Positions 1 through 64,000 of a stretch of DNA of 64,000 bases are shown here, piece after piece. Numbering within the stretch: the first letter of the stretch is position 1; every line of letters begins with the position of its first letter. Source of the stretch: Candidatus Fraserbacteria bacterium (GTDB lineage Bacteria > Bipolaricaulota > Bipolaricaulia > RBG-16-55-9 > DRXL01); assembly GCA_947085185.1 (NCBI GenBank), contig CAMTVK010000003.1, positions 64,001-128,000 of the forward strand, given 5' to 3'. Below the pieces are notes generated by a model. That model had not been told where the DNA came from and ran no database searches. It saw nothing but the letters and a program-made list of their open reading frames with translations. Position numbers and translations under genes: made by a program.

Positions 1-64
1 CCAACGGCAGAGTCGTGCGTTCGTGCGTACGTCGAAAACCGAGTAAAAAAGGAGGTTTCTGTAC

Positions 65-1645
65 ATGTTTAGAAGATTGCTCGTTCTGACTTGTGCGCTC
101 GCAGTTGTGAGTGCGCTTTCGTGGGGAGCGAACGCTGCTCCTGTCAGCGGGAGCTTCGCCATTGACATCGTCTTCTACCCGCAAGCTCCGATCACCAAGG
201 TCGACCTCATCAATATGAAGTTTGAGGCCGACCTGATCTTGACGCTCTCGATCAGCGGCATAGATATCACCAGCACCACGGTCTTCACCTTCCTGGGATT
301 GGAGTATCAATCGTTCGTGATCAGCGCCACGTTGGGTGCCTTGACCATCAAGGACACGATCATCTTCTCGCCGACGTTCTTTGAGTTCGAGGAGCTGCGC
401 GACCAGTACGGACGGGTGCGCTATTGCTTACAACTCTCCCTGCCCAGCTTTGCCGGTACCCCAGCGGACTGTACCTTCCCGGCCTACCCCAACCTGAACG
501 CGGGTATACTTGATCCCGACTTTGGGTTCGTGGGCTTCCATGATATCTTTCTGGGCGGGATTCACCCCGTCTCCCAGAACTTGATATTGGCCCGCTGGAT
601 CCAGGGGACCAATGCGCTCAACAACACCATCCGGTTCCGCAAGAAGATCGCGGATCTATCACTCAACATCGCCGGGTTGGTCCTCAACGTCAAGGCGCTC
701 TTTGCCAACGTTGCTTCGACTGACACTGGCTTCAGCTTGCTCAGCGGCTTGGTCCTGGCAATGGAGGGCAAGACGGTCAGCGGCGTGGGCGTGCGCGGGG
801 AGCTGTGGCTGGGCGCCAAGCAGGGGTTGGAGTGCTTCGGCGAGTGCAAGCCCCTGGAGCGCTTCTTCAACCAGATGGTCACCGGCGGCGGCTTCAATAA
901 CGTTGAGGAGGAGAAGCTCTTCCTCACCAATGTCCAGATCGCCGGCATCCGCCACGACCTGCGCATCGAGATGCACTTCAAGCTGCGACAGTGCACCATT
1001 GACCAGGTCGATGACGACCGCGACGGCTGGTTCGCCGAGGACCCAACGGCGAATGCCATCGATGAGGATAGAGATCTCTTGGATGGCGAGGATGACATTG
1101 ATGTCGTCAGCCCGATCTGCTATGTCGAGCTGACCCAGTCAGGCGTGATCGCGCCCTGGAGGCTCAGCTTCGTCACGCGCTGGAACTGGAACGGCAACCT
1201 CGACCTGCTGAGCAACGTCACGACGTTCACGCTCAAGGCCGGCGATATGTCCGTGCTCGCCACCTTCATCTGGCGCGCTACAGGGCAGTTGTCGTTCACG
1301 CCGGGGTTGGCCAACTTCGTCACCTCGTTTGATCCGCCCGGGCTCAGCGTCACCAGCAATGTCGTCTTCTGCACTAACCTCTGGTACTGCAACTGGGCCG
1401 TGGGTGGGCTTGCCAATCCGGCGCTCCTGCCGCCTGTGGTTTCGCACAGTCTGAGCTTCAGCGGCACGGTCGGACCGATGAGCATCGCCGCTACGGCGAT
1501 CTTCGATGGCGGGCTCTTTGGGCAGTTCAGCGAGTTGGATGTGGACCTGTCCGCTACCGTCGGCGCGGCCACCTTCACCAGCTCGACGATCTTGCTTGTG
1601 GACCAATTGGCCGGCCAGGCGTTTAGCCTGAGCTTCAAGTTCTAA
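65..1645 (+). CDS. Secreted, probable outer-membrane beta-barrel/envelope protein, paralog 1 of 3; carries an acidic Ca-binding-like insert
   Basis: Signal peptide, SD AAGGAGG, amphipathic beta-strand pattern, C-terminal FKF; motif QGLECFGECKP shared with the next two ORFs; insert DQVDDDRDGWFAED...DEDRDLLDGED. Confidence 0.7.
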   Translation: MFRRLLVLTCALAVVSALSWGANAAPVSGSFAIDIVFYPQAPITKVDLINMKFEADLILTLSISGIDITSTTVFTFLGLEYQSFVISATLGALTIKDTIIFSPTFFEFEELRDQYGRVRYCLQLSLPSFAGTPADCTFPAYPNLNAGILDPDFGFVGFHDIFLGGIHPVSQNLILARWIQGTNALNNTIRFRKKIADLSLNIAGLVLNVKALFANVASTDTGFSLLSGLVLAMEGKTVSGVGVRGELWLGAKQGLECFGECKPLERFFNQMVTGGGFNNVEEEKLFLTNVQIAGIRHDLRIEMHFKLRQCTIDQVDDDRDGWFAEDPTANAIDEDRDLLDGEDDIDVVSPICYVELTQSGVIAPWRLSFVTRWNWNGNLDLLSNVTTFTLKAGDMSVLATFIWRATGQLSFTPGLANFVTSFDPPGLSVTSNVVFCTNLWYCNWAVGGLANPALLPPVVSHSLSFSGTVGPMSIAATAIFDGGLFGQFSELDVDLSATVGAATFTSSTILLVDQLAGQAFSLSFKF

Positions 1646-1675
1646 GGGGATAAAAGCAAAAAGGAGGTTTCGTCA

Positions 1676-3217
1676 ATGTTTAGAAGAATCACGGCACTGG
1701 TGTGTGCACTAGCATTGGCCGGAGCTCTCTCCTGGACGGCCCAGGCCGCTCCGGTCACAGGCAGCTTCAGCTTGGACGTCGTCTTCTACCCGCTAGCTCC
1801 GATCACCAAGGTCGATCATGTCCTTGTGAAGTTTGAGGCCGACCTGGTGTTGACGATGTCCATCAGTGGGGTGGATCTGACCAGCACCACGCTCTTCACG
1901 TTTAAGGGCGTGGAAGTCCAGCTCTTCTCGGCTAAGGCGACGGTGGGCGCCATGACCTTCACCACGGTCTTGGCCTTTGCTCCAAACATCTTGGAGTTTG
2001 AGGAAGTGCGCTCTGGGGTCGCCAGCCGCGGCTGGTGTCTGCGCGATTCCGCGCCCTCGCCCCCACCATTTGCAGCAAACTGCGTCCCCTGGGGATTCAG
2101 CGCGGGCATAGAGTTCGATGGTACCGTTGATCCTCCCCCTCCACCAATCGATTCGCCAGATGTCAGCTTCTTTAGCATCTTCTGGTCGGACCCGGTAATC
2201 CAGAACATCTATCTAGGCCTGTGGGCCGATGGACTGCTACCAGGCCCCCATAACTTCACGGTCTCGCAGCTCGATCCGGCGCTGACCTTCCGCAAGAAGG
2301 TCGCAGAAGTGACCTTGAGCATCGCGGGGTTGACGCTAGGGTTGCGCGCGCTCTTTGGCAACTTCGGCACGGCTACCGTCCCGGACTTCCGGACGGGATT
2401 GGTGCTCATCCTGGAAGGCACAACGGTCTCGGGGGTCGGAGTACGCAGCGAGACCTGGGTCGGTGCCCGCCAGGGCTTTGAGTGCTTCGGCGAGTGCAAG
2501 CCCGCCTCACGCCTAGGGTTCATCGGAACGACGTTTGCTCCGATGCCTGCCACCGCCGGCATCGTCGGCCCAAGCATCCCCTTCGAACCCCAGGAGCAGA
2601 AGCTCTTCATCACCGGGCTGACACTGGCCGGCATCCGCAACAGCATCGCTATAGACTTCGTGCTCAGCGGTGCTGGAGCCAGCTCGCTCCAACCGACCGC
2701 CATGCAGATCACCTCGGGCTGGCGGGTGCCCACACTGCGCCTGACCATCACGAACATCGCACGGTTTGTCCCAGGGCTGGTCTTGGCGCGTGACATCATG
2801 CTCTTTGGCATCAGCATCGGCGAGGCCAGCGCTACCGTCCAGCTCGACTTCCGGCCCAACGTCATCGGCGCGTGGGAGACCTACTTCACCGCGCTGTTTT
2901 TGGAGTTTGATCCGCCCGGGGCCAAGGCTACGGTCGTCGTCCTCTCCTGCGATACGGATTGGTTCGGCTTCTACGGCTTTTGCAGCATACCTGGTACAGG
3001 CCCGTTCCTGGAAGTCGACTACATCTTGGAGTTCGAGGTGGGCGATCTGAGCGTAGAGATTGTGGCAATCATGCTGGGGAGCTTGCTGAAGGACCTCTAT
3101 AGGGTAGACATCTATGCCAGCTGGTCTCTCGGCGGAGCAGTCTCCCTCGACAGCACGACGATCTTGACTCCCGACGCGCTCTTCGCTCAGAAGTTCGGCG
3201 TGTCCGTCAAGTTCTAA
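1676..3217 (+). CDS. Secreted, probable outer-membrane protein, paralog 2
   Basis: Same framework (KFEADL, FRKK, ECFGECKP, terminal VKF); Pro-rich variable loop. Confidence 0.7.
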   Translation: MFRRITALVCALALAGALSWTAQAAPVTGSFSLDVVFYPLAPITKVDHVLVKFEADLVLTMSISGVDLTSTTLFTFKGVEVQLFSAKATVGAMTFTTVLAFAPNILEFEEVRSGVASRGWCLRDSAPSPPPFAANCVPWGFSAGIEFDGTVDPPPPPIDSPDVSFFSIFWSDPVIQNIYLGLWADGLLPGPHNFTVSQLDPALTFRKKVAEVTLSIAGLTLGLRALFGNFGTATVPDFRTGLVLILEGTTVSGVGVRSETWVGARQGFECFGECKPASRLGFIGTTFAPMPATAGIVGPSIPFEPQEQKLFITGLTLAGIRNSIAIDFVLSGAGASSLQPTAMQITSGWRVPTLRLTITNIARFVPGLVLARDIMLFGISIGEASATVQLDFRPNVIGAWETYFTALFLEFDPPGAKATVVVLSCDTDWFGFYGFCSIPGTGPFLEVDYILEFEVGDLSVEIVAIMLGSLLKDLYRVDIYASWSLGGAVSLDSTTILTPDALFAQKFGVSVKF

Positions 3218-3252
3218 GTTAGGGAAAAACCGAGAAAAAGGAGGTTCTGTCA

Positions 3253-4698
3253 ATGTTTAGAAGACTCACGATCCTCATGGCGGCGCTGGCCGTGGCCGCA
3301 GTGGCGGGCTGGTCTGCCCAGGCCGCTCCGGTCAGCGGTTCCGTAACGTTGGATATCGTCTTCACACCAGCAAATTTCTACGATTGTCTCCCTGGGACAG
3401 GCAGGGCACCGTGCAAGATCGACAAGATCTTGGTGAAGCTGGAGGCTGATCTCATCCTGACCCTGTCGGTCAGCGGCGTGGACATCACCAGCACCTCGGT
3501 CTTCACGTTTAAGGGGTTGGAGTACCAGTCGTTCGTGGCCACGGGCACCGTTGGGGCGTTGGCCTTCCGCACCCAGCTCATCTTCGCCCCCAACATCGTG
3601 GAGGTCCAAGTCGTCCGCGACGCCTTCGGACGGACTCGCTACTGCATCAATGCGATCGATCCGGCCCTGCCCGCTGGGCCACCTCCGCATCCCTTAGCGG
3701 CTTTCCTCTGCCCATACACCGGATCTACCCTCTACTGGTTATTGGAGGACATCGTCATCCATCCAGTGGTGGGCAATCTCACCCTTGCGGGTTACTTTGA
3801 CAGCGCAGGGCACCTTGATCCGGCGCTGACCTTCCGCAAGAAGATCGCGGAGCTGTCGCTGTCGCTGGCTGGGCTGACCATCGGCCTGCGCGGCATGTTC
3901 GCCAATATCGGCAGCGCTCAGACCCCCAATTGGCGCATGGGCGTCGTGGCCAGCGTCGAGGGCACAACGGTCTCGGGGATCATCATCCGCGCCGAATCGT
4001 GGATCGGCGCGCGCCAAGGGCTGGAGTGCTTCGGCGAGTGCAAGCCCCTCGAGCGCATCCGCGGCGGCAAGGTCGAGACTGACTTCATCATGTACGAAGA
4101 GAAGATCTTCATCCGCAACTTGAAGATCGCCGGCGTGACCTTCGGCGCACGCCTGGAGTTCACATTCGCCGATCCGCTGCCGGGCCAGCCGGTTGGCCTC
4201 AGCTTCCTGCTGCTGACCCAGGACTTCGCTCTGGCCCCGCTGGGCCTGACGGTCAATAACGTGATCCACGTCATGGGGCCGACCCTCACCATCGTCCAAG
4301 ACGTGATCACCACCACCCTAAAGGTGGGCGACGTCTCGGTCCTGGCCCAGTTCATCATCCGACCGGCAGTCACCGGAGCGTTCAACATCTACTTTGCTCA
4401 ACTGATCTCAACCTTCGATGCTCCGGGCGTCAAGGTCACCGACATCCTCGTCCCATGTATTGACGAGAATGTCTGCGCCTTCCCAGACGGGCTGCTGGAT
4501 CACACCCTAATCCTCTCCACGACTGTGGGCGACGTGAGCCTCGACATCCAGTTGTACTTTGCTGGGCTCTTCCGCGGCTTCTACCAGGCGATCGTTGAGG
4601 TCGGCTGGAAGCTAGGGAACACGACGATCCGCAGCTCCTCGGTCATCGGCGTGGATGCCCTGCTGGGACAGAAGATCGGTATCGAGTTCAAGTTCTAG
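3253..4698 (+). CDS. Secreted, probable outer-membrane protein, paralog 3
   Basis: Same framework, terminal FKF, extra Cys-bracketed loop near the N-terminus. Confidence 0.7.
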   Translation: MFRRLTILMAALAVAAVAGWSAQAAPVSGSVTLDIVFTPANFYDCLPGTGRAPCKIDKILVKLEADLILTLSVSGVDITSTSVFTFKGLEYQSFVATGTVGALAFRTQLIFAPNIVEVQVVRDAFGRTRYCINAIDPALPAGPPPHPLAAFLCPYTGSTLYWLLEDIVIHPVVGNLTLAGYFDSAGHLDPALTFRKKIAELSLSLAGLTIGLRGMFANIGSAQTPNWRMGVVASVEGTTVSGIIIRAESWIGARQGLECFGECKPLERIRGGKVETDFIMYEEKIFIRNLKIAGVTFGARLEFTFADPLPGQPVGLSFLLLTQDFALAPLGLTVNNVIHVMGPTLTIVQDVITTTLKVGDVSVLAQFIIRPAVTGAFNIYFAQLISTFDAPGVKVTDILVPCIDENVCAFPDGLLDHTLILSTTVGDVSLDIQLYFAGLFRGFYQAIVEVGWKLGNTTIRSSSVIGVDALLGQKIGIEFKF

Positions 4699-4720
4699 AG
4701 AAAACTCGGACGGAGTTGGC

Positions 4721-4765
4721 CCGGCCCTGGGGGAAAGACCCCGGGGCCGGTTGTTTTTTTTTTTT
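4721..4765 (+). terminator. Rho-independent terminator of the paralog array
   Basis: Stem ccggccctgggg/ccccggggccgg followed by a long T-run. Confidence 0.9.
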
Positions 4766-4807
4766 GAATCACGGAAGGCACGGAAGCGATCACGGAGCGC
4801 ACGGAAT
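4766..4807 (+). repeat. GAATCACGGA/CACGGA dispersed repeat (four CACGGA units)
   Basis: gaatcacggaaggcacggaagcgatcacggagcgcacggaa; related copies at 5474, 6095, 6737 and 18220. Confidence 0.7.
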
Positions 4808-4843
4808 CGGGTTGACAGGCCCTCACCGGTGAGATACTATACT
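4798..4843 (+). promoter_or_regulatory. Sigma70-type promoter with palindromic spacer, copy 1 of a 46-bp direct repeat
   Basis: TTGACA(4812)-17-TACTAT(4835); spacer contains the palindrome CTCACCGGTGAG. Confidence 0.8.
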
Positions 4844-4849
4844 GAAGCT

Positions 4850-5092
4850 ATGAACATCCAACAGTTATTGACTAATGACGAATGGCTCGCCGATCACCTC
4901 GATGAGCTTGTTGACCGCTATGCCGGCCGGGTTATAGCGATCCACCAAGGAGCCATCGTAGCTGTGGGGGATTCAGAAGCCGAGGTCTATCGCCTCCTCC
5001 ACGGGCAAGACCCCATGCCGTTGGTCTTCCGCGTTCCCCACCCAGAAGATCTCCAGTCACTCTTAGCTCATGCCAATCATCTTTCGCTATAA
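4850..5092 (+). CDS. DUF5678-like small protein (putative antitoxin/partner), probably leaderless
   Basis: MNIQQLLTNDEWLADHLDELVDRYAGRVIAIHQGAIVAVGDS pattern; ATG just after the -10 element. Confidence 0.7.
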   Translation: MNIQQLLTNDEWLADHLDELVDRYAGRVIAIHQGAIVAVGDSEAEVYRLLHGQDPMPLVFRVPHPEDLQSLLAHANHLSL

Positions 5093-5462
5093 ACATCTGA
5101 GAGGGCAGCCAGCTCCATTCATCCCCATCGGCATCAAGATCGCCGAGCGCTGGTATCCCCTGGAAGTGTACATAGATTCCGGCGCGGCTTATACAGTGCT
5201 CCACGCTGGGATCGCTGAAGGCATCGGCTTTGACTACCGCAGCGGCCGTCTCACATATCTACAAGTAGGCGACGGCAGCTTGATCCCCGTTTACTTGCAT
5301 AGCTTAGAGCTCCAACTAGGGTCAGAACGGGTAACGGCACCGGTAGGTTTTTCCGATAAGCTCGGAATTGGGTTCAATCTCCTGGGGCGTGCAGGAATCT
5401 TCGAGCGATTCGAGATATGCTTCCGTGAGAAGCAAGGGATTATCAGCTTTGAGCTGAACTAA
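5070..5462 (+). CDS. Retropepsin-like (clan AA) aspartyl protease
   Basis: YIDSGA catalytic motif and NLLGR motif; overlaps the DUF5678-like gene. Confidence 0.8.
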   Translation: MPIIFRYKHLRGQPAPFIPIGIKIAERWYPLEVYIDSGAAYTVLHAGIAEGIGFDYRSGRLTYLQVGDGSLIPVYLHSLELQLGSERVTAPVGFSDKLGIGFNLLGRAGIFERFEICFREKQGIISFELN

Positions 5463-5484
5463 TTTCTTCTCTTGAATCACGAGA

Positions 5485-5530
5485 CGCACGGAATGGGGTT
5501 GACAGGCCCTCACCGGTGAGATACTATACT
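5485..5530 (+). promoter_or_regulatory. Copy 2 of the 46-bp promoter repeat
   Basis: 45/46 identical to 4798-4843; TTGACA at 5499. Confidence 0.8.
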
Positions 5531-5553
5531 CTCCGTCTAAAGGAGGCGTGACT

Positions 5554-6102
5554 ATGCGGCGCATACTCTGTGCTCTGTTGGTTGGCGGAACTTTTCTCAG
5601 TGCTCAGGCCCAGACCCTCTCCACCCACCAGATCGTCCGAGTGCTCTCGGCCCAAGGAGACATAACAGCTTCGGACTTACAAGCAGCCCTCGGCCAATGG
5701 CAGCTCGAGCTCTATAACTTTCCCACCAAGACCGACTTTTTCTCTGCTCAATATCTCGTAGACGCCGACGAAAACGGGAGATTTGAAGCGGGCCTCGACC
5801 CAGTCTATGAGATCACCGGGCAGCCCAGACTGGTCACGGCGCACGCCACGGCCTTCTGTAGCAGCCCTCAGCCCTTCGTGGAGATGCGCGTGCACGTCAT
5901 CGCGGACTTTCAGATCAGACGCAACGGCCAGCCCCAAGGAGGCCCACAATCCGGAACAATACTCTTTCTCTCTTCGGGAGATGTGCGCGGGCCGTGGGTC
6001 ATGATGCTCTCCGTCGACTTGGACAACGATGGGACCTCTGAGGGCGTGATGGGGATCTCGACCCGATTCGCTCTGCCCCTCATCCCCCCGAGGTGTCCGT
6101 GA
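5554..6102 (+). CDS. Secreted hypothetical protein
   Basis: SD AGGAGG, signal peptide ending AQA, DxDxNG/DxDxDG motifs. Confidence 0.6.
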   Translation: MRRILCALLVGGTFLSAQAQTLSTHQIVRVLSAQGDITASDLQAALGQWQLELYNFPTKTDFFSAQYLVDADENGRFEAGLDPVYEITGQPRLVTAHATAFCSSPQPFVEMRVHVIADFQIRRNGQPQGGPQSGTILFLSSGDVRGPWVMMLSVDLDNDGTSEGVMGISTRFALPLIPPRCP

Positions 6103-6103
6103 T

Positions 6104-6703
6104 TCAAAACTTCGCGCCCTTGCGGGTCTTGATCACTTCGTCAATCAAGTGATAGTTCTTGGCGTCCTCGGGGCTCATGAAGAAGTCCCGGTCGGTGTCG
6201 CGCTCCACACGCTCGAGGGGCTGACCGGTGTGCATGGCCAGAATGCGATTGAGCTGATCGCGCGTCTTTAAGATCTCTTCGGCGTGAATCTTTATATCAG
6301 CAGCGGCTCCTTGCACCCCACCCCACGGCTGATGGATCATGATGCGCGCGTTGGGCAACGAGAGCCGCTTGCCCTTCGTCCCCGCAGCCAAGAGCAACGC
6401 GCCCATGGAGAACGCCGAGCCCACACAGATCGTGCGCACGTCGCTGCGCACATATTGCATCGTGTCATAGATCGCCAACCCCGCTGTTGTGCTGCCCCCA
6501 GGAGAGTTAATATAGAGATTGATGTCCTTCTCTGAATCTTTGGAGTCGAGAAAGAGCATCTGTGCCACCACCAAATTGGCCACATAATCGTTGATGACGC
6601 CCTGCAAGAAGATAATACGGTCTTCCAACAGCCGAGAGTAAATATCGTAGACACGCTCATATTGGCCGGTGCGATCAATGACGAACGGCACTTGGGCTTT
6701 CAT
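6104..6703 (-). CDS. clpP: ATP-dependent Clp protease proteolytic subunit
   Basis: [32 protein letters not shown]. Confidence 0.97.
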
Positions 6704-6755
6704 GGTGATTCACCTCTCCTTTGAGGTGTGTGGTTTGTCCGTGCTTTCCGTGATT

Positions 6756-7937
6756 CTAAATAATTTTCGCATTTTCATAGAGAAACTGCAAGGCCCGCTC
6801 GTCTTCGAGCTCGGAGCGGAAGCTCTGTAATCGCCCCTCGCGCTCCAGGAGCGCGCGGAGTTTTATGGGCTTCATCTCGCGCTTGCGTGCCTCTTCTTCT
6901 AAGAATTTTTCGAAATCTGCCTCGCTCAGCTTGAAGCCCTCCTGCTTTTTGATCGCTTCGAGGACGAGTTCACGCTTGACGCGCTGTGCGATCGCTTCTT
7001 TGAGCTTCTTCACCTCGTCTGCAGGAGGCTCCGGCATCCCCGAAGACTGAAGGCGCTCAAGCTCTTGGGCGACGAGCTCGTCAACGAAGCGTGTGGGCAG
7101 CTCCAGCGGCGTCTGCGCGACCAGAGCATCGAGAATCTTGAGCTTGAGCTCGCGCTCGCGGCGTCGCGCGCGACGCCCTTCTAATTCTTGGCGGATCTGT
7201 GCTCGGAGTGTTGCTATGTCTTCGTGTCCCAAAGTTTTGGCGAGCTCCGCGAGCTCGGGCTTCTCTAAGAGTTTGACGCCCTCGATGCGCACGATGAGAC
7301 GTGGCTGCTGGGCGCTTGTCGTCAGGGTGATGGTCTCACCGATCCTATGCCCGATGAGCTGCTCGGTGAGCTCGCCGGGGGAGGCCTGCCACTCCCGCAC
7401 TTGGTCCTCGCCGGAGATCCGCACCTCGACGATGTCCCCTGCCTCTACGGTGGAGCTCTGTGCGCCCGTCTTGGGGAGGAGCGTCGCGTGTTCACGTCGT
7501 ATCTGCTCGAGCACCGCGTCAATATCGCTCTCTTGGACAGGCTGGACAGGGATGTCCTCGACCTCGATCCCTCTATAGTTTTGTACGGTCACTTCGGGAA
7601 GGACCTCGATCTCGGCCTCGAACGTGAAGTCTTGGTGAGGGTCAAAGACTCCCGGCCTCGTCTGAGGAGCGCTGACGGGGCGAACCTGTAATTGCTGGAG
7701 CGCCTGAGGGAGATACTCTTCGATGAGCTCTGTTTGGGCGTCTTCGTTGAGGAAATCTTTGCCGAAGCGGGCCTCCAGCACAGCGCGCGGGACGTGCCCC
7801 GGGCGAAAGCCGGGGAGCTGAATCTCCCGACTGGCCCGACGAAAGAGCTCGTCGAGCTTCTCTCTGACGGTCTCGGCAGGGATCTCCACGCGCACCGTGA
7901 CTTGGGTGGGGCTCTTGAACTCTTTGGTGGCTTTCAC
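6756..7937 (-). CDS. tig: Trigger factor with a shortened PPIase domain
   Basis: PGFRPGHVP ribosome-binding motif; directly upstream of clpP. Confidence 0.9.
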   Translation of the reverse strand: MKATKEFKSPTQVTVRVEIPAETVREKLDELFRRASREIQLPGFRPGHVPRAVLEARFGKDFLNEDAQTELIEEYLPQALQQLQVRPVSAPQTRPGVFDPHQDFTFEAEIEVLPEVTVQNYRGIEVEDIPVQPVQESDIDAVLEQIRREHATLLPKTGAQSSTVEAGDIVEVRISGEDQVREWQASPGELTEQLIGHRIGETITLTTSAQQPRLIVRIEGVKLLEKPELAELAKTLGHEDIATLRAQIRQELEGRRARRRERELKLKILDALVAQTPLELPTRFVDELVAQELERLQSSGMPEPPADEVKKLKEAIAQRVKRELVLEAIKKQEGFKLSEADFEKFLEEEARKREMKPIKLRALLEREGRLQSFRSELEDERALQFLYENAKII

Positions 7938-8851
7938 GGCTGAGCGCTCCTCTCCTGAATGAGTTTTGTCAACAGCATATTGAGGGGTGTTGGGATGTGT
8001 AATCTTCGTCCCTCACGGACGACAGCTCCATTAATATACTCGATCTCTGTAGGTCGGCCGCGGCGCACATCTTGCAGCATGCTCGAGATATTCTGAGCCG
8101 TCTTGCACGCGACCGTCTCAACTCGTTCTATGGCTTCAGCTTCGCTGAGCGTCACCCCATGAGCGCGAGCCACCTGGAGCGCTTCACGGGCTACTGCCCC
8201 GGCGATCTCTCGGAGCTGTGGGTCATGGACGATGCTCCCGTTGGGCTGATCAAAGAGCGCCGTCAGCGGGTTGATCGCGCAGTTAATAATAAGCTTTTCC
8301 CAGAGAAGGCGCTCGATCTCTTCAGTATATTCTGGTTCGATCTGAGCTGTGCGCAAGAGCGCGATGATCTCTTCTATCTCTGGGGTGAGCGGGCCCTCCC
8401 AGCGGCCAAGTCTTGTGGGGCCGACGCCGGCCCAGCGCACCCGCCCGGGACCAAGCAGCGTCGCCCCTTGGGCTGTCACCCCGCGCAGGAATCTCTCTTT
8501 GGGAACGAATCGTAAGATTTCGTTCTCCATGCCGACCCCGTTCTGCAAGCTGAGCACCCATGACCGCGAAGATAATCTGGGAGCGATCTGCTCCATAGCC
8601 CGTAAAGTCTGATGGGCCTTCACGAAGATCCCCACAAGATCGGCGTCAGCGAGGGCTTCCGGGGTTGTCATAGCGTCTACCAAGACCCGAACAGGAGCGC
8701 CGTCGCGCTCGATGATCAACCCGGCGCTCGTGATCGCTCGTATATGCTCGACATTCGAAGGGTTATACAGCGAGACCGACGCTCCGGCCCGCGCCAGTAA
8801 GCCCCCAACGAGACTTCCCAAGGCTCCCGCGCCCACAATGCAGATCTTCAT
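7934..8851 (-). CDS. panE: 2-dehydropantoate 2-reductase
   Basis: GAGALG, LQNG, WEKLIINCAINP, SSMLQD, TEIEYING. Confidence 0.92.
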   Translation of the reverse strand: MKICIVGAGALGSLVGGLLARAGASVSLYNPSNVEHIRAITSAGLIIERDGAPVRVLVDAMTTPEALADADLVGIFVKAHQTLRAMEQIAPRLSSRSWVLSLQNGVGMENEILRFVPKERFLRGVTAQGATLLGPGRVRWAGVGPTRLGRWEGPLTPEIEEIIALLRTAQIEPEYTEEIERLLWEKLIINCAINPLTALFDQPNGSIVHDPQLREIAGAVAREALQVARAHGVTLSEAEAIERVETVACKTAQNISSMLQDVRRGRPTEIEYINGAVVREGRRLHIPTPLNMLLTKLIQERSAQP

Positions 8852-9687
8852 TGGAGTTTTTTGAGGATCTCTTCGCTGATCGTGAAGCTGTGCTCTGCGA
8901 CCGTCGGAAATTTTCCGGATTTGACGTCGCTCAGGAAATTTTTCGCAGCGCCTTCGATCTGCTCCGCCACGTTCGTATAGCGCTTAGAAAACTTGGGCGA
9001 GATGCCCAACGACAGCCCAATGACATCGGTCACGACGAGCACTTGGCCGTCGCAATAGGGCCCGGCACCGATCCCGATCGTTGGGATTGTGACACGCTCT
9101 GTGATGAGCTTGGCCAGCGCCCACGGGACGGCTTCCAGCACGAGCGAGAAGACTCCAGCTTCTTCTAAGATTTTCGCGTCGTTCAAGAGTTTTTGCGCGG
9201 TCTCTGCGTCGCGCCCTTGGACTTTGAGTCCCCCAAGCTGAGCCACGCGCTGCGGCGTCAGCCCAATATGGCCCATGACGGGGATGCCGCGCCGCACTAA
9301 GAGACTGATCATATCGGCCATCTCCGCGCCGCCCTCAAGCTTGACGGCTTCGGCTCCACCTTCTTTGAGAAAGCGCCCGGCGTTGCTTAAAGCCTGTTCA
9401 GCTGATATTTGATACGACAGAAAGGGCATATCCCCCACAAGCAGGGCGCGCTTGACCCCGCGACGCACCGCTTTGGTGTGATGGATCATCTCGTCCATAG
9501 TGACGGGGATCGTGTCGGGGTAGCCCAAGATATTATTGCCCACGGAATCGCCCACTAAGAGCACGTCAATTCCGGCGCGATCGAGCAGCAGAGCTGTGGG
9601 CCAATCGTAGGCCGTGAGCATGGCGATCTTCTCGCCGGACTCTTTCATGGCGCGCAGCTTGGGGATCGTGACTCGCTCGTTCATCAA
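8848..9687 (-). CDS. panB: 3-methyl-2-oxobutanoate hydroxymethyltransferase
   Basis: MLTAYD, LVGDS, AVKLEGG, GHIGLTPQ, GIGAG. Confidence 0.97.
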   Translation of the reverse strand: MMNERVTIPKLRAMKESGEKIAMLTAYDWPTALLLDRAGIDVLLVGDSVGNNILGYPDTIPVTMDEMIHHTKAVRRGVKRALLVGDMPFLSYQISAEQALSNAGRFLKEGGAEAVKLEGGAEMADMISLLVRRGIPVMGHIGLTPQRVAQLGGLKVQGRDAETAQKLLNDAKILEEAGVFSLVLEAVPWALAKLITERVTIPTIGIGAGPYCDGQVLVVTDVIGLSLGISPKFSKRYTNVAEQIEGAAKNFLSDVKSGKFPTVAEHSFTISEEILKKLQ

Positions 9688-9808
9688 TGGATCGTACTGA
9701 TCATAGCAAGTGCTGTAGAGGGCGTCAACCCGCTTGCACGGGGGAGCCTCGACGTGATAGAATCTCTTTTTGGTAATGGAGTCCGTCCCCTAGGGACGAG
9801 GCGGCTCT

Positions 9809-10261
9809 ATGCACAAGGACTTAGACCGGCGTATTGTCGAGTATCTGCAGAGAGATGGGCGAGCGAGCCTGAGGGAGCTCGCGCGGCAGCTGCGGGTCTC
9901 CTCCGCGACGGTAGGGCATCGGCTGCGCGAGCTTGAGCGACAGGGGGTCATTCGCGGCTACAAGGCGCTAGTAGACTATGCCAAGCTCGGATACCCCATC
10001 ACGACGGTGACGCTCATCAAAGCTCGAGGAAACCAAATCCCTGAGATCGTGGCAGAGCTCCAAAAGAACGATGAGCACCTCACCCATGTCTACGAGATCA
10101 CCGGGGAGTTCGATATTCTCGTGATCGGGAAGTTCCGTGACCAAGAGAGCATGAACGCTGAGATCAAGAGGCTCTTGAGTCACCCGGCCATCGAGCGGAC
10201 GAATACGAGCATTGTGCTGGCTGTGGCCAAGGAGGAAGCGGCTGTGGGGGCGCGCTGCTGA
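9809..10261 (+). CDS. Lrp/AsnC family regulator
   Basis: LDRRIVEYLQRDGRAS HTH; VYEITGEFD. Confidence 0.92.
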   Translation: MHKDLDRRIVEYLQRDGRASLRELARQLRVSSATVGHRLRELERQGVIRGYKALVDYAKLGYPITTVTLIKARGNQIPEIVAELQKNDEHLTHVYEITGEFDILVIGKFRDQESMNAEIKRLLSHPAIERTNTSIVLAVAKEEAAVGARC

Positions 10262-10275
10262 GCGCTCTAAGAGAA

Positions 10276-10305
10276 TTGACGGACCGAGGGCGACTCGCTT
10301 ATAAT
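10276..10305 (+). promoter_or_regulatory. Sigma70-type promoter of the Crp/Fnr gene
   Basis: TTGACG-18-TATAAT. Confidence 0.6.
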
Positions 10306-10361
10306 GGGAGCATCCTCAAGCAGAGATGAATAGCACATCATACACAGGGTGGTGAGAGGGA

Positions 10362-11036
10362 ATGGTTGAACTGAAGGATTTCAAGATTTTCTCCGATCTT
10401 GGCCCTAAGGACCTCAGCGAACTAGAGGGCAAGGTCCGCAAGATCAAGTACGGTCGAGGCGAGATCATCTTTCAAGAGGGCGCGCCGGCGTTCGGATTCT
10501 ATCTGATCTTCGAAGGGCAAGTGAAGCTGGTCAAGCGCACCCTGGGGGGCAAGAAACAGATTCTCAAATTAGTTGGCCCCGGCGAGATCGTGGGCGAGAC
10601 GACGCTCTTTGACAAGGGCGTGCACATCGCGTATGCCAAGACGCTCAATAAAGCGCTCGTCGGCTTCATCGAGCGTGGGGACTTTTTTGACTTTCTCACG
10701 CGCCACCCGCCTGTGACGTTTCGGCTCTTTGAGAAGCTCAGCGAGGAGCTGAAAGCATTTCAGTGCAAGCTTGCCGAGCGCAGCTACAACGGGAGTAAGG
10801 AGCGGCTGGCCCGGATTATCTTGAAGCTTGGGGAGAGCGGGATTGAGCTGTCGCGCACAGAGCTGGCCGAGATGGCCGGAGTCAGCTCCAAGACGGCGAT
10901 CCGCACCCTGGGGGAGCTGGAAGAACGCGGCGTGATCGCCGTGGATGACAGAAAAGTGACGGTGCTCGACCAGAAATCGCTTGAGGCTATGGCCGAGCCC
11001 TTCCCCTTCCGCCTGAGCGATAATCTGATTATTTAG
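10362..11036 (+). CDS. Crp/Fnr family regulator
   Basis: cNMP-binding domain (GEIIFQEG, GEIVGE) and C-terminal HTH. Confidence 0.92.
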   Translation: MVELKDFKIFSDLGPKDLSELEGKVRKIKYGRGEIIFQEGAPAFGFYLIFEGQVKLVKRTLGGKKQILKLVGPGEIVGETTLFDKGVHIAYAKTLNKALVGFIERGDFFDFLTRHPPVTFRLFEKLSEELKAFQCKLAERSYNGSKERLARIILKLGESGIELSRTELAEMAGVSSKTAIRTLGELEERGVIAVDDRKVTVLDQKSLEAMAEPFPFRLSDNLII

Positions 11037-11156
11037 CGGGTCAACCTTCGCTTGGGGAAGGGACAGGTGTCCTTTCGCGTGCGCCTCATGGGAAGTAGAC
11101 TCACCGGTAGCCTAAAACGCTGGACTTTGGGCGCGGGGTATCAGGCCCCACAGACC

Positions 11157-12965
11157 ATGAGAGGGTTCATACGTCTAGTGGTGATCGTCGCTTTGTATGC
11201 TGCGATCGTCTTTTTCTTGTTGGGGCTTGGCGAATATGTGGGGATTGCTGAGGTGCTGACGGTCGTGATCCTGGGAGTGCCAGTGTTTCTGAGCAGCTGG
11301 TCCTTTGGGCTTATCGGAGGGGCGATCAGCGGTGTAGCAAGCCTGATCTTCTCTTTCCCGTTTGTCTCTGCTAGGGAGATATTGCCCGTGGCGGGGCTGT
11401 GTTATCTGGCCGTGGGAGGGGGGATGGAGCTGTGGCACCGGCTCAAAAACCCTGCTCCCCATAAAAAGAGATCGGAGGGGCTTCAGTTCTTCAAGCGTTC
11501 TTTGAATTTCACGCACATCATTGATAGTGAGGGGCAAGTGTGGGAGAGCAACGATCGTGCGGGGGAGGCCTTTGGCTCTCCTCGGAGGGTTTGGGAGTTT
11601 ATTCACCCTGATGATCAGGTGCGCTTTCGCGAGGAGCTGGCCCGCGCGGCCCTGCGTGGCGAGGCCGGCCCAACAAAACTGCGCACCATCTCACAACGCA
11701 AAGAAGTGATCCCCGTCGAGATGAAGCTTGTGCGGTTGGACCAGACGCGTCATGCTCGATTGGTGCTGGAGATGCGCGATCTCTCGGCGCTTGCCGAGCT
11801 TGAGAACAAAGTGCGCGAAGCCCAAGCGCGCTATCGCTACTTGATCGAAGACGCGATCGACACGCTCGACACGGGGATTCTGCTCCTAGACAAAGACCAG
11901 CGGGTCATCTGGGCCAATTGCACTCTGGAGAAATTCTTCGATCTCGACCGGGATGAGATGGTCGGTCGGGAGGTGCGACGAGCCTTGCTGGGAGCAAAGC
12001 GAGCTTTGGCGCACCCCGAAGATTTCGAGCGAGTCGTCAATGGCACGGCTGAACCGTTTCTCTTTACGGTGCACACCCACGGGAGTGAACGCATCTTAGA
12101 ATATCGCAGTATCCCTGTAGCAACCGAGCGCTATAAGGGCGGACGGATTGACCACTTCATTGACGTCACGGAGAAGAAGCGCCTGGAACAAAGCCTCCAA
12201 GAGAAGACCAGACGTCTTGAAGAGAAGAACCGTCAGCTTGAGGAGTTCACCAGTGTTGTCTCTCATGACTTGAAAGAGCCCCTCAGAACGATGGCCGCCT
12301 TCAGTCAATACTTGCTCGAGGACTACGCAGAGAAGCTCGACGACGACGCCCGGGATTATCTCAACCGTATCCATCGCTCGAGTCTGCGGATGCGCCATCT
12401 CATCGACGATCTCTTAAGGCTGAGCAGCATCGGGATGCGCCAGGAGACCTTAGAAAAAGTCTATCTCAGTGAAGTCTTTGAGCAGATCAAAGAAGATATG
12501 AAGGCGCGCTTGGAGAACGTCTCGCTGCAATTGCCCCAGACGATGCCCATTATCATTGCGAATCGGACGCGGATGGTCGAGCTCTTTGGGAATCTGGTCT
12601 CCAACGCTATAAAATATAACGACAAACCCCACAAGCGCGTCGAGGTCGGATGGTCGCATCACGGGGAGTTTTATAAGTTCTATGTGCGCGACAACGGGAT
12701 TGGCATTGAGGAGCCGTATTTAGAGAAGGTCTTTGAGCTCTTTGAGCGGCTCAACCCGCGCGGGGACGACTACGAGAGCACCGGGGCGGGCTTGGCTATC
12801 TGTAAGAGGATCGTGGAAGAATATGGTGGGCGGATCTGGGTGGAATCGAAGGTCGGCGAGGGGAGCACGTTCTATTTCACGCTGCCCAACCCGCGCTTCT
12901 CCCAGAAGCTCAGCAGCACCGGCGCCCTAAGAAATACTGAAGAGCCGGCACTGGTCAAGCATTGA
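11157..12965 (+). CDS. Membrane PAS-PAS sensor histidine kinase
   Basis: N-terminal TM helices, PAS (IHPDD), SHDLKEPLR H-box, NAIKY, DNGIGI, GAGLAIC; start codon inferred. Confidence 0.9.
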   Translation: MRGFIRLVVIVALYAAIVFFLLGLGEYVGIAEVLTVVILGVPVFLSSWSFGLIGGAISGVASLIFSFPFVSAREILPVAGLCYLAVGGGMELWHRLKNPAPHKKRSEGLQFFKRSLNFTHIIDSEGQVWESNDRAGEAFGSPRRVWEFIHPDDQVRFREELARAALRGEAGPTKLRTISQRKEVIPVEMKLVRLDQTRHARLVLEMRDLSALAELENKVREAQARYRYLIEDAIDTLDTGILLLDKDQRVIWANCTLEKFFDLDRDEMVGREVRRALLGAKRALAHPEDFERVVNGTAEPFLFTVHTHGSERILEYRSIPVATERYKGGRIDHFIDVTEKKRLEQSLQEKTRRLEEKNRQLEEFTSVVSHDLKEPLRTMAAFSQYLLEDYAEKLDDDARDYLNRIHRSSLRMRHLIDDLLRLSSIGMRQETLEKVYLSEVFEQIKEDMKARLENVSLQLPQTMPIIIANRTRMVELFGNLVSNAIKYNDKPHKRVEVGWSHHGEFYKFYVRDNGIGIEEPYLEKVFELFERLNPRGDDYESTGAGLAICKRIVEEYGGRIWVESKVGEGSTFYFTLPNPRFSQKLSSTGALRNTEEPALVKH

Positions 12966-12983
12966 AGCACCCTGAGGTGAGCT

Positions 12984-13415
12984 ATGCGCAACAGAAAACT
13001 CAAGATACTCTTAGTTGAGGACAACCCCGATGACGTGAAGATCGCGGAGCGATCGCTGAAGAAGGGCAATGTCCAGAGCGATCTCTATGTCGTGCAAGAC
13101 GGGCAGGAAGCGCTGGACTTTCTGCGCCGCCGGGGGAAGTTCGCCGACGCTCCCCGGCCCGATCTCATCTTTCTCGATCTCAACCTCCCCAAGATCGGCG
13201 GCCATAAGGTCTTGGAGGAAATCCGCAAGGATCCACAACTCAAGCGCATCCCCGTCATCGTTCTGACGGTCTCCAAGCGTGAAGAAGACATCGTCAAAGC
13301 CTATGACTCTGGGGCAAGCGGCTATATCCCCAAGCCACCCAGCACCACCGAGTTTATTAAAGTTATTAATACTGTGCTCGACTACTGGGAGGTCTCGGAG
13401 CTGCCGCCGGCCTAA
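12984..13415 (+). CDS. Single-domain response regulator (Rcp1-like)
   Basis: LLVEDNPDD, FLDLNLP, YIPKP. Confidence 0.93.
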   Translation: MRNRKLKILLVEDNPDDVKIAERSLKKGNVQSDLYVVQDGQEALDFLRRRGKFADAPRPDLIFLDLNLPKIGGHKVLEEIRKDPQLKRIPVIVLTVSKREEDIVKAYDSGASGYIPKPPSTTEFIKVINTVLDYWEVSELPPA

Positions 13416-13480
13416 GACTTTCACGGGATTTTCACGTGGAGGTCATCTCTTTTTGACGTTGGGGATGCTACACTTTTTCA

Positions 13481-13886
13481 GAGAAACCTGTCCGGTGGTC
13501 GTAGGGACACCAGACACTCGTATATCTGACGAACTCTCTTGCGGGGGTAGACAGGGGTCCTTTCGCTCCTGCGGGAGAGGGGGTACAGTAGAGAGCGATG
13601 ATCGCTCACAGGGAGAACCGACAGAGAAGAGTCCGAGGCATGGTGCCAGCCAAGGGAGCGGGTTTACGGCCCGACGGACCAGGGTTTTGCCGCGTCGCTC
13701 CTGCCAACCTCCTTCGGCGCGGATTTTTCCCCAGTCTGGACTTGGCCGGGGTTCGAGTCCCCACGGGCGAGGGAAACCTAGGTTCTTCCTGCGGTCGTAG
13801 GGGCACCCTCCTCCGGGTCGCTCCTATGGCCGGTGGTTGCTAACCTCATTCCCCGGGAAGGCGGGATCAACCCCTCCCGCCTTCCC
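13481..13886 (+). ncRNA. Candidate large structured non-coding RNA, family not recognised
   Basis: Extended -10 TGcTACACT upstream; many nested helices including an 11-bp long-range pair 13609-19/13781-91; T-loop GGGG-TTCGAGT-CCCC; 12-bp terminal hairpin; no credible ORF. Confidence 0.6.
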
Positions 13887-13908
13887 TCCCTGCCTCTCCT
13901 AGCTTCGA

Positions 13909-13944
13909 TTGCCACGCGCGCTGCCGTGTTATATAATTACACGG
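13909..13944 (+). promoter_or_regulatory. Promoter of the ykuK-like gene with an overlapping inverted repeat
   Basis: TTGCCA-17-TATAAT; CCGTGT-N9-ACACGG spans the -10. Confidence 0.6.
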
Positions 13945-13963
13945 TGGAGGTCCAAACGAAGCT

Positions 13964-14446
13964 ATGTTCAAGACAGCGCGGTTCTACAGCCCCACACTGG
14001 GGAAGCTCACCTTCGAGCAGGTTGTGGACGAGATCGTGCGCATCATGGAAGAGGACCCGCACACGCGCTATGAGATCGTCGTGGGCAGCGATTCCCACTC
14101 GAGCCCCGGCGAGATGGACTTCGTCAGCGCGGTCATCGTGCATCGGGTGGGCAAGGGCGGACGGTACTTCTGGAAGCGCATCCGCGAGAGGAATATCTAT
14201 ACGCTCCGCCAGAAGATCTATCGTGAAGCGCTGCTCAGCTTCGAGCTCGCCAAAGACCTGATGGAGGAGCTGGAGCGGCGCACCATGCTCGATTATAACT
14301 TAGAGATTCACGTGGATGTTGGGCGCAACGGGCGCACGAGAGAGCTCATTGACGAAGTCGTGGGGATGATCATAGCCAGCGGCTTCCCCGTCAAGACCAA
14401 GCCCGATTCTTACGCGGCGTCCTGTGTGGCTGACAAGCATGCGTAA
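13964..14446 (+). CDS. RNase H-like YkuK family protein (DUF458)
   Basis: IVVGSDS, KIYREA, LEIHVDVG, KPDSYAASCVADKH. Confidence 0.88.
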   Translation: MFKTARFYSPTLGKLTFEQVVDEIVRIMEEDPHTRYEIVVGSDSHSSPGEMDFVSAVIVHRVGKGGRYFWKRIRERNIYTLRQKIYREALLSFELAKDLMEELERRTMLDYNLEIHVDVGRNGRTRELIDEVVGMIIASGFPVKTKPDSYAASCVADKHA

Positions 14447-14907
14447 TGCCTGACCTCACCCCCAACCCCTCTCCGACGGGGGATTTTATCTCCGCAAGTC
14501 CCGAAGAGACGCGCTGCCTTGCGGCGCAGCTCGCATCGGAGCTTGCCCCAGGCGATTGTCTCTTGCTCATTGGGGAGCTTGGGGTCGGCAAGACGACGTT
14601 TGTGCAGGGGCTGGCCCAAGGGCTAGGGATCAGGGAAACAGTCCGTTCGCCCACGTTCATCCTGATGCGCGAGTACAGGGGAAAGTTCCCGCTCTATCAC
14701 TTCGACGCGTACAGAATAAAAAATCTTGACGAGCTGCGCGAGATCGGCTTTGAAGATACCGTGCGCTCCCAGGGGATTACGGCCATCGAATGGGGCGAGA
14801 AAACTGAGGGCTTGCTGCCCCAGAGGTGCTGGCGTATTTTGATAGAGCTCTTGCCCGATCAGAGGCGGCGCATCTGTGTAGAGCGCCCTCAAGAGCCCAG
14901 CACATAG
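14446..14907 (+). CDS. tsaE: tRNA threonylcarbamoyladenosine biosynthesis ATPase
   Basis: GELGVGKTT, VRSPTF, HFDAYR, IEWGE. Confidence 0.95.
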   Translation: MPDLTPNPSPTGDFISASPEETRCLAAQLASELAPGDCLLLIGELGVGKTTFVQGLAQGLGIRETVRSPTFILMREYRGKFPLYHFDAYRIKNLDELREIGFEDTVRSQGITAIEWGEKTEGLLPQRCWRILIELLPDQRRRICVERPQEPST

Positions 14908-16166
14908 AGCCCGCTGTTGTTGTTCCCAATGATGATCTCCAAAAAGCCGTCGCTATCGAGATCTGCAAGGGTTGGCGAAGAGAAGAACTGCGCGGCGGCC
15001 CTGGGGCGATAGGCCCACTTGCGCGCGCCGCTGCGCCCGTCAAGACAATAGAGATTCCCATCATGCGAGCCGACCAAGACTTCGAGCTTGCCGTCGCTGT
15101 CAATATCCGCAAGAGCTGGGGAAGACTCGACGAGATCATTCGTAGAGAAGCTCCATCTCAGGCGACCGTCACTGCCGGAGAGCGCAAGGACTCTCTGATC
15201 GTTGATCCCAATAGCGATCTCGATCTTGCCGTCGCCGTCGAGATCGCCGATCGCTGGTGACGACGGGATGCGCTCTTTATGGGCTTCAAAGAACCATCGT
15301 CTTTGGCCGGTGCGCCCGTCGACACAGAAGACGCCGCGCTTGCTGGAGCCCACGACAGCTTCGAGTTGTCCGTCGCCGTCGAGATCGCTGAGCGCTGGCG
15401 ATGATTCGACCGGGCCACCAGTGTCAAAAGCCCATTTTGCTGTGCCCGTCCGCCCGTCGAGCGCGTAGAGCTTTCCGTCTAAAGAACCGATAACGATCTC
15501 TATTCTGCCATCGCCGTCTATATCCGCGACGGCGGGCGAAGAACGAGCAGGGAAGTCGGGGAGAAATTTCCATTTCACGGAACCGGTGCGGCCATCGAAC
15601 GCGTAGACGCGCTCTGAGCCGACGATCACTTCAGATTTTCCGTCGCCGTCGATGTCAGAGATTGCTGGGGAGGAGAGAATGCCGTCTTCCGTGAGAAAAG
15701 TCCATTTGGGGCGGCCGGTTCGCCCGTCTAAGAGAGCGAAGCTCTTGTCTTGGGAGCCGATGGCCACTTCGAGCCGCCCGTCGCCGTCGGCGTCGGCGAT
15801 CGCCGGGGAAGAATAGACCCAACTTTTCGTCCCGTAGCGCCATTTGAGAGCCCCGCTGCGCCCATGATACGCGTAGAGATTGCCATCGTAAGAGCCGACG
15901 ACGACTTCCAAGATGCCGTCGCCATCTACATCGCCGACGGCCGCAGACGATTCGACGAGCCCGCGCGTGAAGGCACTCCAGCGCTCTTTGGGAGCTGTGA
16001 TCTTACTTGTCTTTGTCGCGCGCCCGGTGTGCAGAAGATCGCGGCGGAACATGGGCCAGTCGCTCACGGGAGCCTGCGCTCTTGTGCTCGTTTCTTGAGG
16101 AAGCATCGGCGCTGTAAGCACGAGCGTGCAGCTGATCTTCAGAAAATCGCGGCGCGACAGCGTCAT
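14889..16166 (-). CDS. Tat-exported FG-GAP/PQQ-like beta-propeller repeat protein
   Basis: SRRDFLK; about 8 repeats of SSPAxxDxDGDG..E.vGS....yalDGrtG..kW. Confidence 0.85.
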   Translation of the reverse strand: MTLSRRDFLKISCTLVLTAPMLPQETSTRAQAPVSDWPMFRRDLLHTGRATKTSKITAPKERWSAFTRGLVESSAAVGDVDGDGILEVVVGSYDGNLYAYHGRSGALKWRYGTKSWVYSSPAIADADGDGRLEVAIGSQDKSFALLDGRTGRPKWTFLTEDGILSSPAISDIDGDGKSEVIVGSERVYAFDGRTGSVKWKFLPDFPARSSPAVADIDGDGRIEIVIGSLDGKLYALDGRTGTAKWAFDTGGPVESSPALSDLDGDGQLEAVVGSSKRGVFCVDGRTGQRRWFFEAHKERIPSSPAIGDLDGDGKIEIAIGINDQRVLALSGSDGRLRWSFSTNDLVESSPALADIDSDGKLEVLVGSHDGNLYCLDGRSGARKWAYRPRAAAQFFSSPTLADLDSDGFLEIIIGNNNSGLYVLGS

Positions 16167-16329
16167 AGAGCCTCCTTTCTTTGGTCTCCCACTCTACCAT
16201 ACGGCGTGCGACGGAGCAAGCGAAAGCGCTGAATGTAATGTGTATCACTATTATAGGAAGTAAAGTTCCCGTATAATGCTTCTTGAGCGATCTATGGGTA
16301 TAATGTTAAAGTCCCAAGAAGGAGGTCTT

Positions 16330-17805
16330 ATGGCAACATGGAGGCTCTGGGCATTGATCGGGTGTACTATGCTCGTTCTCGTTGTCGGCTCAAGCGTCGG
16401 CGTGACTCAAGTGAACTTCACGCTCACAGTTGTCAAGACGGGCACCGGCAGTGGTACGGTCACCAGCAGCCCCCCAGGGATCAATTGTGGCACCATCTGC
16501 TCTGCTTCTTTTCCCAGGGGTACCGCAGTCACTCTGACCGCCACTCCTGATAGCGGCTCGACCGTCAGCAGTTGGAGTGGCTGCGACTCCGTCTCTTCAG
16601 ATAATAGACAGTGCACCGTCACGATGAACTCCAACCGCACTGTCACAGTGACGTTCTCGACCACGGCTACGTTCACGCTCACCGTGACTGTTTCTGGGAA
16701 CGGCTCCGTCAGCAGCAGCCCCGTGGGAATAAATAATTGTCGTGGCACGTGCTCGGCTGCGTTTGCGGCAAACACGACCGTGACGCTGACGGCCAGCCCG
16801 GATTCTGGCTGGTCCTTCAGCGGCTGGGGTGGGGCATGCAGCGGCACCGGAGCGTGTCAGATCACTATGGACGCGAACAAGTCGGTCACCGCGACGTTCT
16901 CGCAAAACCCTGTGCTCACCGTAAACGTAAGCGGCACCGGCAGCGGCACGGTCACCAGCAGCCCCTCAGGGATCAATTGCGGCTCAGTGTGTTCAGCCTC
17001 GTTCAGGGGCGATACACAAGTGATCTTAACAGCTACGCCCGATGGAGACTCGACCGTCAGCAGCTGGAGCGGGTGCGATTCCGTCTCCCAGGACAAGCGC
17101 ACCTGCACCGTGAGGATGACCGGCAACAGGACAGTCACTGTGACGTTTACGCGCGCTCTGCCTGCATGCCAAGGCTATAGGCGCGACACAGAAGGAACTT
17201 CCGGCAACGACCTGTGCCAACCACTCGATCAGAACATCAACAGCGTCATGATTCGCGGCGACGGTGATGGGAACTTCGCCAATGGCCCTAACAGATGCCC
17301 CGAGACCGGGTGCGGCAATGATCGCATCTTTGGCACCAGCGGTGATGATATTATCTTCGGAGACGATGGCTTTAGCGGTGTGGCTCGCACGGGCCATGAC
17401 TGGATCATCAGCGGCGGAGGAGACGACACAATCTACGGTGAAGCGGGCAACGACATCATTGTCGGTGACAACGGCGATGACTTCATTGACGGTGGCCCGG
17501 GCAACGACGTCATTGATGGCGGCTTTGGGATAGATGAGCTGAGCGGCGGCGGGGGCAACGATACGTTCATCATCCGTGCCGGAAACCCTAGCGCTGGTAC
17601 TGGCACGACGACGATCATCTGCACGCAGGGGCCCGGCGAGTCTGGCAAGGTCTTGGTTCGGGGGAATTTCAAGGCGCGCATCCCCTTCGGGACGTACAGA
17701 TCTAATACGACCGTTCAGATCGAAGACCGCTCGGTGAGCTTCAGCTCGCCCATGATCTACGAGGTCATGACCGGGCCAGGCAAGTGCATCATCAGACGGG
17801 GGTAA
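16330..17805 (+). CDS. Secreted protein with three InlB-B-like repeats and RTX Ca-binding repeats
   Basis: Signal peptide; three GSGTVTSSPxGINC...VTLTATP...WSG repeats; GGxGND nonapeptides. Confidence 0.85.
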   Translation: MATWRLWALIGCTMLVLVVGSSVGVTQVNFTLTVVKTGTGSGTVTSSPPGINCGTICSASFPRGTAVTLTATPDSGSTVSSWSGCDSVSSDNRQCTVTMNSNRTVTVTFSTTATFTLTVTVSGNGSVSSSPVGINNCRGTCSAAFAANTTVTLTASPDSGWSFSGWGGACSGTGACQITMDANKSVTATFSQNPVLTVNVSGTGSGTVTSSPSGINCGSVCSASFRGDTQVILTATPDGDSTVSSWSGCDSVSQDKRTCTVRMTGNRTVTVTFTRALPACQGYRRDTEGTSGNDLCQPLDQNINSVMIRGDGDGNFANGPNRCPETGCGNDRIFGTSGDDIIFGDDGFSGVARTGHDWIISGGGDDTIYGEAGNDIIVGDNGDDFIDGGPGNDVIDGGFGIDELSGGGGNDTFIIRAGNPSAGTGTTTIICTQGPGESGKVLVRGNFKARIPFGTYRSNTTVQIEDRSVSFSSPMIYEVMTGPGKCIIRRG

Positions 17806-18094
17806 GCTCGTCATAAGCGCGCAAGGCTTGGTCACGTCGCCCAGAGTTAGCATAGACGCGCATCACCCGTTGCCAGATCTCCTCTCGCAGGGGGTAGTCC
17901 ACAAGTAGATGCTGGCAGATGGCCAGGGCTTCGCTATAGCGTTGCTGCTCAGCCAATAAGTCGGCCCAGTCGCGGCGCAGCTCAAAGAAGCTCTCACGGA
18001 GCCGCTCGCGGGTGCTGAGCGCCCAGTCCTCGTAGCGATCTTCTTCGAGATAATCGCCGCGATAGAGTTCGGCCGCGGCTCTATAGGCTGCCAT
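17792..18094 (-). pseudogene. Fragment of a BTAD/SARP transcriptional activator
   Basis: AAELYRGDYL...EDWA...RERLR...PLREE...GRRDQALRAY; lacks the N-terminal HTH and is truncated. Confidence 0.7.
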
Positions 18095-18291
18095 TGGCTA
18101 GCTTGGGCTAGCCAACACCTGCCTTGGTAAGTGTTATTGTAATCACATTCGCATGGATTGTCAAGACCCCAAGGGCAAAATCTTCCGTTTAATAGCTATT
18201 AAAGAACGATTTAATCTGAGAATCACGGAAAGCGCGAGATTTCACGGAGCACATAGAAGAGCGTCGTTGTCTAGGTGCCCCGGATTTAACG

Positions 18292-18375
18292 TCACAGCCT
18301 CTTGGGAATGAGCTGTAAGCGCTGCAGGTCTTCTACTGTCCAGCGGGCCTGCCGCATGATGAGTTTGAGCGTTGT
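18292..18375 (-). pseudogene. C-terminal remnant of a HicA-like toxin
   Basis: Frame reads TTLKLIMRQARWTVEDLQRLQLIPKRL*, overlapping the hicB end out of frame, with no upstream HicA body. Confidence 0.55.
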
Positions 18376-18566
18376 TTGAGCAGGTCGGCGATGTAGGTTT
18401 CAATGGCGTCTTGGATATTCTGCAAGGCTTCGGCTTGGCTGTATCCCCAGGTATGACAGCCGGGCAGGGCCGGTACAGTCGCGAGGTAGACGTCCTCGTC
18501 TTTCTGTAAGACGACGCGGAAACTGTAGGACTTTAAGCTCGTTCGCACTCTCACTCGTTGAGCCAT
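18333..18566 (-). CDS. HicB-like antitoxin (short form)
   Basis: YLATVPALPGCHTWGYSQAEALQNIQDAI. Confidence 0.8.
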   Translation of the reverse strand: MAQRVRVRTSLKSYSFRVVLQKDEDVYLATVPALPGCHTWGYSQAEALQNIQDAIETYIADLLKQRSNSSCGRPAGQ

Positions 18567-18728
18567 AGCGTTTAAGTTTAGCATAAAAGCCCGCATCTCT
18601 TCAAGTTGCATAGTGGTTCAAATTTAATCGCCCTTAAATCACGGTTTAATCAAAAAATAATGGGTCTCGTCTAAACTTTGATAACGAGGGAGGATGCAGC
18701 ATGCAAGGCGACGGGTGCGGAGAGTTCT

Positions 18729-18962
18729 ATGCCCAAGACAAGTGCGCTGGTGAAGTCTGCAACGTTCATCATTCGTGTTTGGGATTGCAAGCGTGGTCAA
18801 GTCGAGCACATTCAGAGTGGGGAGAAGAAGCATTTCAAAGGTCTGGAGCAATTGTACGAGATTCTCAAGCGCGAGCTGGAGGAAGCGCCGCGCGAAAATT
18901 TAGAAGGGGGTGGTCGTCGTAGAGCAATCGCAGGGAAGTCCAAAGTCAAACCAAAACCCTAA
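18729..18962 (+). CDS. Small hypothetical protein
   Basis: TFIIRVW...GQVEHIQSGEKKHF motif; start uncertain. Confidence 0.55.
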   Translation: MPKTSALVKSATFIIRVWDCKRGQVEHIQSGEKKHFKGLEQLYEILKRELEEAPRENLEGGGRRRAIAGKSKVKPKP

Positions 18963-18983
18963 ACCAAAAAGGAGGAGTACGCA

Positions 18984-19352
18984 ATGATTAGGGTCAAAAC
19001 CATTGGAGGAGGTGATGGCAATAACATCATCGATGTTGGTGGTGGCGATGATGACGTTATTGCAGGAGCGGGCGATGACGTCATCAGGCTCACGGTAATT
19101 GCGGCTGGTGAACAAGGAGATGATATACAGGCAGGTGACGGTGATGATCGCATCTTCATCTCAGGGGTGGCTGGGGCCGGGGCACCCCCTGCTACCACAT
19201 TGGTCTCTTGTGGTGCAGGTGCAGATACGGTAAGAGCCACGGGCATGAGTGCTAGCTTCAGAGGTACCTTTGCTGGTCCCGTTACGATACCTGATACTGC
19301 TGGTAACTCTTACGTGTTCGACGCGGATTGCGAGACGATCATCGTTCGGTAG
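18984..19352 (+). CDS. Small RTX-like Ca-binding repeat protein
   Basis: SD AAGGAGG; GGDGNN, GGGDDD, AGAGDD, AGDGDD repeats. Confidence 0.75.
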   Translation: MIRVKTIGGGDGNNIIDVGGGDDDVIAGAGDDVIRLTVIAAGEQGDDIQAGDGDDRIFISGVAGAGAPPATTLVSCGAGADTVRATGMSASFRGTFAGPVTIPDTAGNSYVFDADCETIIVR

Positions 19353-19388
19353 AGCAAGCTGACGGGAGCCACAGTGCTCCTGAAGCAG

Positions 19389-19450
19389 AAAAAGCGCAGG
19401 CTCCGGGGCGATAGAAGCATCCTCCCGCCCCGGAGCTTGTGTTTCGTTGT
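19389..19450. terminator. Probable bidirectional terminator
   Basis: 14-bp stem caggctccggggcg/cgccccggagcttg with an A-run before and T-rich sequence after, between convergent genes. Confidence 0.7.
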
Positions 19451-19482
19451 TGTGTGTTTACACTACTGGAAGGGGCAGCTCT

Positions 19483-19716
19483 TTAGCGTTCTTGGACCAA
19501 GCGCAGAAACTCTTCATCAGATATCTCAGCATCCCGTAGAATCTTCTTGAGCAACCAACGGTCGATATCTTCGCCGGCATGGACGGGCACAGACGTCACA
19601 CGCCCATCAGGGTGCTTCAACCGGACATGCCCTCCTCGCTGCCGCACTCTACGGAATCCCGCATGCTCTAATGCCTTGATAACCTTCTGGGCTTTCAAGA
19701 TGGGGAGCCGCGCCAT
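19483..19716 (-). CDS. hicA: HicA family mRNA interferase toxin
   Basis: KALEHAGFRRVRQRGGHVRLKHPDGRVTSVPVH. Confidence 0.9.
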   Translation of the reverse strand: MARLPILKAQKVIKALEHAGFRRVRQRGGHVRLKHPDGRVTSVPVHAGEDIDRWLLKKILRDAEISDEEFLRLVQER

Positions 19717-19718
19717 GA

Positions 19719-19952
19719 TCAAACTGAAATTTTTTGAATCCCCACGATGCGTGTCTTGACGCCCAAAGAAGCAAATTCCTGGCCCTCATCCTCTAGACAG
19801 AGTCGAGTGACTTCTTTCACGCGCGCCATCAGCTCATCAAGAGTCTTCGCTTGAGTATAGCACCCCCGCAACTGGGGAACCTCCGCCACGTAATAGCCAT
19901 CCTCGCCTTCTTCAATAATCACATAGAATTCTCGCACTCTTCTCTTGGCCAT
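19719..19952 (-). CDS. hicB: HicB family antitoxin
   Basis: EDGYYVAEVPQLRGCYTQAKTLDE; SD GGAGG. Confidence 0.88.
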   Translation of the reverse strand: MAKRRVREFYVIIEEGEDGYYVAEVPQLRGCYTQAKTLDELMARVKEVTRLCLEDEGQEFASLGVKTRIVGIQKISV

Positions 19953-19972
19953 AGACCTCCTTTCACTATAGT

Positions 19973-20791
19973 CTAGGAGAGCTCCCGGAGGGCTTGTTCT
20001 AACTGCTCCGGCGTGGGCGCGCCGTGATGCCAATGATAGTCCCCTTCCATGAATGAGACGCCCTTCCCAATTACTGTGCGAGCGACGATCATCGTCGGGC
20101 GGCCTGTGCCCTGATTCTTAAAAAATTGCTCAAAAGCCCCAATGATCTGGTCATAGTCGTGCCCATTAATCTCTATCGTATGCCAGCCGAACGCGCGCCA
20201 TTTCTCAGCGATGGGCTCGATCTTCATAATATCTTCGGTGCGCCCGTCAATCTGCGTAAAATTTCGGTCGAGCATCGCACAGAGATTGTCTAATCTATAG
20301 TGCGCAGCAGCCGTCGCGGCTTCCCATGTCTGGCCCTCTTGACACTCGCCATCGCTGATGAGACAGTAAATTTTATAATCTTTCTTGTCGAGCTTGGCCG
20401 CAAGCGCCATGCCCACCGACACAGATAACCCTAACCCCAACGAGCCCCCAGAATGCTCCACCCCAGGCGTCCCCCACGCAAGACTCGGATGCCCCTGCAA
20501 GATCGAGCCGAGCTTGCGCAGCTTCGTCAGCTCTTCCTTAGAAAAATACCCGTGGTCGGCCAAGATCGCATAGAGTATTGGGCAGATATGCCCATTGCTG
20601 AGCACGAAGCGATCGCGCTCTGGCCAACGTGGCTCTTCCGGACGATGACGCAGATATTTGTAATAGAGCACCGTCAAGAGATCAGCGGAGCTGAGCGCCC
20701 CTCCAGGATGTCCAGAACCAGCCTGTGCTACCATCTCCAAGACCGCACGACGCAGCTCCTTGGCCTTCTGCTGAAGCTGTGAGATCGTCAT
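19973..20791 (-). CDS. Transketolase N-terminal (TPP-binding) subunit
   Basis: SGHPGG, RDRFVLSNGH, GSLGLG, SDGECQEG. Confidence 0.93.
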   Translation of the reverse strand: MTISQLQQKAKELRRAVLEMVAQAGSGHPGGALSSADLLTVLYYKYLRHRPEEPRWPERDRFVLSNGHICPILYAILADHGYFSKEELTKLRKLGSILQGHPSLAWGTPGVEHSGGSLGLGLSVSVGMALAAKLDKKDYKIYCLISDGECQEGQTWEAATAAAHYRLDNLCAMLDRNFTQIDGRTEDIMKIEPIAEKWRAFGWHTIEINGHDYDQIIGAFEQFFKNQGTGRPTMIVARTVIGKGVSFMEGDYHWHHGAPTPEQLEQALRELS

Positions 20792-20800
20792 ACTGACATT

Positions 20801-23035
20801 CTATTTGAGCACGACAAACTTGCCAAGTCTTCTTTGGATCACTTGATTATCGGAGAAGATCTCAACGACATAGAGATAGACGCCGTTGGCCCGACGATGC
20901 GGACGCCATTGGAGCACTGCGCCCCCGTGAGCAATCTCTTCGAAGAGCTGAGCCCCCTTGAGATCGTAAACCCGCAGCCGAGCCATCTCCATAGGCCCTG
21001 TGAGCTGAATGCGAACACTATCTCTCTGATAGACCAGCAAGACGCTGATCGCTTCGCTTGCAGATTCTAGGGTGATCGTGTCGTCGCCATCTACTGTGAT
21101 GCCGTTCACCGTGCCAGACCAGCGATAGACCCCCGGCTGAGCCGTCTTGGGAATGCGCAGCTCATATGTCAGCGACACCGTCTTGCCGGGGTGCACAACG
21201 GGCCAGACACAAAGAAGCGCTCGCTCTTGCTGGGAGCATGGTCTTTCAGGGAATGGGTCTGGGGATAAGTTCCACGGCAGCTCTTCACGCAGCTCCACCC
21301 CGCCAAAGAGCCCCGGCGGCATCGTCGCTGTGACCGTGACCGTGACAAGATCGCCGGGTTGGGCACGCCTCGGCGAGATAGTACGCCGCGCTTGTATTGC
21401 GCCAAGCGCGAGATCTAATCTCCCTGCGCCGTAGATCGTATCTTTTCCGGGTTCGCCCATATCGAGAGCTTGCGCTTCGAGGGCACGCTGGAGATCATCG
21501 GCTGTCCAGGTGGGATGCTGAGAGAGCAAGAGCGCTGCGGCTCCCGCGACGTGCGGCGCCGACGCCGACGTCCCGGAGAAGAACGTCAGCGTGAAATTGG
21601 AGACGCCATCGGGTCCAGCAATGTCGGGCTTGATGCGTCCATCGCTTGTTGGCCCCTGCGAGCTGAACGGCTCTTGGGGGCCGGTCTTCCAACTGCGCAC
21701 GCTGATCGCGCCAACAGCGAACGCCCCACGCGCGTCCGCCGGAGTCAAGATACTCCCCTGGGGAACGTTAGGCTCAATAATTTGCTGGCTGATATTGAAG
21801 ATTTTCACTCGGATATTCGTGCGAGAGACGCGGCGCGCGAGCACCCGCGCCCGATACGTCCCCGGCGCCCACGCACCATACTCGATCTGCTCCGTGGGCT
21901 CTTCAAAGCCCGTCTGGTAGTTCTGCGAACTGGCCACCAAGCGCCCTTGCGCGTCATAGAGAAAGAGATCGAAGTCTTGGCGGGTGCGCGGCCAGTCGTC
22001 CCACGTGAGATAGAGCTGCACAGAGCCGGGAAAATCTACTTTGATGAGCAGGTCTTCTTGGCCGGGGGCAAACTCGAGCCAGCCGTCATAGTCTCTATCG
22101 CTAAAGAACCCCGTCCAATGGCTCTGGGCGTGATTGCCCGCGGCGTTCACCCAGAAGATCCCCTGGGCGCGCGCTCGGTCCGCGATCTCGGCGACGATCC
22201 CCGTGCCGTCGGTGAAATTCGCGTTGACCACACCCACCGAATAATTAATAATCTGCACCCCCTGGGCGATGGCATCATCAACAGCGTTGGCAAGATCGAT
22301 CTCATCGGAGATTTTTTTCAGATAGAGCCAGGCTTCTGGGGCCATGGCGTGCACGATCTCGGCGACGCCCGTGCCGTGAGCAGTTCCGACCTCGAGCCCC
22401 TCGCCCGTGTAGTCTTGGGTGTCGACGATCGCGTCGCGAGCGATGACGCGAGCTTCGCGGGCGCGGCTCAGCCCGGCAAAGCCCAAGTCTATAATAGCGA
22501 CCTTGACGTTTTGGCCGCGCCAGCCAGCACTCTGTAATAACAGTGCCCCGGTGGGCAAGAGTCCTTCCGTCGCGCGCGCTCCCAGCGCGGCAAACGGCCT
22601 TGGACGCCTAATGAACGAAATCCCGGGGACGTTCTGGGCCAACGCTCGGAGATTTTCTCTGGGCACGCGCACACGATAGAGACTGCGCGCGCGGGCTTCA
22701 ATGTGGGCGCCGAAGCTCTGCAAGAGCGCTGCGTCGAGCGGACGCTCGCTCTCGATGATGACCGTGAGAGCGTTTCCCGACTCTTCTTTTTTGGGAGATG
22801 AGCCCTGAGAGAGTGTGGGTATTGTCTGGAGGGCTTCAGCAAGCAGCGCCGTCTCGATCTTGGGGTGATGGTGCAGCGGGGGCTTGGGAGGGATGGGCCA
22901 GTCTTCAGAAAAGCTCAGATGCGCGAGCCCAACGAATAAAAATACGAGAAACGTACAAAGCAGGCGCACAGACTTCCCCGGAACGTTTATGTGCGACCGC
23001 GCTCTCACAAGATGCTGCACATCAACGTTCCGCAT
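20801..23035 (-). CDS. Secreted S8 subtilase with a C-terminal sorting-like domain
   Basis: VAIID, HGTGVA, AAGN, GTSASAPHVAG; C-terminal ANGVYLYVV...GKFVVLK; start uncertain. Confidence 0.9.
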   Translation of the reverse strand: MRNVDVQHLVRARSHINVPGKSVRLLCTFLVFLFVGLAHLSFSEDWPIPPKPPLHHHPKIETALLAEALQTIPTLSQGSSPKKEESGNALTVIIESERPLDAALLQSFGAHIEARARSLYRVRVPRENLRALAQNVPGISFIRRPRPFAALGARATEGLLPTGALLLQSAGWRGQNVKVAIIDLGFAGLSRAREARVIARDAIVDTQDYTGEGLEVGTAHGTGVAEIVHAMAPEAWLYLKKISDEIDLANAVDDAIAQGVQIINYSVGVVNANFTDGTGIVAEIADRARAQGIFWVNAAGNHAQSHWTGFFSDRDYDGWLEFAPGQEDLLIKVDFPGSVQLYLTWDDWPRTRQDFDLFLYDAQGRLVASSQNYQTGFEEPTEQIEYGAWAPGTYRARVLARRVSRTNIRVKIFNISQQIIEPNVPQGSILTPADARGAFAVGAISVRSWKTGPQEPFSSQGPTSDGRIKPDIAGPDGVSNFTLTFFSGTSASAPHVAGAAALLLSQHPTWTADDLQRALEAQALDMGEPGKDTIYGAGRLDLALGAIQARRTISPRRAQPGDLVTVTVTATMPPGLFGGVELREELPWNLSPDPFPERPCSQQERALLCVWPVVHPGKTVSLTYELRIPKTAQPGVYRWSGTVNGITVDGDDTITLESASEAISVLLVYQRDSVRIQLTGPMEMARLRVYDLKGAQLFEEIAHGGAVLQWRPHRRANGVYLYVVEIFSDNQVIQRRLGKFVVLK

Positions 23036-23081
23036 GGCGCTCCTACGATAGCGAAAATTTTTGTCCAGCGCAAACAGTCCC

Positions 23082-24713
23082 CTAAGGGGCTTGGGAGATC
23101 TTATTGAGCAAAATAGCGACACGGCCGCTGACAAATTGCGCCACGGCGATATCTATAAACTCGCGGCCTAGGAAGCGCCCTGGAGCGATGGCTATAGGCC
23201 CGGCTCCCACAGGCCAAATCTTGCTCATCCCAAACGTACCATCGCCTCGCCCAAGAAAGATCTGGAGCTCGTTGCTCTGGAAGTGAGCGACCATGAGATC
23301 GAGTGCGCCGTCGCGGTCAAGATCAGCGAGGTGCACCGCGCGGCTCCCCCGGCCGGCAAGAAGCACGGGGCCTTCGCGGAAGCGCCCCGTCCCACGCCCC
23401 AAAAAGATCTTCACTGTGTTCTCCCCTGACGCTGCCAGCGCAAGATCGACAAAGCCGTCACCATTGAGATCCCCCACGGCCAGCCCCGTCGGCTCTTTGC
23501 CCGCGGCAAAGGGCGTGAGCGCGTCGAACGTGCCGTCACCGTTGCCCAACAGCACCGCGACCGCGTCGTTGAAGAAGTCCGAGACGGCAATATCTATCTG
23601 CCCGTCATCGTTGAAGTCCCCAAGGGCTAACGCGCTCAGCCAGCCGCCCACCGTGATCTCTTGTGCGTGCGAGAAATCCCCAGCGCCGTCGCCTAGGAGC
23701 ACGGTCACCCGGCCCAGCGGAGCATTCGCAATCGCTATATCGAAAATGTGATCGCGATTAAAATCATCGCTGACCAGCGTATACGGCCCCCGACCTACTG
23801 CAATCTCCCGCTCGGGGGTGAACTGCCCTGCCCCGTCACCGTAAAAGACGAGAATGCGTCCCTCGTCGAAGTTGGTCACGATCAGATCAAGATTTTCATC
23901 ACCGTTAAAATCTTGAGCGATCAACGACGTAGGGCGCTGTGGCAGCGTGAGCATCGTCTTTACAGAGAAGCCTCCGGTGCCGTCGCTGCGCAGCACGGTG
24001 ACGGTCCTGCTCTCAAAGTTGGCCACCGCAAGATCATCGAAGCCGTCGTGATCGAAATCTCCCACAGCCAAGGCCGTCGGCGCCAAACCCACTCCCACCG
24101 AGATGGGAAACGAAAAGTCGAGCACCCGGATCGTCATCTGGGCGCGATCGCTTGAGCCGTCTTCGTCGAAGACTCGAAGAGTCACGCTATAGACCCCGGC
24201 GCGGGTGTACACGTGTGAGACTTGCTGCCCCAAGGCGCTCGTACCATCGCCGAAGTCCCACTCATAGCGCACGATGCGCTGCGGCACCAAGAGCGCCGCC
24301 GGATCGCTCGACGCTGCAGCGTCAAACTGCACGGTGAGCGGGGCAAAGCCGTTGGTCGCCGTTGCCGTAAAGAGCGCTCTGGGAGGTGGGTTGCCGACTT
24401 TTATAATGACCGTAGCGACGGCTGTAGATCCACGGTCATCTCGCACTGTAAGAATGACGGGGTAGAGTCCCGGTTGGGTGTAGGTGTGCGAGACTTTTGC
24501 GCCGGAATCTCTCGAACCGTCGCCGAAGTCCCAAAGATACTCTATAATTTTGCCGTCGGGGTCGCGCGAGCTGGAGCCGTCGAACTGCACCGTGAGCGGC
24601 ACACCCCCGCTGAGAGGGACTGCCGTAATAGACGCGATCGGCGGCTGATTGGGCACAGGGACACATCCGACCGCCCCCACAAGGAGCACCCCACAGAGCA
24701 AGAGAATTCTCAT
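23082..24713 (-). CDS. Lipoprotein with two PKD domains and FG-GAP repeats
   Basis: Lipobox AVGC; two WDFGDG; DFNGDG...D..VAN...GDG.G.F repeats. Confidence 0.85.
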   Translation of the reverse strand: MRILLLCGVLLVGAVGCVPVPNQPPIASITAVPLSGGVPLTVQFDGSSSRDPDGKIIEYLWDFGDGSRDSGAKVSHTYTQPGLYPVILTVRDDRGSTAVATVIIKVGNPPPRALFTATATNGFAPLTVQFDAAASSDPAALLVPQRIVRYEWDFGDGTSALGQQVSHVYTRAGVYSVTLRVFDEDGSSDRAQMTIRVLDFSFPISVGVGLAPTALAVGDFDHDGFDDLAVANFESRTVTVLRSDGTGGFSVKTMLTLPQRPTSLIAQDFNGDENLDLIVTNFDEGRILVFYGDGAGQFTPEREIAVGRGPYTLVSDDFNRDHIFDIAIANAPLGRVTVLLGDGAGDFSHAQEITVGGWLSALALGDFNDDGQIDIAVSDFFNDAVAVLLGNGDGTFDALTPFAAGKEPTGLAVGDLNGDGFVDLALAASGENTVKIFLGRGTGRFREGPVLLAGRGSRAVHLADLDRDGALDLMVAHFQSNELQIFLGRGDGTFGMSKIWPVGAGPIAIAPGRFLGREFIDIAVAQFVSGRVAILLNKISQAP

Positions 24714-24840
24714 AAGACCCCCTGCTATGATAATAATGACCGGGGGCCTTGAAAGCAAATTGTCAGTATGGCGCCGGAAGGACAAAGGGGCTCAGGGTGT
24801 CGCAGGCCGCAGCGGCGTGTCCATAGAGGCTTGTCAAATC

Positions 24841-25914
24841 CTAGGGGAATTTGAAGCTATAGCGGGCTTTTAGAGCTCCACCTCGGAAGCCCTCACTGCC
24901 AAAGGCGCTTTCAGCACTGAACGTCCAGCGCCCTAAAGATCGGCTGACACTCAGAGAGAGATTGTCCAGCCCAAAGATACTTATATCGAGACTCGCACTT
25001 ATATTGAAGCCAAGGAGTTCGCCGCTTGTCGACAGAGTAGCAAACTGGACCCCATCCATGCTGCCCATGAGAAACGCATCGATGGCAAAGCTCTCGATGA
25101 AGCCGTTGGCCATGAGCTGAAAGCCGCTCAGCTCCAGCCCGGAGAAATCTAGCGAAGCTTGCACAAATACCCTGTCGAGCGTCAGATCGAGCGAGAGGCC
25201 CTCACTGGTGATCCCCTGGCTCTCGACCGTCATGCTGAGCGAGAGCGACGCTAGCCCGTCCCACATAGTAACGGCAAGTTCAAACGTCTCCGACTCAAAT
25301 CCCTTGGGTGTGAGTCGCGAATTCATCGTGAGCGTCCACGCATCGCTCAGATACCCGATAGCCGACAGAGTCTGCTCTTTAAAGCCGTGCAGGGTGAAAT
25401 TCGTCGTCCCGGAGAGATCTCCGTACTCTTGGGAGAGCGAGAAATTCAAAGCCCCTCTAGGGGCAGCGACGCCCTCAGGGGTGAGCTGGGCGCTCCCGGT
25501 GACGTTCAGGGCGCTGGAGCCGAGCTTCGCCGCGATCTTCCCCGTCTTGAATCCCCGACGTCCAAAGCTGAGCGTGTTTTCAAGAGAGAATATTCCGAAG
25601 AGCTCAGTCTTGAATTGTGTCTCGGCCATCGAGAGCCCTTCGGGGGTGAGCTGGGCGCTCCCGCTTGCTTGAAGGGTCGAGACCTGATAGCTGAGATTGA
25701 CCTTGGCGCTCTCGAAGCCCCGCGCCGTTACGGTCAGATTCGTCCCCGCGGTCCAGGGGGCGCGCTGCCACTGCCAGCTGCCCTCAAGGCTCACAGCCCC
25801 TACACCGTCGAGATCGAACGGCAGCGTGCCCGTCACCGTGAGCGTCGTCTGGGCTAGAGATAAAAAACTCAAGATCTCTACAAGCAAGACCGCGATCAGA
25901 TACGCTCGACGCAT
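24841..25914 (-). CDS. Secreted beta-strand-rich probable outer-membrane protein
   Basis: Signal peptide, alternating beta pattern, GSAQLTPEG twice, ends YSFKFP. Confidence 0.6.
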   Translation of the reverse strand: MRRAYLIAVLLVEILSFLSLAQTTLTVTGTLPFDLDGVGAVSLEGSWQWQRAPWTAGTNLTVTARGFESAKVNLSYQVSTLQASGSAQLTPEGLSMAETQFKTELFGIFSLENTLSFGRRGFKTGKIAAKLGSSALNVTGSAQLTPEGVAAPRGALNFSLSQEYGDLSGTTNFTLHGFKEQTLSAIGYLSDAWTLTMNSRLTPKGFESETFELAVTMWDGLASLSLSMTVESQGITSEGLSLDLTLDRVFVQASLDFSGLELSGFQLMANGFIESFAIDAFLMGSMDGVQFATLSTSGELLGFNISASLDISIFGLDNLSLSVSRSLGRWTFSAESAFGSEGFRGGALKARYSFKFP

Positions 25915-25928
25915 GGCGCTCTATTATA

Positions 25929-26834
25929 TTACGGAGTCGCCGCTGCGACGACCGTCACAGTGCGGGAGAGCGAGTTCTTCGCGCCGCGGTCGTCGGTGAG
26001 GGTGAGTTTTACGGTGAACGTGCCCGCAGTTTTATAGACGTGCGCTATGATCTTGCCCTCGCCGGTCTCGCCATCGCCGAACTCCCACTGATACCGCACG
26101 ATCTTGCCGTCGTCGGTCGAGCCGGAAGCGTCAAACTCTACGGGCTTATTGACTTTGGGCTCCGTCGGGGTGAAGCTAAAAGTCACTAACGGCGGCTGGT
26201 TAGGCGGCAACGCTTGCTCCTTGACAACGAGATTCTGAAACGCCGAAGACGTCGCGCCCTTGTCGTCAGTGACCGTCAGTGTGACTTTATATGTGCCCGC
26301 AGCTTTGTAGGTGTGCTCGACGGTCTTGCCCTGGCCCGTCGTCTGATCGCCAAAATCCCAACTATACGAGACGATCGTGCCGTCGGGATCGGCGGCAGCA
26401 GAAGCGTCGAACGTGATCTCTTGGTTGGCCGTGGGCTCCAAGGGCTCAACGGTGAAGATCGCCACTGGGGGCTGATTGGGCGGGACGACGCGCACGGTCT
26501 TTGCTAACGTCGTGTTGGCCCCACGGTCGTCGGTCACTTGGAGAACGACGTCGTATTCGCCGTCTCTCTTGAAGACGTGCGTGGTCGTTGCCCCCTGAGC
26601 GGTCTCGCCGTCGGCGAAGTCCCAGAAATAACTGATAATCTTTCCGTCGGGATCGGAAGACTGAGAGCCGTCGAACGTGACGGTCTCGCCGACTTTGGGC
26701 TCTTTGGGGCTGAAGGTGAATCGCGCAAATGGGGCTTTGTTGGGGGATTGACAGCTTTGCAGGACGCCGCCAAAGCCGAACACTGCCCCAAGCAGCGCCA
26801 CAAGTCCTAGCGAGAAGAGCCGTCTTTGCACCAT
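25929..26834 (-). CDS. Exported (likely lipo-) protein with three PKD domains
   Basis: Three FD(G/A)S...D(P)DG.I..Y.W.F.D repeats. Confidence 0.88.
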   Translation of the reverse strand: MVQRRLFSLGLVALLGAVFGFGGVLQSCQSPNKAPFARFTFSPKEPKVGETVTFDGSQSSDPDGKIISYFWDFADGETAQGATTTHVFKRDGEYDVVLQVTDDRGANTTLAKTVRVVPPNQPPVAIFTVEPLEPTANQEITFDASAAADPDGTIVSYSWDFGDQTTGQGKTVEHTYKAAGTYKVTLTVTDDKGATSSAFQNLVVKEQALPPNQPPLVTFSFTPTEPKVNKPVEFDASGSTDDGKIVRYQWEFGDGETGEGKIIAHVYKTAGTFTVKLTLTDDRGAKNSLSRTVTVVAAATP

Positions 26835-26850
26835 ACGCGCTCACTCCTTC

Positions 26851-27243
26851 TCAGACTAAGTTCTCATACTCTTGGCCGAACGGGCCGAAATAGAAGATCT
26901 TGGGCTTATAGGGCAGATCGCGCAGCTCTTGGGGGAGCTCTTCGCTTTCTGGGAGACTGACGGGCAGATCGAGCTCAGGAAAGCGATTGAGAATCTCTTG
27001 CCCGCTGAGCCCCGTGACGATGCCGACGAAGATCGCTCCTTCGTAGGGGAAGATATTCCACCGATGGGCGAAGCGCTGGGCTTCCGGGAGATTCTGCTCG
27101 ATCTCGAACTGCTCACGCAGCACCAGCCAGCGCAGAAAATCTTTCAAGGTGCTGATCTGCCCAAAGCTCCCTTGGAGGGCGGAGACGAGAGTTGGCGCCC
27201 TCTTCTCTCTCTTTCTCTTCTTGGTCTTGCTTTGCTTGGTCAT
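26851..27243 (-). CDS. Hypothetical protein
   Basis: 130-aa ORF co-oriented upstream of the PKD gene. Confidence 0.55.
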   Translation of the reverse strand: MTKQSKTKKRKREKRAPTLVSALQGSFGQISTLKDFLRWLVLREQFEIEQNLPEAQRFAHRWNIFPYEGAIFVGIVTGLSGQEILNRFPELDLPVSLPESEELPQELRDLPYKPKIFYFGPFGQEYENLV

Positions 27244-27409
27244 ATTCTTATCTTAATGTGACTGAGATCACCCTGTCAGCGGCCTGTCACCCATCGTCTT
27301 AGTATAATGGGAACCTGCGCAAGGGACATGGAGGACTATAAGACAAGACGGATGTCAAGATTACTCCGTATGAACCCGCGCACAAAGTTCGCACGCGCTT
27401 GCCCTCAAA

Positions 27410-29131
27410 TCACCGCCGTCCAAATTTTTTCTCAAGCTCTTCGAGCGAGTACGCTAAGACTATCGGCCGTCCGTGAGGACAGCTATAGGGGTTCTGCGTC
27501 TGCTTGAGCTGTCGGATGAGCTCGGTCGCCTCTTCGGGGCGCAGGGGTCTGTTCTTGACGACCGCGGCTTCGCACGCGACGCGCGCCGCGAGCGTCTTCG
27601 CCAGCTCTTCGAGAGTTGGCTCAGCTTCGTGCTCCAGCACACCGAGTATCCGTTCGATCGCTTCTTGGAATTCCGTCTTACCCCAATCGCTCGTCAGCAC
27701 CTGGGGCCAATCGCGCAGAACGAACGTCCCGCCCCCAAAGTGCTCGATCCCGATCCCAAGGCGCTCATCTAACTCTTGAAGATGCGCGGCGAGGAGCTCG
27801 GTTTTGTCCGGGGGCATCTCAATGGTCACGGGGATCAAGAGCCGCTGACGAACGATCTTGCGCTCTCGAAGCTGCGCGAGAAATCTTTCGTACAGAATGC
27901 GCTCATGGGCCACGTGCTGGTCCACGATCTCCAGGCCGGATTCTGTCTGCACCAAGATATACGTTCCATGGAGTTGGCCCAGCACTCGGAAGGCCGGTAC
28001 AGCTTCCGCAGGGGAAGGGGACAGAGCATGCTTCTCGCGCAGCGCTTCGATCTCTTTCTGCAGATCAAGCTGGGGGGCTGTGGGCTTTGGTTGACCGGCT
28101 CTTGCTCTCGAAGAGCTGGGGGGACTTTCAAAGCGCGGCACGGCATGAACTGACGTCAACGCCTTGGTGATCGCCTGCTTGACGAGCGCCTGGACCTTGA
28201 TCGGCTCGGCAAAGCGCACCTCAGTTTTCTGAGGGTGCACGTTCACATCCACAGCGCGTGGGTCAATCTCGAGAAACAGAAATATATACGGATGCTGATC
28301 GCCCTTGAGTAGGCTCCCATACGCCTGGGAGATCGCATAGGCAATCTGAGTATCTTTCACACAGCGTCCATTGACAAAGAGAAACTGTTCAGAACGATCT
28401 GGGCGGGTTAGCTGGGACGGGCTGACCAGCCCGTGCACGCTCAGCCCAGGGATCGTCATGCGAACATCGAGCAAAGCTTGTGCCAAGTCAACCGAGTACA
28501 GCCGAGCGATAGTCTGGCGCAGCTCGGCGCTTGGGGGCAAATCGAGCACGATCTTGCCGTCGTGCTCCAAACGAATGTGCACGTTCGGATACGCGAGCGC
28601 GAAGCGCTTCACCGTGCGCACAATGTGAAAGAACTCGGTCTTTTGGGATTTTAAGAATTTTCTTCGCGCGGGGACGTTGAAGAAGAGCTCGCGGACGTCC
28701 ACGGTCGTCCCGCGTGCGCGCCCGGCGGCTCTCACTGAGAGCACCTGCCCGCCCTCGATCTCCACGCGCACCCCTTCGGGAGCATCGTCACTCTTGCTCG
28801 TGATGATCGTCTGAGAGACTTCGACGATGCTCGCGAGCGCCTCCCCGCGAAAGCCCAGCGTGCGAATCTGAAAGAGATCTTCTTCGCGAGAGATCTTACT
28901 TGTAGTGTGGCGCTGGATCGCTAACACCAGATCTTCTTGGGACATGCCCTCGCCGTCGTCGGCGACACAGAGTCTGCGTTCGCCCCCACCCTCGACGAAA
29001 AGCTCGATCTTGGTCGCTCCAGCGTCAAGGGCGTTCTCGATTAATTCTTTAGCGACTGAGGCCGGGCGCTCGATGACCTCTCCGGCCGCGATCTTGTTCA
29101 CAAGATGAGCATCTAAGATCTTGACTTTCAT
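27410..29131 (-). CDS. mutL: DNA mismatch repair endonuclease MutL
   Basis: KIAAGEVIERP, GFRGEAL, DQHVAHERILYE, CPHGRP. Confidence 0.97.
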   Translation of the reverse strand: MKVKILDAHLVNKIAAGEVIERPASVAKELIENALDAGATKIELFVEGGGERRLCVADDGEGMSQEDLVLAIQRHTTSKISREEDLFQIRTLGFRGEALASIVEVSQTIITSKSDDAPEGVRVEIEGGQVLSVRAAGRARGTTVDVRELFFNVPARRKFLKSQKTEFFHIVRTVKRFALAYPNVHIRLEHDGKIVLDLPPSAELRQTIARLYSVDLAQALLDVRMTIPGLSVHGLVSPSQLTRPDRSEQFLFVNGRCVKDTQIAYAISQAYGSLLKGDQHPYIFLFLEIDPRAVDVNVHPQKTEVRFAEPIKVQALVKQAITKALTSVHAVPRFESPPSSSRARAGQPKPTAPQLDLQKEIEALREKHALSPSPAEAVPAFRVLGQLHGTYILVQTESGLEIVDQHVAHERILYERFLAQLRERKIVRQRLLIPVTIEMPPDKTELLAAHLQELDERLGIGIEHFGGGTFVLRDWPQVLTSDWGKTEFQEAIERILGVLEHEAEPTLEELAKTLAARVACEAAVVKNRPLRPEEATELIRQLKQTQNPYSCPHGRPIVLAYSLEELEKKFGRR

Positions 29132-29179
29132 GGGCGTTCTCTGCCACAATAGCACAAGAGCAAGGAGCTGACAAATCGC

Positions 29180-29704
29180 GTGAGAAGATATCTTTGGGTT
29201 CTCGGACTGCTTGTGCTCAATGCTATAGAAGGTTCAGCGCAGGAGCGCGCGCCCAGCCTGGGTGTGGGCGCAAGCTGGATGGAGCTGAAGAATTTTCAGC
29301 CGGCGCTGCCGACGTTTGCGCTCTCCCAGAAAGTTTTGATCTTCTCAGTTCGCGCGGAGACGCTCATCGAGTTTGGCATGGCGTTACGGATGGGGGCGGG
29401 ATGGGGCGTGGCGTTTGAGGGCAGCCCGTTGGGCATAGCCCATTATGAGACGGGGTTGGCGCTCAGTTTTCCGTTTGGGCGGGCGAGCGCGTCGGTGGAG
29501 CTTGGTTCGGGGATCATGCATCTGACGCAGAATACTGAAGAGGCGTGGCGGCTGACGGGCTGGGTGGGTGCAGGAGGGCGCTTCCTGCTCTTCCCCAAGA
29601 TATCCATATTCTTTGACGTTGTGCCCTTGGTGTTGCTCGACTTCAGTCAGCGTGAGCTGCCGTGGGTGTGGAGCTATCGCAGCGGCATGCTGTGGCGCTT
29701 TTAG
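29180..29704 (+). CDS. Small outer-membrane beta-barrel-like protein
   Basis: Signal peptide, about 8 amphipathic strands, terminal WRF. Confidence 0.55.
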   Translation: MRRYLWVLGLLVLNAIEGSAQERAPSLGVGASWMELKNFQPALPTFALSQKVLIFSVRAETLIEFGMALRMGAGWGVAFEGSPLGIAHYETGLALSFPFGRASASVELGSGIMHLTQNTEEAWRLTGWVGAGGRFLLFPKISIFFDVVPLVLLDFSQRELPWVWSYRSGMLWRF

Positions 29705-29733
29705 TCTCCTTGCATCTGATGATATCTTGAGCT

Positions 29734-29961
29734 ATGATGCCAATCGCTATGAACGTCAAAGAGTTAGCACGCCAAGTCAAGAAATTAAGCCCTGAGGAGA
29801 AGTGCTATCTCGTTCAGCTTGTACCGGAGCTGCTTCGTCTCGATGAAGAATTTCTTCTTCATCGCCGGCAGTTGGCACAGGAGGACCTGGAGTGCGGACG
29901 AGCCATCACAGCAGAGGAAGCTCTCGCGAAAGCCAAGGCGAAACGCCGCGCTATCAAGTAG
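29734..29961 (+). CDS. Putative antitoxin (addiction-module type)
   Basis: Small, overlaps the RelE-like ORF; AQEDLECGRAITAEE tail. Confidence 0.65.
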   Translation: MMPIAMNVKELARQVKKLSPEEKCYLVQLVPELLRLDEEFLLHRRQLAQEDLECGRAITAEEALAKAKAKRRAIK

Positions 29962-30236
29962 TCCTCTCTCGTGCTGCCGCCAAAGATCTGCAACAGCTAC
30001 CTCAGAGGCTCATTGATCATCTGCGAAACCGATGCTTTCCAGCTCTTGCTGTTCTCCCTCGCAAGGTGGGGCACCCTAAGCGTGGGCCGTTGGCAGGGCT
30101 CTATAGCTATGATTTTGGCCCTCGTGGAGGCTACCGCGTCGTATATGAGATCTTGGACAGTGACCGACTTGTTCTTGTGATCGCCATTGGCCCACATGAT
30201 CAAGCATACCGACGAGCTGCCCGGAGACGCTCATAA
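29943..30236 (+). CDS. RelE/ParE family toxin, start uncertain
   Basis: YQVVLSRAAAKDLQQL...GPLAGLYSY...YRVVYEI...VIAIGPH. Confidence 0.75.
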   Translation, partial: TPRYQVVLSRAAAKDLQQLPQRLIDHLRNRCFPALAVLPRKVGHPKRGPLAGLYSYDFGPRGGYRVVYEILDSDRLVLVIAIGPHDQAYRRAARRRS

Positions 30237-30239
30237 TCT

Positions 30240-32078
30240 CTAGCTCGCCCGGCGCACGCGGATCTTCCCGCCCGATCTGTGGGCTTCGTAGATTCTCTCG
30301 GCGGGCTCACTCCCGCGCACTAACTTAATACTGCCCGTGCGCGAGACCGACCCGATAAAGACTGGCTCCCCGTCTACTAAGATCTCAATGTTGCGCCCCC
30401 GCAGACTTGGGTCTAAATCTAAGATCACATGCCGGTCGCTCACTTCGATATCTATGTCTTGGTAGAGTGTCGTCTCCATCTCGTCGTAGGAGCGCACGTC
30501 TAAGCCGATGCCCAGCTCCGCTTCCAGCTCCCGAATGCGACTGCCCCCACGCCCTAAGATCATGGGAATCTGATCTTCGTCAACGTAGAGCGTCGCCTGG
30601 CTGTCTGAGCGAATCTCGACGGTGAACGACCCGCGAATGACATGCCGCAGCTCATGCTCCAACGCTTGCGCCGCCAGCCTCCAGACGGGCTTCTCTGCTA
30701 CAACATCCTTGACCGGCATGACCACAACTTGCTCGCCGAAGCTATAGATCTCGTAGACCAGCTCTTTGCTCTCAAACTCCCGAATCTCGATGACCGGGCG
30801 GGCTAAGTCTGTATCCCCCATCCCGCTGGGGACCTTCACCGTGAACTCGACTTCATAAATCTCTTTGACATCGCCGGCTTCGATGAAGACCACCGTGTCT
30901 ACGACTTGAGGGATCATCCCCAAGTCCACGCGCCCGATCAGTCTCTGTACGGCGTCAATGCCTCGGGTGGCGTGGACTACCCCGATCATCCCGACGCCGG
31001 CCAGGCGCATATCAGCAAAGACTTCAAAATCTTCATCCACGCGCATCTCGTCGAAGATTGTGTAGTCCGGGCGGACCAAGAGCAAGACATCAGCAGTGCG
31101 CTTCATTTCGCCGTTGAGGGCAGTGTACTGCGTGATCTCGTCGGAGAGGTCCAGATCGCGGGGTTTTTCCATGGTCTTCAGGATCCAGCCCGCTTCTTGG
31201 AGATATTCGGCGATCCCCTGGACGAACGTGGACTTGCCCGCCCCAGGCGCCCCTGAGACGAGCACCCCGCGCGACCGCTCGCGCAGTCGCTCTTTTAAAA
31301 GATCCGCGTGACGATACTCGTCGAGCTCCTTGCGCACCACCGGGCGGACGATCGTAATCTCTAAAGCGTCGCTGAAGGGTGGGCGCGCGATCGCGACGCG
31401 CAGGTTTTTGAGCTGTACCACGGTGCTGCCCCCCGCGTCCATCTCGATGAACCCTTCGGGATGGCCTCTGGCCAGCTCCACGATCTCGCGCGCGATGCGC
31501 TCGAGTTCTTTCTCAGTCATGGGCTCATCGCGCAGCGGGACGACCTTCATCCGGCCAGGAGCGCCGCGCTTGGCCTTGGGGCGCGCCTTGGCGCGCAGGT
31601 GCACCGACATCGTCTGGTCGTCGAAGAACTGCATGATCGAGAGCTGCTCCAGGCCGCGGCTCCCAGCAGTAGCCCCGAGAAACTGCATGGGCAGCCCTTG
31701 AGCCTCACTGACGATCGCTTGGCTGCGACTGCTTGTCAACAGAATGGCGTTCTCTTCCTCAGCGACGGCGCGGACCATCGCGTGGAGCTCGCCGGTCTCC
31801 ATCAGGCGCAGCGGGTCAAACCGAGGCCGATCCCCCTTAAAAAGAAGCTCGATCTGCCCCTCCCACGCCAGCTGCTGCAGGCGCTTGAGTTCATCCAGCC
31901 CGGCATAGCCTGTCTCTTGGCCCCGCACGGCTTGGGCCTCCAAGAGCGCCAGGACCGCGTTGGGCACTATAAACACAGCATTGGGGAACTTCTTGTTGCG
32001 AATCCCCTCGGTAATGCGACCGTCTACAATGACGCTTGCATCGAGCACGTAGCGCTCGACTCGAGATGCTTCAGCCAT
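30240..32078 (-). CDS. PIN-ATPase-KH protein (archaeal PINA/PINc-VapC ATPase type)
   Basis: YVLDASVIVDG PIN, GAPGAGKST, TMEKPRDL, RPDYTIFDEMR, GRGG KH. Confidence 0.88.
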   Translation of the reverse strand: MAEASRVERYVLDASVIVDGRITEGIRNKKFPNAVFIVPNAVLALLEAQAVRGQETGYAGLDELKRLQQLAWEGQIELLFKGDRPRFDPLRLMETGELHAMVRAVAEEENAILLTSSRSQAIVSEAQGLPMQFLGATAGSRGLEQLSIMQFFDDQTMSVHLRAKARPKAKRGAPGRMKVVPLRDEPMTEKELERIAREIVELARGHPEGFIEMDAGGSTVVQLKNLRVAIARPPFSDALEITIVRPVVRKELDEYRHADLLKERLRERSRGVLVSGAPGAGKSTFVQGIAEYLQEAGWILKTMEKPRDLDLSDEITQYTALNGEMKRTADVLLLVRPDYTIFDEMRVDEDFEVFADMRLAGVGMIGVVHATRGIDAVQRLIGRVDLGMIPQVVDTVVFIEAGDVKEIYEVEFTVKVPSGMGDTDLARPVIEIREFESKELVYEIYSFGEQVVVMPVKDVVAEKPVWRLAAQALEHELRHVIRGSFTVEIRSDSQATLYVDEDQIPMILGRGGSRIRELEAELGIGLDVRSYDEMETTLYQDIDIEVSDRHVILDLDPSLRGRNIEILVDGEPVFIGSVSRTGSIKLVRGSEPAERIYEAHRSGGKIRVRRAS

Positions 32079-32511
32079 ATCTCTCTCCTAACAGGGCGGC
32101 GACCCTCTCCAAAAATTCTCGGTCTTTCTGAGTGAACGCGTGCAGAGTATCGCTATCAATGTCAATCTCTCCCAGCACGTTCGTGCCCTTCATAATGGGC
32201 ACGACGATCTCCGATCTCGTATAGGGAAAGCATGCTAAATATCTGGAGTCGGCGGTGACATCGCCGACGATGACGGTCTTCTTCTCTCGGGCAGCCAGCC
32301 CGCAGATGCCCTTCCCTATGGGGATTCTCGTGTGCTGGGTCGCCTCAGGACCATCCCATGCCTTGAGCACGAGCTCCGAGCCCTCAAGCATATAGATGCC
32401 GACCCAGGTATAGTGCGCTACGTTCTTCCGCAAGAACGAGACGGTCTTCTGCAGGGCTTGCGAGAAATCGAGCTCAGCAATTTCGTCTGTGAGGGTTGTC
32501 AGCAGGTCCAT
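32071..32511 (-). CDS. GAF protein, free methionine-R-sulfoxide reductase-like
   Basis: WVGIY, GKGICG, YLAC, SEIVVP, EIDIDS. Confidence 0.85.
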   Translation of the reverse strand: MDLLTTLTDEIAELDFSQALQKTVSFLRKNVAHYTWVGIYMLEGSELVLKAWDGPEATQHTRIPIGKGICGLAAREKKTVIVGDVTADSRYLACFPYTRSEIVVPIMKGTNVLGEIDIDSDTLHAFTQKDREFLERVAALLGERYG

Positions 32512-32555
32512 AGCGATTCAAGCATATCACGAAGCGATGGGGCTGTGCAAGGGGG

Positions 32556-33965
32556 TCATGGACGGCTTGCCTGCTCGAACGCATACGCCGCCCGCAACAG
32601 TTTCGTCTCTTGGAATTTGTCAGCGATGAGCTGCATCCCAAAGGGCAGCCCCTCGACCCTTCCCCCAGGCACCGAGATCGCCGGGATGCCGGCCAAGCTT
32701 GCCGGTACCGTGAAGATATCCGACAGATACATAGCTAACGGGTCGTTGACCCGTTCGCCAAGCCGAAATGCCGGCGTCGGCGACGTCGGCGAGAGGATGA
32801 TATCTACAGACTGAAAAGCATTCTCGAAGTCTTGGCGAATCAGCGCGCGCACCCGCTGAGCCTTGCCGTACCATGCTTCGTAGTAGCCCGCGCTGAGCGC
32901 GTAAGTTCCAAGCATAATGCGGCGTTTGACTTCCGGGCCAAAGCCCTTATCGCGGCTCTCGGAGAACATCGCCTCCACAGAGTTATCACGGGCTCTCTTT
33001 GAGTAGCGCACCCCGTCAAAGCGGGCTAAGTTAGCGCTCGCCTCCGACGACGAGATCAGATAATACGTGGGGATCGCATACTCCGTATGAGGCAAAGAGA
33101 TCTCTACGATCTCCGCACCAAGCTCTTGGAAAGTCTGCACCCACGACTCGACGCGTGCTTTGGCTTGGCCCGATAGATCTGTGATATATTCTTTGGGCAC
33201 CCCCACGCGAAAGCCCGCAATCTCTTGGCCGAGTTCTTGGGTGTAGTCGGCGCAGGGGCGCTCCAAGCTCGTTGAGTCGTTGGGGTCGCGCCCCGCGAGA
33301 AAATTGAGAAGCAATGCGCAGTCGCGCACGTCTTTGGTCATCGGACCGATCTGATCGAGGGAGCTTGCAAATGCTACGAGCCCATAGCGCGAGACGAGCC
33401 CGTAGGTCGGCTTCAACCCGACGATCCCACAAAACGACGCAGGCTGACGGATCGAGCCTCCTGTGTCTGAGCCCAGAGCGCAGATCGCTTCGTGGGCCGC
33501 GACCGCTGCCGCTGAGCCCCCTGAAGAGCCCCCAGGGACGCGCTCTCTATCGTGGGGGTTGCGCGTGGGGAAGAACGCGCTGTTCTCGGTCGAAGACCCC
33601 ATGGCAAATTCGTCTAAGTTGGTCTTGCCCAGGATCTGCGCTCCTGCGTCCTTCAGTCTCTCTATGACGGTCGCGTCGAAGATTGGCTGAAAATCTTCTA
33701 AAAATCTCGAGGCGCAGGTCGTCTTCAGCTCTTTGGTCGAGATATTATCTTTGACCGCGATGGGCAATCCCCGCAGGGGTTTTTCGCGCAATCGCTCGCA
33801 CTCGTGAAGCATGCGTTCTTTTGGGGCCAGCGAGATATAGGCGTTGATCTGGGGCTCGTGAGCCTCGAGAGCGTGATAGAGCTCTTCAATGACGTCGCGA
33901 GGGTGGATCTCCCTTTTCGCTATGAGGTCGAGCAGTTCATGCAGAGGCCTTTCGTTGAGGTTCAT
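32556..33965 (-). CDS. gatA: Glu/Asp-tRNA amidotransferase subunit A
   Basis: GKTNLDEFAMGSS, GGSSGGS, DTGGSIRQP, LARFDGVRY, RRIMLGTYALSAGYY. Confidence 0.96.
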   Translation of the reverse strand: MNLNERPLHELLDLIAKREIHPRDVIEELYHALEAHEPQINAYISLAPKERMLHECERLREKPLRGLPIAVKDNISTKELKTTCASRFLEDFQPIFDATVIERLKDAGAQILGKTNLDEFAMGSSTENSAFFPTRNPHDRERVPGGSSGGSAAAVAAHEAICALGSDTGGSIRQPASFCGIVGLKPTYGLVSRYGLVAFASSLDQIGPMTKDVRDCALLLNFLAGRDPNDSTSLERPCADYTQELGQEIAGFRVGVPKEYITDLSGQAKARVESWVQTFQELGAEIVEISLPHTEYAIPTYYLISSSEASANLARFDGVRYSKRARDNSVEAMFSESRDKGFGPEVKRRIMLGTYALSAGYYEAWYGKAQRVRALIRQDFENAFQSVDIILSPTSPTPAFRLGERVNDPLAMYLSDIFTVPASLAGIPAISVPGGRVEGLPFGMQLIADKFQETKLLRAAYAFEQASRP

Positions 33966-33975
33966 AAAGATAGAG

Positions 33976-34059
33976 TGCCGAGGGAGGGATTTGAACCCTC
34001 ACGGGATTACTCCCCTACGGTCCTGAGCCGTAGGCGTCTGCCAATTCCGCCACCCCGGC
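33976..34059 (-). tRNA. tRNA-Leu(CAG), CCA not encoded
   Basis: GCCGGGGTGGCGGAATTGGCAGACGC...CTCAGGA...GGTTCAAATCC...CGGCA with a long variable arm. Confidence 0.95.
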
Positions 34060-34120
34060 GCCCTTTTAATTTTAACGCAGGCGACTTGGCCTGTCAAACG
34101 ATTTGAGCTATACTGACTTC

Positions 34121-35011
34121 ATGACCGATGAGTGCTTCGTGATCGTCAATCTTCTGGCGGGGCAGGGGCGGTGCCGGCGCCTGTGGCCCAGGATCGAGCG
34201 TGCGCTCAGAAGCTCTGGGCTTTCGTTTCGGCATATATTCACGGAAGCCCCCGGAGCAGCGATCGAGATTGCCCGCCGCGCTGCTCAAGATTTCTCGGTG
34301 ATCGTTGCCGTCGGCGGTGACGGCACCATTCACGAAGTCGCTACAGGGCTCATGGGCACCTCAACGAAATTGGGGATCATCCCCGCGGGCACAGGGAACG
34401 ACTTCGTCAAGATGCTCGGCATCCCCCCCAAAGATCCCATACGGGCTCTCAAGATCCTCCAGGAGGGGAAGACCAAGTCTGTTGACGTCGGTCGTGTCGG
34501 GGAGAGATATTTTGTCAATGGGCTTGGGGTGGGGCTCGATGGGGCGGTCGCGTGGCGGGTCTTTCGCAGTTGGCGTTGGCCCGCTCTAGCTCGCTGGATC
34601 TATCTCTATGCGGCAGTGCGTGAAGCGCTCTGCTTTCGCAGCTTTGAGCTGGAGATTCGAGCTCCGGACTGGCGAGCGTCGGGCAGACTGATGATGGTGG
34701 GCGCGTCCAACGGACGCTATCACGGCGGGGATTTTAAGCTTGTGCCGGATGCCGAGATTGACGATGGGCTCTTTGACGTCTATATGATCACAGATATGTC
34801 TCCGTTGAGGCGCCTGCGGGAGATCCCCAAGACGCGCCGTGGGGAGCATATTGTGCTTCCGGAGGTGCAGATCAAGCGTGCGCCGTGGATCGAGATTGTT
34901 TCAGAGAATGCGTTGTTAGGGCATCTAGATGGCGAGCCTACGGGGTTTCCCCCAGGGGAGATTCGAGTCGAGCTGGTGCCCAAGGCGCTGGAAGTTATTG
35001 TCGGTGGGTAA
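34121..35011 (+). CDS. Diacylglycerol/lipid kinase family (YegS/DagK)
   Basis: GGDGTIHEV, IPAGTGND, DDGLFD, HLDGE. Confidence 0.92.
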   Translation: MTDECFVIVNLLAGQGRCRRLWPRIERALRSSGLSFRHIFTEAPGAAIEIARRAAQDFSVIVAVGGDGTIHEVATGLMGTSTKLGIIPAGTGNDFVKMLGIPPKDPIRALKILQEGKTKSVDVGRVGERYFVNGLGVGLDGAVAWRVFRSWRWPALARWIYLYAAVREALCFRSFELEIRAPDWRASGRLMMVGASNGRYHGGDFKLVPDAEIDDGLFDVYMITDMSPLRRLREIPKTRRGEHIVLPEVQIKRAPWIEIVSENALLGHLDGEPTGFPPGEIRVELVPKALEVIVGG

Positions 35012-35015
35012 GATG

Positions 35016-35090
35016 TGGAGCGGGCGACGGGATTCGAACCCGCGACACCCGGCTTGGGAAGCCGGTACTCTACCGCTGAGCTACGCCCGC
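35016..35090 (-). tRNA. tRNA-Gly(CCC)
   Basis: GCGGGCGTAGCTCAGCGGTAGAG...TTCCCAA...GGTTCGAATCCC...CTCCA. Confidence 0.97.
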
Positions 35091-35143
35091 ATCTAGGGGT
35101 ATTATAGCATGTCCCTCCTGTAAAGACAAGACCCGAGAAAGCT

Positions 35144-36337
35144 TTAATCTTTGCGCAAGATCTCGATGGGGGGGAGCTTGCGCCCCCCTAAAAATTCTAG
35201 TGTTGCCCCTCCCCCGGTCGAGAAGTGAATATTCCTCGCGTGGGCTAAAGTGCTCCGTCGCAGTGCCGCTGCAGTGTCTCCTCCCCCAATAATAGCGAAG
35301 GCGCCCGAACGGGCAATCGCGTGAGCGACCTCGCGTGTTCCCCTGTCAAAGGGCGGCTGCTCAAACCGCCCCAGCGGACCCGCCCACACGATCGTCTTCG
35401 CCCGAGCGACACGCTCTTGAAAGAGTTTGACCGTCTGCGGGCCGATGTCCCATCCTTGCCAGCCGTCAGGGATCTCATGAGCGGAAGCTACAGCGTGCTC
35501 GAGGCTTTCTGAAGATCCCCGCACGATCTGCACATCAGACGGCAGGACGATCTCCGTCCCATGCTCGCGGGCAGCTCTCAAGCACTGTCGGGCTTCCTCA
35601 AGCATCTCTTCTGAGACAAGGGAGCTCCCCACATGAGCTCCTTGGGCCTTCAAGAGGGTGAACGCCACTCCTCCACCAACGAGAAACGCCTCGACTTTCC
35701 CGATCAAGTCCTTGAGCACCTTGATTTTGTCTGTCAGCTTGGCTCCCCCAACAATAGCCAGAAATGGGCGCTGGGGGTTGTCCACGGCCCGACTGAGCAT
35801 GGTGACCTCGCGCTCCAACAGCAGCCCTGCGGCCGAGGGCAAAAACTTCGCGACCCCGTAGGTGCTCGCGTGGACCCGATGGGCTGTGCCGAACGCGTCG
35901 TTCACGTAGCAGTCGGCCAGACGCGCAAGCTCCCCTGCGAATGCTTCATCGTTGGCCTCTTCTTGGGGATAGAACCGAATGTTTTCTAATAAAATGATAT
36001 CTCCCGGTTTCATCTGAGAGATCTGGTGTTGGACTGCTGGCCCAATGCACGCATCGAGCTTTGTGACTGAGCGCTGGAGTAGTCTTTCGAGATGGCGGGC
36101 CACAGGGTCGAGCCGCAGCTCGGCGACGACCTTGCCCTTGGGGCGCCCCAAGTGCGAGACTAAAATGATTTTAGCGCGATGCTGAAGCAGATATGCGATG
36201 GTGGGCAGGCTCTCACGCAGGCGCGTGTCGTCAGCGACGGCCCCGTCTTGTAAGGGGACATTATAATCTACTCGGACTAAGACCCGTTTGTGAGTGACGT
36301 CGAGCTCGCGCAGGCTACGCAACACTCTATATTCCAC
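35144..36337 (-). CDS. pgk: Phosphoglycerate kinase
   Basis: VRVDYNVP, SHLGRP, LLENIRF, NDAFGTAHR, STGGGA. Confidence 0.97.
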   Translation of the reverse strand: MEYRVLRSLRELDVTHKRVLVRVDYNVPLQDGAVADDTRLRESLPTIAYLLQHRAKIILVSHLGRPKGKVVAELRLDPVARHLERLLQRSVTKLDACIGPAVQHQISQMKPGDIILLENIRFYPQEEANDEAFAGELARLADCYVNDAFGTAHRVHASTYGVAKFLPSAAGLLLEREVTMLSRAVDNPQRPFLAIVGGAKLTDKIKVLKDLIGKVEAFLVGGGVAFTLLKAQGAHVGSSLVSEEMLEEARQCLRAAREHGTEIVLPSDVQIVRGSSESLEHAVASAHEIPDGWQGWDIGPQTVKLFQERVARAKTIVWAGPLGRFEQPPFDRGTREVAHAIARSGAFAIIGGGDTAAALRRSTLAHARNIHFSTGGGATLEFLGGRKLPPIEILRKD

Positions 36338-36842
36338 CCTCGGAGACGAACTTCTTGAAATCGGCGAGCCTCATCTCGCTCTCGACGAAGGCCCTGAAGC
36401 GGTCTTCGTTCTCTTGGGTATCGCCGTGATCTTCGGGGGCAGGCATCTCCACCGCAGCGACCTGGAAGACTTCTTCGGAGATATAGATGGGGCTGCCGCA
36501 TCTTAGAGCGATGGCGATGGAATCGGAAGGCCGCGCATCGATCTCGTGCACGGTGCCGGCCTGATCGCGGACGTGGAGCGTGGCAAAGTACGTAGAATCT
36601 TGAATGCTATCGATCACGACCATATCGAGGTCGCCGCCCAGAGATTTTAAGATCGCTTTCACAAGATCGTGGGCCAGGGGACGGGGAAACTCTTTCTGCT
36701 GCATGATCATGGCGATAGAAGTGGCCTCGGGCTGTCCGATCCAGACGGGCACGACCTTGCCAGACTGCGGGTCGCGCAGCAACAGCACCGGCATATTCTG
36801 CGTGGGGTCCATCACCAGCGCTCTGACTTCAACTTCGCGCAT
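36327..36842 (-). CDS. Bifunctional nuclease family (DUF151)
   Basis: PVWIG..EA, RPLAHDL, IDARPSDSIAIA. Confidence 0.9.
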   Translation of the reverse strand: MREVEVRALVMDPTQNMPVLLLRDPQSGKVVPVWIGQPEATSIAMIMQQKEFPRPLAHDLVKAILKSLGGDLDMVVIDSIQDSTYFATLHVRDQAGTVHEIDARPSDSIAIALRCGSPIYISEEVFQVAAVEMPAPEDHGDTQENEDRFRAFVESEMRLADFKKFVSEGGI

Positions 36843-36976
36843 CGCACACCCTCCTCTCTACTGGAGTCTTGTGACACGCTGATTATAACACGTCCCCCCC
36901 GCAGTGACAAAATGGCCCCGATTACATTCAGGGGGGCCTTGTCAAAGTCTGCTCAAAAGATTATACTCAGAGCCGT

Positions 36977-38809
36977 ATGTGCGGGATCGTCGGCTATGTG
37001 GGGACTCGCCCCGCCAAAGACTTGCTGCTTGAGGCGTTACACAAGCTCGAGTACCGAGGGTACGATTCGGCGGGGATCGCCCTTGTAGAGGGCGATCGTC
37101 TCTATCTTGAGAAGAGCGCAGGGAAAGTCAGCGAGCTGGCAAGACGGCTCACTGCGAGAGTCTCGCATGCGACCGTGGGGCTGGGCCACACCCGCTGGGC
37201 CACCCACGGCCCCCCAACAGACAAAAATGCCCACCCCCACTGCGATTGCCACCAAAGAATCGCTGTGATTCATAATGGGATCATAGAAAACTATCTGCCC
37301 TTCAAAGAAGAACTGACGCGTCGGGGGCATCTCTTTCGCTCCGAGACGGACTCCGAAGTGATCGCTCATCTCATTGAGGAGCACTATGATGGGAAGGATC
37401 TCAAAGAGGCCGTGCGTGCGGCGCTGCAGCACGTGCGCGGCGCGTACGCGATCGCGGTCATCGCCAAAGATTCCCCAGACGAAGTGGTGGTCGCGCGCCA
37501 GGGGAGCCCCTTGGTGCTGGGCTTGGGCCAGCACGAAAACTTCGCGGCCTCCGATATCCCCGCGCTCCTGAACTTCACCCGAACAGTGCTCTTCCTCAAC
37601 GACGGCGAGCTGGCCCTCTTAACAAGAGACTCTGTCGAGATCTTTGACTTCGCTGGACATGCGATCAGTCGCGCCCCCACACGCATCGAGTGGGACGTCT
37701 TGACTGCCCAAAAACAGGGCTATAAGCACTTCATGCTCAAGGAGATCCATGAGCAAAGCGCAGCCGTCGCCCATACCCTGCAGAATCGCTACGAGCTCTC
37801 TTCCGGGAAGATCGTGCTTGCGGAGCTGGCAGAGCTCACCGAAGAGATTCAGCGCGCTCAGATGGTCTATTTAGTAGCAATGGGAACGGCATACTACGCC
37901 GGGCTGACGGCAAAATATCTCTGGCGCGAGTTTTTTAGAATCCCCATCGCCGTAGAGCTCGCCTCGGAGTTCCGCTACAGCAAGCCGTATCTGGACAGAA
38001 ATACTCTGGTCATCGCGATCTCGCAGTCAGGAGAGACCGCCGACACTTTGGGAGCGGTGCGCTTGGCCCGCGACCAGGGAGCTGCGGTGCTCTCGCTCGT
38101 CAATGTCGTGGGCTCGACGCTCACCCGCGAGTCGGATGCGACGCTCTACACCCACGCCGGCCCAGAGATCGGGGTCGCCTCAACGAAAGCGTTCTGCGCG
38201 CAAGTGGCAGCCCTCAATCTCTTGGGATTCGCTATAGCGCAATCGCGAGGCTGGCTCTCCCCAGCCCAGACCCGTCCAGCGTTAGAGAGCTTAGTCTGCG
38301 GGCCGGCCCTCATCGAGAAGCTCCTCCAACAAGAGAGAGAGATCGCGCGCTTGGCCCAGATCTTCTACGAGAAAGAGCACTTTCTCTTTCTGGGGCGCGA
38401 TCTGCTCTACCCCATCGCGCTGGAGGGGGCGCTCAAGCTCAAAGAGATCTCGTACATTCACGCCGAGGGCTACGCCGCCGGAGAGCTCAAGCACGGCCCG
38501 ATCGCGCTCATTGACGCCGCGATGCCTACGGTCGTGCTCGTGACCAAAGAGAGCGTTCCCGAAAAAGTCTGTGCCAATATCGAAGAAGTCAAAGCGCGTC
38601 GGGGTATTGTCATCACGGTCACCGATCACATAACAAAAGAGATCGAGCGCGTCTCGGACTTTCTTGTAGAGATCCCGCAGAGTTCGCGCTGGCTGGCCCC
38701 GATGCTCTTCGTCGTGCCCCTGCAGCTCTTTGCGTATCACATCGCGGACCTGCGGGGCACCGACGTGGACCAGCCCAGAAACTTAGCCAAGAGCGTCACG
38801 GTGGAGTAG
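36977..38809 (+). CDS. glmS: Glutamine-fructose-6-phosphate aminotransferase
   Basis: MCGIVG, EYRGYDSAG, HTRWATHG, PRNLAKSVTVE. Confidence 0.98.
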   Translation: MCGIVGYVGTRPAKDLLLEALHKLEYRGYDSAGIALVEGDRLYLEKSAGKVSELARRLTARVSHATVGLGHTRWATHGPPTDKNAHPHCDCHQRIAVIHNGIIENYLPFKEELTRRGHLFRSETDSEVIAHLIEEHYDGKDLKEAVRAALQHVRGAYAIAVIAKDSPDEVVVARQGSPLVLGLGQHENFAASDIPALLNFTRTVLFLNDGELALLTRDSVEIFDFAGHAISRAPTRIEWDVLTAQKQGYKHFMLKEIHEQSAAVAHTLQNRYELSSGKIVLAELAELTEEIQRAQMVYLVAMGTAYYAGLTAKYLWREFFRIPIAVELASEFRYSKPYLDRNTLVIAISQSGETADTLGAVRLARDQGAAVLSLVNVVGSTLTRESDATLYTHAGPEIGVASTKAFCAQVAALNLLGFAIAQSRGWLSPAQTRPALESLVCGPALIEKLLQQEREIARLAQIFYEKEHFLFLGRDLLYPIALEGALKLKEISYIHAEGYAAGELKHGPIALIDAAMPTVVLVTKESVPEKVCANIEEVKARRGIVITVTDHITKEIERVSDFLVEIPQSSRWLAPMLFVVPLQLFAYHIADLRGTDVDQPRNLAKSVTVE

Positions 38810-38811
38810 CT

Positions 38812-40692
38812 ATGACGTGCGCTTGGACGCCTTCCCAAGAGTACATCGAGCGCAGCAACATCTGGCGCTTCATGCAAAGATATCATATCCCAGACTACGC
38901 CGAGCTGGTGCGGCGCTCTCAAGAAGACCTTGAATGGTTCTGGGACGCCGTGGTGAAAGACCTCCAGATCGAGTTCTTCGAGCCCTACCAACGAGTGCTC
39001 GAGATCTCTGGAGGGATTGCGTGGGCCCGATGGTTTGTGGGCGGGAAGATCAATATCGCCCATAACTGCGTAGACAGGCACGCCCGAGCTCGCCCCGAGA
39101 AGATCGCGCTCATCTGGGAGGGCGAAGACGGCACAGTCCGGCGCGTCACCTACCGCGAGCTCTCTAGGGAGACGAATCGTCTCGCGAGCGCCCTCAAGAG
39201 ATGGGGCATAGAGAAGGGCGATCGGGTCGGGATCTTTATGCCGATGGTGCCCGAAACGGTCATGGCCATGATGGCCTGCGCCAAGATCGGTGCGATCTTC
39301 ACCCCGATATTTTCTGGGTTTGGGGCCCAAGCTGTGGCTGCGCGCCTGAACGACTGCGAGGCGAAGCTCTTGCTCACTGTGGAGAGCTTTTCGCGCAAGG
39401 GGGCTCGCATCGAGATGGGCCAGATCGCGCAAGAGGCCGTGGCGATCTGCCCCACGGTCAAAGACGTGCTGGACCTCTCCCCCGGCAAGGGCCCGCAGGG
39501 TCGGTCAGAATGCCCCACCGAACCCATGGACTCCGAAGACCCCTTTATGATCATCTACACGTCGGGGACGACGGGGCGCCCCAAGGGCGCGGTCCACGTC
39601 CATGGCGGATTTTTGGTCAAAGTCGCCCAAGAAGTCGCGCACCAAGTGGACCTGCACGATGACGATATTCTCTACTGGGTGACGGACATGGGGTGGATCA
39701 TGGGCCCCTGGGAGATCGTGGGGGGTCTCTCTTTAGGCGGAACTGTCTTGCTCTACGAGGGTGCTCCCGACTATCCCAGCGTGGACAGACTCTGGGCGAT
39801 GGTCGAGCGCCACAAGATCTCGATCTTGGGGGTCTCGCCCACGCTTATACGGGCGCTGATGAAGTTTGGTGAGGAGCCTGTCAAACGGCATGACTTGAGG
39901 AGTCTGAGGATCTTAGGTGCGACGGGGGAGCCGTGGAACCCTGACCCGTGGTGGTGGTTCTTTCGCACGGTGGGTGGGGGGCGGTGCCCGATCATCAATC
40001 TCTCTGGGGGGACGGAGGTGGGGGCGTGCTTCTTGTCGCCTCTGCCCATTATGCCTCTCAAGCCGTGCACCTTGGGTGGTCCGGCCTTGGGCATGGCGGT
40101 GGATGTCTTCGATCAGGAGGGGAGGCCGTTGCGGGGTGGTGTTGGGGAATTGGTGTGTAAGGGGCCCTGGCCTGGGATGACTCGTGGCATTTGGAAGGAC
40201 CCGGAGAGATATATTCAGACGTACTGGTCGCGGTGGAAGGACGTCTGGGTGCATGGGGACTGGGCGTCGGTAGACGACGATGGCTTTTGGTATCTGCACG
40301 GGCGCAGCGACGATACCATTAAGATTGCGGGCAAGCGTCTTGGGCCGGCGGAGGTCGAGTCTATTCTTGTGGGGCATGGGGGGGTAGCGGAGGCGGCTGC
40401 GATTGGGGTGCCGCATGCCTTGAAGGGTGAAGCGATCTGGTGTTATGTCGTATTGAAGCCGGGGCTCGATCCGAGTGATCACCTGCGTCGGGAGTTGCGT
40501 GAGCGGGTGGTGCATGCGTTGGGCAAGGCATTTGCGCCGGAGCAGATCAAGTTTGTGAGGGAGCTTCCCAAGACGCGCAACGCCAAGATTTTGCGTCGGG
40601 CGATCCGTGCGAGGGTTCTGGGGCAAGATCCTGGGGATCTTTCGAATTTAGAGAATCCGCAGGCGTTAGAAGAGATCGCTCGGGCGGTGTGA
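38812..40692 (+). CDS. Acetate/acyl-CoA ligase (AMP-forming)
   Basis: YTSGTTGRPKG, SGGTE, GRSDD, PKTRNAKILRR. Confidence 0.92.
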   Translation: MTCAWTPSQEYIERSNIWRFMQRYHIPDYAELVRRSQEDLEWFWDAVVKDLQIEFFEPYQRVLEISGGIAWARWFVGGKINIAHNCVDRHARARPEKIALIWEGEDGTVRRVTYRELSRETNRLASALKRWGIEKGDRVGIFMPMVPETVMAMMACAKIGAIFTPIFSGFGAQAVAARLNDCEAKLLLTVESFSRKGARIEMGQIAQEAVAICPTVKDVLDLSPGKGPQGRSECPTEPMDSEDPFMIIYTSGTTGRPKGAVHVHGGFLVKVAQEVAHQVDLHDDDILYWVTDMGWIMGPWEIVGGLSLGGTVLLYEGAPDYPSVDRLWAMVERHKISILGVSPTLIRALMKFGEEPVKRHDLRSLRILGATGEPWNPDPWWWFFRTVGGGRCPIINLSGGTEVGACFLSPLPIMPLKPCTLGGPALGMAVDVFDQEGRPLRGGVGELVCKGPWPGMTRGIWKDPERYIQTYWSRWKDVWVHGDWASVDDDGFWYLHGRSDDTIKIAGKRLGPAEVESILVGHGGVAEAAAIGVPHALKGEAIWCYVVLKPGLDPSDHLRRELRERVVHALGKAFAPEQIKFVRELPKTRNAKILRRAIRARVLGQDPGDLSNLENPQALEEIARAV

Positions 40693-40759
40693 CCCTTTGA
40701 AAAAGCCTCCTTGTCCAAGTATAATGGCGTCGAACACGCACCCAAAGCTGGGAGGTTTG

Positions 40760-41188
40760 ATGAGCTGGCTTACAAGACGAGGCGTTTTGTTTTTGATATC
40801 AGTCTTCGCGGTGATCCTGGCAGGCTGCCCTAAGGTCATCCCTGGGGTGAACATTCGCATTGAGGAGATTGACGCGCTCTGTCGCAATGCGACGCTCTCT
40901 ATCGTCGGCTTTCAGGGAAACGCAGCGATAGGGAATTTTGAGGCCGAGGTGAAACCAAGTGCTCGTGCAGAGTTTGTCATTCCTCAAGGAATCGTGCGAC
41001 GTATTGATCTTGCACGGCCAGTGCGGCTGATCGTCTCCCTCAAACAAGGAGGAAGTGCTGATTGCTTCTTGGCGAAGCGTACCTTGGTCTTCGAGGGCGT
41101 GCTCACGCAGAAGGGCACCGACCCCCGCACAGGTAATCCCGTCTACGTGCTCAAGTTCTACGAAGACTTTAAGATCGAGTATCGTTAA
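40760..41188 (+). CDS. Lipoprotein of unknown function
   Basis: SD GGAGG; lipobox LAGC. Confidence 0.7.
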   Translation: MSWLTRRGVLFLISVFAVILAGCPKVIPGVNIRIEEIDALCRNATLSIVGFQGNAAIGNFEAEVKPSARAEFVIPQGIVRRIDLARPVRLIVSLKQGGSADCFLAKRTLVFEGVLTQKGTDPRTGNPVYVLKFYEDFKIEYR

Positions 41189-41697
41189 AAGCTTTTGAGG
41201 GCACTCTGGGGCACAAGATAGAGGCCAAGCTTAGGATCAAAATATTTGGGGTCTTTGGCGTCGCTGCCCCAGATCCATCCAATGACTTTATATCTCGTCC
41301 AGCTCTCGCGAATAACGAGAGCGTATCTTTTTGCGCTGGACTCGTCTTTGCGCACGATCAGACGGCCATCGGGGCGGCTTGTTGTGCGGACCTCAAAGTT
41401 GGGGAAATCTGGGAGAAAATTTGGCATCATAAAGCTCGTGTTCATAAATTTCGCGAATGCCATCTCCCCACATGCGCCTTCGACTTCTGCGTCGCAGCTT
41501 CTATCAAAATTCGGCACAAGCCCGCGGGCGACCCCATTTGTAAACCGAAAGACCCCGATGATAGCCGCAATCCTGAGATCGTCTATGGAGAGAGTGACGG
41601 TGACGGGGGTACTAGCCCCGCCACCGTCGTCCCTCTCCCCACCCCTGTGCTGGTGCTGAAGGAGAGCACTCGGAGGAGGATTATTGGGTGGAGCCAT
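41185..41697 (-). CDS. Phage-type protein, possibly PD-(D/E)xK nuclease-like
   Basis: EGACGEMAFAK...FEVRTT...VIGWIWG...YLVPQSAL; start uncertain. Confidence 0.5.
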   Translation of the reverse strand: MAPPNNPPPSALLQHQHRGGERDDGGGASTPVTVTLSIDDLRIAAIIGVFRFTNGVARGLVPNFDRSCDAEVEGACGEMAFAKFMNTSFMMPNFLPDFPNFEVRTTSRPDGRLIVRKDESSAKRYALVIRESWTRYKVIGWIWGSDAKDPKYFDPKLGLYLVPQSALKSF

Positions 41698-41854
41698 ACT
41701 TCGTGCGCAGCTGCTGCTCAATCTGATCGAGCGTTGAGAGAGCTGCGTCTGGATCCTCGTCTGTGACTTCGATTGACCACCGATAGCCCTTCGCACTTCT
41801 AATGATTACGACCTTGACCTTTGGCGTTGTGAGAAACGTTGAGATTTCCGCCAT
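41681..41854 (-). CDS. 57-aa hypothetical protein missing from the ORF track
   Basis: MAEISTFLTTPKVKVVIIRSAKGYRWSIEVTDEDPDAALSTLDQIEQQLRTKYGSTQ*, starting 1 nt after the HU-like stop. Confidence 0.6.
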   Translation of the reverse strand: MAEISTFLTTPKVKVVIIRSAKGYRWSIEVTDEDPDAALSTLDQIEQQLRTKYGSTQ

Positions 41855-41855
41855 G

Positions 41856-42170
41856 TCACACCGCCTTCACGAGCGAAAGCTCCCCACCCGACTCAACGAC
41901 CTTGAGCTTCTTGCGTATCGTTTCTTTGAGCTCTTTACCAGCTGTGAATTTGGGCATGGCGCGGGGGCCGATCCTCCCCCCTGTCGCGGGGTTACGGCGA
42001 CTGGCCCGCGGGACCGGCCTGAATGTGCCAAACCTCGTGATCCGTACCGGCTCGCCATCGCACATCGTCTTGCTAATCGTCTCAAACATCGCGTCCACGG
42101 CCTCTTTGGCCGCCGTCTTGCTCAGTCCAACTTGAGCTGCTAGAGCTTCGGCCAGCTCTGTCTTGTTCAT
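41856..42170 (-). CDS. HU/IHF-family DNA-binding protein
   Basis: MNKTELAEALA...FGTF...RNPATG...PKFTAGKELK. Confidence 0.9.
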   Translation of the reverse strand: MNKTELAEALAAQVGLSKTAAKEAVDAMFETISKTMCDGEPVRITRFGTFRPVPRASRRNPATGGRIGPRAMPKFTAGKELKETIRKKLKVVESGGELSLVKAV

Positions 42171-42176
42171 GAGCTT

Positions 42177-42566
42177 TCACCCCCCCTTTGGAGACCAGAG
42201 CGCTGCGGCTCCTTGACTAATAGTCTGGAAGACGTCCTTAAGATTCTGCAGACGCTGATTCTCTGTCAGCACCTGACTCTTTGGATCAAGATTAATGTCA
42301 TAGCGCTGTTTGATCTCGTTGAACTCGTCTTCGATCTTCTTTTCGACTTCTGATCTGACATGGCTCGTCCTCGCGTAGACGACGACCGCGAGGATACCGA
42401 TGACGACCAGCCCCACGAGCATGACCATTCGCTCTGTGCTCTCCTTGAGCAAGAGCAGGTCAAAGTAGTCGTTGGGGCGTGTGCCTGTGTAGAGCGTCTC
42501 TTGCCCCGCAAGTGCACTCAGTGCACTCACTGAGCTTGCCAAAAGCACAGCTAGAAAGATCTTCAC
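42177..42566 (-). CDS. Exported/membrane hypothetical protein
   Basis: Signal peptide plus one TM helix; SD GGAGGTG. Confidence 0.6.
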   Translation of the reverse strand: MKIFLAVLLASSVSALSALAGQETLYTGTRPNDYFDLLLLKESTERMVMLVGLVVIGILAVVVYARTSHVRSEVEKKIEDEFNEIKQRYDINLDPKSQVLTENQRLQNLKDVFQTISQGAAALWSPKGG

Positions 42567-42570
42567 GATC

Positions 42571-42969
42571 TCACCTCCCGAAGATGCGCGCGGCTACCCA
42601 GCCGCACAGCTGTCTCTTGGTCATCGTGCCCGCGATCTGCTCGACCGCAGATTGCAGATAGACCAGATTGCGCAGGATCTTCCGACTCTGCTCGCTGTCT
42701 TTGTCTTTTAAGTGCAGAGCGAGCATCCCCAACAGGGCCTTCCGGTGCTCGTCTGGGATGACCCATGACGAGCAGATCTGCCGTCCTCTACAGATAAAGA
42801 ATCTAAACCGTCTCTCGGTCTTTAGCTTACTTTTGTCTTTAGCTACTGTCGTCTTTAGCTGTACTCTGTCTTTAGCTACTACTTCGTCTTTAGCTGGGTA
42901 AGGATAGGGGGTGTGGGGGAAAGGGGAGGGGTTCTTGACATGGACTTCGACTTGTCGTACAATGTTCAT
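42571..42969 (-). CDS. Putative replication-associated protein containing the iteron-like repeats
   Basis: SD AGGAG; PSPFPHTPYPYP followed by a repeat tract. Confidence 0.45.
   Translation of the reverse strand: MNIVRQVEVHVKNPSPFPHTPYPYPAKDEVVAKDRVQLKTTVAKDKSKLKTERRFRFFICRGRQICSSWVIPDEHRKALLGMLALHLKDKDSEQSRKILRNLVYLQSAVEQIAGTMTKRQLCGWVAARIFGR
42818..42895. repeat. Five exact GTCTTTAGCT repeats (iteron-like)
   Basis: Starts at 42818, 42835, 42851, 42868 and 42886 (spacing 17, 16, 17, 18). Confidence 0.85.
42935..42963 (+). promoter_or_regulatory. Counter-transcript promoter
   Basis: TTGACA-17-TACAAT, antisense to the element operon. Confidence 0.8.
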
Positions 42970-43033
42970 GCTACCACTCCTACCAATGGTAGTGGGGGTT
43001 CTGGAGATAGCTCTATCTTCAGAGCCCCTTATT
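42970..43033 (+). ncRNA. Predicted ~64-nt antisense RNA
   Basis: Starts 7 nt after the -10; hairpin GCUACCA/UGGUAGU with a CUCCU-containing loop; 14-bp terminator stem followed by UUUAUU. Confidence 0.65.
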
Positions 43034-43189
43034 GTTCCAGCGCTTCACGAGCCACTCCAAGACTCGCACTCCCAGTGACGATCCGATGATCGCCAGCACC
43101 AGCCAGAATATCAGCTGGCGCTGCTCTTCGACGGTAAGCATGAGAATCGTCTTGATCTCGCGCAACTCTGCTAAGATCTGCTGGTCTAT
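43019..43189 (-). CDS. Small single-TM peptide (holin/type I toxin-like); ATA start, or ATG at 43141
   Basis: (IDQQILAELREIKTIL)MLTVEEQRQLIFWLVLAIIGSSLGVRVLEWLVKRWNNKGL*. Confidence 0.5.
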   Translation of the reverse strand: MDQQILAELREIKTILMLTVEEQRQLIFWLVLAIIGSSLGVRVLEWLVKRWNNKGL

Positions 43190-43362
43190 TCACTCTCACC
43201 CCCTTTGTCGCGCTGATTCGGGGGCCCGCTCTCTCGAAGCCTGTCTAAAAAAAGAACCCCAACGATCTCTTTGCTGAGAAGTCGTTGGGATACCGTGTGG
43301 ATCTCGTCCAGAGAAACCTGATGGACCCCGTCCGCGTGTATGAAGAGTACTGTCTCTCTCAT
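43186..43362 (-). CDS. 58-aa first gene of the element operon
   Basis: SD GGTAGGAG; MRETVLFIHADGVHQVSLDE. Confidence 0.55.
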   Translation of the reverse strand: MRETVLFIHADGVHQVSLDEIHTVSQRLLSKEIVGVLFLDRLRESGPPNQRDKGGESE

Positions 43363-43384
43363 GGCCACCACTCCTACCGGATGA

Positions 43385-43413
43385 ATTGTAGCAGAAGTGG
43401 AGGAGTTTGTCAA
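43385..43413 (-). promoter_or_regulatory. Promoter of the element operon
   Basis: Minus-strand TTGACA-17-TACAAT. Confidence 0.75.
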
Positions 43414-43415
43414 GC

Positions 43416-43634
43416 CCACCTGCTGAGCCGGCGACTTCAATCGCCGGTTGGGGTATTTCAATTTTGCCGATCTCAAAGCTCCAAATGAATGGAAAGGCGG
43501 TGAAAAATCCGTGAAAAACTTTCTTGAGCCGGGTGCTGAAGCATCCGGCTCAGCAAGTGAAAGCCCACTCAAGAGGGCTGGCGAGCGTGCTTCAGCACGC
43601 TTCCACCTGCTGAGCCGGCGACTTCAGTCGCCGG
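43416..43634. repeat. REP/REPIN-like palindrome cluster with a 32-bp direct repeat
   Basis: ccacctgctgagccggcgacttcaRtcgccgg at 43416 and 43603; hairpins gagccgggtgctgaagcatccggctc and agcgtgcttcagcacgct. Confidence 0.75.
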
Positions 43635-43662
43635 CCCAATTAAGATTTGGTACAATGAAACT

Positions 43663-44571
43663 ATGAAGATCTTGATCAGCGATCCGTTGCACCCCGATGC
43701 GATCACGTGGCTCCAGCAGCAGCCCGGCGCACACGTCGTCGTCCAACCCCAGATATCTTATGAAGAATTGCTCAAGATCATTTCAGAATACGACGCGCTC
43801 ATCGTGCGCAGCCGCACCAAAGTCACCAAAGACCTGATCGCCGCGGGCAAAAAACTCAAAGTGATCGGGCGCGCAGGAACGGGCTTAGATAATATAGACG
43901 TCGAAGCTGCCCACCACGCCCATATTAGAGTTCTGAATGCTCCAGGGGCTAACGCCACCGCCGTCGCTGAACTCACCCTTGGGCTGATGCTCGCACTCGC
44001 ACGCGACTTGCCTGCTGCCATGAGCGCGGCTGCATCGGGCAAGCACATCACATCGTATGGGACGGAGCTGGCCCACAAGACCCTGGGGCTCATCGGCTAC
44101 GGGCGCATCGGGCGCGTAGTAGCCCATGTGGCGCTCGCGTTCGACATGAACGTCCTCGCCTATGATATTGCCGTGCCGGAGCGCGTCGAGCCGGGGGTGC
44201 GCTTGGTCTCTCTGGAGGCGCTCGTGCGCGCCTCAGATTTTGTGAGCATCCACGTGCCCTTGACCGCGCAGACGCGCGGCTTCGTCAGCGCGGAGCTGCT
44301 TGGGCACTTCAAAGCTGGGAGCTTTCTCATCAATACGGCGCGGGCCGAGCTTGTGGACGAGCTCGCCGTCTTGAACGCCCTGCAATCGGGCAAGCTCAAG
44401 GGCTATGCCGCCGATCTCTATGGGGAAGACTCCGTCCTGAGAGGCCATCCCAAAGTGCTCTTGACCCCGCATATTGGGGCTGCAACCGCAGAAGCCCAAC
44501 GCCGCGCGGGCTTAGAGATCGCTGAGAAGGTGTGGTCAGCGCTCATTGAATATTCCCGTCCAAGGTGCTAG
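43663..44571 (+). CDS. D-2-hydroxyacid dehydrogenase (SerA-like, no ACT domain)
   Basis: RAGTGLDNID, GYGRIG, INTAR, TPHIGA. Confidence 0.9.
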   Translation: MKILISDPLHPDAITWLQQQPGAHVVVQPQISYEELLKIISEYDALIVRSRTKVTKDLIAAGKKLKVIGRAGTGLDNIDVEAAHHAHIRVLNAPGANATAVAELTLGLMLALARDLPAAMSAAASGKHITSYGTELAHKTLGLIGYGRIGRVVAHVALAFDMNVLAYDIAVPERVEPGVRLVSLEALVRASDFVSIHVPLTAQTRGFVSAELLGHFKAGSFLINTARAELVDELAVLNALQSGKLKGYAADLYGEDSVLRGHPKVLLTPHIGAATAEAQRRAGLEIAEKVWSALIEYSRPRC

Positions 44572-44597
44572 AATAACACGGTGAAGGAGGACGGACG

Positions 44598-46730
44598 GTG
44601 AATTTTCCAAATGACGAGGAACAGAACAGGAGGATTCGGAACTTTCGCAATATCGCATTGGTGATCGTGGTGCTGATCTTTTCCGTCATTGTGCTGCAAG
44701 CGTTTTTGGGCAGCTCCGATTCTGCGGAGAAGCAGATTCGGTACTCGGAATTTCTTGCGCTCCTTCAAGCGGGCCAGGTCACGACAGTCACGATCAAAGG
44801 CGCGTCTTTGGCGACCGTCCTTGGGCGGGTACGCCCGCTGCGGGATAACCCCAAATTGGTCGAGCTGGATAGGCGCATATCCCAGACGCAGCAGCGCTTG
44901 GCGGAAGTTCAGGAAGCCCTCGTGCGCAAAGCGCGCGCAGCCGCCTGGCTGCACGCGCACCAAAACGACGCGACACGGCAAAAGCAGCAGATGAAGGGCT
45001 TGACCATACGAGCAAAAGCGCTAGAAAGCTCCCTGAGCGCCTTGCAGCAAGAGCGCAAAAGGACCGCCGACGAGATCAGCGCCCTGACACAACAGATCCT
45101 AGGAGCAGCAGAGCGTTTCCGCACCGAAGCGATCATCAGTGACGTGCTCCTCGAAGAGTTAGCCAAGAACAGAGTTCTGGTGAGCTTCGAGGGGGCAAGC
45201 GATCCTTCATGGATCTTTACCGCGATGCTCTCGCTGCTCCCGTTCTTTATTATCTTGTTGCTCTGGTATGGCATGATGCGGCGGATGCAAGGGGAGGGCT
45301 CAAGCGCCCTGAACTTTGGGCGCAGCCAAGCGAAATTAGTCACAAAAGAGTACTCGCGCGTCACATTTGACGACGTCGCAGGCATTGACGAGGTCAAAGA
45401 AGAAGTCCAAGAGATCGTGGACTATCTGAGGGACCCTCAGAAATTTACGCGCATCGGGGCCCAGATTCCCAAAGGGGTGCTCTTAGTCGGCCCGCCTGGG
45501 ACGGGCAAGACTCTTCTGGCGCGCGCGATCGCCGGAGAGGCCGACGTGCCGTTCTTCTCGATCTCAGGGTCGGACTTCGTCGAGATGTTTGTCGGGGTGG
45601 GGGCGGCGCGCGTGCGCGATCTGTTCCGCAGAGCCAAAGAAGAGGGCAAGGGCAAGCGCGGGGTGATTATCTTCATTGACGAGATCGACGCGGTCGGGCG
45701 CAAGCGCGGCGCAGGGATCGGCGGCGGCCACGACGAGCGCGAGCAGACTTTAAATCAACTGCTCTCGGAGATGGACGGCTTCGATAAGAACGAGCACGTC
45801 ATCATCTTAGCGGCCACCAACCGTCCGGATATTTTAGACCCGGCGCTGTTGCGTCCCGGGCGGTTTGACCGAAAGATCACGGTTCCGCCGCCGGACTCCA
45901 AGGGCCGCGAAGCGATCTTAAGAGTCCATGTCCGCAACAAGAAACTCGCTCCCGATGTCGATCTCAAGGTGTTAGCGCGGCGCACCCCGGGGTTCGTCGG
46001 AGCGGATTTGGAGAATCTCTGCAACGAAGCGGCGCTCTTGGCCGCGCGGCGCAACAAAGAATCTATCGATATGAAGGACTTCGAAGACGCTATTGACCGA
46101 GTGATCGCGGGGATCGAGCGCAAGGGGAGACTCTTGAGCGAAGAAGAGAAAGTGAAGATTGCCTATCACGAAGCGGGGCACGCCCTGTTGGGGAAGCTCC
46201 TGCCCAAAGCCGATCCCGTCCATAGAATCTCGATCGTCCCCCGCGGCGAAGCGTTGGGGTACACCTTGCAGCTCCCCCTCAACGATAAGTATCTCTTCAC
46301 CAAAGAAGAGCTGTTGGATCGCATGACCGGGATCTTAGGGGGACGCGCCGCGGAAGAGCTCGTCTTTGATGAGATCTCTACTGGGGCGTACGACGACCTC
46401 AAGAAAGCGACCGAGATCGCCAAGCGCATGGTGGTCAGCTACGGCATGAGCGAGCGCGTGGGGCCCATCAATCTCGGCCAAGAGAACGGCAACGTCTTCT
46501 TAGGGGTTGATCTGGTGCTCAACCGTGAGCACAGCGAGAAGATGTCGGCGCTCGTGGACGAGGAGATCAAGAATATCATAGAGTCGTGCTATCGGCGGGC
46601 CAAGGAGCTGCTCCAGCGCAATCTTGTGGCGCTGCATAAGCTCGCCAAGAGATTGCTCGAGGTCGAGGTCTTAGAGGGGGAGCAGCTCGACGCCCTGTTG
46701 AAGGACTCCCTGGTGCTGCAACCCGTATAG
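44598..46730 (+). CDS. ftsH: ATP-dependent zinc metalloprotease FtsH
   Basis: Two TM helices, [27 protein letters not shown]. Confidence 0.97.
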
Positions 46731-46732
46731 AT

Positions 46733-47905
46733 GTGATCGCGCGGTCTATTGCGCTGCTTGGGTCGACGGGCTCGATTGGGACGCAGACGCTCTCCGTCAT
46801 TGAAGCCCTCAATCACGCGGGACATCATCTCTCTGTGGTCGCTCTGGCTGCAGGGGAGAACTTAGAGCTCTTAGCGGCGCAAGCGCACCGCTTCCACCCG
46901 GAGCTTCTTGCCATTGCGCGTGCGAAAGATCTCAGGCGGCTCAGACAGCTTCTGAAGCTCTGGAGCGGCGAGATCGCTGTCGGTGGAGAGGGGATGCAAG
47001 CGGTGGCCACTCATCCCCGCGCTGATCTTGTCGTCAACGCTCTGGTGGGTGCAGCGGGATTGCTTCCGACTCTCGAAGCTCTGAGGGCCCATAAGCCCGT
47101 GGCCCTCGCAAATAAAGAGTCGTTGGTCATCGGGGGACATCTCGTCCGAGGGCTCACCCAGGGCGAGTCGGGACGTATCCTGCCTCTGGACAGTGAGCAC
47201 AGCGCGCTCTTTCAGATTATGAGAGATCTTCGCGACTCAAGTGAGCTTGAGAGAGTTATCTTAACCGCGTCGGGCGGGCCGTTCCGCACACGACCGTTAG
47301 AATCGTTTGAGGCGATTACGGTCGCAGAAGCCCTGCAGCACCCGACATGGCAGATGGGCAAGCGCATCACGATAGACTCGGCCACGCTCGTCAACAAGGC
47401 GTTTGAAGTGATCGAAGCCCATTGGCTCTTCGATCTGCCCTATGAGAAGATCGCGGTGCTCATTCACCCTCAGAGCATCGTCCACGGCTTGGTCGAGTTG
47501 GTCGATGGGACTCTCTTCGCCCATCTGAGCACGACGGATATGAAGCTGCCCATTCAGTATGCCCTCACCTATCCGGAGCGCTGGAGATCTTCTGGGGAGC
47601 GACTCGACTTAGTGAAGCAGAAGCTCGAGTTTGGGCCGGTGGGGCGGGAGCGCTATCCGGCGTTCTGGCTGGTTTGTGAGGCGGGGCGTCGCGGCGGGAC
47701 TTTTCCCGTAGTAGCCAACGCTGCTGACGAAGTCCTCGTGCAGAAATTCTTAAACAGAGAGATCTCGTTCTTGGGGATCGCGCGGGCATTAGAGCGAGTG
47801 CTCGCGGAGCACCAAGGCATTGCTGATCCGAGCCTTGACGAGATTCTCGAGGCCGACCGCTGGGCCCGTCAGCGCGCTCGCGAGATCGTCCAAGATTTTA
47901 TATAA
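46733..47905 (+). CDS. dxr: 1-deoxy-D-xylulose-5-phosphate reductoisomerase
   Basis: LGSTGSIG, LANKE, DSEH, TASGGPF, HPTWQMG. Confidence 0.96.
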   Translation: MIARSIALLGSTGSIGTQTLSVIEALNHAGHHLSVVALAAGENLELLAAQAHRFHPELLAIARAKDLRRLRQLLKLWSGEIAVGGEGMQAVATHPRADLVVNALVGAAGLLPTLEALRAHKPVALANKESLVIGGHLVRGLTQGESGRILPLDSEHSALFQIMRDLRDSSELERVILTASGGPFRTRPLESFEAITVAEALQHPTWQMGKRITIDSATLVNKAFEVIEAHWLFDLPYEKIAVLIHPQSIVHGLVELVDGTLFAHLSTTDMKLPIQYALTYPERWRSSGERLDLVKQKLEFGPVGRERYPAFWLVCEAGRRGGTFPVVANAADEVLVQKFLNREISFLGIARALERVLAEHQGIADPSLDEILEADRWARQRAREIVQDFI

Positions 47906-47931
47906 TAAACACGAGAAGGAGAAAATCGCAT

Positions 47932-49119
47932 ATGGAGAAGGTGCGCAAGTGGTTCACTGTTTCGGCCGTCTTGATGTTGATCTTGGTCTTTATCGTGGCT
48001 TTGGATAACTACAATCAAGAGTGGAAGCGCTATCAGCGGGCCTATCTCACGAAGGTCCTTACAGATAAAACTTTGGCCGAGAAGGGCTCGCTCTCGCTGC
48101 TCGATCGGCTCGTGATAGCGGTCAACGCTGAGATGAATCTTCAGATCAGAAAAGTCGTCACCGAGGTGGGGCGCAGCGCCGATCTGTGTATGACGTGTCA
48201 TGCCAACGTCGGCGTACCGGGGTTTACAGCCGAGCCCCTCAAAGATCTTTTGGAGACCCATAAAGCTATAAAAGTCATAGAGCAGATGCCGTTCGATCAA
48301 GTAGGGTGTACGGCGTGTCATGGGGGGAATGCTCTGGCGCTGCGTGCCGAGCCGGCGCATCACGAGATGCGGTCTCGCTTTGCCCAGATCTTTGAAGAGA
48401 GCGTGGAGCGATTGCGCTCAGAACGGTGGGCAGAGCGCCAGCGAGGGATCGAGCTCATTCGTTGGATGACTGCGAACGACTTTGGCTTTGTCTTCAACGC
48501 TCCCAAGGAGCAGCGCGAGCAAGCTCTCGCGCGCATTCTGGCGTGGTGGCAGCTCCACAAAGACACGTTCTTAGTCGAGGGCTTTGGGGAGCGCAGCTCG
48601 CCGTTCCGCACCGAAAACCCTCAAGCGAAGATAATCGAGCAGCGCACTGACGTCTCTCTCGCGGGCGAGCCGTTGCAGTTTGTCGGCTCGGCCACGTGCG
48701 TTGCGTGCCATGGACGCCCCGAAATCAGCGACGTCTACATCCCCGAATCGAGCAAGCGCCACGTCGAGATCTGGTTCAGGCCGGAGTTCATGACGAGCAA
48801 AAATATCGAAGAATTTAAAGATCATCCGTTTATAGACCAAGAGACGCTGAAGACCATGGACGTGACCTGCGAGGCGTGTCACGGTCCAGGGAGCGAATAC
48901 ACGAAGCTCATGCAGAAGGGGATGGCCCTCGAAGCCGCGGGCCAGAGCGTCGAAGCTGCTGCCCTTATCGGGAAGGCCAAAGAGCTTGCGCGGGCCAACG
49001 CCCGACAGAACATGAGCGAACATGACCCAGCCACCGGATACTCGCGCATTTGGGCGATCTTTGAAAGGCTGATCGAGAAGGCCCTCGCGGCCAAGGGACA
49101 GAACCGCCCCACCGAATAG
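47932..49119 (+). CDS. Membrane-anchored tetraheme cytochrome c
   Basis: N-terminal TM helix; CMTCH, CTACH, CVACH, CEACH. Confidence 0.9.
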   Translation: MEKVRKWFTVSAVLMLILVFIVALDNYNQEWKRYQRAYLTKVLTDKTLAEKGSLSLLDRLVIAVNAEMNLQIRKVVTEVGRSADLCMTCHANVGVPGFTAEPLKDLLETHKAIKVIEQMPFDQVGCTACHGGNALALRAEPAHHEMRSRFAQIFEESVERLRSERWAERQRGIELIRWMTANDFGFVFNAPKEQREQALARILAWWQLHKDTFLVEGFGERSSPFRTENPQAKIIEQRTDVSLAGEPLQFVGSATCVACHGRPEISDVYIPESSKRHVEIWFRPEFMTSKNIEEFKDHPFIDQETLKTMDVTCEACHGPGSEYTKLMQKGMALEAAGQSVEAAALIGKAKELARANARQNMSEHDPATGYSRIWAIFERLIEKALAAKGQNRPTE

Positions 49120-49124
49120 CTGTA

Positions 49125-49178
49125 TTGACAGGCGCCCCTGGATCTTTTAGAATAAGTCGGAGTCTTTTACTCGGAGTT
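49125..49178 (+). promoter_or_regulatory. Promoter and probable Rrf2 autoregulatory site
   Basis: TTGACA-17-TAGAAT, then GAGT-N5-ACTC resembling IscR type-1 sites. Confidence 0.6.
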
Positions 49179-49182
49179 GGAA

Positions 49183-49611
49183 ATGAGAGTGACACGCAAG
49201 AGCGATTATGGGCTACGGGCGTTGTGCACCCTTGCGCGCCACTATAACGGGGAGCCTGTCTCTATTGGGCAGCTTTCCGCAGAGCACAAGATTCCTGAAC
49301 CGTTCTTGGAGAAGATCATGCAAGAGCTGCGCGAGCACGGCTTGGTCGAAGCGACGCATGGGCGCGGCGGCGGATATCTGCTCAAGAGGAGCCCTTCGCG
49401 CATCTCGCTGCGCGAGATCGTGAAAGCTCTCGACGGCCCGATCGCGCTCGTGACGTGTTTGGACCCAGCCTTAAAGTGCTCCATCAAAGCGGGCTGCCCC
49501 ACAAGTTCTATCTGGGAGATTATTAACCAAAAGCTCGAGGAACATCTGGCTTCGCTGACGTTGGGCGATGTCGTCAATATGCACCACCCTGAACGGGTGA
49601 CCTCATCATGA
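49183..49611 (+). CDS. Rrf2 family (IscR-like) regulator
   Basis: DYGLRAL, GRGGGY, three Cys (C-x6-C-x5-C). Confidence 0.92.
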   Translation: MRVTRKSDYGLRALCTLARHYNGEPVSIGQLSAEHKIPEPFLEKIMQELREHGLVEATHGRGGGYLLKRSPSRISLREIVKALDGPIALVTCLDPALKCSIKAGCPTSSIWEIINQKLEEHLASLTLGDVVNMHHPERVTSS

Positions 49612-50654
49612 CGTTAGACGAGCGAGCCCGCGCAGCCTTACACACTATAGAGATTCCTCGCGCTCACCGACCGCTCAGCGATCTTGTGGAAGCTCTCTCT
49701 ATCGATGGAGAGGCTGTCCATGTGCGGCTGCGCTTGCTCCCCGCTTATGCGTCCAAATCTCAGCTCAAAGCCTGGGTCGAACAAGCATTCCAAGGTATTT
49801 CTGAGATCAAGACGGTGCACGTCGAATTTGCCCAGGCTCCACGACAGGCGCCTCGGCCCCGCCTCCTCCATCCCACACAGAAGCTGCACTTTCCCCAGAT
49901 CGCTCATATTGTTGCGATCTTTAGCGGCAAGGGCGGGGTAGGCAAAAGCACCGTCAGCGTCAATCTCGCTGTAGCGCTCGCGCAGTCAGGAGCGCACGTC
50001 GGGCTCTTTGACGCGGACGTGCACGGACCGAATATTCCTACGCTTCTGGGGCTGAAAGAGCCCCCCACAGTGAAAGCCGGAAAACTCATGCCCATCTTCA
50101 AATACGGCGTCCACGCTATGTCTATTGGGCTCTTAGTGGGCGGGGGAGATCCGCTCATCTGGCGCGGCCCGATGATCTCCAAAGCGATCAATGAGCTCTT
50201 AGAGAGCACGGCCTGGCCGGAGCTCGAGTATTTGATTATAGATCTCCCCCCAGGGACAGGCGACGCGCAGTTGGGCTTGGCTCAAGACCTAGAGCTTTCC
50301 GGGGCGATCGCTGTGACGACCCCCCAAGAAGTCGCGCTCTCCGATGTGCGCCGGGGCATTGGAGCTTTCCAGAAGCTGAATGTATCTATTGTTGGGCTCA
50401 TCGAGAACATGGCGTATTATATCTGTCCTCAGTGTGGGCACAAAGACTATATCTTTGGGCAAGGGGGTGGCGCCAGCGAAGCCCATAGACGCCAGATCCC
50501 GCTGTTGGGGCAGATCCCCCTCGATCCGAAGCTCCGCGAGAACGGCGACGCTGGGGTGCCTATTGTGATCGCGGCACCGTCGTCACCCACAGCTCAAGAG
50601 TTCACCAAGATCGCCCAGGCGCTCATCGAACGATGGAACACACACAAGGGGTGA
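49608..50654 (+). CDS. Mrp/ApbC Fe-S carrier ATPase
   Basis: GKGGVGKST, DADVHGP, WRGPM, DLPPGTGD, CPQC. Confidence 0.93.
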   Translation: MTLDERARAALHTIEIPRAHRPLSDLVEALSIDGEAVHVRLRLLPAYASKSQLKAWVEQAFQGISEIKTVHVEFAQAPRQAPRPRLLHPTQKLHFPQIAHIVAIFSGKGGVGKSTVSVNLAVALAQSGAHVGLFDADVHGPNIPTLLGLKEPPTVKAGKLMPIFKYGVHAMSIGLLVGGGDPLIWRGPMISKAINELLESTAWPELEYLIIDLPPGTGDAQLGLAQDLELSGAIAVTTPQEVALSDVRRGIGAFQKLNVSIVGLIENMAYYICPQCGHKDYIFGQGGGASEAHRRQIPLLGQIPLDPKLRENGDAGVPIVIAAPSSPTAQEFTKIAQALIERWNTHKG

Positions 50655-50660
50655 CCACCA

Positions 50661-50966
50661 ATGACCGCTGACGATATCCGCGAGGTGATCCGCGAGAACG
50701 TCTTCGACCCGGAGCTGGGCTACAACGTCGTGGATTTGGGGTTGCTCTACGACGTCGACATCCGCGACGACAAGACCGTGCGTCTGGAGATGACATTGAC
50801 GACTGTAGGCTGCCCGCTCTACGAGCAGATCCAAGCTGACTGTGAGCGTGCGATCAAGGAACGCTTTGGGGAGGACGTCACCGTTGAGGTCGATTTCGTC
50901 TTCGATCCGCCGTGGAGCCCAGAGATGATGTCGGAAGAGATCCGCGCGGAGATGGGATTTATCTAG
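50661..50966 (+). CDS. DUF59/SufT metal-sulfur cluster assembly factor
   Basis: DPELGYNVVDLGL, TLTTVGCP, FDPPWSPEMMS. Confidence 0.92.
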   Translation: MTADDIREVIRENVFDPELGYNVVDLGLLYDVDIRDDKTVRLEMTLTTVGCPLYEQIQADCERAIKERFGEDVTVEVDFVFDPPWSPEMMSEEIRAEMGFI

Positions 50967-51599
50967 ATGGCTCGCTGTGTCTATTGTGGGAAGCGGGTGG
51001 GCAAGCGTGCTTGCCCGGCGCTGGGAGGGCTGATCTGTCCGTCATGCTGTGGGCAGCATCGCGGGATCGACATCAGCTGTCCGATCAGCTGCAAATATTT
51101 CAAGGCGCATGAGAGCTATCAGCGCGATCGGCTCGCCGACGAATTCCACGCCCTGTGGCGTGAGAAGACCGAATCCCTCTATAAAGCTGGCAAGGAGCGC
51201 GTGATCGATCTCATCGTCATGATAGAGATGCTGATCTATCAGTTCTATCGGGAGCGGGCCTTGGGCACAGACACCGATGTGCTCGAGGCGCTCGAAGCGC
51301 TCCGACGTCGGTTCAGCCCAGTGATGGTCATCGAGGCGGGGAGCACCGCGTTAGCTGCTCACATATGGCACGGCCTGCAAGAGTTTAAAGAATCCCTGAC
51401 TCCTGAAGAGGCCTCCGAGAGCTTAGAGAAGAGCTTGGAGATCTTCAGAGCCTACACGGACGCAACGCATCCCAGAAAGTATCTGCACGGGCTTTTGGGG
51501 CACGTCGCGCGATATTTTCAGCTTCCTCCGGAGATGACCACCAGCCCATCCCTCATTGCTACCCCGCAGATCGTCACGCCTCCTACTGCCAGGGGATGA
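50967..51599 (+). CDS. Cys-rich (Zn/Fe-finger-like) hypothetical protein
   Basis: CVYC...CPA...ICPSCC...CPISC. Confidence 0.7.
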   Translation: MARCVYCGKRVGKRACPALGGLICPSCCGQHRGIDISCPISCKYFKAHESYQRDRLADEFHALWREKTESLYKAGKERVIDLIVMIEMLIYQFYRERALGTDTDVLEALEALRRRFSPVMVIEAGSTALAAHIWHGLQEFKESLTPEEASESLEKSLEIFRAYTDATHPRKYLHGLLGHVARYFQLPPEMTTSPSLIATPQIVTPPTARG

Positions 51600-52635
51600 C
51601 CCATTCCCACTGGGGCCCACGGAAGTACTGTCCAATAATAATGAGCGCGATCGCCGCTCCTATTAAGAAGACAAAGAGCGCTGTAGTCACCGGGCGGTCC
51701 CGCAGACGACGTCCCGGGGGCTTGCTCTTGTCTTTTCTCCAGAACTCCAGATAGGGCTCAATATAGGGGATCGCGATCAAGATCAAAATAAAGAGCGTGG
51801 GCGCGATCACGCCCCCAAGAGCCACGCTTGTCAGCGGCCCAATATTGGGAGAAATTGCTAACAGCTCTTGGATGCCCACAAAGTACCAAGGGGCTTTCTC
51901 GGGATTGGGCGTGAACGATGGGGTCGCCGGTTCTTGGAGTGGGGCATCGCGGAAGACTGAATAGATCCCAAGCCCCGCCGTCAATACAAACAGAATCGTA
52001 AACGCTACATAGAGAAAGTACGGATAGGTGATGATCTCTTCTTCTTCGGTGGGGAGGCGCTTGGCGAACGCTTCGAGGATCTTCTGGACTTTTTCGTGGG
52101 TGAGCTCAAACTGGGTTGGGATCTCTTTGGTCTTCTGCTCTTTGGAGACGTAGCTAAAGATCGTATAGAGAGCTTCAAAGTCTGAGGGGTCGCCGCCGCC
52201 ATCGAGCAAGGCTTCCACGCGATTGCTCAAGTCTTTGAGTCTCTTCACGGTCAGCGTCTGTCTGGAGGGCAGCTGGCGCAACGGGATCTTCTCGGCAGCG
52301 TAAGCCAAGACATCTCTCACGAGCCCTGGCTCGATCTGAAGAGCTTCGGCGACTTCGTAGCCTGGGATTTCTATCTCTATCTCTTGGGTGACGTTGATTT
52401 GACATGAGAGCCGCCAGCCCTGGCTGAGCTGCTCTTCGCCCAGGACGTCGAGCTCATTTTGATTGGGCTCTCCTCCGCCCTTGAAGACTCTGACGGCACA
52501 GGTCGAGCACTGCCCCTGGCCTCCGCACGTCGCAGGGAGTTGATCATCATAGCGATGCTCTTGAATGAGCTTTAAGAGATTGGTCCCTGGTCGGACGTCA
52601 AATTCTTTCTGGCCAAGAATGACGACCTTGGGCAT
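51583..52635 (-). CDS. [2Fe-2S] ferredoxin domain fused to cytochrome b subunit IV (PetD-like)
   Basis: CGGQGQCSTC...RLSCQ; C-terminal PLQEPATPSFTPNPEKAPWYF followed by TM helices. Confidence 0.85.
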   Translation of the reverse strand: MPKVVILGQKEFDVRPGTNLLKLIQEHRYDDQLPATCGGQGQCSTCAVRVFKGGGEPNQNELDVLGEEQLSQGWRLSCQINVTQEIEIEIPGYEVAEALQIEPGLVRDVLAYAAEKIPLRQLPSRQTLTVKRLKDLSNRVEALLDGGGDPSDFEALYTIFSYVSKEQKTKEIPTQFELTHEKVQKILEAFAKRLPTEEEEIITYPYFLYVAFTILFVLTAGLGIYSVFRDAPLQEPATPSFTPNPEKAPWYFVGIQELLAISPNIGPLTSVALGGVIAPTLFILILIAIPYIEPYLEFWRKDKSKPPGRRLRDRPVTTALFVFLIGAAIALIIIGQYFRGPQWEWVIPWQ

Positions 52636-52636
52636 A

Positions 52637-53266
52637 CTAGCTGGGGTTCACCCCTGCCTTGGCGGCTTGTTTGAGTCTCTCTAAGACGGGCGTGCCGCCG
52701 GGGTAGCACCCATCGAGCTTGGCTTTGCCGGCGACGACAGCCTCCGCAAAATCCTCGCACGTGGGATACCCGCAGGCCAGACAATCAAAGCCGGGCAAGA
52801 CCGCGCGGAGCTTGGCCGCCGCGGGCGAGAGCGCTGGAGCTTTGGGAGCTTCAGGAGCTTGCTCGACCTTGGGCCAGGACATGACTAACGGCTTAAAGAG
52901 CTCGATCACAAGATCGCTCTTCATCGAGATCTGGCATGATAAGACCCAGCCCTCCTTGCGCAGCTTATCGCTGAGGGGGCCGAGCATCGCCGGGGTGATC
53001 TGCTCTGGAGCCAGCCCTTCTAAGACTTTGACGCGGCAGGTCGCGCACGTGCCCTTGCCGCCGCACTGCGCGAACAGATCATACCCGGCTTTTTTGAGGG
53101 CTTGCATCAGGTTCTGCTCCAGGGGTAAGACCAGCTCATTGCCGTCGTTGACGATCTTGACGCGTGCCTCTCCCTCAGCTGTGAGCACATTCTTTAATAT
53201 CCCTAACACAAGAGCTACCGAGATGGCCATCAGGGCCATCGTCGCTACTGGTACGAGATAGACCAT
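52637..53266 (-). CDS. RnfB substitute: TM helix, NqrF-like [2Fe-2S] domain and RnfB-type FeS domain
   Basis: CGGKGTCATC...LSCQ; LPGFDCLACGYPTC...CYPG. Confidence 0.8.
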   Translation of the reverse strand: MVYLVPVATMALMAISVALVLGILKNVLTAEGEARVKIVNDGNELVLPLEQNLMQALKKAGYDLFAQCGGKGTCATCRVKVLEGLAPEQITPAMLGPLSDKLRKEGWVLSCQISMKSDLVIELFKPLVMSWPKVEQAPEAPKAPALSPAAAKLRAVLPGFDCLACGYPTCEDFAEAVVAGKAKLDGCYPGGTPVLERLKQAAKAGVNPS

Positions 53267-53293
53267 AAGATCACAAGCTATGAGCTTGGTTTT

Positions 53294-53890
53294 TCATCCT
53301 CCAAAGTCGCGAATATTGATCATTCCCGAAAAGCCCACGAAGCTCATGGCCATGAGGCCCGCAATGATCAGGGCGATCCCTGGGCCTTTGAGCCCCTCAG
53401 GGATGGGAGCAAAGCGCAGGCGCTCTCTCATAGCCGCCATCAAGATGATCGCCAAAGCCCAACCGACGCCCCCGCCAAACCCAAACGCCACGCTCTCGAG
53501 AAACCCCAAATTCCATGTGGCTAACGCGAAGAGCACCCCGCCCAGAATCGCACAATTCACTGTGATCAAGGGCAAGAAGATCCCTAAAGAGTTATACAAA
53601 GCCGGGAGAAAGCGCTTCATGAACATCTCCACGGCCTGGACCAAGAACGCGATCGTCACAATATAGACGATGAGCGACAGATATCCTACTCCCAAGGGAT
53701 CGAGCACAAAGTGCTTGATGAGCCAATTGGCAGGCAGGGTCATGGTCAGCACGAAGATCACCGCCATGCCCATCCCCGACGCCGATGCGTATTCGCCCGA
53801 GACGCCAATGAACGGACAGATTCCCAAGAACGTCGTGAGCAAGATATTATTCGTGAGGATCGCGCCAAGCACAATGAGAAAGATGTCCAT
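53294..53890 (-). CDS. rnfA: Rnf complex subunit A
   Basis: NNILL..FLGICP, LGIFLPLITVNCAILG. Confidence 0.9.
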   Translation of the reverse strand: MDIFLIVLGAILTNNILLTTFLGICPFIGVSGEYASASGMGMAVIFVLTMTLPANWLIKHFVLDPLGVGYLSLIVYIVTIAFLVQAVEMFMKRFLPALYNSLGIFLPLITVNCAILGGVLFALATWNLGFLESVAFGFGGGVGWALAIILMAAMRERLRFAPIPEGLKGPGIALIIAGLMAMSFVGFSGMINIRDFGG

Positions 53891-53893
53891 AAG

Positions 53894-54574
53894 CTACGCG
53901 CCTCCTCCGATCTGGCCGCCGGGGGAGAAGTGCCTTACGATCCCGACATACAGCCCCACAAGTAAGAACGCCCCCGCCGGGATGATCATGATGACCCAGG
54001 GAGTCCAGCCGCTGAAGATCTGAATCCCGAACAAGCTGCCAAAGCCCAAGAGCTCCCGAACGATGCCGAGTATCGTCAGGGACATCGTGAACCCTAGCCC
54101 GACGCCGATAGCGTCGAGCGCCGACAGTCCTGGGCCGTTTTGGCTGGCGAACGCTTCGGCTCGTCCCAGCACGAAACAGTTCGTAATGATCAATGGGACG
54201 TAAGGCCCAAGCGCTGCCGACAGCGGCGGCAGATACGCGCGCAAGAAGATATCGACGATCGTTACCCAGAACGCAATGATGATCATATACGCGGGCAGGC
54301 GCACTTCCGCGGGGATAACGGTGCGGAGAGCTGCTACGGTGGCGCTTGAGGCCACGGTCGCGATCAGCGTCGCAAGCCCTTGGGCCATGCCGTTCATGGC
54401 CATGTTCGTCGCGCCCATGGTGGGGCACATCGCCAAGATCATCCGGAAAGTTGGGTTGTCGTCCCAGATATCGCGAACGAGTTCCTTCCACCCTTTGGTC
54501 TGGGGCAGCCGCTGGGGGAACGGAATAGCCGGCGCTGATGCGCGTTGCATCACTGCTGTCTTCACTTCTGCCAT
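53894..54574 (-). CDS. rnfE: Rnf complex subunit E
   Basis: NPTF..ILAMCP, PLIITNCFVLGRAEAFA, RELLGFG. Confidence 0.9.
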   Translation of the reverse strand: MAEVKTAVMQRASAPAIPFPQRLPQTKGWKELVRDIWDDNPTFRMILAMCPTMGATNMAMNGMAQGLATLIATVASSATVAALRTVIPAEVRLPAYMIIIAFWVTIVDIFLRAYLPPLSAALGPYVPLIITNCFVLGRAEAFASQNGPGLSALDAIGVGLGFTMSLTILGIVRELLGFGSLFGIQIFSGWTPWVIMIIPAGAFLLVGLYVGIVRHFSPGGQIGGGA

Positions 54575-54648
54575 CCGCCTCAACTCCTTCTGACTGCGCT
54601 GAGGTCAGTCATAAAAAAGCATACTAAAACTGTCCGATTTTTTCAAGG

Positions 54649-55347
54649 TCATCGCTTTTTCTCTAGAATTTTTCGCAAGTTCGCGATCGCCTGGTTGAGC
54701 AGATCTCGCACCGTCGTGGACGTATACGTAGCCCCGGTGATGGCGTCAAACTGATTGGGGGCTTTGGGGGAGCTGGGATCGCGGAACTTCACAAACTCGA
54801 TGCGCGGCTCGGTCTTCATCCCTTTGAATTGGCTCCAAAATTTCTCTTCGGTCATGCGGAAGCCCAACCCTGGGGTCTCGCCGATCTCGAACGTCACGAC
54901 ATGCGCCCCGATAATCTCTGACAGATCGGGCTTGAGCGCCACTTGCATGGCGACGAGTCCCTGAAAGCCGCTGCCTTGGATGCGAATAACGTACGCTGAG
55001 AGCTCCCCGCCGATCTTGTCTTTGTAGACCTTCCAGTACGTAAAGCTATCGGCCTTGACCTCCTCGATGTGCTCTTTGAAGTACTGATCTATTTGGGCGG
55101 GGGAGAGCACAGGCAGCCCCTCTTGGGGGAAGAGCTCGTCAGCAGAGTACTCGCCCAGCGCCACAAGGATGCTCGAGCGCAGGCGGGCCTTGGCGTTCGC
55201 TTCAATAGTTGCTTTCGTCACTTCATTGACCACTGCGAGCAGTCCCCCCGCTATGGCGGCGATCGCTGTCAGCACCACGATCATGCGCCACTCGTGAGGC
55301 CCGATCAGCTTCTTCTTTCTCTTTTGGGGTTGTGCTGGCTCAGCCAT
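54649..55347 (-). CDS. rnfG: Rnf complex subunit G (FMN-binding)
   Basis: TM helix, ETPGLG, DAITGATYTS. Confidence 0.9.
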   Translation of the reverse strand: MAEPAQPQKRKKKLIGPHEWRMIVVLTAIAAIAGGLLAVVNEVTKATIEANAKARLRSSILVALGEYSADELFPQEGLPVLSPAQIDQYFKEHIEEVKADSFTYWKVYKDKIGGELSAYVIRIQGSGFQGLVAMQVALKPDLSEIIGAHVVTFEIGETPGLGFRMTEEKFWSQFKGMKTEPRIEFVKFRDPSSPKAPNQFDAITGATYTSTTVRDLLNQAIANLRKILEKKR

Positions 55348-55353
55348 ACAAGA

Positions 55354-56469
55354 TCACCTCTTTTGGAGAGCTGGCGCCGAGAAGCTCTTGGGGATCGTGA
55401 ATCTGTCAATCAACGGCGTGAACATATTGCCAATTAAAATAGCGAACGTCACCCACTCGGCATAGCCGGTCAGCCCACGCCCCAGTACCGTCAACACTCC
55501 CAACATTATACCGAAGATCCATCGTCCGCGGACGGTCATAGGGCTCGTGACAGGATCGGTCGCATTGAGAAATGCCGCAAAGAGCAAGCCCCCACTGAGC
55601 ACGGCGTAGATCCCATCAGGGAATCTCACAGGATTGATAAAGCTGAGAAACTGCGAAGTCAGCCCAGCAGTAACGATCATAACTATTGAGACGCGCCAGT
55701 CAATGATCCGTGCATATAAGAGATAGAGTCCGCCTAGGAGAACGAGCAGGGCCGAAGTCGCTCCCAGGACATCCGCCCGACCAAAGCCCGTCACGAGCGT
55801 AAAGAGCTCGGGATTGGCAATGTCTGGGGAGTTGAACGCCCCCAAGGGGGTCGCCTTGGCGATGGCGTCTATGCCCTTTACTGATTCGGGAGACCAATGC
55901 ACAAAACCTCCAAGTCCGTCCGTCAACGGGTTGAAGGGCATGTACCAGCGCGTTGTCATAGCCGACGGGAACGCTAAGAGTAAAAACGCCCGCCCGCTGA
56001 TCGCCGGGTTGAAGATATTATATCCCGACCCGCCGAAGAGTTCTTTGACCCCAATGGCGAAGAAGATCCCCATCGCGACCATCCACAGGGGCAGCGTTGG
56101 GGGCAGCGAGAGCGCATAGAGAATGCATGTCACCAGCAGACCCTCGGTGATCTCGTGGCGCCGGACTGCACAGAAAGTAAACTCGACAGCCATCCCGACA
56201 AGATAAGTCACTACGATGATCGCCAGGGCACGCCATCCGTAAAAGTAGATGCTCGCCAGGGCCAGAGGGATGCAGACGAGTATAGGAGAGCCCATGTAGC
56301 GTTGCATTCCCAAGGCGTCCCGAATATAGGGGGCTTGGCGAGCTGGCTTATCGCTGCCGCCGAAGATCGAATCTTTGAGACCCTCCCATAGGATAGCCAA
56401 GCCCTCGGCACGGCGGGCGTGGAGGTCGCGATGCACCCTCTCGAAGAAATTATAGATCTTGTCTTTCAT
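55354..56469 (-). CDS. rnfD: Rnf complex subunit D
   Basis: KELFGGSGYNIFNPA, ATPL, ATDPVTSP, ILIGNMFTPLID. Confidence 0.9.
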   Translation of the reverse strand: MKDKIYNFFERVHRDLHARRAEGLAILWEGLKDSIFGGSDKPARQAPYIRDALGMQRYMGSPILVCIPLALASIYFYGWRALAIIVVTYLVGMAVEFTFCAVRRHEITEGLLVTCILYALSLPPTLPLWMVAMGIFFAIGVKELFGGSGYNIFNPAISGRAFLLLAFPSAMTTRWYMPFNPLTDGLGGFVHWSPESVKGIDAIAKATPLGAFNSPDIANPELFTLVTGFGRADVLGATSALLVLLGGLYLLYARIIDWRVSIVMIVTAGLTSQFLSFINPVRFPDGIYAVLSGGLLFAAFLNATDPVTSPMTVRGRWIFGIMLGVLTVLGRGLTGYAEWVTFAILIGNMFTPLIDRFTIPKSFSAPALQKR

Positions 56470-57890
56470 GATGCCTCCGTGAGAACCTTGCGTTTGCCTT
56501 CGCGAATCTGTTCTAAGAGCGGGATCTTGCTGGGGCAGACATAGGCACACAACCCGCACTCAATGCACGCAAAGAGATCAATGCTTTGCGCTTCGCTCAC
56601 CATACCGTGGGCAGAGTATTCCCCAAGCAGCGCCGGCACTAAATTCTGCGGGCAGACGTCCACGCAATAACCGCACTTGACGCAGGGCCTGGGGTTTCCG
56701 TTCAAGCTGGTCGTGGCGCGCTTGTACTTGACCCACGGCAGACTCAGATACACCCCCGTGAACGAGTCGCGATCGAAGCCCGGCCCAACGACGGGAAAGA
56801 GCTCATGCTCTGGTTCTTTGAGGGCGATCACAGCGGGGATCTCTCTGGTGATGGGGCTATCGAGATCCCCCTGGGCTTGTCCACGCATGACGCTTCCCGC
56901 GATGATGCGCCCGTTGCCCTTCAAGTTCTTCTCTAAAAGATTCCCGATGGGGGTGCCTACCCGAACCCGATAGTTCCCAGGCTCTTTTACAGCTGAGCCC
57001 GCTACGGAGACGACGCGCTCGACGAAGGGCTTGCCCTCTACGACCGCTTCATAAGCTGCCACACACTGCTGGACATCACACACGACGCACCCGACGTCAG
57101 TGGCGTAGCCTCGCTGCGGGAGCAGGAGCCCCAAGAGCGTGCGCACAAGCACCGCGTCGTCGCCCTGAGGGTATTTGGGACGCAATTGATGGATCGTGCA
57201 CCAGTCATAGTATTCGAGGCGCTCGATGAGCTCTTCGTAGATTCTCGGCTTGTTATATCCCAAGCCAATGTGCACTTGGACGTTCCCGAGCGCTTGGCGC
57301 AGGATCTTGATGCCGTTGACAAATTTGTCGAACTCTTCGTAGAGCAACTGATCGGGTGCTTCGCAGAACGGCTCGGTCTCAACGGCGTTGATTAGTAAAT
57401 AGCGAATCTTCTCTGGAGTGGCTGGGGAGGAGTGATAGATCGTGGGGAAGCCCGCTTGGCCTCCCGAAGTGACCCCGGCTTCGTAGAGGATTTTTCCCAG
57501 TTCTTCTGGGGGCAGTTTTTCGTAGTTGGCCGGGCGATCAAGCAAGAGCCAATCGTCTTTGCCGTCGGACTCGATCTCGACGCAGAGGGCCTCGCCACCT
57601 AACGGATGCGGGCGCTTCTCTATCTTCACGACCCTTCCGGAGATGCTTGCGTGGACAGGGGTCGAGGGTCTGTTGGGGTCGGGCTCGTTGCGCCCGATGA
57701 CCTGCCCCGTCTTGACGCGGTCGCCCTCTTTGACAGTCGGCACGACTTCGGCAGAAAAGCCCTGACGCAAGGGAATCAGAACTCTCGGGGGCAGCGGCGC
57801 GGATGCGAGCCGCTTGCCGCGCGGCGTCCCCTCAAAGAGCCCAAAGTAATGGCCACCCTTGAACGTCTTGAGCGCTCCTAAGACAGCCAT
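56466..57890 (-). CDS. rnfC: Rnf complex subunit C
   Basis: PVHASISG, AGFPT, YPQG, two CxxCxxCxxxCP motifs. Confidence 0.9.
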   Translation of the reverse strand: MAVLGALKTFKGGHYFGLFEGTPRGKRLASAPLPPRVLIPLRQGFSAEVVPTVKEGDRVKTGQVIGRNEPDPNRPSTPVHASISGRVVKIEKRPHPLGGEALCVEIESDGKDDWLLLDRPANYEKLPPEELGKILYEAGVTSGGQAGFPTIYHSSPATPEKIRYLLINAVETEPFCEAPDQLLYEEFDKFVNGIKILRQALGNVQVHIGLGYNKPRIYEELIERLEYYDWCTIHQLRPKYPQGDDAVLVRTLLGLLLPQRGYATDVGCVVCDVQQCVAAYEAVVEGKPFVERVVSVAGSAVKEPGNYRVRVGTPIGNLLEKNLKGNGRIIAGSVMRGQAQGDLDSPITREIPAVIALKEPEHELFPVVGPGFDRDSFTGVYLSLPWVKYKRATTSLNGNPRPCVKCGYCVDVCPQNLVPALLGEYSAHGMVSEAQSIDLFACIECGLCAYVCPSKIPLLEQIREGKRKVLTEAS

Positions 57891-58649
57891 TTAGCGTCGC
57901 TTCCTTTCTTCGGTCCACCAGGGTTTGCTGTACTCGTCCTTGCGAATTCTCCAAAAGTGCAGCGCCACGAGAAAGATCAACGCCATCGGCAGCACAAAGA
58001 TGTGAATGACGTACCACCGCAAGAGCGAGGGCTGCCACAGGTCCGTGCCCCCCAAGAGTATCTGTTTCACATACGGCCCGATGATTGGTGTGCCGTCCGC
58101 GATATTGCTGGCGATCTTCGCTGCATAATAGCCCAACTGGTCCCAGGGCAGAATATACCCACTGAATGCAGAGAGCACCGTGATGACGAAGAGCAAGACC
58201 CCGATGACCCAGTTGAATTCTCTGGGCTTTTGATAGGATCCGGTGAAGAAGACCCTCAGCATATGGAAGAACACGGCGAAGACCATCAGCTCGGCGGCCC
58301 ATTTGTGCATATTGCGCATGAATCTTCCCAAGGGCACAGCGTTGACCAGCTCGCGGATAGAATCATAGGCACGCTCAACTGAGGGCACATAATAGAACAT
58401 TAAAAAGACCCCGGTGATCAAGAGAATCACAAAGAGCCAGGTTGCGATCACGCCCATCCACATCCAATTGTAGCTGAGTCGGGCCGATTCTTTATGGATC
58501 TTCGCGGGCAGGATATGCACGAAGAAGTTGCGCCTATTGAGAGCGAGCCGGTCGGCTTCAGTCTGGGGCAGCCCCTCGCGGCGGAAGATGGAGAGCCACA
58601 CGCGCGAGCGCCGTATACCCTGGCCCAGCAGAAGGAGTCTGTCCATCAT
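57891..58649 (-). CDS. Cytochrome b6-like (short, 4-TM) subunit
   Basis: RNMHKWAA, FHMLRVF, REFNW, GYILPWDQ, IHIF...LHF. Confidence 0.92.
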   Translation of the reverse strand: MMDRLLLLGQGIRRSRVWLSIFRREGLPQTEADRLALNRRNFFVHILPAKIHKESARLSYNWMWMGVIATWLFVILLITGVFLMFYYVPSVERAYDSIRELVNAVPLGRFMRNMHKWAAELMVFAVFFHMLRVFFTGSYQKPREFNWVIGVLLFVITVLSAFSGYILPWDQLGYYAAKIASNIADGTPIIGPYVKQILLGGTDLWQPSLLRWYVIHIFVLPMALIFLVALHFWRIRKDEYSKPWWTEERKRR

Positions 58650-59197
58650 GAGAACTTGATGTCACTCCCGTCGGGGATGGGGCCTTCGATAGATCGGCCG
58701 TCGGCCGTGAGATACTGAGTACTTGGGACGACTTTGGCCTTATCGACTTGGAGACGGCCGTCGGGGGTGAGGGTGAGCTCATAGAAGGGCAGGGGTCGAG
58801 GCGCTGGGCCGCCCAGGACTCGCCCGTCGCGGGCAAAGACGCTCCCATGACAGGGGCAGAGCGCGTGCACCACGGGATACTCTTGACTTGGCGGCCCAAA
58901 GGGCTTATAGCTGCACCCCAGATGGGTGCAGACCATAGAGAGGGCCTGAAATCCCAAGGGCGTTCGGAAGATGAAGACCTGCTTCGCTTCGAGAGGGCGC
59001 ATCTCTCCGACCTGATAGTCACTGGGGCGCCCTACGGTGAACGTCGTGGTGGGCTCATAGGTCAGGTGCGGCTTCAGATAATACGGGACGCTCTGGGCCA
59101 CACCACCCAAAGCCAACGCGAGCGATCCCCATCCCAGCCACCCGAGAAAGCGTCGCCGCGTCAGCGGGCTCACTCTTGGGTCTCTGTCCGCCTCCAT
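58646..59197 (-). CDS. Rieske iron-sulfur protein (Tat)
   Basis: TRRRFL, CTHLGC, CPCHGS, GPAPRPL. Confidence 0.95.
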   Translation of the reverse strand: MEADRDPRVSPLTRRRFLGWLGWGSLALALGGVAQSVPYYLKPHLTYEPTTTFTVGRPSDYQVGEMRPLEAKQVFIFRTPLGFQALSMVCTHLGCSYKPFGPPSQEYPVVHALCPCHGSVFARDGRVLGGPAPRPLPFYELTLTPDGRLQVDKAKVVPSTQYLTADGRSIEGPIPDGSDIKFS

Positions 59198-59371
59198 TCA
59201 GGAACCTGCTCCTTCGTTTATGGGGTGATTATATTACAGCCCCTTTGCGCTGTCAAACTTCTCTGATCTTCTACTCTATTGAGGGGATCTTTTGCCATGA
59301 TCTGCGTCATCCCTGAGGATGACGTCGGTCATGTGATGGCCCTCGCTCTTTTTGTTATGATTATTATATCA

Positions 59372-59962
59372 ATGTTTACTGGGATTGTCACGGACACCGG
59401 CGAGGTGCTCACGGCGCACGCGACGCGGCTTGTCATCGCTACCCCTAAGCTCTTTGGAGCATTAGAAATCGGGCGGAGCGTCGCGGTCAATGGAGCGTGC
59501 CTGACGGTCATCGAGCTCACTCCTGCCGCGGAGAGCTTCGCGGCAGAGCTGAGCCCAGAGACCATCCGGCGCACGAACTTGGGAGCCCTGCGCCGCGGCG
59601 ATCTCGTCAATTTGGAGCTGCCCTTACGATTTTCTGATCGTCTCGATGGGCACTTCGTGCTGGGGCACGTGGACACCGTTGGGGAGGTCGTCTCGATCTC
59701 TCGCACAGAGAAGGGCGCGGTCTTCCGGTTTCGCGTCGATAAGAGCTACTCACACTATCTGGTCGAGAAGGGCTCGATTGCCATAGATGGGATCAGCTTG
59801 ACGATCTTCAATATCTCTGATGGGGAGTTTGACGTGGCGATCATCCCTCATACGCTCGAGCACACGAACTTACGGGTGCGTTGCCCTGGGGATAGAGTGA
59901 ATGTCGAGTTCGACATTTTGGGAAAGTATATAGAAAGACTCTGCAAGGGAGGCTGCTTGTGA
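59372..59962 (+). CDS. ribE: Riboflavin synthase
   Basis: [37 protein letters not shown]. Confidence 0.95.
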
Positions 59963-61188
59963 TGGGGTTTGCCAAGATCAAAGAGGCGCTGGAAGCGCTC
60001 AAGCGTGGTGAGATGATCGTCGTCGTAGACGACGAAGACCGCGAGAACGAAGGCGACGTCGTATTGGCAGCCCAGTTTGTCACCCCGGAGAAGATCAATT
60101 TTATGGCGAAGGAGGCCCGGGGGATCATCTGTGTGCCCATGACGGGGGAGCGGCTCGATGAGCTTGGGATCAAGCTCATGGTGCAGACGGATTCTGGGGG
60201 AAAGGGATGCGCGTTCACGGTCTCAGTAGACGCTCGCGAGGGGATCAGCACCGGGACGTCTGCGTACGATCGCGCCCATACTATTAGAACGCTGATCGCT
60301 CCCAAGACCAAGCCTTCAGATTTAGTCCAGCCGGGGCATGTCTTTCCGTTGCGTGCTCGGCCCGGCGGCGTCTTGCAGCGGGCTGGCCACACCGAAGCCA
60401 GCGTCGATCTCTGTAAATTAGCGGGGCTCTACCCTGCTGCGGTCATCTGCGAGGTGATGAACGAGGACGGCACGATGGCCCGGCTGCCCCAGCTGGAAAG
60501 ATTCGCACAGAAGCATAATTTGCTCATTATAAGCATTGCCGATCTCATTCGCTATCGCTACGAACGCGAGCGCTTGGTCGAGAAGATCGCCTGGGCCGAT
60601 CTTCCTACGGAGTTTGGGGAGTTTACGATCCATGCCTATCGCAGTCTCGTTGATGGAAAGGAGCACATCGCGCTGGTCAAGGGCGAGGTCACCGGAAGAG
60701 AGAACGTCTTAGTGCGGGTGCACTCAGAATGTCTGACAGGAGATGTCTTTGGCTCGCTCAAGTGCGACTGTGGGGAGCAGCTCCGGCAAGCCCTGCGCCA
60801 GATCGCCCATGAGGGTATGGGGGTCTTGCTCTATTTACGCCAAGAGGGACGCGGCATCGGCCTAGGAAACAAGATCAAAGCGTATCATCTCCAAGATAGA
60901 GGGCTGGACACGGTGGAGGCGAACCGGCAGCTCGGCTTTAAAGAAGATCTCCGCGAGTACGGCATCGGGGTACAGATTCTGAAAGATTTGGGGCTGAGCA
61001 CCATTCGAATTCTCACCAATAACCCCAAGAAGCTCGTGGGCATCGAGGCCTACGGCATCAAGATCGTGGAGCAACTGCCCCTTTTAGTCGCGCCCAACCC
61101 CCATAATTATAACTATCTGAGGACGAAGAAAGAGAAACTAGGCCACCAGCTCGATGCGATCTTCGCGAACTTCAGCAATGAGCCTTAA
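59959..61188 (+). CDS. ribBA: DHBP synthase / GTP cyclohydrolase II
   Basis: [39 protein letters not shown]. Confidence 0.97.
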
Positions 61189-61588
61189 GATCGCGATCGT
61201 TGTCAGTCAATTTCACAGAGAGATCACCCAAGAGATGCTCAAGGGCGCTCAAGAGCACCTGCGAGGCGTCGCCGAGACCGAAGTCTTCTGGGTGCCGGGG
61301 GCGTTCGAGATTCCAGGGACCGTCAAGGGGTTGGCGCAGTCGGGGCGCTATGACGGCATCTTGCCCTTAGGGTGTGTGATCAAGGGCGAGACTGCCCATT
61401 TTGAGCATATTGCCCGCGCCGTGACTGATGCGCTCATGCGCTTGACTGTGGAATGCGATACCCCAATAGTCTTTGGGGTGCTGACCCCCTACACCGAAGA
61501 GCAAGCGTGGGCACGCGTCTATAAGGGGGCTGAAGCAGCCAAGAGCCTGCTGGAGCTTATCACTCTGCGTCGGCGGCTCTCTTATTAA
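61178..61588 (+). CDS. ribH: Lumazine synthase
   Basis: [24 protein letters not shown]. Confidence 0.95.
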
Positions 61589-62534
61589 GAGCCCGTGTGT
61601 GTCGCCCATCGGCGAAGACTTTCAGGGATCCCCACTGAAGGGTGGTCGCATGGGGGGCGGGCGTCCAGATCGAGATCGTCTCGCTAGAGAGCCCTTGCAC
61701 AATCCCCAAGCCCACGAGATCGCCGTTCGCGCAACAGCCGACCAGCGAATTCTGGAGCTCTCCCCACAGCTTGATCGCGAGGGACTCGACCCCAAGAGCC
61801 CGCTGGGCTTCTAGAGGTGAGAAGGGCCAGCGCTCGACGACGAGCGTCGCTCTTGTGGGCAAGCGCCATGCAGCCACCACCGGACAGGCCAAGAGATTCG
61901 AGAGCAACGTCACATCCAAGGGCTCGCCGTGCCCCACAAGCGAGCGCTCCACCCCAAGCTCAGCAAAACGCCAGCACCGCAGAGTAGCGCCGTGAAAGTG
62001 CTGGCGGAATGCGTCTTCACGCGCGCGGATGCGCTCCTCGCGCCCCTTGGCACTCCCGTGTGCCACGGGAATCTCAATCACGGTGATGCCCGCGCGAGCA
62101 TAGAGCTTATAGTAAGCGAGCTCTCCGGAGCGCTGCAGCAGCACGAGCACGTCGGGCTGGACCAGATGGATCAGCTCGCTCTTGTAGGCGCGCGCCGCTT
62201 CGCCGTAAATATAGCCGTCGGTGTCGATGAGCACGGGGCGGCAAGCCCCACGAAGACACTGAGCCACCCCGGTGAGCACCTGTAAGAAATTCCCCCGCGG
62301 CGAGATGTCCCCCACAAAATAACTTGAGAGTATCTCATGGTGATCGTCCCGGACGCGCCCACGCGAGATGCACGCCGGCGGGCCCAGCCAACTTTGGCCC
62401 ACATCCGCGTCGATGACCTCCCCGCCCAGGCGCCGATGGATCTCGCGGATGAGCGTGGTCTTGCCCACGTCGGTCGCGCCCAGAACAAGTGCGATCGAGC
62501 GCGGGCTTAGGCGCTCAAAGAGTCTCTCAAGCAC
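61560..62534 (-). CDS. Clp1/Grc3-like polynucleotide 5'-kinase
   Basis: GATDVGKTT, DADVGQ..LGPP, FVGDISP, IDTDG; start inferred. Confidence 0.8.
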   Translation of the reverse strand: MLERLFERLSPRSIALVLGATDVGKTTLIREIHRRLGGEVIDADVGQSWLGPPACISRGRVRDDHHEILSSYFVGDISPRGNFLQVLTGVAQCLRGACRPVLIDTDGYIYGEAARAYKSELIHLVQPDVLVLLQRSGELAYYKLYARAGITVIEIPVAHGSAKGREERIRAREDAFRQHFHGATLRCWRFAELGVERSLVGHGEPLDVTLLSNLLACPVVAAWRLPTRATLVVERWPFSPLEAQRALGVESLAIKLWGELQNSLVGCCANGDLVGLGIVQGLSSETISIWTPAPHATTLQWGSLKVFADGRHTRALNKRAADAE

Positions 62535-62536
62535 TG

Positions 62537-63877
62537 TTACTTGCCCGCGACACTGACGCCGTCTACGGCGATCGCCGGGGTGTGCAGGATGCCGTAGACC
62601 CACTCTGGGCTATCACTGAGGGCGATCAGTCTGTCCCTGAGAAGATCGTAGACATTCCCGGCGATCATAGTGTTTTTGACGCGCCCGACGATCTCGCCCT
62701 TGTGCGCGAGAAACCCCACCGAGACCGTGTTAGAGAATTCGCCAGTCAAGGGATTTCCTGCTCCCAGCCTCATGACATCCTCGACGATGAGCGCTTCGTC
62801 GAGGTCGTGGAGGATCTCAGTGAGAGCTTGGTCTCCGGGAGGGATGATCGCGCTGGTGGGGGCGATCCCTGGAGGGCGACGGAACCCACCGCCCATAAAG
62901 CCCGATTTGAAGCCGTTGCCGGTGGGCTGAGCGTGGGCTTGGGCGGCCGTCTTCAGATCATAGAGAAACTGTTTGACAACGCCTTGCTCAATCAAGAATT
63001 TCCGAGTCGTGGGCACGCCCTCGTCGTCGTAGGGGGCAGATCTTGGTGCGAAGTCGAGCGTCCCGTCGTCTATCAGTGAGAAGCGTGCATCACAAATCTT
63101 TTGCTGAAGCTTCTCACGCAGCGGCGAGACGCCCAGATAGACATGGCGTCCGTCCAGCCCCACCATAAATGGGATCATCAACACTAAAACCCCCGGCCCA
63201 CGAAGGATCACTGGCATTGCTTTGGTCTGAACAGAAACGATCTTCTCGGCCAAGCGCATGCGCTCGATGAGACGGTCGGCCAGAGCTAAGCCATCGATCT
63301 CTTGGGCGCGTCGCCAGGAGGCTGTCTCAAAGAGTGTGAAGATATCCCCCTCTTGGGCTTTCGTGACCGACGCGCCCACGCTCAAGAGCGTACCATGATG
63401 AGAAAACTCAAGACCACTGGTGTTGCACAATTTGATCTCCTCGACTTCCTTGGTGGCCCACACCTCAATCTGCAGGGTCGCATCGTAGCTCTTGATCTTT
63501 TCCACAATTTGCTCCCCTAAGGAGATCAAGCGCTGCTCGTCCACCTGCTTGACGGCCGGATCGAAGCATTGGACGGAAGACGCAGGGTGCTTGGCGGGAA
63601 AGCGAAAAGGCGCAGGATCTCCGTATTGGGCAGACTCAAGCGCATTCTGGACAAGATACCTCTCGTCTCCCAAGTCTGTGGTCGTAGAGAACCCCAGGCG
63701 CCCATCTTTGATGAGGCGCAGGGCTCGACCTGCAGTCTCGACGACCTTGACGGACTCTAACGCTCCGGCGCGGAACTGCACAGGGAGCTCCCAGGTGTGC
63801 AGTTCATAGATCTCGGCTCCATCTGTCTGTTTGGCGATCCTCTCCAAGAGGTCTTCGGCGCGGATTTGGTTCGTCAT
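62537..63877 (-). CDS. TldE/PmbA family protein
   Basis: GRLGFS, PYDDEGVP, PTGNG, GEFS, MIAGN. Confidence 0.9.
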   Translation of the reverse strand: MTNQIRAEDLLERIAKQTDGAEIYELHTWELPVQFRAGALESVKVVETAGRALRLIKDGRLGFSTTTDLGDERYLVQNALESAQYGDPAPFRFPAKHPASSVQCFDPAVKQVDEQRLISLGEQIVEKIKSYDATLQIEVWATKEVEEIKLCNTSGLEFSHHGTLLSVGASVTKAQEGDIFTLFETASWRRAQEIDGLALADRLIERMRLAEKIVSVQTKAMPVILRGPGVLVLMIPFMVGLDGRHVYLGVSPLREKLQQKICDARFSLIDDGTLDFAPRSAPYDDEGVPTTRKFLIEQGVVKQFLYDLKTAAQAHAQPTGNGFKSGFMGGGFRRPPGIAPTSAIIPPGDQALTEILHDLDEALIVEDVMRLGAGNPLTGEFSNTVSVGFLAHKGEIVGRVKNTMIAGNVYDLLRDRLIALSDSPEWVYGILHTPAIAVDGVSVAGK

Positions 63878-64000
63878 GCGCTCTTCCCTCCTATGGTGAC
63901 GTGGCGCACGCGGATGTGCGGCCCACCTGTAGTGACCGGCAAGGGGAACTGCCCATCTTTGCCACAGCCCCCTGAAGTGCCCTTGATGACGAGATCGTTC
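63874..64000 (-). CDS. tldD: TldD family protein, C-terminal part (continues beyond the window)
   Basis: GGCGKDGQFPLPVTTGGPHIRVRHVTIGG. Confidence 0.85.
   Translation of the reverse strand, partial: NDLVIKGTSGGCGKDGQFPLPVTTGGPHIRVRHVTIGGKSA

Follow-up and report, generated by a model that had tools for sequence, protein, structure and literature searches.

Evidence for a family of tRNA-shaped noncoding RNAs in the phylum Bipolaricaulota

A gap between two protein genes of a Candidatus Fraserbacteria genome carries a stand-alone gene for a structured, tRNA-shaped noncoding RNA, and we are highly confident that this RNA represents a new family, restricted, as far as we searched, to one phylum. 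An earlier sequence-only reading of the window (the whole 64,000-nt stretch of DNA analyzed here) had proposed a novel large noncoding RNA at this place. That proposal is borne out by the absence of any Rfam match at gathering score, by strong covariation among homologs (38 of 50 pairs compensated), by a phylum-wide distribution and by discrete, high-depth metatranscriptome contigs. Its further suggestion, a partnership with the product of the downstream ykuK gene, did not survive. Taking identity and mechanism together, our best explanation is that the RNA displays a copy of the 16S rRNA anti-Shine-Dalgarno (anti-SD) sequence on a tRNA-like scaffold and thereby acts on translation; we give this explanation as a whole a probability of about 0.35.

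Known RNA families do not account for the gap RNA

The gap, read earlier as ~550 bp, measures 548 bp from the stop codon (13413-15) of a stand-alone receiver gene (12984-13415) to ykuK (13964-14446), and we found no credible protein gene in it. Rfam 15 at gathering scores matched two tRNAs only in the whole window, both outside the gap. A permissive scan of 13300-14100 (E up to 10) returned 15 matches, all at chance level, the best reaching 21 bits against thresholds of 58-60. ARAGORN called no tRNA or tmRNA in the gap, and only the tRNAs at 33975 and 35016 in the window. The sequence-only reading had seen no signature of RNase P, tmRNA, SRP or 6S RNA, and Rfam is likewise silent on these at the locus. 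The first three RNAs lie elsewhere in the host genome (1.72 Mb, 96.8% complete): RNase P RNA at C1:79930 (224 bits), tmRNA at C21:124943 (134 bits, the gap locus being absent among the 22 matches listed) and SRP RNA at C14:38805 (57.5 bits). The 6S model had no match anywhere in the genome, and the RNase P, SRP and 6S models had none at the gap locus. Self-cleaving ribozymes (hammerhead, twister, HDV-like and others) were absent among the 15 Rfam matches at E up to 10, a negative that leaves room for a new ribozyme class. As a test for Y RNA/YrlA we looked for a Ro60/TROVE gene (PF05731), which was not found in this 96.8% complete genome. A known family as the identity of the gap RNA was rejected, Rfam having been empty on this part of the window and on ten paralogue loci, and ARAGORN empty as well. 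The portions of the literature retrieved for Bipolaricaulota/Acetothermia with ncRNA terms described no ncRNA for the phylum.

The structure is conserved across the phylum

The + strand of 13481-13886 folded with a minimum free energy (MFE) of -194 kcal/mol (z -3.40, 0 of 100 shuffles as good), compared with z -0.16 for the reverse complement, in keeping with the strand favored earlier. This single-sequence fold already included every helix later backed by comparison. By blastn, 35 of 41 relatives had a match to the stretch, as did 44 of 184 genomes of the phylum. We aligned the core from 29 genomes of nine families on sequence only (alignment A1), wrote the structure onto that alignment and built from it a covariance model, R1, with 50 pairs over 201 positions. 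R1 matched 103 of 151 sampled genomes of the phylum at E up to 0.001, covering all 11 families sampled; the matches were full-length for the main copies listed, and 45 of 69 high-quality genomes were matched. Every sampled genome carried a match in families f1 (15/15), f2 (1/1), f3 (9/9), f4 (4/4), f5 (3/3), f6 (1/1), f7 (1/1) and f11 (4/4), as did 13/14 in f10, 32/43 in f9 and 19/55 in f8; the 48 genomes of 151 with no match were mainly of family f8.

A 28-position motif of T-loop and junction occurred at 57 loci among 185,579 species genomes, all of them MAGs of Bipolaricaulota/Acetothermia by label or contig identity. Several MAGs that carry the RNA (loci L129, L130, L135-L138, L172 and others) are titled Thermotogae, Fraserbacteria or Neomarinimicrobiota. 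Some of their contigs coincide with contigs placed in this phylum, and the labels in the public record are therefore inconsistent.

Covariation was scored on a model-guided alignment, A2, of 84 R1 matches (65 distinct sequences). In A2, whose fit to the model favors the structure, 91.5% of cells were paired, versus 77.6% after shuffling and 36-50% with the partners slid. Under the same fit, compensatory changes on both sides occurred in 38 of the 50 base pairs (65 distinct sequences), and cells changed on both sides numbered 437 versus 146 expected, a count reached by 0 of 500 shuffles. The sequence-only alignment A1 gave the same covariation, and the single-sequence MFE the same helices.

The core resembles a tRNA cloverleaf

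The core domain (13609-13791, + strand) is conserved across the phylum by A1, A2 and the MFE. Its closing stem P1 (13609-19/13781-91), one of the helices drawn earlier, covaries at all 10 modeled pairs. On P1 stand an acceptor-like stem, PJ (13631-35/13764-68), a D-arm-like hairpin, P2 (13636-39/13645-48, loop NNGGU), the helix Pk (13649-54/13741-46) and a T-arm, P5 (13748-51/13759-62, loop UUCGAGU), joined with 0-2 unpaired bases between them; as predicted from the alignments, this four-way junction is a tRNA-like cloverleaf. P5, in which a tRNA-like T-loop had been recognized at 13748-62, is 100% paired, and two of its four pairs covary. Nearly all of the 65 distinct sequences preserve both the T-loop (UUCGAGU/UUCGAAU) and the GG in the loop of P2 (NNGGN). 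In one sequence a G->C change in the P2 loop occurs together with C->G in the T-loop, a change that its sister sequence does not have; we take the paired change as no more than a hint. A two-pair GAAA mini-hairpin (13771-78), also seen in the sequence-only reading, is present and, because it is nearly invariant, neither supported nor refuted by covariation. Also strongly conserved are the junction nucleotides AGUCCG and GGGCGAGGGAAACC.

Pk, in the place of an anticodon arm, branches into P3 (13660-64/13668-72) and a long arm, P4, made of P4a (13675-79/13734-38), P4b (13682-84/13729-31) and P4c (13690-97/13715-22), all on the + strand. The 17-nt apical loop of P4 (13698-13714, CUCCUGCCAACCUCCUU) contains CCUCCU at 13708-13, which is invariant or nearly so in the 29 sequences of A1, from all families. 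The ACCUCCUU of this loop is identical to the 3' end of the genome's own 16S rRNA (GGAUCACCUCCUUUCU, C5:33400).

The gap RNA shares part of the tRNA pattern: its T-arm bears a UUCRANY loop, with which the GG of its D-loop could make contact. Its acceptor-like stem has 5 bp, not 7, a three-way junction occupies the anticodon arm, and the Rfam tRNA model (RF00005) stayed silent on it even at E up to 10. A T-arm lengthened by GCC/GGC was considered and rejected, since it would form at the expense of PJ and does not hold in L036, in which PJ covaries fully.

Of the nine structural elements in the sequence-only reading, seven stand up at least within this genus, and two helices are refuted. In the proposed 13630-34/13738-42 the 3' side varies against a fixed 5' side, and the pairings supported instead are PJ and Pk. 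In 13654-60/13696-702 the 5' side varies within the genus opposite an invariant partner.

The 3' domain is order-specific, and parts of the RNA recur in the genome

Families f1-f5 and f7 bear two elements after P1, a nearly invariant single strand and a terminal hairpin. In f9 and f10 the RNA ends soon after P1, and the 3' domain, the leader box and the kinase neighborhood described below are all missing, so any role that needs these would be order-specific. The single-stranded block (13833-13854, + strand, GUGGUUGCUAACCUCAUUCCCC (GUGGUUGCUAACCUCAUUCC)) is nearly invariant in f1-f5 and includes a second, degenerate anti-SD-like motif (AACCUCAUU). The terminal hairpin (13855-13886, + strand, 11-12 bp), drawn earlier as a terminal stem, is 97.8% paired, with compensatory changes in 6 of 11 pairs; no U-tract follows it. 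After it comes a CU-rich 3' tail (13887-13893, + strand). CUCCCUG (13886-92) is complementary to CAGGGAG (13609-15) and paired with it in the MFE of the mature form, so that the tail could vie with the 3' strand of P1 for this partner and draw the two ends together. Complements of the 3' single strand (up to 4 mismatches), the box, the junction and the leader motif occurred nowhere else in the genome. Mimicry of 16S helix 45 by the 3' domain was rejected as too weak, with ~14 of 23 positions matching the genome's own 16S end.

Between P1 and the single strand lies an expansion hairpin (13792-13832, + strand, stem 13792-803/13821-32, loop CCCUCCUCC). The stem had been proposed earlier and is a real hairpin, folded in the MFE, although as an insertion it is confined to family f1 (genera g1, g2 and g3) and is missing from f2-f5 and f7 in the alignments. 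At 13797-13806 it contains the 10-mer GTAGGGGCAC of a repetitive (REP) element without the second arm, and the 5' leader contains GTAGGGACAC at 13501-13510. The REP element of this genome has the form GTAGGGGCACG-N4-6-CGTGCCCCTAC, with 23 matches of the 10-mer, mostly in paired arms. A REP origin of the insertion hairpin and of 13496-13510 was discarded, since the shared part is the 10-mer only and the 3' arm differs.

The P4 module, in the order CCAGGGUUUUGCC, stem with a CCUCC-type loop, GGAUUUUUCCCCAG, recurs at five more sites in the genome: C1:9274-9443 (L091), C3:57683-57739 (L092, ~6.3 kb before the start of the window), C9:44613-74 (L093), C2:170329-425 (L094) and C5:52749-814 (L096). 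The C1 paralogue is matched full-length by R1 at 55.5 bits and has its own closing stem, D-like hairpin and T-arm, that is, the whole cloverleaf. Most paralogues have ACCUCCUU near the 5' end and CU-rich tails, and none has an Rfam match. An intergenic stretch at C2:119274 with two ACCUCCU-type motifs (AAUCACCUCCUUGGGCUUGGCC...CUCACCUCCUAGGG) may be a further anti-SD small RNA.

An abundant 286-nt RNA lies downstream of a leader and a putative regulated promoter

Twenty-two metatranscriptome runs hold part of the stretch, and we examined the contigs of four of them (X1, X2, X4 and X5). The sole contig of X2, of 275 nt, spans 13619-13893 without flanks. X4 yielded a contig of 315 nt over 13617-13893, at a depth of 457. 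The contig with the receiver gene and leader has a depth of 10 and the ykuK contig one of 29 in the same run, placing the RNA 16-45 times above both flanks. The ends of the 315-nt contig repeat the same 30 nt, so that it closes on itself, joining 13893 to 13608. In X1, at a mean depth of 359-440, contigs extend from the receiver gene across a diverged leader into the core, and from the core on into ykuK; enrichment of the RNA over its flanks is not visible in this run, where read-through or DNA is possible. Depth in X5 was under 4. The abundant species in the X2 and X4 contigs is thus a + strand RNA of ~286 nt, 13608-13893, which starts one base before P1, right after the invariant box of the leader, and ends seven bases past the terminal hairpin. 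The extent proposed earlier, 13481-13886, was incorrect for the accumulating RNA, and 13481-13607 is therefore a low-abundance structured leader.

This 5' leader (127 nt, + strand) is conserved in the order. It contains a conserved GGGACACCAGACAC at 13504-17 (leader motif GGGACACCRAGCAC), a hairpin at 13534-79 with GGGGUCCUUUCG (13554-65, GGUCCUU) at its tip, and an invariant box, GAUGAUCGCUCAC (GAUGAUCGCUCA), at 13597-13609, which ends at the mature 5' end. Of the helices drawn here earlier, 13487-92/13550-55 could form in this genus; it is absent from the MFE fold. The other, hairpin 13593-607, folds in this genus upstream of the abundant RNA, and other families have no local hairpin there.

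Upstream of the leader we read, as the sequence-only reading had, an extended -10 element (TGcTACACT, 13466-13474, + strand). It is preceded by four phased hexamers, TTTCAC (13419), TTTCAC (13430), GGTCAT (13441) and TTTGAC (13452), which occupy 13419-13457 (+ strand) with a period of exactly 11 bp, the last one ending 11 bp before the -10. The hexamer block is conserved in other families, and relatives have TAnnnT at an equal distance from the repeats. A loose regular expression found ATTTYCAC 132-213 nt upstream in 14 of 23 loci and a strict version in 7 of 23, both of them undercounts because several loci are mis-anchored. The block looks like the operator of a direct-repeat-binding activator, and the layout of 13419-13474 resembles the direct-repeat boxes of OmpR/PhoB-type activators. 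Transcription would start at ~13480-13482. A block similar to these hexamers is found at the C5:52749 paralogue. Two other readings of the region were discarded. TAnnnT before GAUGAUCGC as a promoter, with a start at 13596, conflicts with the conservation of the upstream 180 nt and with the beginning of the abundant RNA at 13608; sigma-54 and sigma-28 readings of the box misfit in spacing (by eye).

Possible modes of action

Our best guess at what the RNA does, a tentative one, is that it is a tRNA-shaped anti-SD mimic acting on translation, and we rank this ahead of a tRNA-mimicking ribonucleoprotein (RNP), which in turn ranks ahead of a circular or self-processing RNA. What the data show is the strand, structure, conservation, ends and abundance of the RNA; the promoter and its control, the processing and the entire mode of action are inferred. 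In the first case the regulated promoter, with its extended -10 and four 11-bp-spaced hexamers, would yield a precursor starting near 13481. The 127-nt leader would be removed or be unstable, and the 286-nt RNA (13608-13893) would accumulate. The tRNA-shaped scaffold would stabilize this RNA and present the invariant CCUCCU loop (ACCUCCUU here) as a copy of the 16S anti-SD, alongside the second anti-SD-like single strand and the CU-rich tails found in this order. The RNA might then act in trans on translation initiation by pairing with GGAGG Shine-Dalgarno sites of mRNAs or, alternatively, by titrating a factor that recognizes the 16S 3' tail. The upstream operator would determine the amount of the RNA, possibly via the adjacent PAS kinase/receiver pathway. 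Several observations weigh against this mechanism. Junction conservation of this strength (AGUCCG, GGGCGAGGGAAACC) is seen more typically in RNAs that are catalytic or bound by protein than in sRNAs that act by base pairing; an anti-SD motif of six bases would find a partner in most mRNAs and so gives no specificity; and X1 shows no enrichment of the RNA over its flanks.

The second reading, which we regard as possible but somewhat doubtful, takes the RNA for a tRNA mimic working as an RNP. Its elbow would be bound by a tRNA-recognizing protein or RNA, such as RNase P, a modification enzyme, an aminoacyl-tRNA synthetase or a ribosomal site, which the RNA sequesters, scaffolds or is processed by, and CCUCCU would be secondary. 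The near-invariance of junction and T-loop nucleotides across the phylum is consistent with such a partner, as are the tRNA-like four-way topology and an abundance and stability like those of other RNP RNAs, and at four of five f9 loci the gene follows an ORF with a putative class II aminoacyl-tRNA synthetase end (by eye). Yet the RNA has neither a CCA end nor a 7-bp acceptor stem, its mature ends leave via P1 rather than the acceptor-like stem, it receives no score from ARAGORN or the Rfam tRNA model, and no partner protein is conserved beside it.

The head-to-tail join in X4 may reflect a circular RNA or equally a ligation or template-switch product, and it marks the ends either way. That the RNA is circular in the cell, with 13608 and 13893 joined, for example by RtcB, after a cleavage leaving 5'-OH and cyclic phosphate ends and with GAUGAUCGCUCAC marking the 5' cut, seems to us improbable. 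The 30-nt self-overlap of a contig at depth 457 whose flanks assembled separately at 10 and 29 argues for it, a contig from a second study ends at the same 13893, the 3' tail is able to pair with the 5' end, and RtcB is encoded in the genome. But RtcB is common in bacteria (control), the circle appears in one of four runs and in assembled contigs only, ligase steps or template switching during library preparation can join an abundant RNA head-to-tail, and no self-cleaving ribozyme family matches. Circularity or self-processing could be combined with either the anti-SD regulator or the tRNA-mimic RNP. One such combination, a long shot, is that tRNA-shaped RNAs throughout the phylum display the 16S anti-SD and mimic the mRNA-docking tail of the ribosome, the main member being cut out of a structured precursor at the invariant box and circularized, e.g. 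by RtcB. It would then be a circular, tRNA-like regulator of translation initiation, encoded on the chromosome and under two-component control.

The genomic neighborhood argues for a stand-alone gene

We scanned the neighbors of the RNA against Pfam at 15 loci. A PAS histidine kinase (HisKA, HATPase_c) and the stand-alone receiver precede the RNA in f1-f4 and f7 and make up its order-wide conserved neighbor; in the window, Crp-like and Lrp-like regulators precede the kinase. MutS2 lies upstream of the RNA in f10, and in f9 the RNA follows a different gene and has its own TTGACA/TATAAT promoter. Downstream, outside this genus, come an FG-GAP propeller, PurH, GatB, hydantoinase B or HD_5, usually on the opposite strand. 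The FG-GAP propeller is the immediate downstream neighbor, on the opposite strand, in f2, f4 and f7. In this genus ykuK (PF04308) and tsaE (PF02367), together 13964-14907, stand between the RNA and the FG-GAP beta-propeller gene (14889-16166).

It is quite unlikely that the RNA acts in cis, whether as a riboswitch or leader for the gene that follows it or as a 3'-UTR element belonging to the kinase-receiver operon. The kinase and receiver upstream in f1-f4 and f7 are what a 3'-UTR element would have, contigs of X1 and X4 bridge the receiver gene, leader and core, and occurrence in several copies per genome would be riboswitch-like. Against this, the genes downstream at the 15 loci fall into six different families and lie mostly on the other strand; in f9 and f10 different genes lie upstream and the RNA is served by its own promoter; the RNA exceeds its flanks 16-45 times in X4; and ykuK has a promoter of its own, as the sequence-only reading had held, which agrees with the consensus at 11 of 12 positions.

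Very improbable, and largely refuted by synteny, is the earlier suggestion that the RNase H-like protein YkuK (DUF458) has the RNA as its partner or substrate. PF04308 follows the RNA at both loci scanned in this genus, and ORF inspection places ykuK next to it at most of 12 g1 loci; in other genera and families PF04308 adjoins the RNA at 0 of 13 loci, the RNA family extends far beyond the YkuK linkage, and ykuK has its own promoter. Judged by gene order, the link is an accident of one genus, which corrects a tempting but wrong association. Least probable of all is a small protein of 81 aa (ATG 13598 to TAA 13841-43): the ORF from a conserved ATG is open for 57-97 codons in 17 of 26 sequences and often ends in a conserved GCUAACC, but six of 26 have early stops and three no ATG, the core frames are open about equally (34, 34 and 39 of 65) with none preferred, variability by codon position (0.60/0.74/0.60) has no third-position excess, the abundant RNA starts at 13608, downstream of the ATG, and compensatory pair changes account for the conservation pattern.

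Relation to known RNAs and an antisense match

The tRNA-like domain of tmRNA and YrlA are stable bacterial ncRNAs that copy the tRNA elbow. The gap RNA has in common with them a T-arm whose T-loop is canonical, a D-like loop, an acceptor-like stem directly beside the T-arm, and other structure in place of the anticodon arm. Unlike tmRNA, which this genome encodes elsewhere, it has no CCA end, tag reading frame or series of pseudoknots, and unlike YrlA it comes from a genome in which no Ro60/TROVE gene was found. It differs from both in ends that leave via the extra stem P1, in a long arm with an anti-SD loop and in having several paralogues per genome.

Anti-SD-like CCUCC in hairpin loops is also a feature of the alpha-proteobacterial, multi-copy ar14 or 'cuckoo' sRNAs (CCUCCUCCC loops). 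Their model (RF02344), alone among those of Rfam, gave an end-to-end alignment to part of the region, at 20.7 bits against a gathering score of 58.8 and over 13793-13891 only. These sRNAs consist of two simple hairpins without a tRNA-like junction and belong to a different phylum. OLE, GOLLD, ROOL and raiA are large, 'ornate' orphan ncRNAs of bacteria. The gap RNA is like them long, highly structured, lineage-restricted and recognized by covariation, but their Rfam models do not match it, it is smaller (core of ~190 nt, 286 nt in all), and its core is tRNA-like.

The family adds a well-supported, abundant RNA to an uncultured phylum, in most of whose families it is present. Its fold is unusual, a tRNA cloverleaf in which a branched arm with an anti-SD replaces the anticodon arm, and it comes with several paralogues per genome. 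Should the anti-SD display or the circular form prove real, the RNA would tune translation by a new route or stand as a rare example of a circular RNA encoded on a bacterial chromosome.

A perfect 21-nt antisense match to 13692-13712 of the window (the 5' strand and loop of P4c) occurs at C7:124158-124178 (L186), between the stop codon of an RTX-repeat gene and the terminator hairpin of that gene. In family f4 we found no compensating site of this type; exact matches there were confined to the genes of this RNA, and matches with one mismatch were at control level. A core of 15-21 nt of the C7 site is kept in seven further loci of g1 and g3, with diverging flanks. The site could be a lineage-specific target or sponge, or an inverted copy of a fragment of the RNA gene.

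Follow-up and report, generated by a model that had tools for sequence, protein, structure and literature searches.

The window, that is the whole stretch of 64,000 nucleotides that was analysed, carries nine nearly abutting genes on its minus strand, in the order Rieske, cytochrome b6, RnfC, RnfD, RnfG, RnfE, RnfA, an atypical RnfB (B') and a fusion of a [2Fe-2S] ferredoxin domain with subunit IV. From the Rieske gene to the fusion, the successive spacings are -4, 0, -4, 6, 65, 3, 27 and 1 nt. The Rnf set is nested inside a cytochrome b operon, with b6 upstream and the subunit IV fusion downstream. Family profile matches confirm the gene content and order of the original prediction, every gene that it named lying on the minus strand where it had been placed. 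The features are as follows.

59228..59256, minus strand: candidate sigma-70-type promoter upstream of the Rieske gene (TTGACA-17-TATAAT, 12/12 consensus matches; a consensus match only)
58646..59197, minus strand: Rieske [2Fe-2S] protein of bc/b6f type (PF00355, 5.5e-9; PetC and bc1 Rieske NCBIfam matches)
57891..58649, minus strand: four-helix cytochrome b6 (PF00033, 1.8e-44; ExtP, 261 bits)
56466..57890, minus strand: RnfC, the NAD(H)/FMN subunit with 2x[4Fe-4S] (TIGR01945, 323 bits, above cut-off; PF01512, PF13375, Fer4)
55354..56469, minus strand: RnfD membrane subunit (PF03116, 2.8e-88; TIGR01946, 254 bits, above cut-off)
54649..55347, minus strand: RnfG, the periplasmic FMN subunit (PF04205; TIGR01947, 3.9e-25, 89 bits, below the 102-bit cut-off)
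53894..54583, minus strand: RnfE (PF02508, 4.1e-55; RsxE model above cut-off)
53294..53890, minus strand: RnfA (PF02508, 5.4e-56; TIGR01943, 217 bits, below the 229-bit cut-off)
52637..53266, minus strand: atypical RnfB, B' (PF00111 (Fer2) and PF04060; best NCBIfam match, the nqrF N-terminus)
51583..52635, minus strand: Fer2-subunit IV fusion (PF00111 and weak PF00032; ExtQ, 6.7e-12)
47932..49119, plus strand: membrane-anchored tetrahaem cytochrome c, a candidate partner for the Rieske protein in the periplasm (CxxCH at residues 86, 126, 256 and 313)

The Rieske protein has a Tat signal (RRRF), disulfide cysteines in CTHLGC and CPCHGSVF, and the signature S-F ('Mid+'). Alignment of b6 with the cyanobacterial protein (1vf5_A, 6.9e-46) reveals that all four histidine ligands of haems bL and bH are kept; the cysteine of haem cn (ci), whose position we take to be Cys35 in b6, was not found in the same alignment, where a Trp falls at the residue before b6 Leu36. 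Three parts make up the fusion: the [2Fe-2S] ferredoxin domain (residues 1-95), a novel, unmatched five-helix cytoplasmic domain (about 100-195) and subunit IV with 3 TM helices. Subunit IV has APWY as its Qo motif, and 16 orthologues show hardly any variation in the Qo loop, TPSFTPNPEKAPWYF. According to excerpts of PMC4122944, APWY is a recognised variant of the Qo motif, and its clade is predicted to accompany Rieske proteins of mid-to-high potential.

On the Rnf side, C, D, G, E and A are recognisable and, with the RnfB-related gene, six subunits are encoded together. Flavinylation sites were called in RnfG (DAITGAT) and RnfD (DAIAKAT) by what we take to be the consensus of the motif, and ApbE is encoded at G000:C21. 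B' consists of an N-terminal TM helix, an NqrF-type [2Fe-2S] domain and an RnfB-type PF04060 [4Fe-4S] domain; it matches only positions 5-120 of the 405 of nqrF, and all 8 of its cysteines are invariant in 16 orthologues. A domain profile search found no Fer4 polyferredoxin in B', whereas the canonical RnfB of genomes G039 and G037 combines PF04060 with Fer4. Both B' and the [2Fe-2S] domain of subunit IV resemble the TM and [2Fe-2S] part of NqrF (best Foldseek match 7xk3_F, E 6.5e-5).

Of 41 related genomes, 27 encode the fusion, as one ORF in 25 and split in 2, although related genomes are non-independent samples and co-occurrence counts such as this one and those below overstate the case. 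Among the 18 loci retrieved, 7 have the full order and 10 a reduced one, while a contig end truncates the remaining 1. Full-length fusions are present in 24 of 79 GTDB loci, all of them from Bipolaricaulota-type MAGs; RnfD, G, E, A or B' stand beside cytochrome b6 and subunit IV in none of the 55 remaining loci, and in every other phylum sampled the petB and petD homologues lie side by side. By this survey of sequences the putative hybrid system is so far known only from Bipolaricaulota.

The sequence comes from a metagenome-assembled genome, and decay is visible in a congener (G009, described below), which speaks for the gene order being an artefact of assembly or binning, or a decaying remnant without function. 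However, the order is not peculiar to one assembly, the outcome that would have counted against the original prediction: it recurs in independent assemblies, in MAGs from many studies, and is thus due neither to chance nor to misassembly. Relatives sharing 37-97% identity have intact reading frames, with invariant cluster-binding cysteines and haem histidines and a nearly invariant Qo loop. An artefact or a functionless remnant is very improbable on these grounds.

The reduced variant, found in 10 genomes, retains Rieske, b6, RnfC, RnfD, B' and the fusion. Whole-genome searches detected neither PF02508 (RnfA/E; 0/10) nor ApbE (0/10), and in alignments the RnfD flavinylation motif has decayed; these last two observations led to the rejection of a conserved route in which the Rieske protein feeds the periplasmic FMN of RnfD and RnfG. 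In this variant the C-terminal end of RnfA survives as a remnant at the N-terminus of B' (hhalign 96.5%, E 8e-10). On the RnfC tree, two changes of variant state are needed in 200/200 bootstrap trees. Since RnfG, E and A are dispensable in at least 10 genomes, the proposal that ion-coupled transfer is the core of the system does not hold.

Every gene of the cluster fits a known Rnf or Rieske/cytochrome b family. In the available part of Takami et al. 2012 (PMC3267732), a single sentence notes rnfCDGEAB in one cluster with genes for Rieske and cytochrome b proteins, leaves the cluster uninterpreted and takes the Rnf genes as normal Rnf. Our literature search found no paper that explains it, so the claim that the architecture had not been described needs correcting as to its record and stands as to its meaning. 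From this angle, the operon could simply co-regulate two separate enzymes, a menaquinol:cytochrome c reductase and an Rnf acting as ferredoxin:NAD+ oxidoreductase, each working on its own. Against this, the RnfC, RnfD and B' of the reduced variant cannot make an Rnf alone in genomes devoid of RnfA/E and ApbE, B' is devoid of the ferredoxin-type Fer4 domains of canonical RnfB from the same class, and the petB and petD homologues that are separated here are neighbours in all other phyla sampled.

G009, a member of the same genus, bears on both sides of this question. Three segments have dropped out of it cleanly, Rieske plus b6, the fusion and the tetrahaem cytochrome c, and their flanks are syntenic; a genome search found no cytochrome b and no COX1. 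No reading frame is broken in its RnfC, D, G, E, A and B', so this module may still work as an Rnf by itself, in line with two separate complexes. However, the G009 RnfC has lost the GGQAGFPTI loop (GGxAGFPT, the FMN-loop motif), and 6 of its 20 predicted interface residues are changed, including the otherwise invariant F187 and R224.

These interface residues were defined by complex prediction, in which the helical domain of the fusion docks onto RnfC with an ipSAE of 0.61 (runs 0.59, 0.72 and 0.61), a score that expresses model confidence and is not a measurement. The best control, with RnfC replaced, reached 0.16. The ipSAE mark is met by 116 of 157 solved complexes and by 2 of 215 mismatched pairs, counts that are rough given own alignments and three chains. 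The runs share at least 88% of their contacts, with a partner pLDDT of at least 81. The predicted RnfC interface comprises fusion residues 125-151, and the interface residues are conserved in hybrid proteins and different in canonical RnfC of the same class. B' was also considered as the bridge to subunit IV and rejected, because the subunit IV extension makes its confident predicted contacts with RnfC and none with B'; this outcome is no evidence against B' binding.

Three observations together argue for one machine rather than two: a reduced variant exists without RnfA/E, G009 has lost the Rieske/cytochrome b genes and the tetrahaem cytochrome c together, and RnfC is predicted to bind the fusion. 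Two co-regulated complexes are distinctly unlikely, and the operon probably encodes a single hybrid membrane redox machine, composed of a Rieske/cytochrome b part and an Rnf-derived NAD(H) module. Of the supercomplex originally proposed, the single functional unit is thus supported, synteny included; the link through RnfA/E is not, as the contact is predicted to run through RnfC and the subunit IV extension.

No c-type cytochrome gene lies within the operon, and the tetrahaem cytochrome c gene is 2.5 kb away. This cytochrome is encoded in 28 of the 41 genomes, namely every one of the 27 fusion carriers and also G003, and in 0 of the 13 others; in G021 and G024 its gene adjoins that of the Rieske protein. 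Judged by its distribution, it probably belongs to the putative system, despite lying outside the coordinates first given. COX1 is found in 25 of 27 genomes with the fusion versus 2 of 14 without it. Concerning quinones, MenA-like and UbiE/MenG genes are present, and their neighbourhoods contain no other quinone genes. MqnA/D were detected in none of the 41 genomes, G000 included, and MenB exceeded its cut-off only in G024 among the 5 genomes searched, G000 giving no such match. Neither ALAD nor NuoH was found in G000 (96.8% complete), while NuoH is present in 10/10 reduced-variant genomes, which makes a plain NADH:quinone role redundant there.

In the hybrid model, a b6f-type two-haem module of Rieske, b6 and subunit IV, of APWY type, would handle (mena)quinol at the outer face of the membrane. 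At the cytoplasmic face, subunit IV would present its NqrF-like [2Fe-2S] domain and the helical domain predicted to dock onto RnfC, RnfD would hold RnfC at the membrane, and the RnfB-derived B' ([2Fe-2S] plus [4Fe-4S]) would contribute more clusters. The low-potential b-haem chain would communicate with NAD(H) through this iron-sulfur wire, replacing or working besides the normal Qi site. Electrons from the Rieske protein would pass to the tetrahaem cytochrome c, which is anchored in the membrane and has its gene nearby, and would finally reach haem-copper oxidases. The ion-pumping path of RnfG, E and A would be an ancestral addition, since lost from several lineages. The best reading would therefore be an NAD(H)-linked Rieske/cytochrome b complex of an aerobic-type chain, comparable to the NAD(P)-linked complexes of anammox bacteria.

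The direction of electron flow may be from quinol to NAD+ or from NADH to quinone and cytochrome c. If the hybrid exists, there is close to an even chance that NADH or ferredoxin supplies electrons to the n side (haem bH/Qi), from which they exit by way of Qo, Rieske and cytochrome c; the machine would then combine an NADH:cytochrome c oxidoreductase with a Q cycle of its own. A more specific form, 'complex I+III in one', is put forward tentatively: NADH, and in the full form also ferredoxin through the Na+/H+-pumping RnfB'-A/E-G-D path, would deliver electrons to RnfC, then to the subunit IV ferredoxin and bH/Qi, and the complex's own Q cycle would pass them to the tetrahaem cytochrome c and an oxidase. 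Electron flow from RnfC to RnfB in canonical Rnf imports ions, so the full variant has no obviously economical path for NADH through RnfG, E and A to cytochrome b.

Within the hybrid, anammox-style bifurcation at Qo is possible but on the doubtful side: quinol electrons would be split, one going to Rieske, tetrahaem cytochrome c and oxidase and the other through bL/bH, [2Fe-2S] and RnfC to NAD+. The architecture parallels Kuste4569-74 and Kustd1480-85, in each of which, according to excerpts of PMC12954380, an NAD(P) module sits on the cytoplasmic side of a b6-type core. The S-F Rieske signature agrees with the potential predicted for the APWY clade (PMC4122944, in excerpt), a strong acceptor co-occurs in the form of the haem-copper oxidase, and Nuo already serves NADH oxidation in reduced-variant genomes. 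On the other hand, the hosts are heterotrophs or acetogens with Hdr-Mvh and other NADH sources, for which uphill NADH formation is no obvious need, and another NADH:quinone entry was not found in G000. Taken over all readings of the locus, such a bifurcating quinol:NAD+ reductase is rather unlikely; given the hybrid, flow of some other kind is a minor but real alternative.

Rieske/cytochrome b complexes and Rnf are among the oldest energy-converting machines and have been viewed separately, the former as quinone-dependent and the latter as quinone-independent. To our knowledge, direct wiring of the low-potential side of a bc-type complex to NAD(H) has been proposed only for anammox bacteria and never proven; a conserved hybrid would show that such wiring can exist. 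The full form, the reduced form and the Rnf-only remnant act as natural deletion experiments that point to the core subunits. The system bears on respiration in the deep-branching 'acetogenic' Bipolaricaulota, on how Na+-NQR evolved from Rnf and on the question whether ferredoxin electrons can enter the n side of b6-type complexes. If true, the 'complex I+III' reading would represent a second independent quinone-linking of an Rnf, besides Na+-NQR, and a natural, hard-wired case of the ferredoxin-to-Qi injection long debated for cyclic electron flow through cytochrome b6f.

Four known systems invite comparison. Outside the phylum, the sequences nearest to b6 and subunit IV (33-50% identity) are those of the APWY clade, known from Geobacter (ExtP/ExtQ type), Gemmatimonadota, Planctomycetes and others, with which the cluster shares the APWY motif and a cytochrome b split into b6 and subunit IV. 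There, however, the two genes are adjacent, and Rnf genes or a ferredoxin fusion accompany them in 0/55 loci. Excerpts of PMC4122944 present the clade as uncharacterised and propose reverse operation for its complexes.

The comparison with anammox Rieske/cytochrome b clusters made in the original prediction is apt. As described in excerpts of PMC12954380, Kuste4569-4574 and Kustd1480-1485 of Kuenenia stuttgartiensis likewise join a Rieske protein and a four-helix b6-type cytochrome b to a protein resembling subunit IV. Their clusters also encode an Fe-S flavoprotein, cytoplasmic and NAD(P)-binding, whose counterpart here is RnfC. An Fe-S wire from haem bN to flavin has been proposed, and the c partners are multihaem proteins; quinol-driven NAD(P)+ reduction by Qo bifurcation is itself a proposal there. 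In contrast, the NAD(H) module here is the RnfC/RnfD of an Rnf still complete in the ancestral form, comparable to the anammox flavoprotein in role. Subunit IV bears its own [2Fe-2S] and docking domains, the haem cn cysteine is missing, the cytochrome c is encoded outside the operon, and the host is no lithotroph with an evident need of uphill NADH synthesis.

With Rnf itself (RnfABCDGE, ferredoxin:NAD+ oxidoreductase) the cluster shares orthologous RnfC, D, G, E and A, flavinylation motifs and ApbE. It differs in that RnfB is replaced by a TM, NqrF-type [2Fe-2S] and PF04060 protein that is no polyferredoxin, the genes are nested between the cytochrome b halves, and RnfG, E and A are dispensable in many lineages. 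Na+-NQR (NqrA-F) is, like the proposed hybrid, an Rnf-derived machine that became quinone-linked. The FAD/NADH domain of NqrF is missing here, and RnfC, unlike NqrA, keeps its FMN and Fe-S motifs (PF01512, Fer4); the quinone chemistry would come instead from the Rieske/cytochrome b module.

The operon consists of nine consecutive reading frames on the minus strand of the window (51583-59197). ORF calling together with Pfam and NCBIfam confirms in every item the co-oriented order Rieske-b6-RnfCDGEA-B'-fusion that the original prediction had read from the DNA. The genes are separated by -4, 0, -4, 6, 65, 3, 27 and 1 nt (taking 56469 as the RnfD start), and a perfect consensus match to a TTGACA-17-TATAAT promoter lies upstream of the Rieske gene. 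The components are as follows.

First gene, minus strand: Rieske protein, Tat-type
Second gene, minus strand: four-helix cytochrome b6
Third to seventh genes, minus strand: RnfC, RnfD, RnfG, RnfE and RnfA
Eighth gene, minus strand: B', an atypical RnfB of 209 residues, in which a membrane helix at the N-terminus is followed by a [2Fe-2S] domain like that of NqrF and by RnfB's PF04060 [4Fe-4S] domain
Ninth gene, minus strand: fusion protein of 350 residues, in which a [2Fe-2S] ferredoxin domain is joined through a helical stretch without any family match to a three-helix subunit IV
47932-49119, plus strand: membrane-anchored tetrahaem cytochrome c, 2.5 kb past the operon end

The ferredoxin-type Fer4 domains of ordinary RnfB are absent from B' by Pfam and NCBIfam. 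Divergent from the operon, immediately upstream of the Rieske promoter, is a riboflavin synthesis operon (RibE, RibBA, RibH; 59279-61588, plus strand), which might provide the flavins that the Rnf part needs; RibE stays adjacent to RnfC in G009, a congener with Rnf only. Between the tetrahaem cytochrome c and the operon end, four plus-strand genes (49177-51599) code for a regulator of the Rrf2 family, an Fe-S carrier ATPase of Mrp/NUBPL type, an Fe-S assembly protein with PF01883, and a 210-residue protein that is rich in Cys and matches no family. All four are syntenic in G009, and they may assemble Fe-S clusters for the complex or regulate it.

The best alignment of b6 is with cyanobacterial b6 1vf5_A (6.9e-46); the protein has all four histidines that ligate the haems, and Trp in place of the cysteine that binds haem cn. 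The Rieske protein carries the cluster motifs CTHLGC and CPCHGSVF. The Qo motif of the subunit IV part is APWY, within the loop TPSFTPNPEKAPWYF, which is nearly invariant across 16 orthologues. Kao and Hunte (2014, PMC4122944) describe an uncharacterised 'APWY clade' of split cytochromes b in several phyla, partnered by mid-to-high-potential Rieske proteins and suspected of reverse operation. For the ferredoxin domain of the fusion, the top structural match is the NqrF [2Fe-2S] domain (7xk3_F, E 6.5e-5), while the helical domain (about residues 100-195, predicted pLDDT about 80) matched nothing.

Close homologues bear the source names Candidatus Bipolaricaulota or Bipolaricaulia. The fusion occurs in 27 of 41 related genomes, as a single frame in 25, and in 2 as two proteins, one of ferredoxin plus linker and the other of subunit IV. 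A GTDB scan with one genome per species returned 79 loci. The whole fusion is matched in 24, from MAGs labelled Bipolaricaulota, Acetothermia or 'Fraserbacteria', with two 'Thermotogae' and one 'uncultured bacterium'. At the remaining 55 the match is confined to the subunit IV part, in Gemmatimonadota, Geobacterales, Desulfobacterota, Bacteroidota, Myxococcota, Zixibacteria, one planctomycete and others. There b6 and subunit IV adjoin wherever both are detected, none of the 55 has RnfD, G, E, A or B', and seven have only a small 4Fe-4S protein similar to the RnfC C-terminus. The synteny search proposed in the original prediction thus finds the order recurring in Bipolaricaulota-type MAGs. Together with the relatives, it establishes that the nesting of rnf between the cytochrome b halves is real, conserved and, at one genome per GTDB species, so far phylum-specific. 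The small protein of the seven loci (L062, L064, L071, L076, L080, L087 and L088; Gemmatimonadota and some Desulfobacterales) is a 4Fe-4S dicluster protein encoded directly upstream of an APWY-type b6.

Natural variants display, within this gene set, patterns of co-loss and co-occurrence and the conservation of cofactor-binding residues. All nine genes, in the same order, are found at 7 of 18 fetched relatives' loci, and G035 has the full set across two contigs. At 10 of 18 (G014, G018, G019, G022, G025, G030-G034) a reduced form reads Rieske, b6, RnfC, RnfD, a longer B' and the fusion, and RnfG, RnfE and RnfA are missing. At its N-terminus the longer B' carries an additional membrane segment, which by profile comparison is what is left of RnfA's C-terminal third (96.5%, E 8e-10); the reduced form therefore derives from the full form by deletion. 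Genome-wide, RnfA/E genes (PF02508) are absent from all 10 reduced-form genomes, as is the ApbE flavin transferase, and the RnfD flavinylation motif D-x4-A-T has decayed. Six of the reduced forms are a single clade in the RnfC tree (98/98), and that of G014, whose B' architecture also differs, groups with full forms (90/99). All 200 bootstrap trees require two changes of state, although the branches with strong support do not by themselves force more than one.

RnfG, RnfE and RnfA are hence dispensable. RnfC, RnfD and B' without them cannot be an Rnf complex, and since all three are kept in reduced forms with intact cluster-binding cysteines, they function together with the cytochrome b module. 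The converse loss is seen in G009 (same genus, 90% complete), which keeps RnfC-D-G-E-A-B' at 81-94% identity and has cleanly lost, between syntenic neighbours, Rieske and b6, the fusion and the nearby cytochrome c gene. No cytochrome b or haem-copper oxidase is found in this genome, and its RnfC lacks nine residues (GGQAGFPTI), which are the conserved loop, rich in glycine, for FMN and NADH. The Fe-S wire on the cytoplasmic side is modular: B' variants occur at L053 (9143-9979) and L059 (9117-9920), B' of family f5 has a second, tandem PF04060-like Fe-S domain, and G014 divides the functions of B' between A'-Fer2 and Fer2-FeS proteins.

Where the original prediction had proposed modelling the fusion with the RnfB-like protein and RnfA/E, a confident contact of the fusion was predicted, but its partner is RnfC. 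Three chains were predicted together (RnfC, B' residues 30-209 and, as scored partner, fusion residues 1-200), with a 16-row alignment supplied for each. The complex scored 0.61 (runs 0.59, 0.72 and 0.61) versus 0.16 for the best control (RnfC replaced), with contact agreement between runs of at least 88% and partner pLDDT of at least 81. Of 157 solved complexes 116 attain the score mark, as do 2 of 215 mismatched pairs, counts only roughly valid for such a job; memory is an unlikely source of the docking, as no similar complex has been solved. The predicted interface comprises fusion helices 125-151, including invariant R132, R139 and G146, and RnfC residues 121-125, 185-192, 203, 220-229 and 284-285. 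RnfC residues F187, N203, E220 and R224 are invariant in hybrid systems, and two canonical RnfCs from within the class have other residues there. In G009, 6 of 20 interface positions differ (F187L and R224S among them) vs 82% identity overall. RnfC is thus predicted to dock on the cytoplasmic extension of subunit IV. The idea of a single supercomplex gains from this docking and from the retention of RnfC, RnfD and B' with cytochrome b, but the RnfG/E/A ion path is not an obligatory part of it.

The obvious candidate for periplasmic partner of the Rieske protein is the tetrahaem cytochrome c, whose orthologue lies directly beside Rieske in G024 (39% identity, E 6e-97) and likewise in G021. It is present in 28 of 41 genomes, namely all 27 with the fusion and G003, where a contig end cuts the cluster, and absent from the remaining 13. 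Of the 27 fusion genomes, 25 have haem-copper oxidase genes (PF00115), vs 2 of 14 others, both about 70% complete. The source genome G000 (1.72 Mb, 32 contigs, 96.8% complete) has a MenA-like prenyltransferase and UbiE/MenG, and no NuoH was found in it. These features together indicate a respiratory chain, probably oxygen-reducing, and not acetogenic energy conservation alone. ALAD (HemB) and MqnA/D were not found in G000, nor was MenB over the cut-off; the genome nonetheless has genes for two cytochromes b, several multihaem cytochromes c and two COX1-family proteins. Either the cell takes up haem and the quinone head group from outside or it makes them by unknown pathways. Its second Rieske/cytochrome b locus (L031, G000:C9, 2578-10026) encodes a 153-residue Rieske, a 364-residue cytochrome b and four multihaem cytochromes c, a few of them matching MtrC-like domains, and has three regulators of Crp/Fnr type at its flanks. 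In a different family of the class, L033 (G039:C37, 4771-10026) has canonical-looking RnfCDGEA followed by a MenA-like UbiA prenyltransferase instead of RnfB, a hint of a further Rnf-quinone link in the phylum. At L035 (G029:C55, 4177-7597), RnfE-RnfA precede a 698-residue HdrD/GlpC-like protein (two CCG and Fer4) replacing RnfB.

In the proposed mechanism, RnfC-bound NAD(H) would exchange electrons with haem bH via the two [4Fe-4S] clusters of RnfC, the [2Fe-2S] of subunit IV and possibly B', and the Rieske branch would lead through the tetrahaem cytochrome c to an oxidase. In canonical Rnf, ions are exported when electrons run from RnfB to RnfC, and a ferredoxin-RnfC-cytochrome b route would therefore be energy-conserving. 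An anammox-type direction, with quinol oxidation at Qo driving one electron up to NAD+, agrees with the 'Mid+' Rieske signature and with the presence of Nuo in 10 of 10 reduced-variant genomes, and we regard it as rather unlikely. We tentatively favour, at a little under even chances, entry of NADH electrons on the n side, as no other NADH:quinone enzyme was found in G000 and the chain ends in oxidases; the system would then act as an NADH:cytochrome c oxidoreductase, with a Q cycle inside the complex.

The original prediction had not recognised the architecture as described. The clustering of rnfCDGEAB with Rieske and cytochrome b genes is on record (Takami et al. 2012, PMC3267732), without interpretation in the available text, and that of Colman et al. 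(2022, PMC9586279) mentions Rnf alone; no further description was found in the main texts of the open literature. Overall, the observation stands and its interpretation is supported in part. Compared with Rnf, the operon departs at one defining feature, B' lacking the RnfB architecture; compared with b6f, it lacks the cysteine for haem cn, and no cytochrome subunit is encoded within the operon itself, the candidate tetrahaem cytochrome c lying 2.5 kb away; and it falls outside Na+-NQR. The closest described systems are the Rieske/cytochrome b complexes of Kuenenia, with cytoplasmic NAD(P) oxidoreductase subunits, observed co-migration of subunits and a proposed bifurcation to NAD(P)H (PMC12954380). 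The logic is common to both; here the NAD(H) arm would consist of Rnf parts and the subunit IV fusion. Judged by sequence, the system appears to be a novel form within the still hypothetical class of NAD(P)-linked Rieske/cytochrome b complexes, one for which the comparative evidence for a hybrid machine is unusually informative.

Follow-up and report, generated by a model that had tools for sequence, protein, structure and literature searches.

We identified, in a window of 64,000 nucleotides (the whole stretch of DNA analysed, to whose numbering all positions refer), a gene for a chimeric NqrF/RnfB-like subunit, here called X, that fills the rnfB slot of an rnf gene set and is the sole RnfB-like gene in its genome and order. 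RnfB and NqrF have been described as complex-specific and unrelated (PMC4014512; PMC12174285). X joins the anchor and [2Fe-2S] (Fer2) domain of NqrF to the RnfB domain that docks at the AE1 cluster, and does so in a lineage adjacent to Nqr, making it a concrete test object for the origin of Nqr from Rnf. The rnf set is itself nested inside Rieske/cytochrome b genes, in an operon of nine genes ordered Rieske-cyt b6-rnfCDGEA-X-(Fer2::subunit IV). We propose that X is the RnfB/NqrF-position subunit of a lineage-specific Rnf complex and relays electrons through two clusters on the cytoplasmic side, a reading that in our judgement has even prospects of being correct.

Table. Genes and protein regions of the X operon and its surroundings, in window positions
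Feature	Position	Strand	Basis or remark
Rieske [2Fe-2S] subunit, 183 aa	58646..59197	-	Pfam Rieske 36.3 bits; NCBIfam
Cytochrome b6-type subunit, 252 aa, no cysteine	57891..58649	-	Pfam Cytochrome_B 152.3 bits
rnfC, 474 aa, NADH/FMN (Complex1_51K) domain, two CxxCxxCxxxCP motifs	56466..57890	-	Pfam; NCBIfam
rnfD, flavinylation Thr context ...AKATPLG kept	55354..56472	-	Pfam; NCBIfam; homologue comparison
rnfG, 232 aa, FMN_bind domain, motif ...DAITGATYTS	54649..55347	-	Pfam; NCBIfam
rnfE, 229 aa, both conserved Cys	53894..54583	-	Pfam; NCBIfam
rnfA, 198 aa, C25 and C113 at the AE1 cluster ligand positions given in PMC11889175	53294..53890	-	
X (NqrF/RnfB-like chimera occupying the rnfB position), 209 aa	52637..53266	-	ATG start; ORF list and domain matches
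X residues 4-31, N-terminal transmembrane helix	53174..53257	-	AF2 model; in register with NqrF helix
X residues 33-130, plant/NqrF-type [2Fe-2S] ferredoxin domain	52877..53170	-	Ligands C68, C74, C77, C111
X residues 131-147, Pro/Ala-rich linker	52826..52876	-	Low model confidence; length varies between relatives
X residues 148-205, predicted RnfB 'B8'-type [4Fe-4S] domain (PF04060)	52652..52825	-	Ligands C162, C165, C170, C187
Fer2::subunit IV fusion, 350 aa	51583..52635	-	Pfam; NCBIfam; structure comparison
Membrane-anchored tetrahaem cytochrome c	47932..49119	+	2.5 kb from the operon, opposite strand

Domain architecture of X

A preliminary description had placed the gene at these coordinates and read its product as a transmembrane helix, an NqrF-type [2Fe-2S] domain and, last, an RnfB FeS domain, with neither polyferredoxin clusters nor an FAD/NADH domain. 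The coordinates were correct and the strand is minus, the plus-strand frame over the same interval being riddled with stops; 27 nt separate the gene from the stop of rnfA, and 1 nt separates it from the next start. Pfam, NCBIfam and PDB matches confirmed the order of the domains, with both Pfam models over their cut-offs: Fer2 (PF00111) scored 44.1 bits (cut-off 21; E 2.1e-11) over residues 43-115, and FeS (PF04060) 50 bits (cut-off 23; E 2.4e-13) over residues 157-189. The LPGFDCLACGYPTC...C motif quoted in that description was found in X, and a C-terminal tail of 20 residues follows the FeS domain. No Fer4-type, FAD- or NAD-binding family matched X in Pfam (E <= 0.01), and the NCBIfam searches likewise bore out the two absences. 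All of the cysteine ligands listed for X in the table are invariant in alignments of 18 and of 51 sequences. The two curated domain matches, together with conservation in the 59 relatives found in the database, place this architecture far above chance.

NqrF was the top match of X by both sequence and fold. The best PDB sequence match was V. cholerae NqrF (8a1t_F; E 3.3e-11, X residues 8-126 on 9-126), the NCBIfam nqrF model aligned residues 9-123 with its positions 5-120 of 405, and X shares with NqrF (8A1T_F / 7XK3_F) a helix and Fer2 domain in register, at ~30% identity, and the C-x5-C-x2-C...C ligand spacing. The AF2 model of X (pLDDT 83.5) comprises a helix (4-31), a Fer2 fold (33-130) and a helical FeS domain (148-205), with residues 135-143 disordered (pLDDT < 50); on this model, the linker is probably a flexible tether. 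In structure comparison, X 1-131 was superposed on NqrF 2-130 (Z 13.3-13.4, rmsd 5.2-5.4, 127-128 residues aligned). The Fer2 domain of RACo came within 1 Z of NqrF and covers the Fer2 part alone, and Foldseek and VIA matches were filled by that same part (residues 27-130); the FeS-domain identity of residues 148-205 is a prediction from sequence matches. X differs from NqrF in that it lacks the FAD-/NADH-binding (FNR-like) domains (63.2 bits on TIGR01941, cut-off 295), bears an RnfB-type [4Fe-4S] domain instead, and has Rnf-type partners rather than NqrA-E, with an RnfC that keeps its NADH/FMN/FeS sites. NqrA, for its part, is without cofactors.

With RnfB (A. woodii 9ERI_B, C. tetanomorphum 7ZC6_B and A. 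vinelandii 8AHX_B), X has in common an N-terminal membrane helix, a single PF04060/'B8' [4Fe-4S] domain with CxxCxxxxC...C ligands, and a gene adjoining rnfA, where it is the only B subunit available to the complex. The RnfB chains cover X residues 148-199 only (PDB sequences, E 3e-5 to 2.4e-4), and the NCBIfam rnfB model aligned residues 147-201 with its positions 34-87 of 190. Unlike RnfB, X is without the B1-B7 polyferredoxin, has a Fer2 domain inserted between helix and B8 domain, and scores 42.7 bits on TIGR01944 (cut-off 68.7).

Operon and distribution

For all five partner subunits of X, the Rnf models of NCBIfam outscored the Nqr models: RnfC (323.4 bits, cut-off 245.95), RnfD (253.8, cut-off 207.05) and RnfE (205.4 on NF009070, cut-off 184) passed their cut-offs, and RnfA (217, cut-off 229.3) and RnfG (89, cut-off 102) fell slightly below. 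The likely true start of rnfD gives 372 aa, matching homologues. Judged by its sequence motifs, the Rnf core looks functional: the RnfC sites, the AE1 cysteines and the RnfG/RnfD flavinylation motifs are all present, and the genome encodes ApbE. It also encodes MenA, and a search for NuoH in the genome found none, so the cell has a quinone pool and the role is not contested by a complex I.

The Fer2::subunit IV fusion comprises an N-terminal NqrF-like [2Fe-2S] domain, a helical domain (~103-193) and three PetD/ExtQ-type transmembrane helices, and its C37, C43, C46 and C78 are invariant in 15 sequences. Its Fer2 domain matched NqrF 7xk3_F (Z 13.1, rmsd 2.6, 94 residues aligned) in a structure search that was informative for residues 1-96. 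Scores for the subunit IV part were weak, at 18.3 bits on PF00032 (cut-off 20.7) and, in NCBIfam, 45.8 bits on ExtQ and 19.5 on cytb6_f_IV, both below cut-offs. No c1/f-type cytochrome subunit is encoded in the nine-gene operon (Pfam). The tetrahaem cytochrome c gene is syntenic across the genus and at one locus (L029) lies directly upstream of the Rieske gene, in divergent orientation; its product is a weak candidate for accepting electrons from the Rieske protein. Close to the operon are genes for an Rrf2 regulator and for Mrp/SufT-like Fe-S assembly proteins, and in the genome AcsB and AcsC, of the Wood-Ljungdahl machinery, adjoin each other. A run search listed no RNA sequencing runs holding the operon.

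A genome search for a canonical rnfB, which the preliminary description had proposed as a check, found none serving the complex. In the genome itself (96.8% complete), no TIGR01944 match exceeded the cut-off and PF04060 matched only X, AcsC and one ResB-like protein. Canonical rnfB was likewise absent from 35 genomes of the order, the two over-cut-off rows in that search being X genes in which the FeS domain is present twice. We also considered a second Rnf or Nqr in the genome as the source of a B/F subunit, and rejected it because the genome holds a single RnfA/E pair. The two-domain architecture, far from being common in ordinary Rnf operons, is confined to 8 clusters among 1.84 billion representatives, and we found X in 30 of 151 Bipolaricaulota genomes. 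The members of the sequence clusters carry the taxonomy 'Candidatus Acetothermia'. Two further matches seemed to span both domains, one (L038) in a frame of 644 aa, a length that we take to be that of AcsV-type proteins, in a neighbourhood without rnf genes, and the other (L041) on a 1.6-kb contig.

Candidate electron path

A cluster of this kind in Ca. Acetothermum autotrophicum (OP4C155-0162) was noted in 2012 by Takami et al., who, in the part of the article available (PMC3267732), named its last rnf gene rnfB and treated the complex as a ferredoxin:NAD+ pump; the same part makes no mention of a chimeric architecture or a Fer2-fused subunit IV. Papers on these bacteria interpret the cluster as Rnf (PMC3267732; PMC9586279), and X could in principle be a minimal RnfB of an ordinary ferredoxin:NAD+ pump fed by soluble ferredoxin, with the Rieske/cytochrome b genes merely co-regulated. 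We consider this unlikely, although the Wood-Ljungdahl genes imply a need for ferredoxin:NAD+ coupling and one genome of the same genus (G034, 90% complete) carries rnfCDGEA-X without adjoining Rieske, cytochrome b6 or subunit IV genes, with no Fer2-subunit IV or cytochrome b found anywhere in it. X has no ferredoxin-collecting [4Fe-4S] domain of any kind (Pfam), the three genes of the cytochrome b complex lie on both sides of the rnf genes in an order that does not vary, and subunit IV has gained a cytoplasmic [2Fe-2S] domain of its own. The adjacency of X and Fer2-subunit IV, moreover, persists order-wide even where rnfG/E/A have been lost, so co-regulation alone is insufficient. As the complex is without a ferredoxin-collecting arm and is genetically tied to a quinol-oxidising module, 'Rnf' in metabolic models of Bipolaricaulota/Acetothermia may be misread as an ordinary ferredoxin:NAD+ pump for acetogenesis.

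The preliminary description had cast X as an adapter for the FeS domain of subunit IV. Gene linkage argues for such a connection: Fer2-subunit IV comes immediately after X in 15 of 18 Bipolaricaulota loci, and at least 26 of the 30 X-bearing genomes have a second Fer2 frame directly downstream of X, which was Fer2-subunit IV wherever checked. The claim stands in part, since the G034 genome keeps X without subunit IV; X therefore cannot be solely a subunit IV adapter and, with no cytochrome b complex present, partners something else there. A complex prediction of X 30-209 with Fer2-subunit IV 1-205, using both alignments, scored 0.00 and gave no answer either way.

RnfA/E are absent from 14 X-bearing genomes of the order, in which the X-Fer2 linkage is kept, so docking at AE1 is not the sole conserved job of X. 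In those genomes X carries, as a fusion, what is left of the RnfA C-terminus, which shows that the reduced forms descend from the full form. With such reduced forms frequent, and with Rieske, cytochrome b, RnfC, RnfD, X and Fer2-subunit IV the constant set in all cytochrome-b-linked forms, X might instead be a cytoplasmic bridge between the [4Fe-4S] clusters of RnfC and the Fer2 domain of subunit IV that feeds no electrons to RnfA/E. The product would be an NAD(H)-linked Rieske/cytochrome b complex, with the RnfAE-G loop of the window's full form separate or vestigial; the low-confidence tether of ~17 residues could, if the model is right, give the B8-like domain a long reach. We think this improbable. 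The nearest RnfB and RnfC clusters in A. woodii Rnf are > 30 Å apart and direct transfer is not expected (PMC11889175), and the two domain types retained in X are the very ones used by Rnf and Nqr for docking to AE1. RnfA/E/G, intact in the window with all ligands and 83-97% identical across the family, are also under selection.

The reading that we prefer, a two-cluster relay at the B/F position, starts from the B8 domain, which in solved Rnf plugs into RnfA/E and passes electrons to the intramembrane [2Fe-2S] cluster AE1 (A. woodii; PMC11889175). X has lost, or never had, both the ferredoxin-collecting polyferredoxin and the NADH/FAD module. One of its cluster domains would dock at RnfA/E; we favour Fer2, whose attachment to the helix is just that of NqrF. 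The B8-like domain would then swing on its tether and exchange electrons with the Fer2 domain of subunit IV. In this way the n-side of the cytochrome b haems and the menaquinone pool may be connected with NAD(H) at RnfC by the RnfAE-G-D path, which translocates ions, and in lineages without rnfG/E/A the relay presumably joins RnfC to subunit IV directly. If both modules belong to a single machine, the quinone pool would be joined to NAD(H) by a new route.

Ion export in Rnf and Nqr is powered by electrons fed in at the B/F slot. Those coming from the b haems should be too oxidising for NAD+ reduction coupled to pumping, and reverse flow would waste the gradient; by analogy with known Rnf/Nqr coupling, the energetics appear to fit neither direction, quinol to NAD+ or NADH to quinone, cleanly. 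A main path from the Rieske protein to the periplasmic RnfG/RnfD flavins was set aside as unlikely on the redox potentials to be expected. Anammox Rieske/cytochrome b complexes are encoded together with a module of iron-sulfur flavoproteins that bind NAD(P)H and are proposed to couple quinol oxidation to NAD(P)+ reduction. They resemble the X system in this general idea and differ in an NAD(P) module that is not Rnf-derived and in extra haem c subunits, and they are not known to have an RnfB/NqrF-like relay. It is very improbable that X is an Fe-S-based sensor or assembly factor rather than an electron carrier of the complex, a role that small Fe-S proteins can take and for which the nearby Rrf2 and Mrp/SufT-like genes offer nothing specific: X occupies the rnfB slot with no alternative B/F subunit, its membrane anchor aligns in register with the NqrF anchor, and its two domains are homologues of those with which NqrF and RnfB dock at AE1.

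Relationship to Nqr

In trees of RnfD, RnfA and RnfE, the X-type Rnf core falls beside the Nqr lineage. For RnfA, the sister group of the X-type proteins (99/97) unites NqrE with an NqrF-bearing Bipolaricaulota cluster; for RnfD, the X-type branch is found between the NqrB clade and canonical RnfD. Some 'RnfD' proteins of Dethiobacter, Selenihalanaerobacter and Brocadiia also lean towards NqrB. The RnfA/E versus NqrD/E phylogeny that had been suggested earlier thus came out beside Nqr for both RnfA and RnfE. In the Fer2 tree (65 rows, 97 columns), the X domains form one clade (SH-aLRT 97) and those of subunit IV a separate one (SH-aLRT 97), both placed among NqrF-like domains without resolution. 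The earlier suggestion of an Rnf/Nqr intermediate holds as far as the tree positions of RnfA and RnfD go; X itself may be either a surviving intermediate or a later chimera.

We can offer, more tentatively and as something rather doubtful, a joint reading in which X-type complexes are living relatives of the transition from Rnf to Nqr and also form one particle with the Rieske/cytochrome b module in the same organisms. The TM-[2Fe-2S] module would have entered the B-subunit slot while the B8 plug and a cofactor-bearing RnfC remained, the addition of an FNR-like NADH module and the decay of RnfC to NqrA coming later. Such a particle would couple the menaquinone pool to NAD(H) via the ion-translocating Rnf core and three tethered Fe-S domains, and would be a respiratory machine so far unstudied.

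In the trees, RnfA, RnfE and RnfD of the window have their closest relatives in an Nqr-like cluster (L082) of a genome (G098) from another Bipolaricaulota family, a cluster with the same order of genes, C/A-D/B-G/C-E/D-A/E and then a TM-Fer2 subunit. Its last subunit differs in being a true NqrF with an FAD/NAD module (307.6 bits, cut-off 295), and the cluster has no Rieske/cytochrome b genes; menA follows it.

Domain anatomy and operon context of the chimeric B subunit

The gene in the rnfB slot starts with ATG and encodes a 209-residue protein, here termed X; the plus-strand frame over the same interval is not open, with stops throughout. X had been described in a preliminary reading as a membrane helix, an NqrF-like [2Fe-2S] (Fer2) domain and a terminal RnfB-type FeS domain, with neither polyferredoxin clusters nor an FAD/NADH domain, and each element of this description was borne out by Pfam, NCBIfam, PDB sequences and structure prediction. 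In Pfam, residues 43–115 were assigned to Fer2 (E = 2.1e-11) and residues 157–189 to PF04060, the 'Putative Fe-S cluster' domain (E = 2.4e-13), both over the gathering score; domains of the 4Fe-4S ferredoxin, FAD or NAD type were not found at E ≤ 0.01. The NCBIfam models matched one part each, below their cut-offs: nqrF (405 positions) aligned its positions 5–120 with X 9–123 (63.2 bits, cut-off 295), and rnfB (190 positions) its positions 34–87 with X 147–201 (42.7 bits, cut-off 68.7). The top PDB-sequence match was Vibrio cholerae NqrF (E = 3.3e-11), with X 8–126 on NqrF 9–126, thus putting the membrane helix and Fer2 domain in register with NqrF; three solved RnfB chains aligned with X 148–199 only.

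An AlphaFold2 model built from 51 relatives (pLDDT 83.5) comprised a helix (4–31), a ferredoxin fold (33–130), a disordered segment (135–143) and a helical domain (148–205). Its best Foldseek matches were NqrF chains (E = 9.2e-8 across 130 columns), and VIA aligned 127–128 residues (model 1–131 on chain 2–130; Z 13.3–13.4, rmsd 5.2–5.4); for the Fer2 part alone, the RACo Fer2 domain came within 1 Z of NqrF. These structural matches end before the FeS domain, which is assigned from sequence. Cysteines C68, C74, C77 and C111, and C162, C165, C170 and C187, are invariant in both the 18 and the 51 aligned relatives.

X belongs to a run of nine same-strand genes that are spaced by short gaps or overlap. 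RnfC keeps its NADH/FMN domain and two 4Fe-4S motifs, and RnfG and RnfD keep their flavinylation threonines. RnfA has C25 and C113 and RnfE its two cysteines, positions that ligate the intramembrane [2Fe-2S] cluster AE1 in Acetobacterium woodii (PMC11889175). The final gene encodes a fusion, Fer2::subunit IV, whose N-terminal Fer2 domain is best matched by nqrF and whose C-terminal part is of the subunit IV/ExtQ type. Its Fer2 cysteines C37, C43, C46 and C78 are invariant in 15 sequences, and a fold search with the fusion against 48,161 representatives ranked the Fer2 domain of NqrF first (Z 13.1, rmsd 2.6, 94 residues aligned; next 11.5).

Coordinates of the operon, its neighbours and related features at other loci
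Feature	Location	Coordinates	Strand	Remark
Rieske	window	58646-59197	-	operon gene 1 of 9
cytochrome b6	window	57891-58649	-	operon gene 2 of 9
rnfC	window	56466-57890	-	operon gene 3 of 9
rnfD	window	55354-56472	-	operon gene 4 of 9; start revised from 372-aa homologues
rnfG	window	54649-55347	-	operon gene 5 of 9
rnfE	window	53894-54583	-	operon gene 6 of 9
rnfA	window	53294-53890	-	operon gene 7 of 9
X	window	52637-53266	-	operon gene 8 of 9
Fer2::subunit IV	window	51583-52635	-	operon gene 9 of 9; 350 aa
ribE + ribBA	window	59279-61188	+	beside operon
tetrahaem cytochrome c	window	47932-49119	+	membrane-anchored
ResB-like protein	L003 (own genome, contig 2)	1258-3027		589 aa
rnfD, reduced operon	L028	7356-8408
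rnfD, reduced operon	L031	7655-8719
tetrahaem cytochrome c	L029	1316-2461
Nqr-like cluster	L082 (G098:C139)	759-7134	-	followed by menA

Distribution of X and its linkage to Fer2::subunit IV

A profile from 18 X relatives, searched against 1.84 billion representatives, matched 8298 proteins at E ≤ 0.001 and ten at E ≤ 1e-30; eight of these ten span both domains and two are TM-Fer2 only, and the weaker matches cover one domain each (NqrF N-termini or FeS-domain proteins). The architecture is thus not a common one of ordinary Rnf operons. Two-domain X proteins occur in 30 of 151 Bipolaricaulota genomes, distributed over families f1 (14/16), f2 (9/9), f3 (3/4), f4 (1/1), f5 (2/3) and f11 (1/1), and were not found in families f6–f10 of this survey. 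Family f8 instead carries a canonical rnfDGEAB cluster and a separate Nqr-like cluster, which ends in a true NqrF (307.6 bits, cut-off 295) followed by menA. Two clusters fuse a Fer2-FeS unit to a NuoC (Complex1_30kDa) domain; in these proteins (P0057 and P0180), in which Fer2 and PF04060 stand without a membrane helix, the same two-cluster relay module appears, by its domain composition, to be attached to a complex-I-like module.

We found no canonical rnfB elsewhere that could serve the complex, either in X's own genome (1.72 Mb, 96.8% complete) or in any of 35 genomes of the same order; the two rows over the rnfB cut-off in the latter survey are X genes with a tandem pair of FeS domains. 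TIGR01944 had no match above cut-off in the own genome, its other matches being ferredoxin-like stretches within large enzymes. RnfA/E are present there as one pair only, and PF04060 occurs three times: in X, in the corrinoid protein AcsC and in a ResB-like cytochrome c biogenesis protein with an N-terminal double zinc-ribbon beside its PF04060 domain. The genome, which the names carried by its relatives place in the Bipolaricaulota (Acetothermia), also encodes AcsB/AcsC, ApbE, MenA (over cut-off), haem O synthase and, on contig 9, another Rieske/cytochrome b cluster, this one conventional and with multihaem cytochromes c on its flanks; MqnA/D and NuoH were not found in it.

Comparison of the nine window proteins with 20 loci by tblastn distinguished several forms of the operon. 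The full form, with all nine genes in the same order, is present at eight loci, and six more are interrupted by contig ends. A reduced form (L028, L031) reads Rieske-cytochrome b6-rnfC-rnfD-X'-Fer2::subunit IV, with rnfG, rnfE and rnfA absent. X' begins with what is left of an RnfA C-terminus (45% identity over RnfA 123–171 at L028; P0050 73–116 on RnfA 153–193, E = 5e-5), which indicates that the reduced form descends from the full form. RnfA/E are present in 20 of 35 genomes of the order and absent from all nine f2 genomes, three of four f3 genomes, the sole f4 genome and G049, so that the pumping core is missing from 14 X-bearing genomes. Where the operon is reduced, RnfD shows LTPL or QTPL at its flavinylation site in place of ATPL, a change of the residue preceding the threonine, and this hints that the RnfD flavin may have been lost together with RnfG. 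Among other variants, the FeS domain of X is doubled at L029 and in two f5 genomes, and at L030 rnfC-rnfD-rnfG is followed by a TM-Fer2-only protein, without cytochrome b genes.

Fer2::subunit IV directly follows X at 15 of 18 Bipolaricaulota loci, the exceptions being L019, L030 and L027, where the contig ends inside X. Phylum-wide, at least 26 of 30 X-bearing genomes have a second Fer2 match directly downstream, mostly in frames of 351–397 aa (G018, G035 and G134 are not among the genomes listed for this feature); none follows X in G034, a 90% complete genome of the same genus. There, at L019, one of the six loci interrupted by contig ends, rnfCDGEA-X lies between riboflavin genes and a zinc-ribbon gene, with Rieske, cytochrome b6 and subunit IV absent. 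No Fer2-subunit IV or cytochrome b was found anywhere in G034, and MenA is present; this genome has lost the Rieske, cytochrome b6 and Fer2-subunit IV genes from both operon ends, plus the second cytochrome b complex. The linkage of X to Fer2::subunit IV persists where rnfG/E/A are deleted, and this is the main evidence, partly supporting the idea, that X and the subunit IV Fer2 domain work together. The earlier suggestion that X is an adapter for the subunit IV FeS domain draws its support from this gene linkage.

Position between Rnf and Nqr

For each of the five core subunits the Rnf models give a higher score than the Nqr models, by narrow margins for RnfA (217 versus 200 bits) and RnfD (254 versus 229). 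The closest relatives of RnfD outside the phylum, named RnfD at source (Dethiobacter, Selenihalanaerobacter, Brocadiia and a proteobacterial MAG), score at least as high on an NqrB model as on RnfD, yet under the NqrB cut-offs. In an RnfD/NqrB tree of 36 rows (26 of 120 listed matches plus ten locus-derived rows), a 100/100 branch splits off canonical RnfD (three rows), X-type RnfDs form an unresolved grade, and a 99/97 branch leads to 21 rows comprising two bona fide NqrB, the f8 NqrF-cluster subunit and NqrB-leaning proteins. The RnfA/RnfE/NqrD/NqrE tree (37 rows, references labelled by NCBIfam; truncated L101 and L120, and L105 and L115, which had no family match at 1e-40, left out) has two paralogue halves that root each other. 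For X-type RnfA, the sister group consists of the f8 NqrF-cluster subunit and six true NqrE (99/97), and canonical RnfA branches below; the pairing of X-type RnfE with the f8 subunit (85/85) is part of a polytomy that includes NqrD. The reference genomes are those reachable through X-relative loci, and canonical Rnf has few representatives among them; within these limits the X-type core is the nearest Rnf-type relative of the NqrF-bearing lineage, and given this placement the TM-Fer2 module looks like a shared trait of the larger group that the two form.

This tree position favours the preliminary idea of an Rnf/Nqr intermediate, in which X could be an RnfB that gained an inserted Fer2 domain and lost its polyferredoxin. 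X could instead be a later chimera, an NqrF whose FNR part was replaced by B8, the single-[4Fe-4S] RnfB domain; both fit, and a Fer2-domain tree favours neither. In the published scenario for Nqr, rnf was duplicated, rnfB was lost, and a recruited monooxygenase reductase acquired the helix of RnfB; according to the same paper, NqrF and RnfB 'have no homologous counterpart' across the two complexes (PMC4014512). A 2025 review calls RnfB 'structurally not related to NqrF' and does not contain the words hybrid, Rieske or Bipolaricaulota (PMC12174285).

Two further observations concern these families. At L082, in another Bipolaricaulota family, the Nqr-like cluster combines a true NqrF scoring over its cut-off with subunits that lean towards NqrB and NqrE, and its A/C subunit still has a match to RnfC that takes in the 2x[4Fe-4S] region (168 bits); the cluster may be a second intermediate between Rnf and Nqr, and genomes with such a cluster also carry canonical rnfDGEAB (L083). 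At L118, L119 and L124 (a proteobacterial and a Latescibacterota MAG), a third RnfA/E-like gene pair falls under both Rnf and Nqr cut-offs and forms its own 100/100 clade in the RnfA/RnfE/NqrD/NqrE tree.

Proposed electron path and the operon neighbourhood

In A. woodii RnfB, B8 (residues 30–100) comes after the helix and has high mobility; it slots in between RnfA and RnfE and there reduces AE1, and the polyferredoxin clusters B1–B7 serve solely to gather electrons from ferredoxin (PMC11889175). In Nqr the equivalent task falls to the Fer2 domain that is tethered in NqrF (PMC12174285). Judged by its domains, X is these two docking domains united, and nothing else. Linkage and phylogeny lend partial support to the preliminary interpretation. 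We give an even chance to the reading that X acts as a two-cluster relay in the B/F slot. Its Fer2 domain, tethered as in NqrF, would sit at RnfA/E. Its B8-like domain, on a Pro/Ala tether of about 17 residues, would extend away from there to the subunit IV Fer2 domain, which is cytoplasmic and lies at the n-side of the b haems, or, in G034, to some other donor. In this way the NAD(H) site of RnfC would be connected with the menaquinone/cytochrome b system; the connection would pass the ion-translocating loop in full operons, and in reduced ones RnfC and X would presumably exchange electrons without it.

By the known polarity of Rnf and Nqr, electron entry at the B/F slot drives ion export. 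On general bioenergetic grounds, the b haems appear to be too oxidising a source for NAD+ reduction coupled to pumping, and running the loop backwards, from NADH to quinone, would squander the gradient; because NuoH was not found, there is room for an NADH:menaquinone role. That X serves as a cytoplasmic bridge between RnfC and subunit IV only strikes us as improbable, and we consider it similarly unlikely that X is a minimal RnfB for soluble ferredoxin with no such wiring, a reading favoured by the G034 operon and opposed by the persistent linkage.

Takami et al. draw the cluster of Candidatus Acetothermum autotrophicum as a ferredoxin:NAD+ pump (PMC3267732), and Colman et al. 2022 likewise treat the Acetothermia Rnf as the acetogenic pump (PMC9586279). 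No description of a chimeric B subunit or a Fer2-fused subunit IV was found in the open-access main texts covered. We regard the arrangement as a respiratory operon already seen in the literature but not understood, and X as a variant form of an otherwise familiar subunit type.

In the cytochrome b6-type subunit cysteine is lacking altogether, which excludes a covalently bound haem ci such as those of b6f and Firmicutes complexes. Residues 244–251 of the Fer2::subunit IV product are an invariant NPEKAPWY, which we take to occupy the place of the quinol-site PEWY motif of b6f/bc1 complexes, with a three-residue insertion within the motif. Immediately next to the operon, both in the window and at L014–L020 and L025/L026, are ribE and ribBA for riboflavin synthesis, and at L031 they adjoin its other side; the neighbourhood is a conserved one for a complex requiring riboflavin and three FMN. 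Within the genus, the operon is accompanied in synteny by a gene for a membrane-anchored tetrahaem cytochrome c. Its counterpart at the distant L029 (39% identity) adjoins the Rieske gene on the upstream side, in divergent orientation. This cytochrome is a candidate to accept electrons from the Rieske protein, such as would be required if the complex ran in a quinol-oxidising or bifurcating mode.
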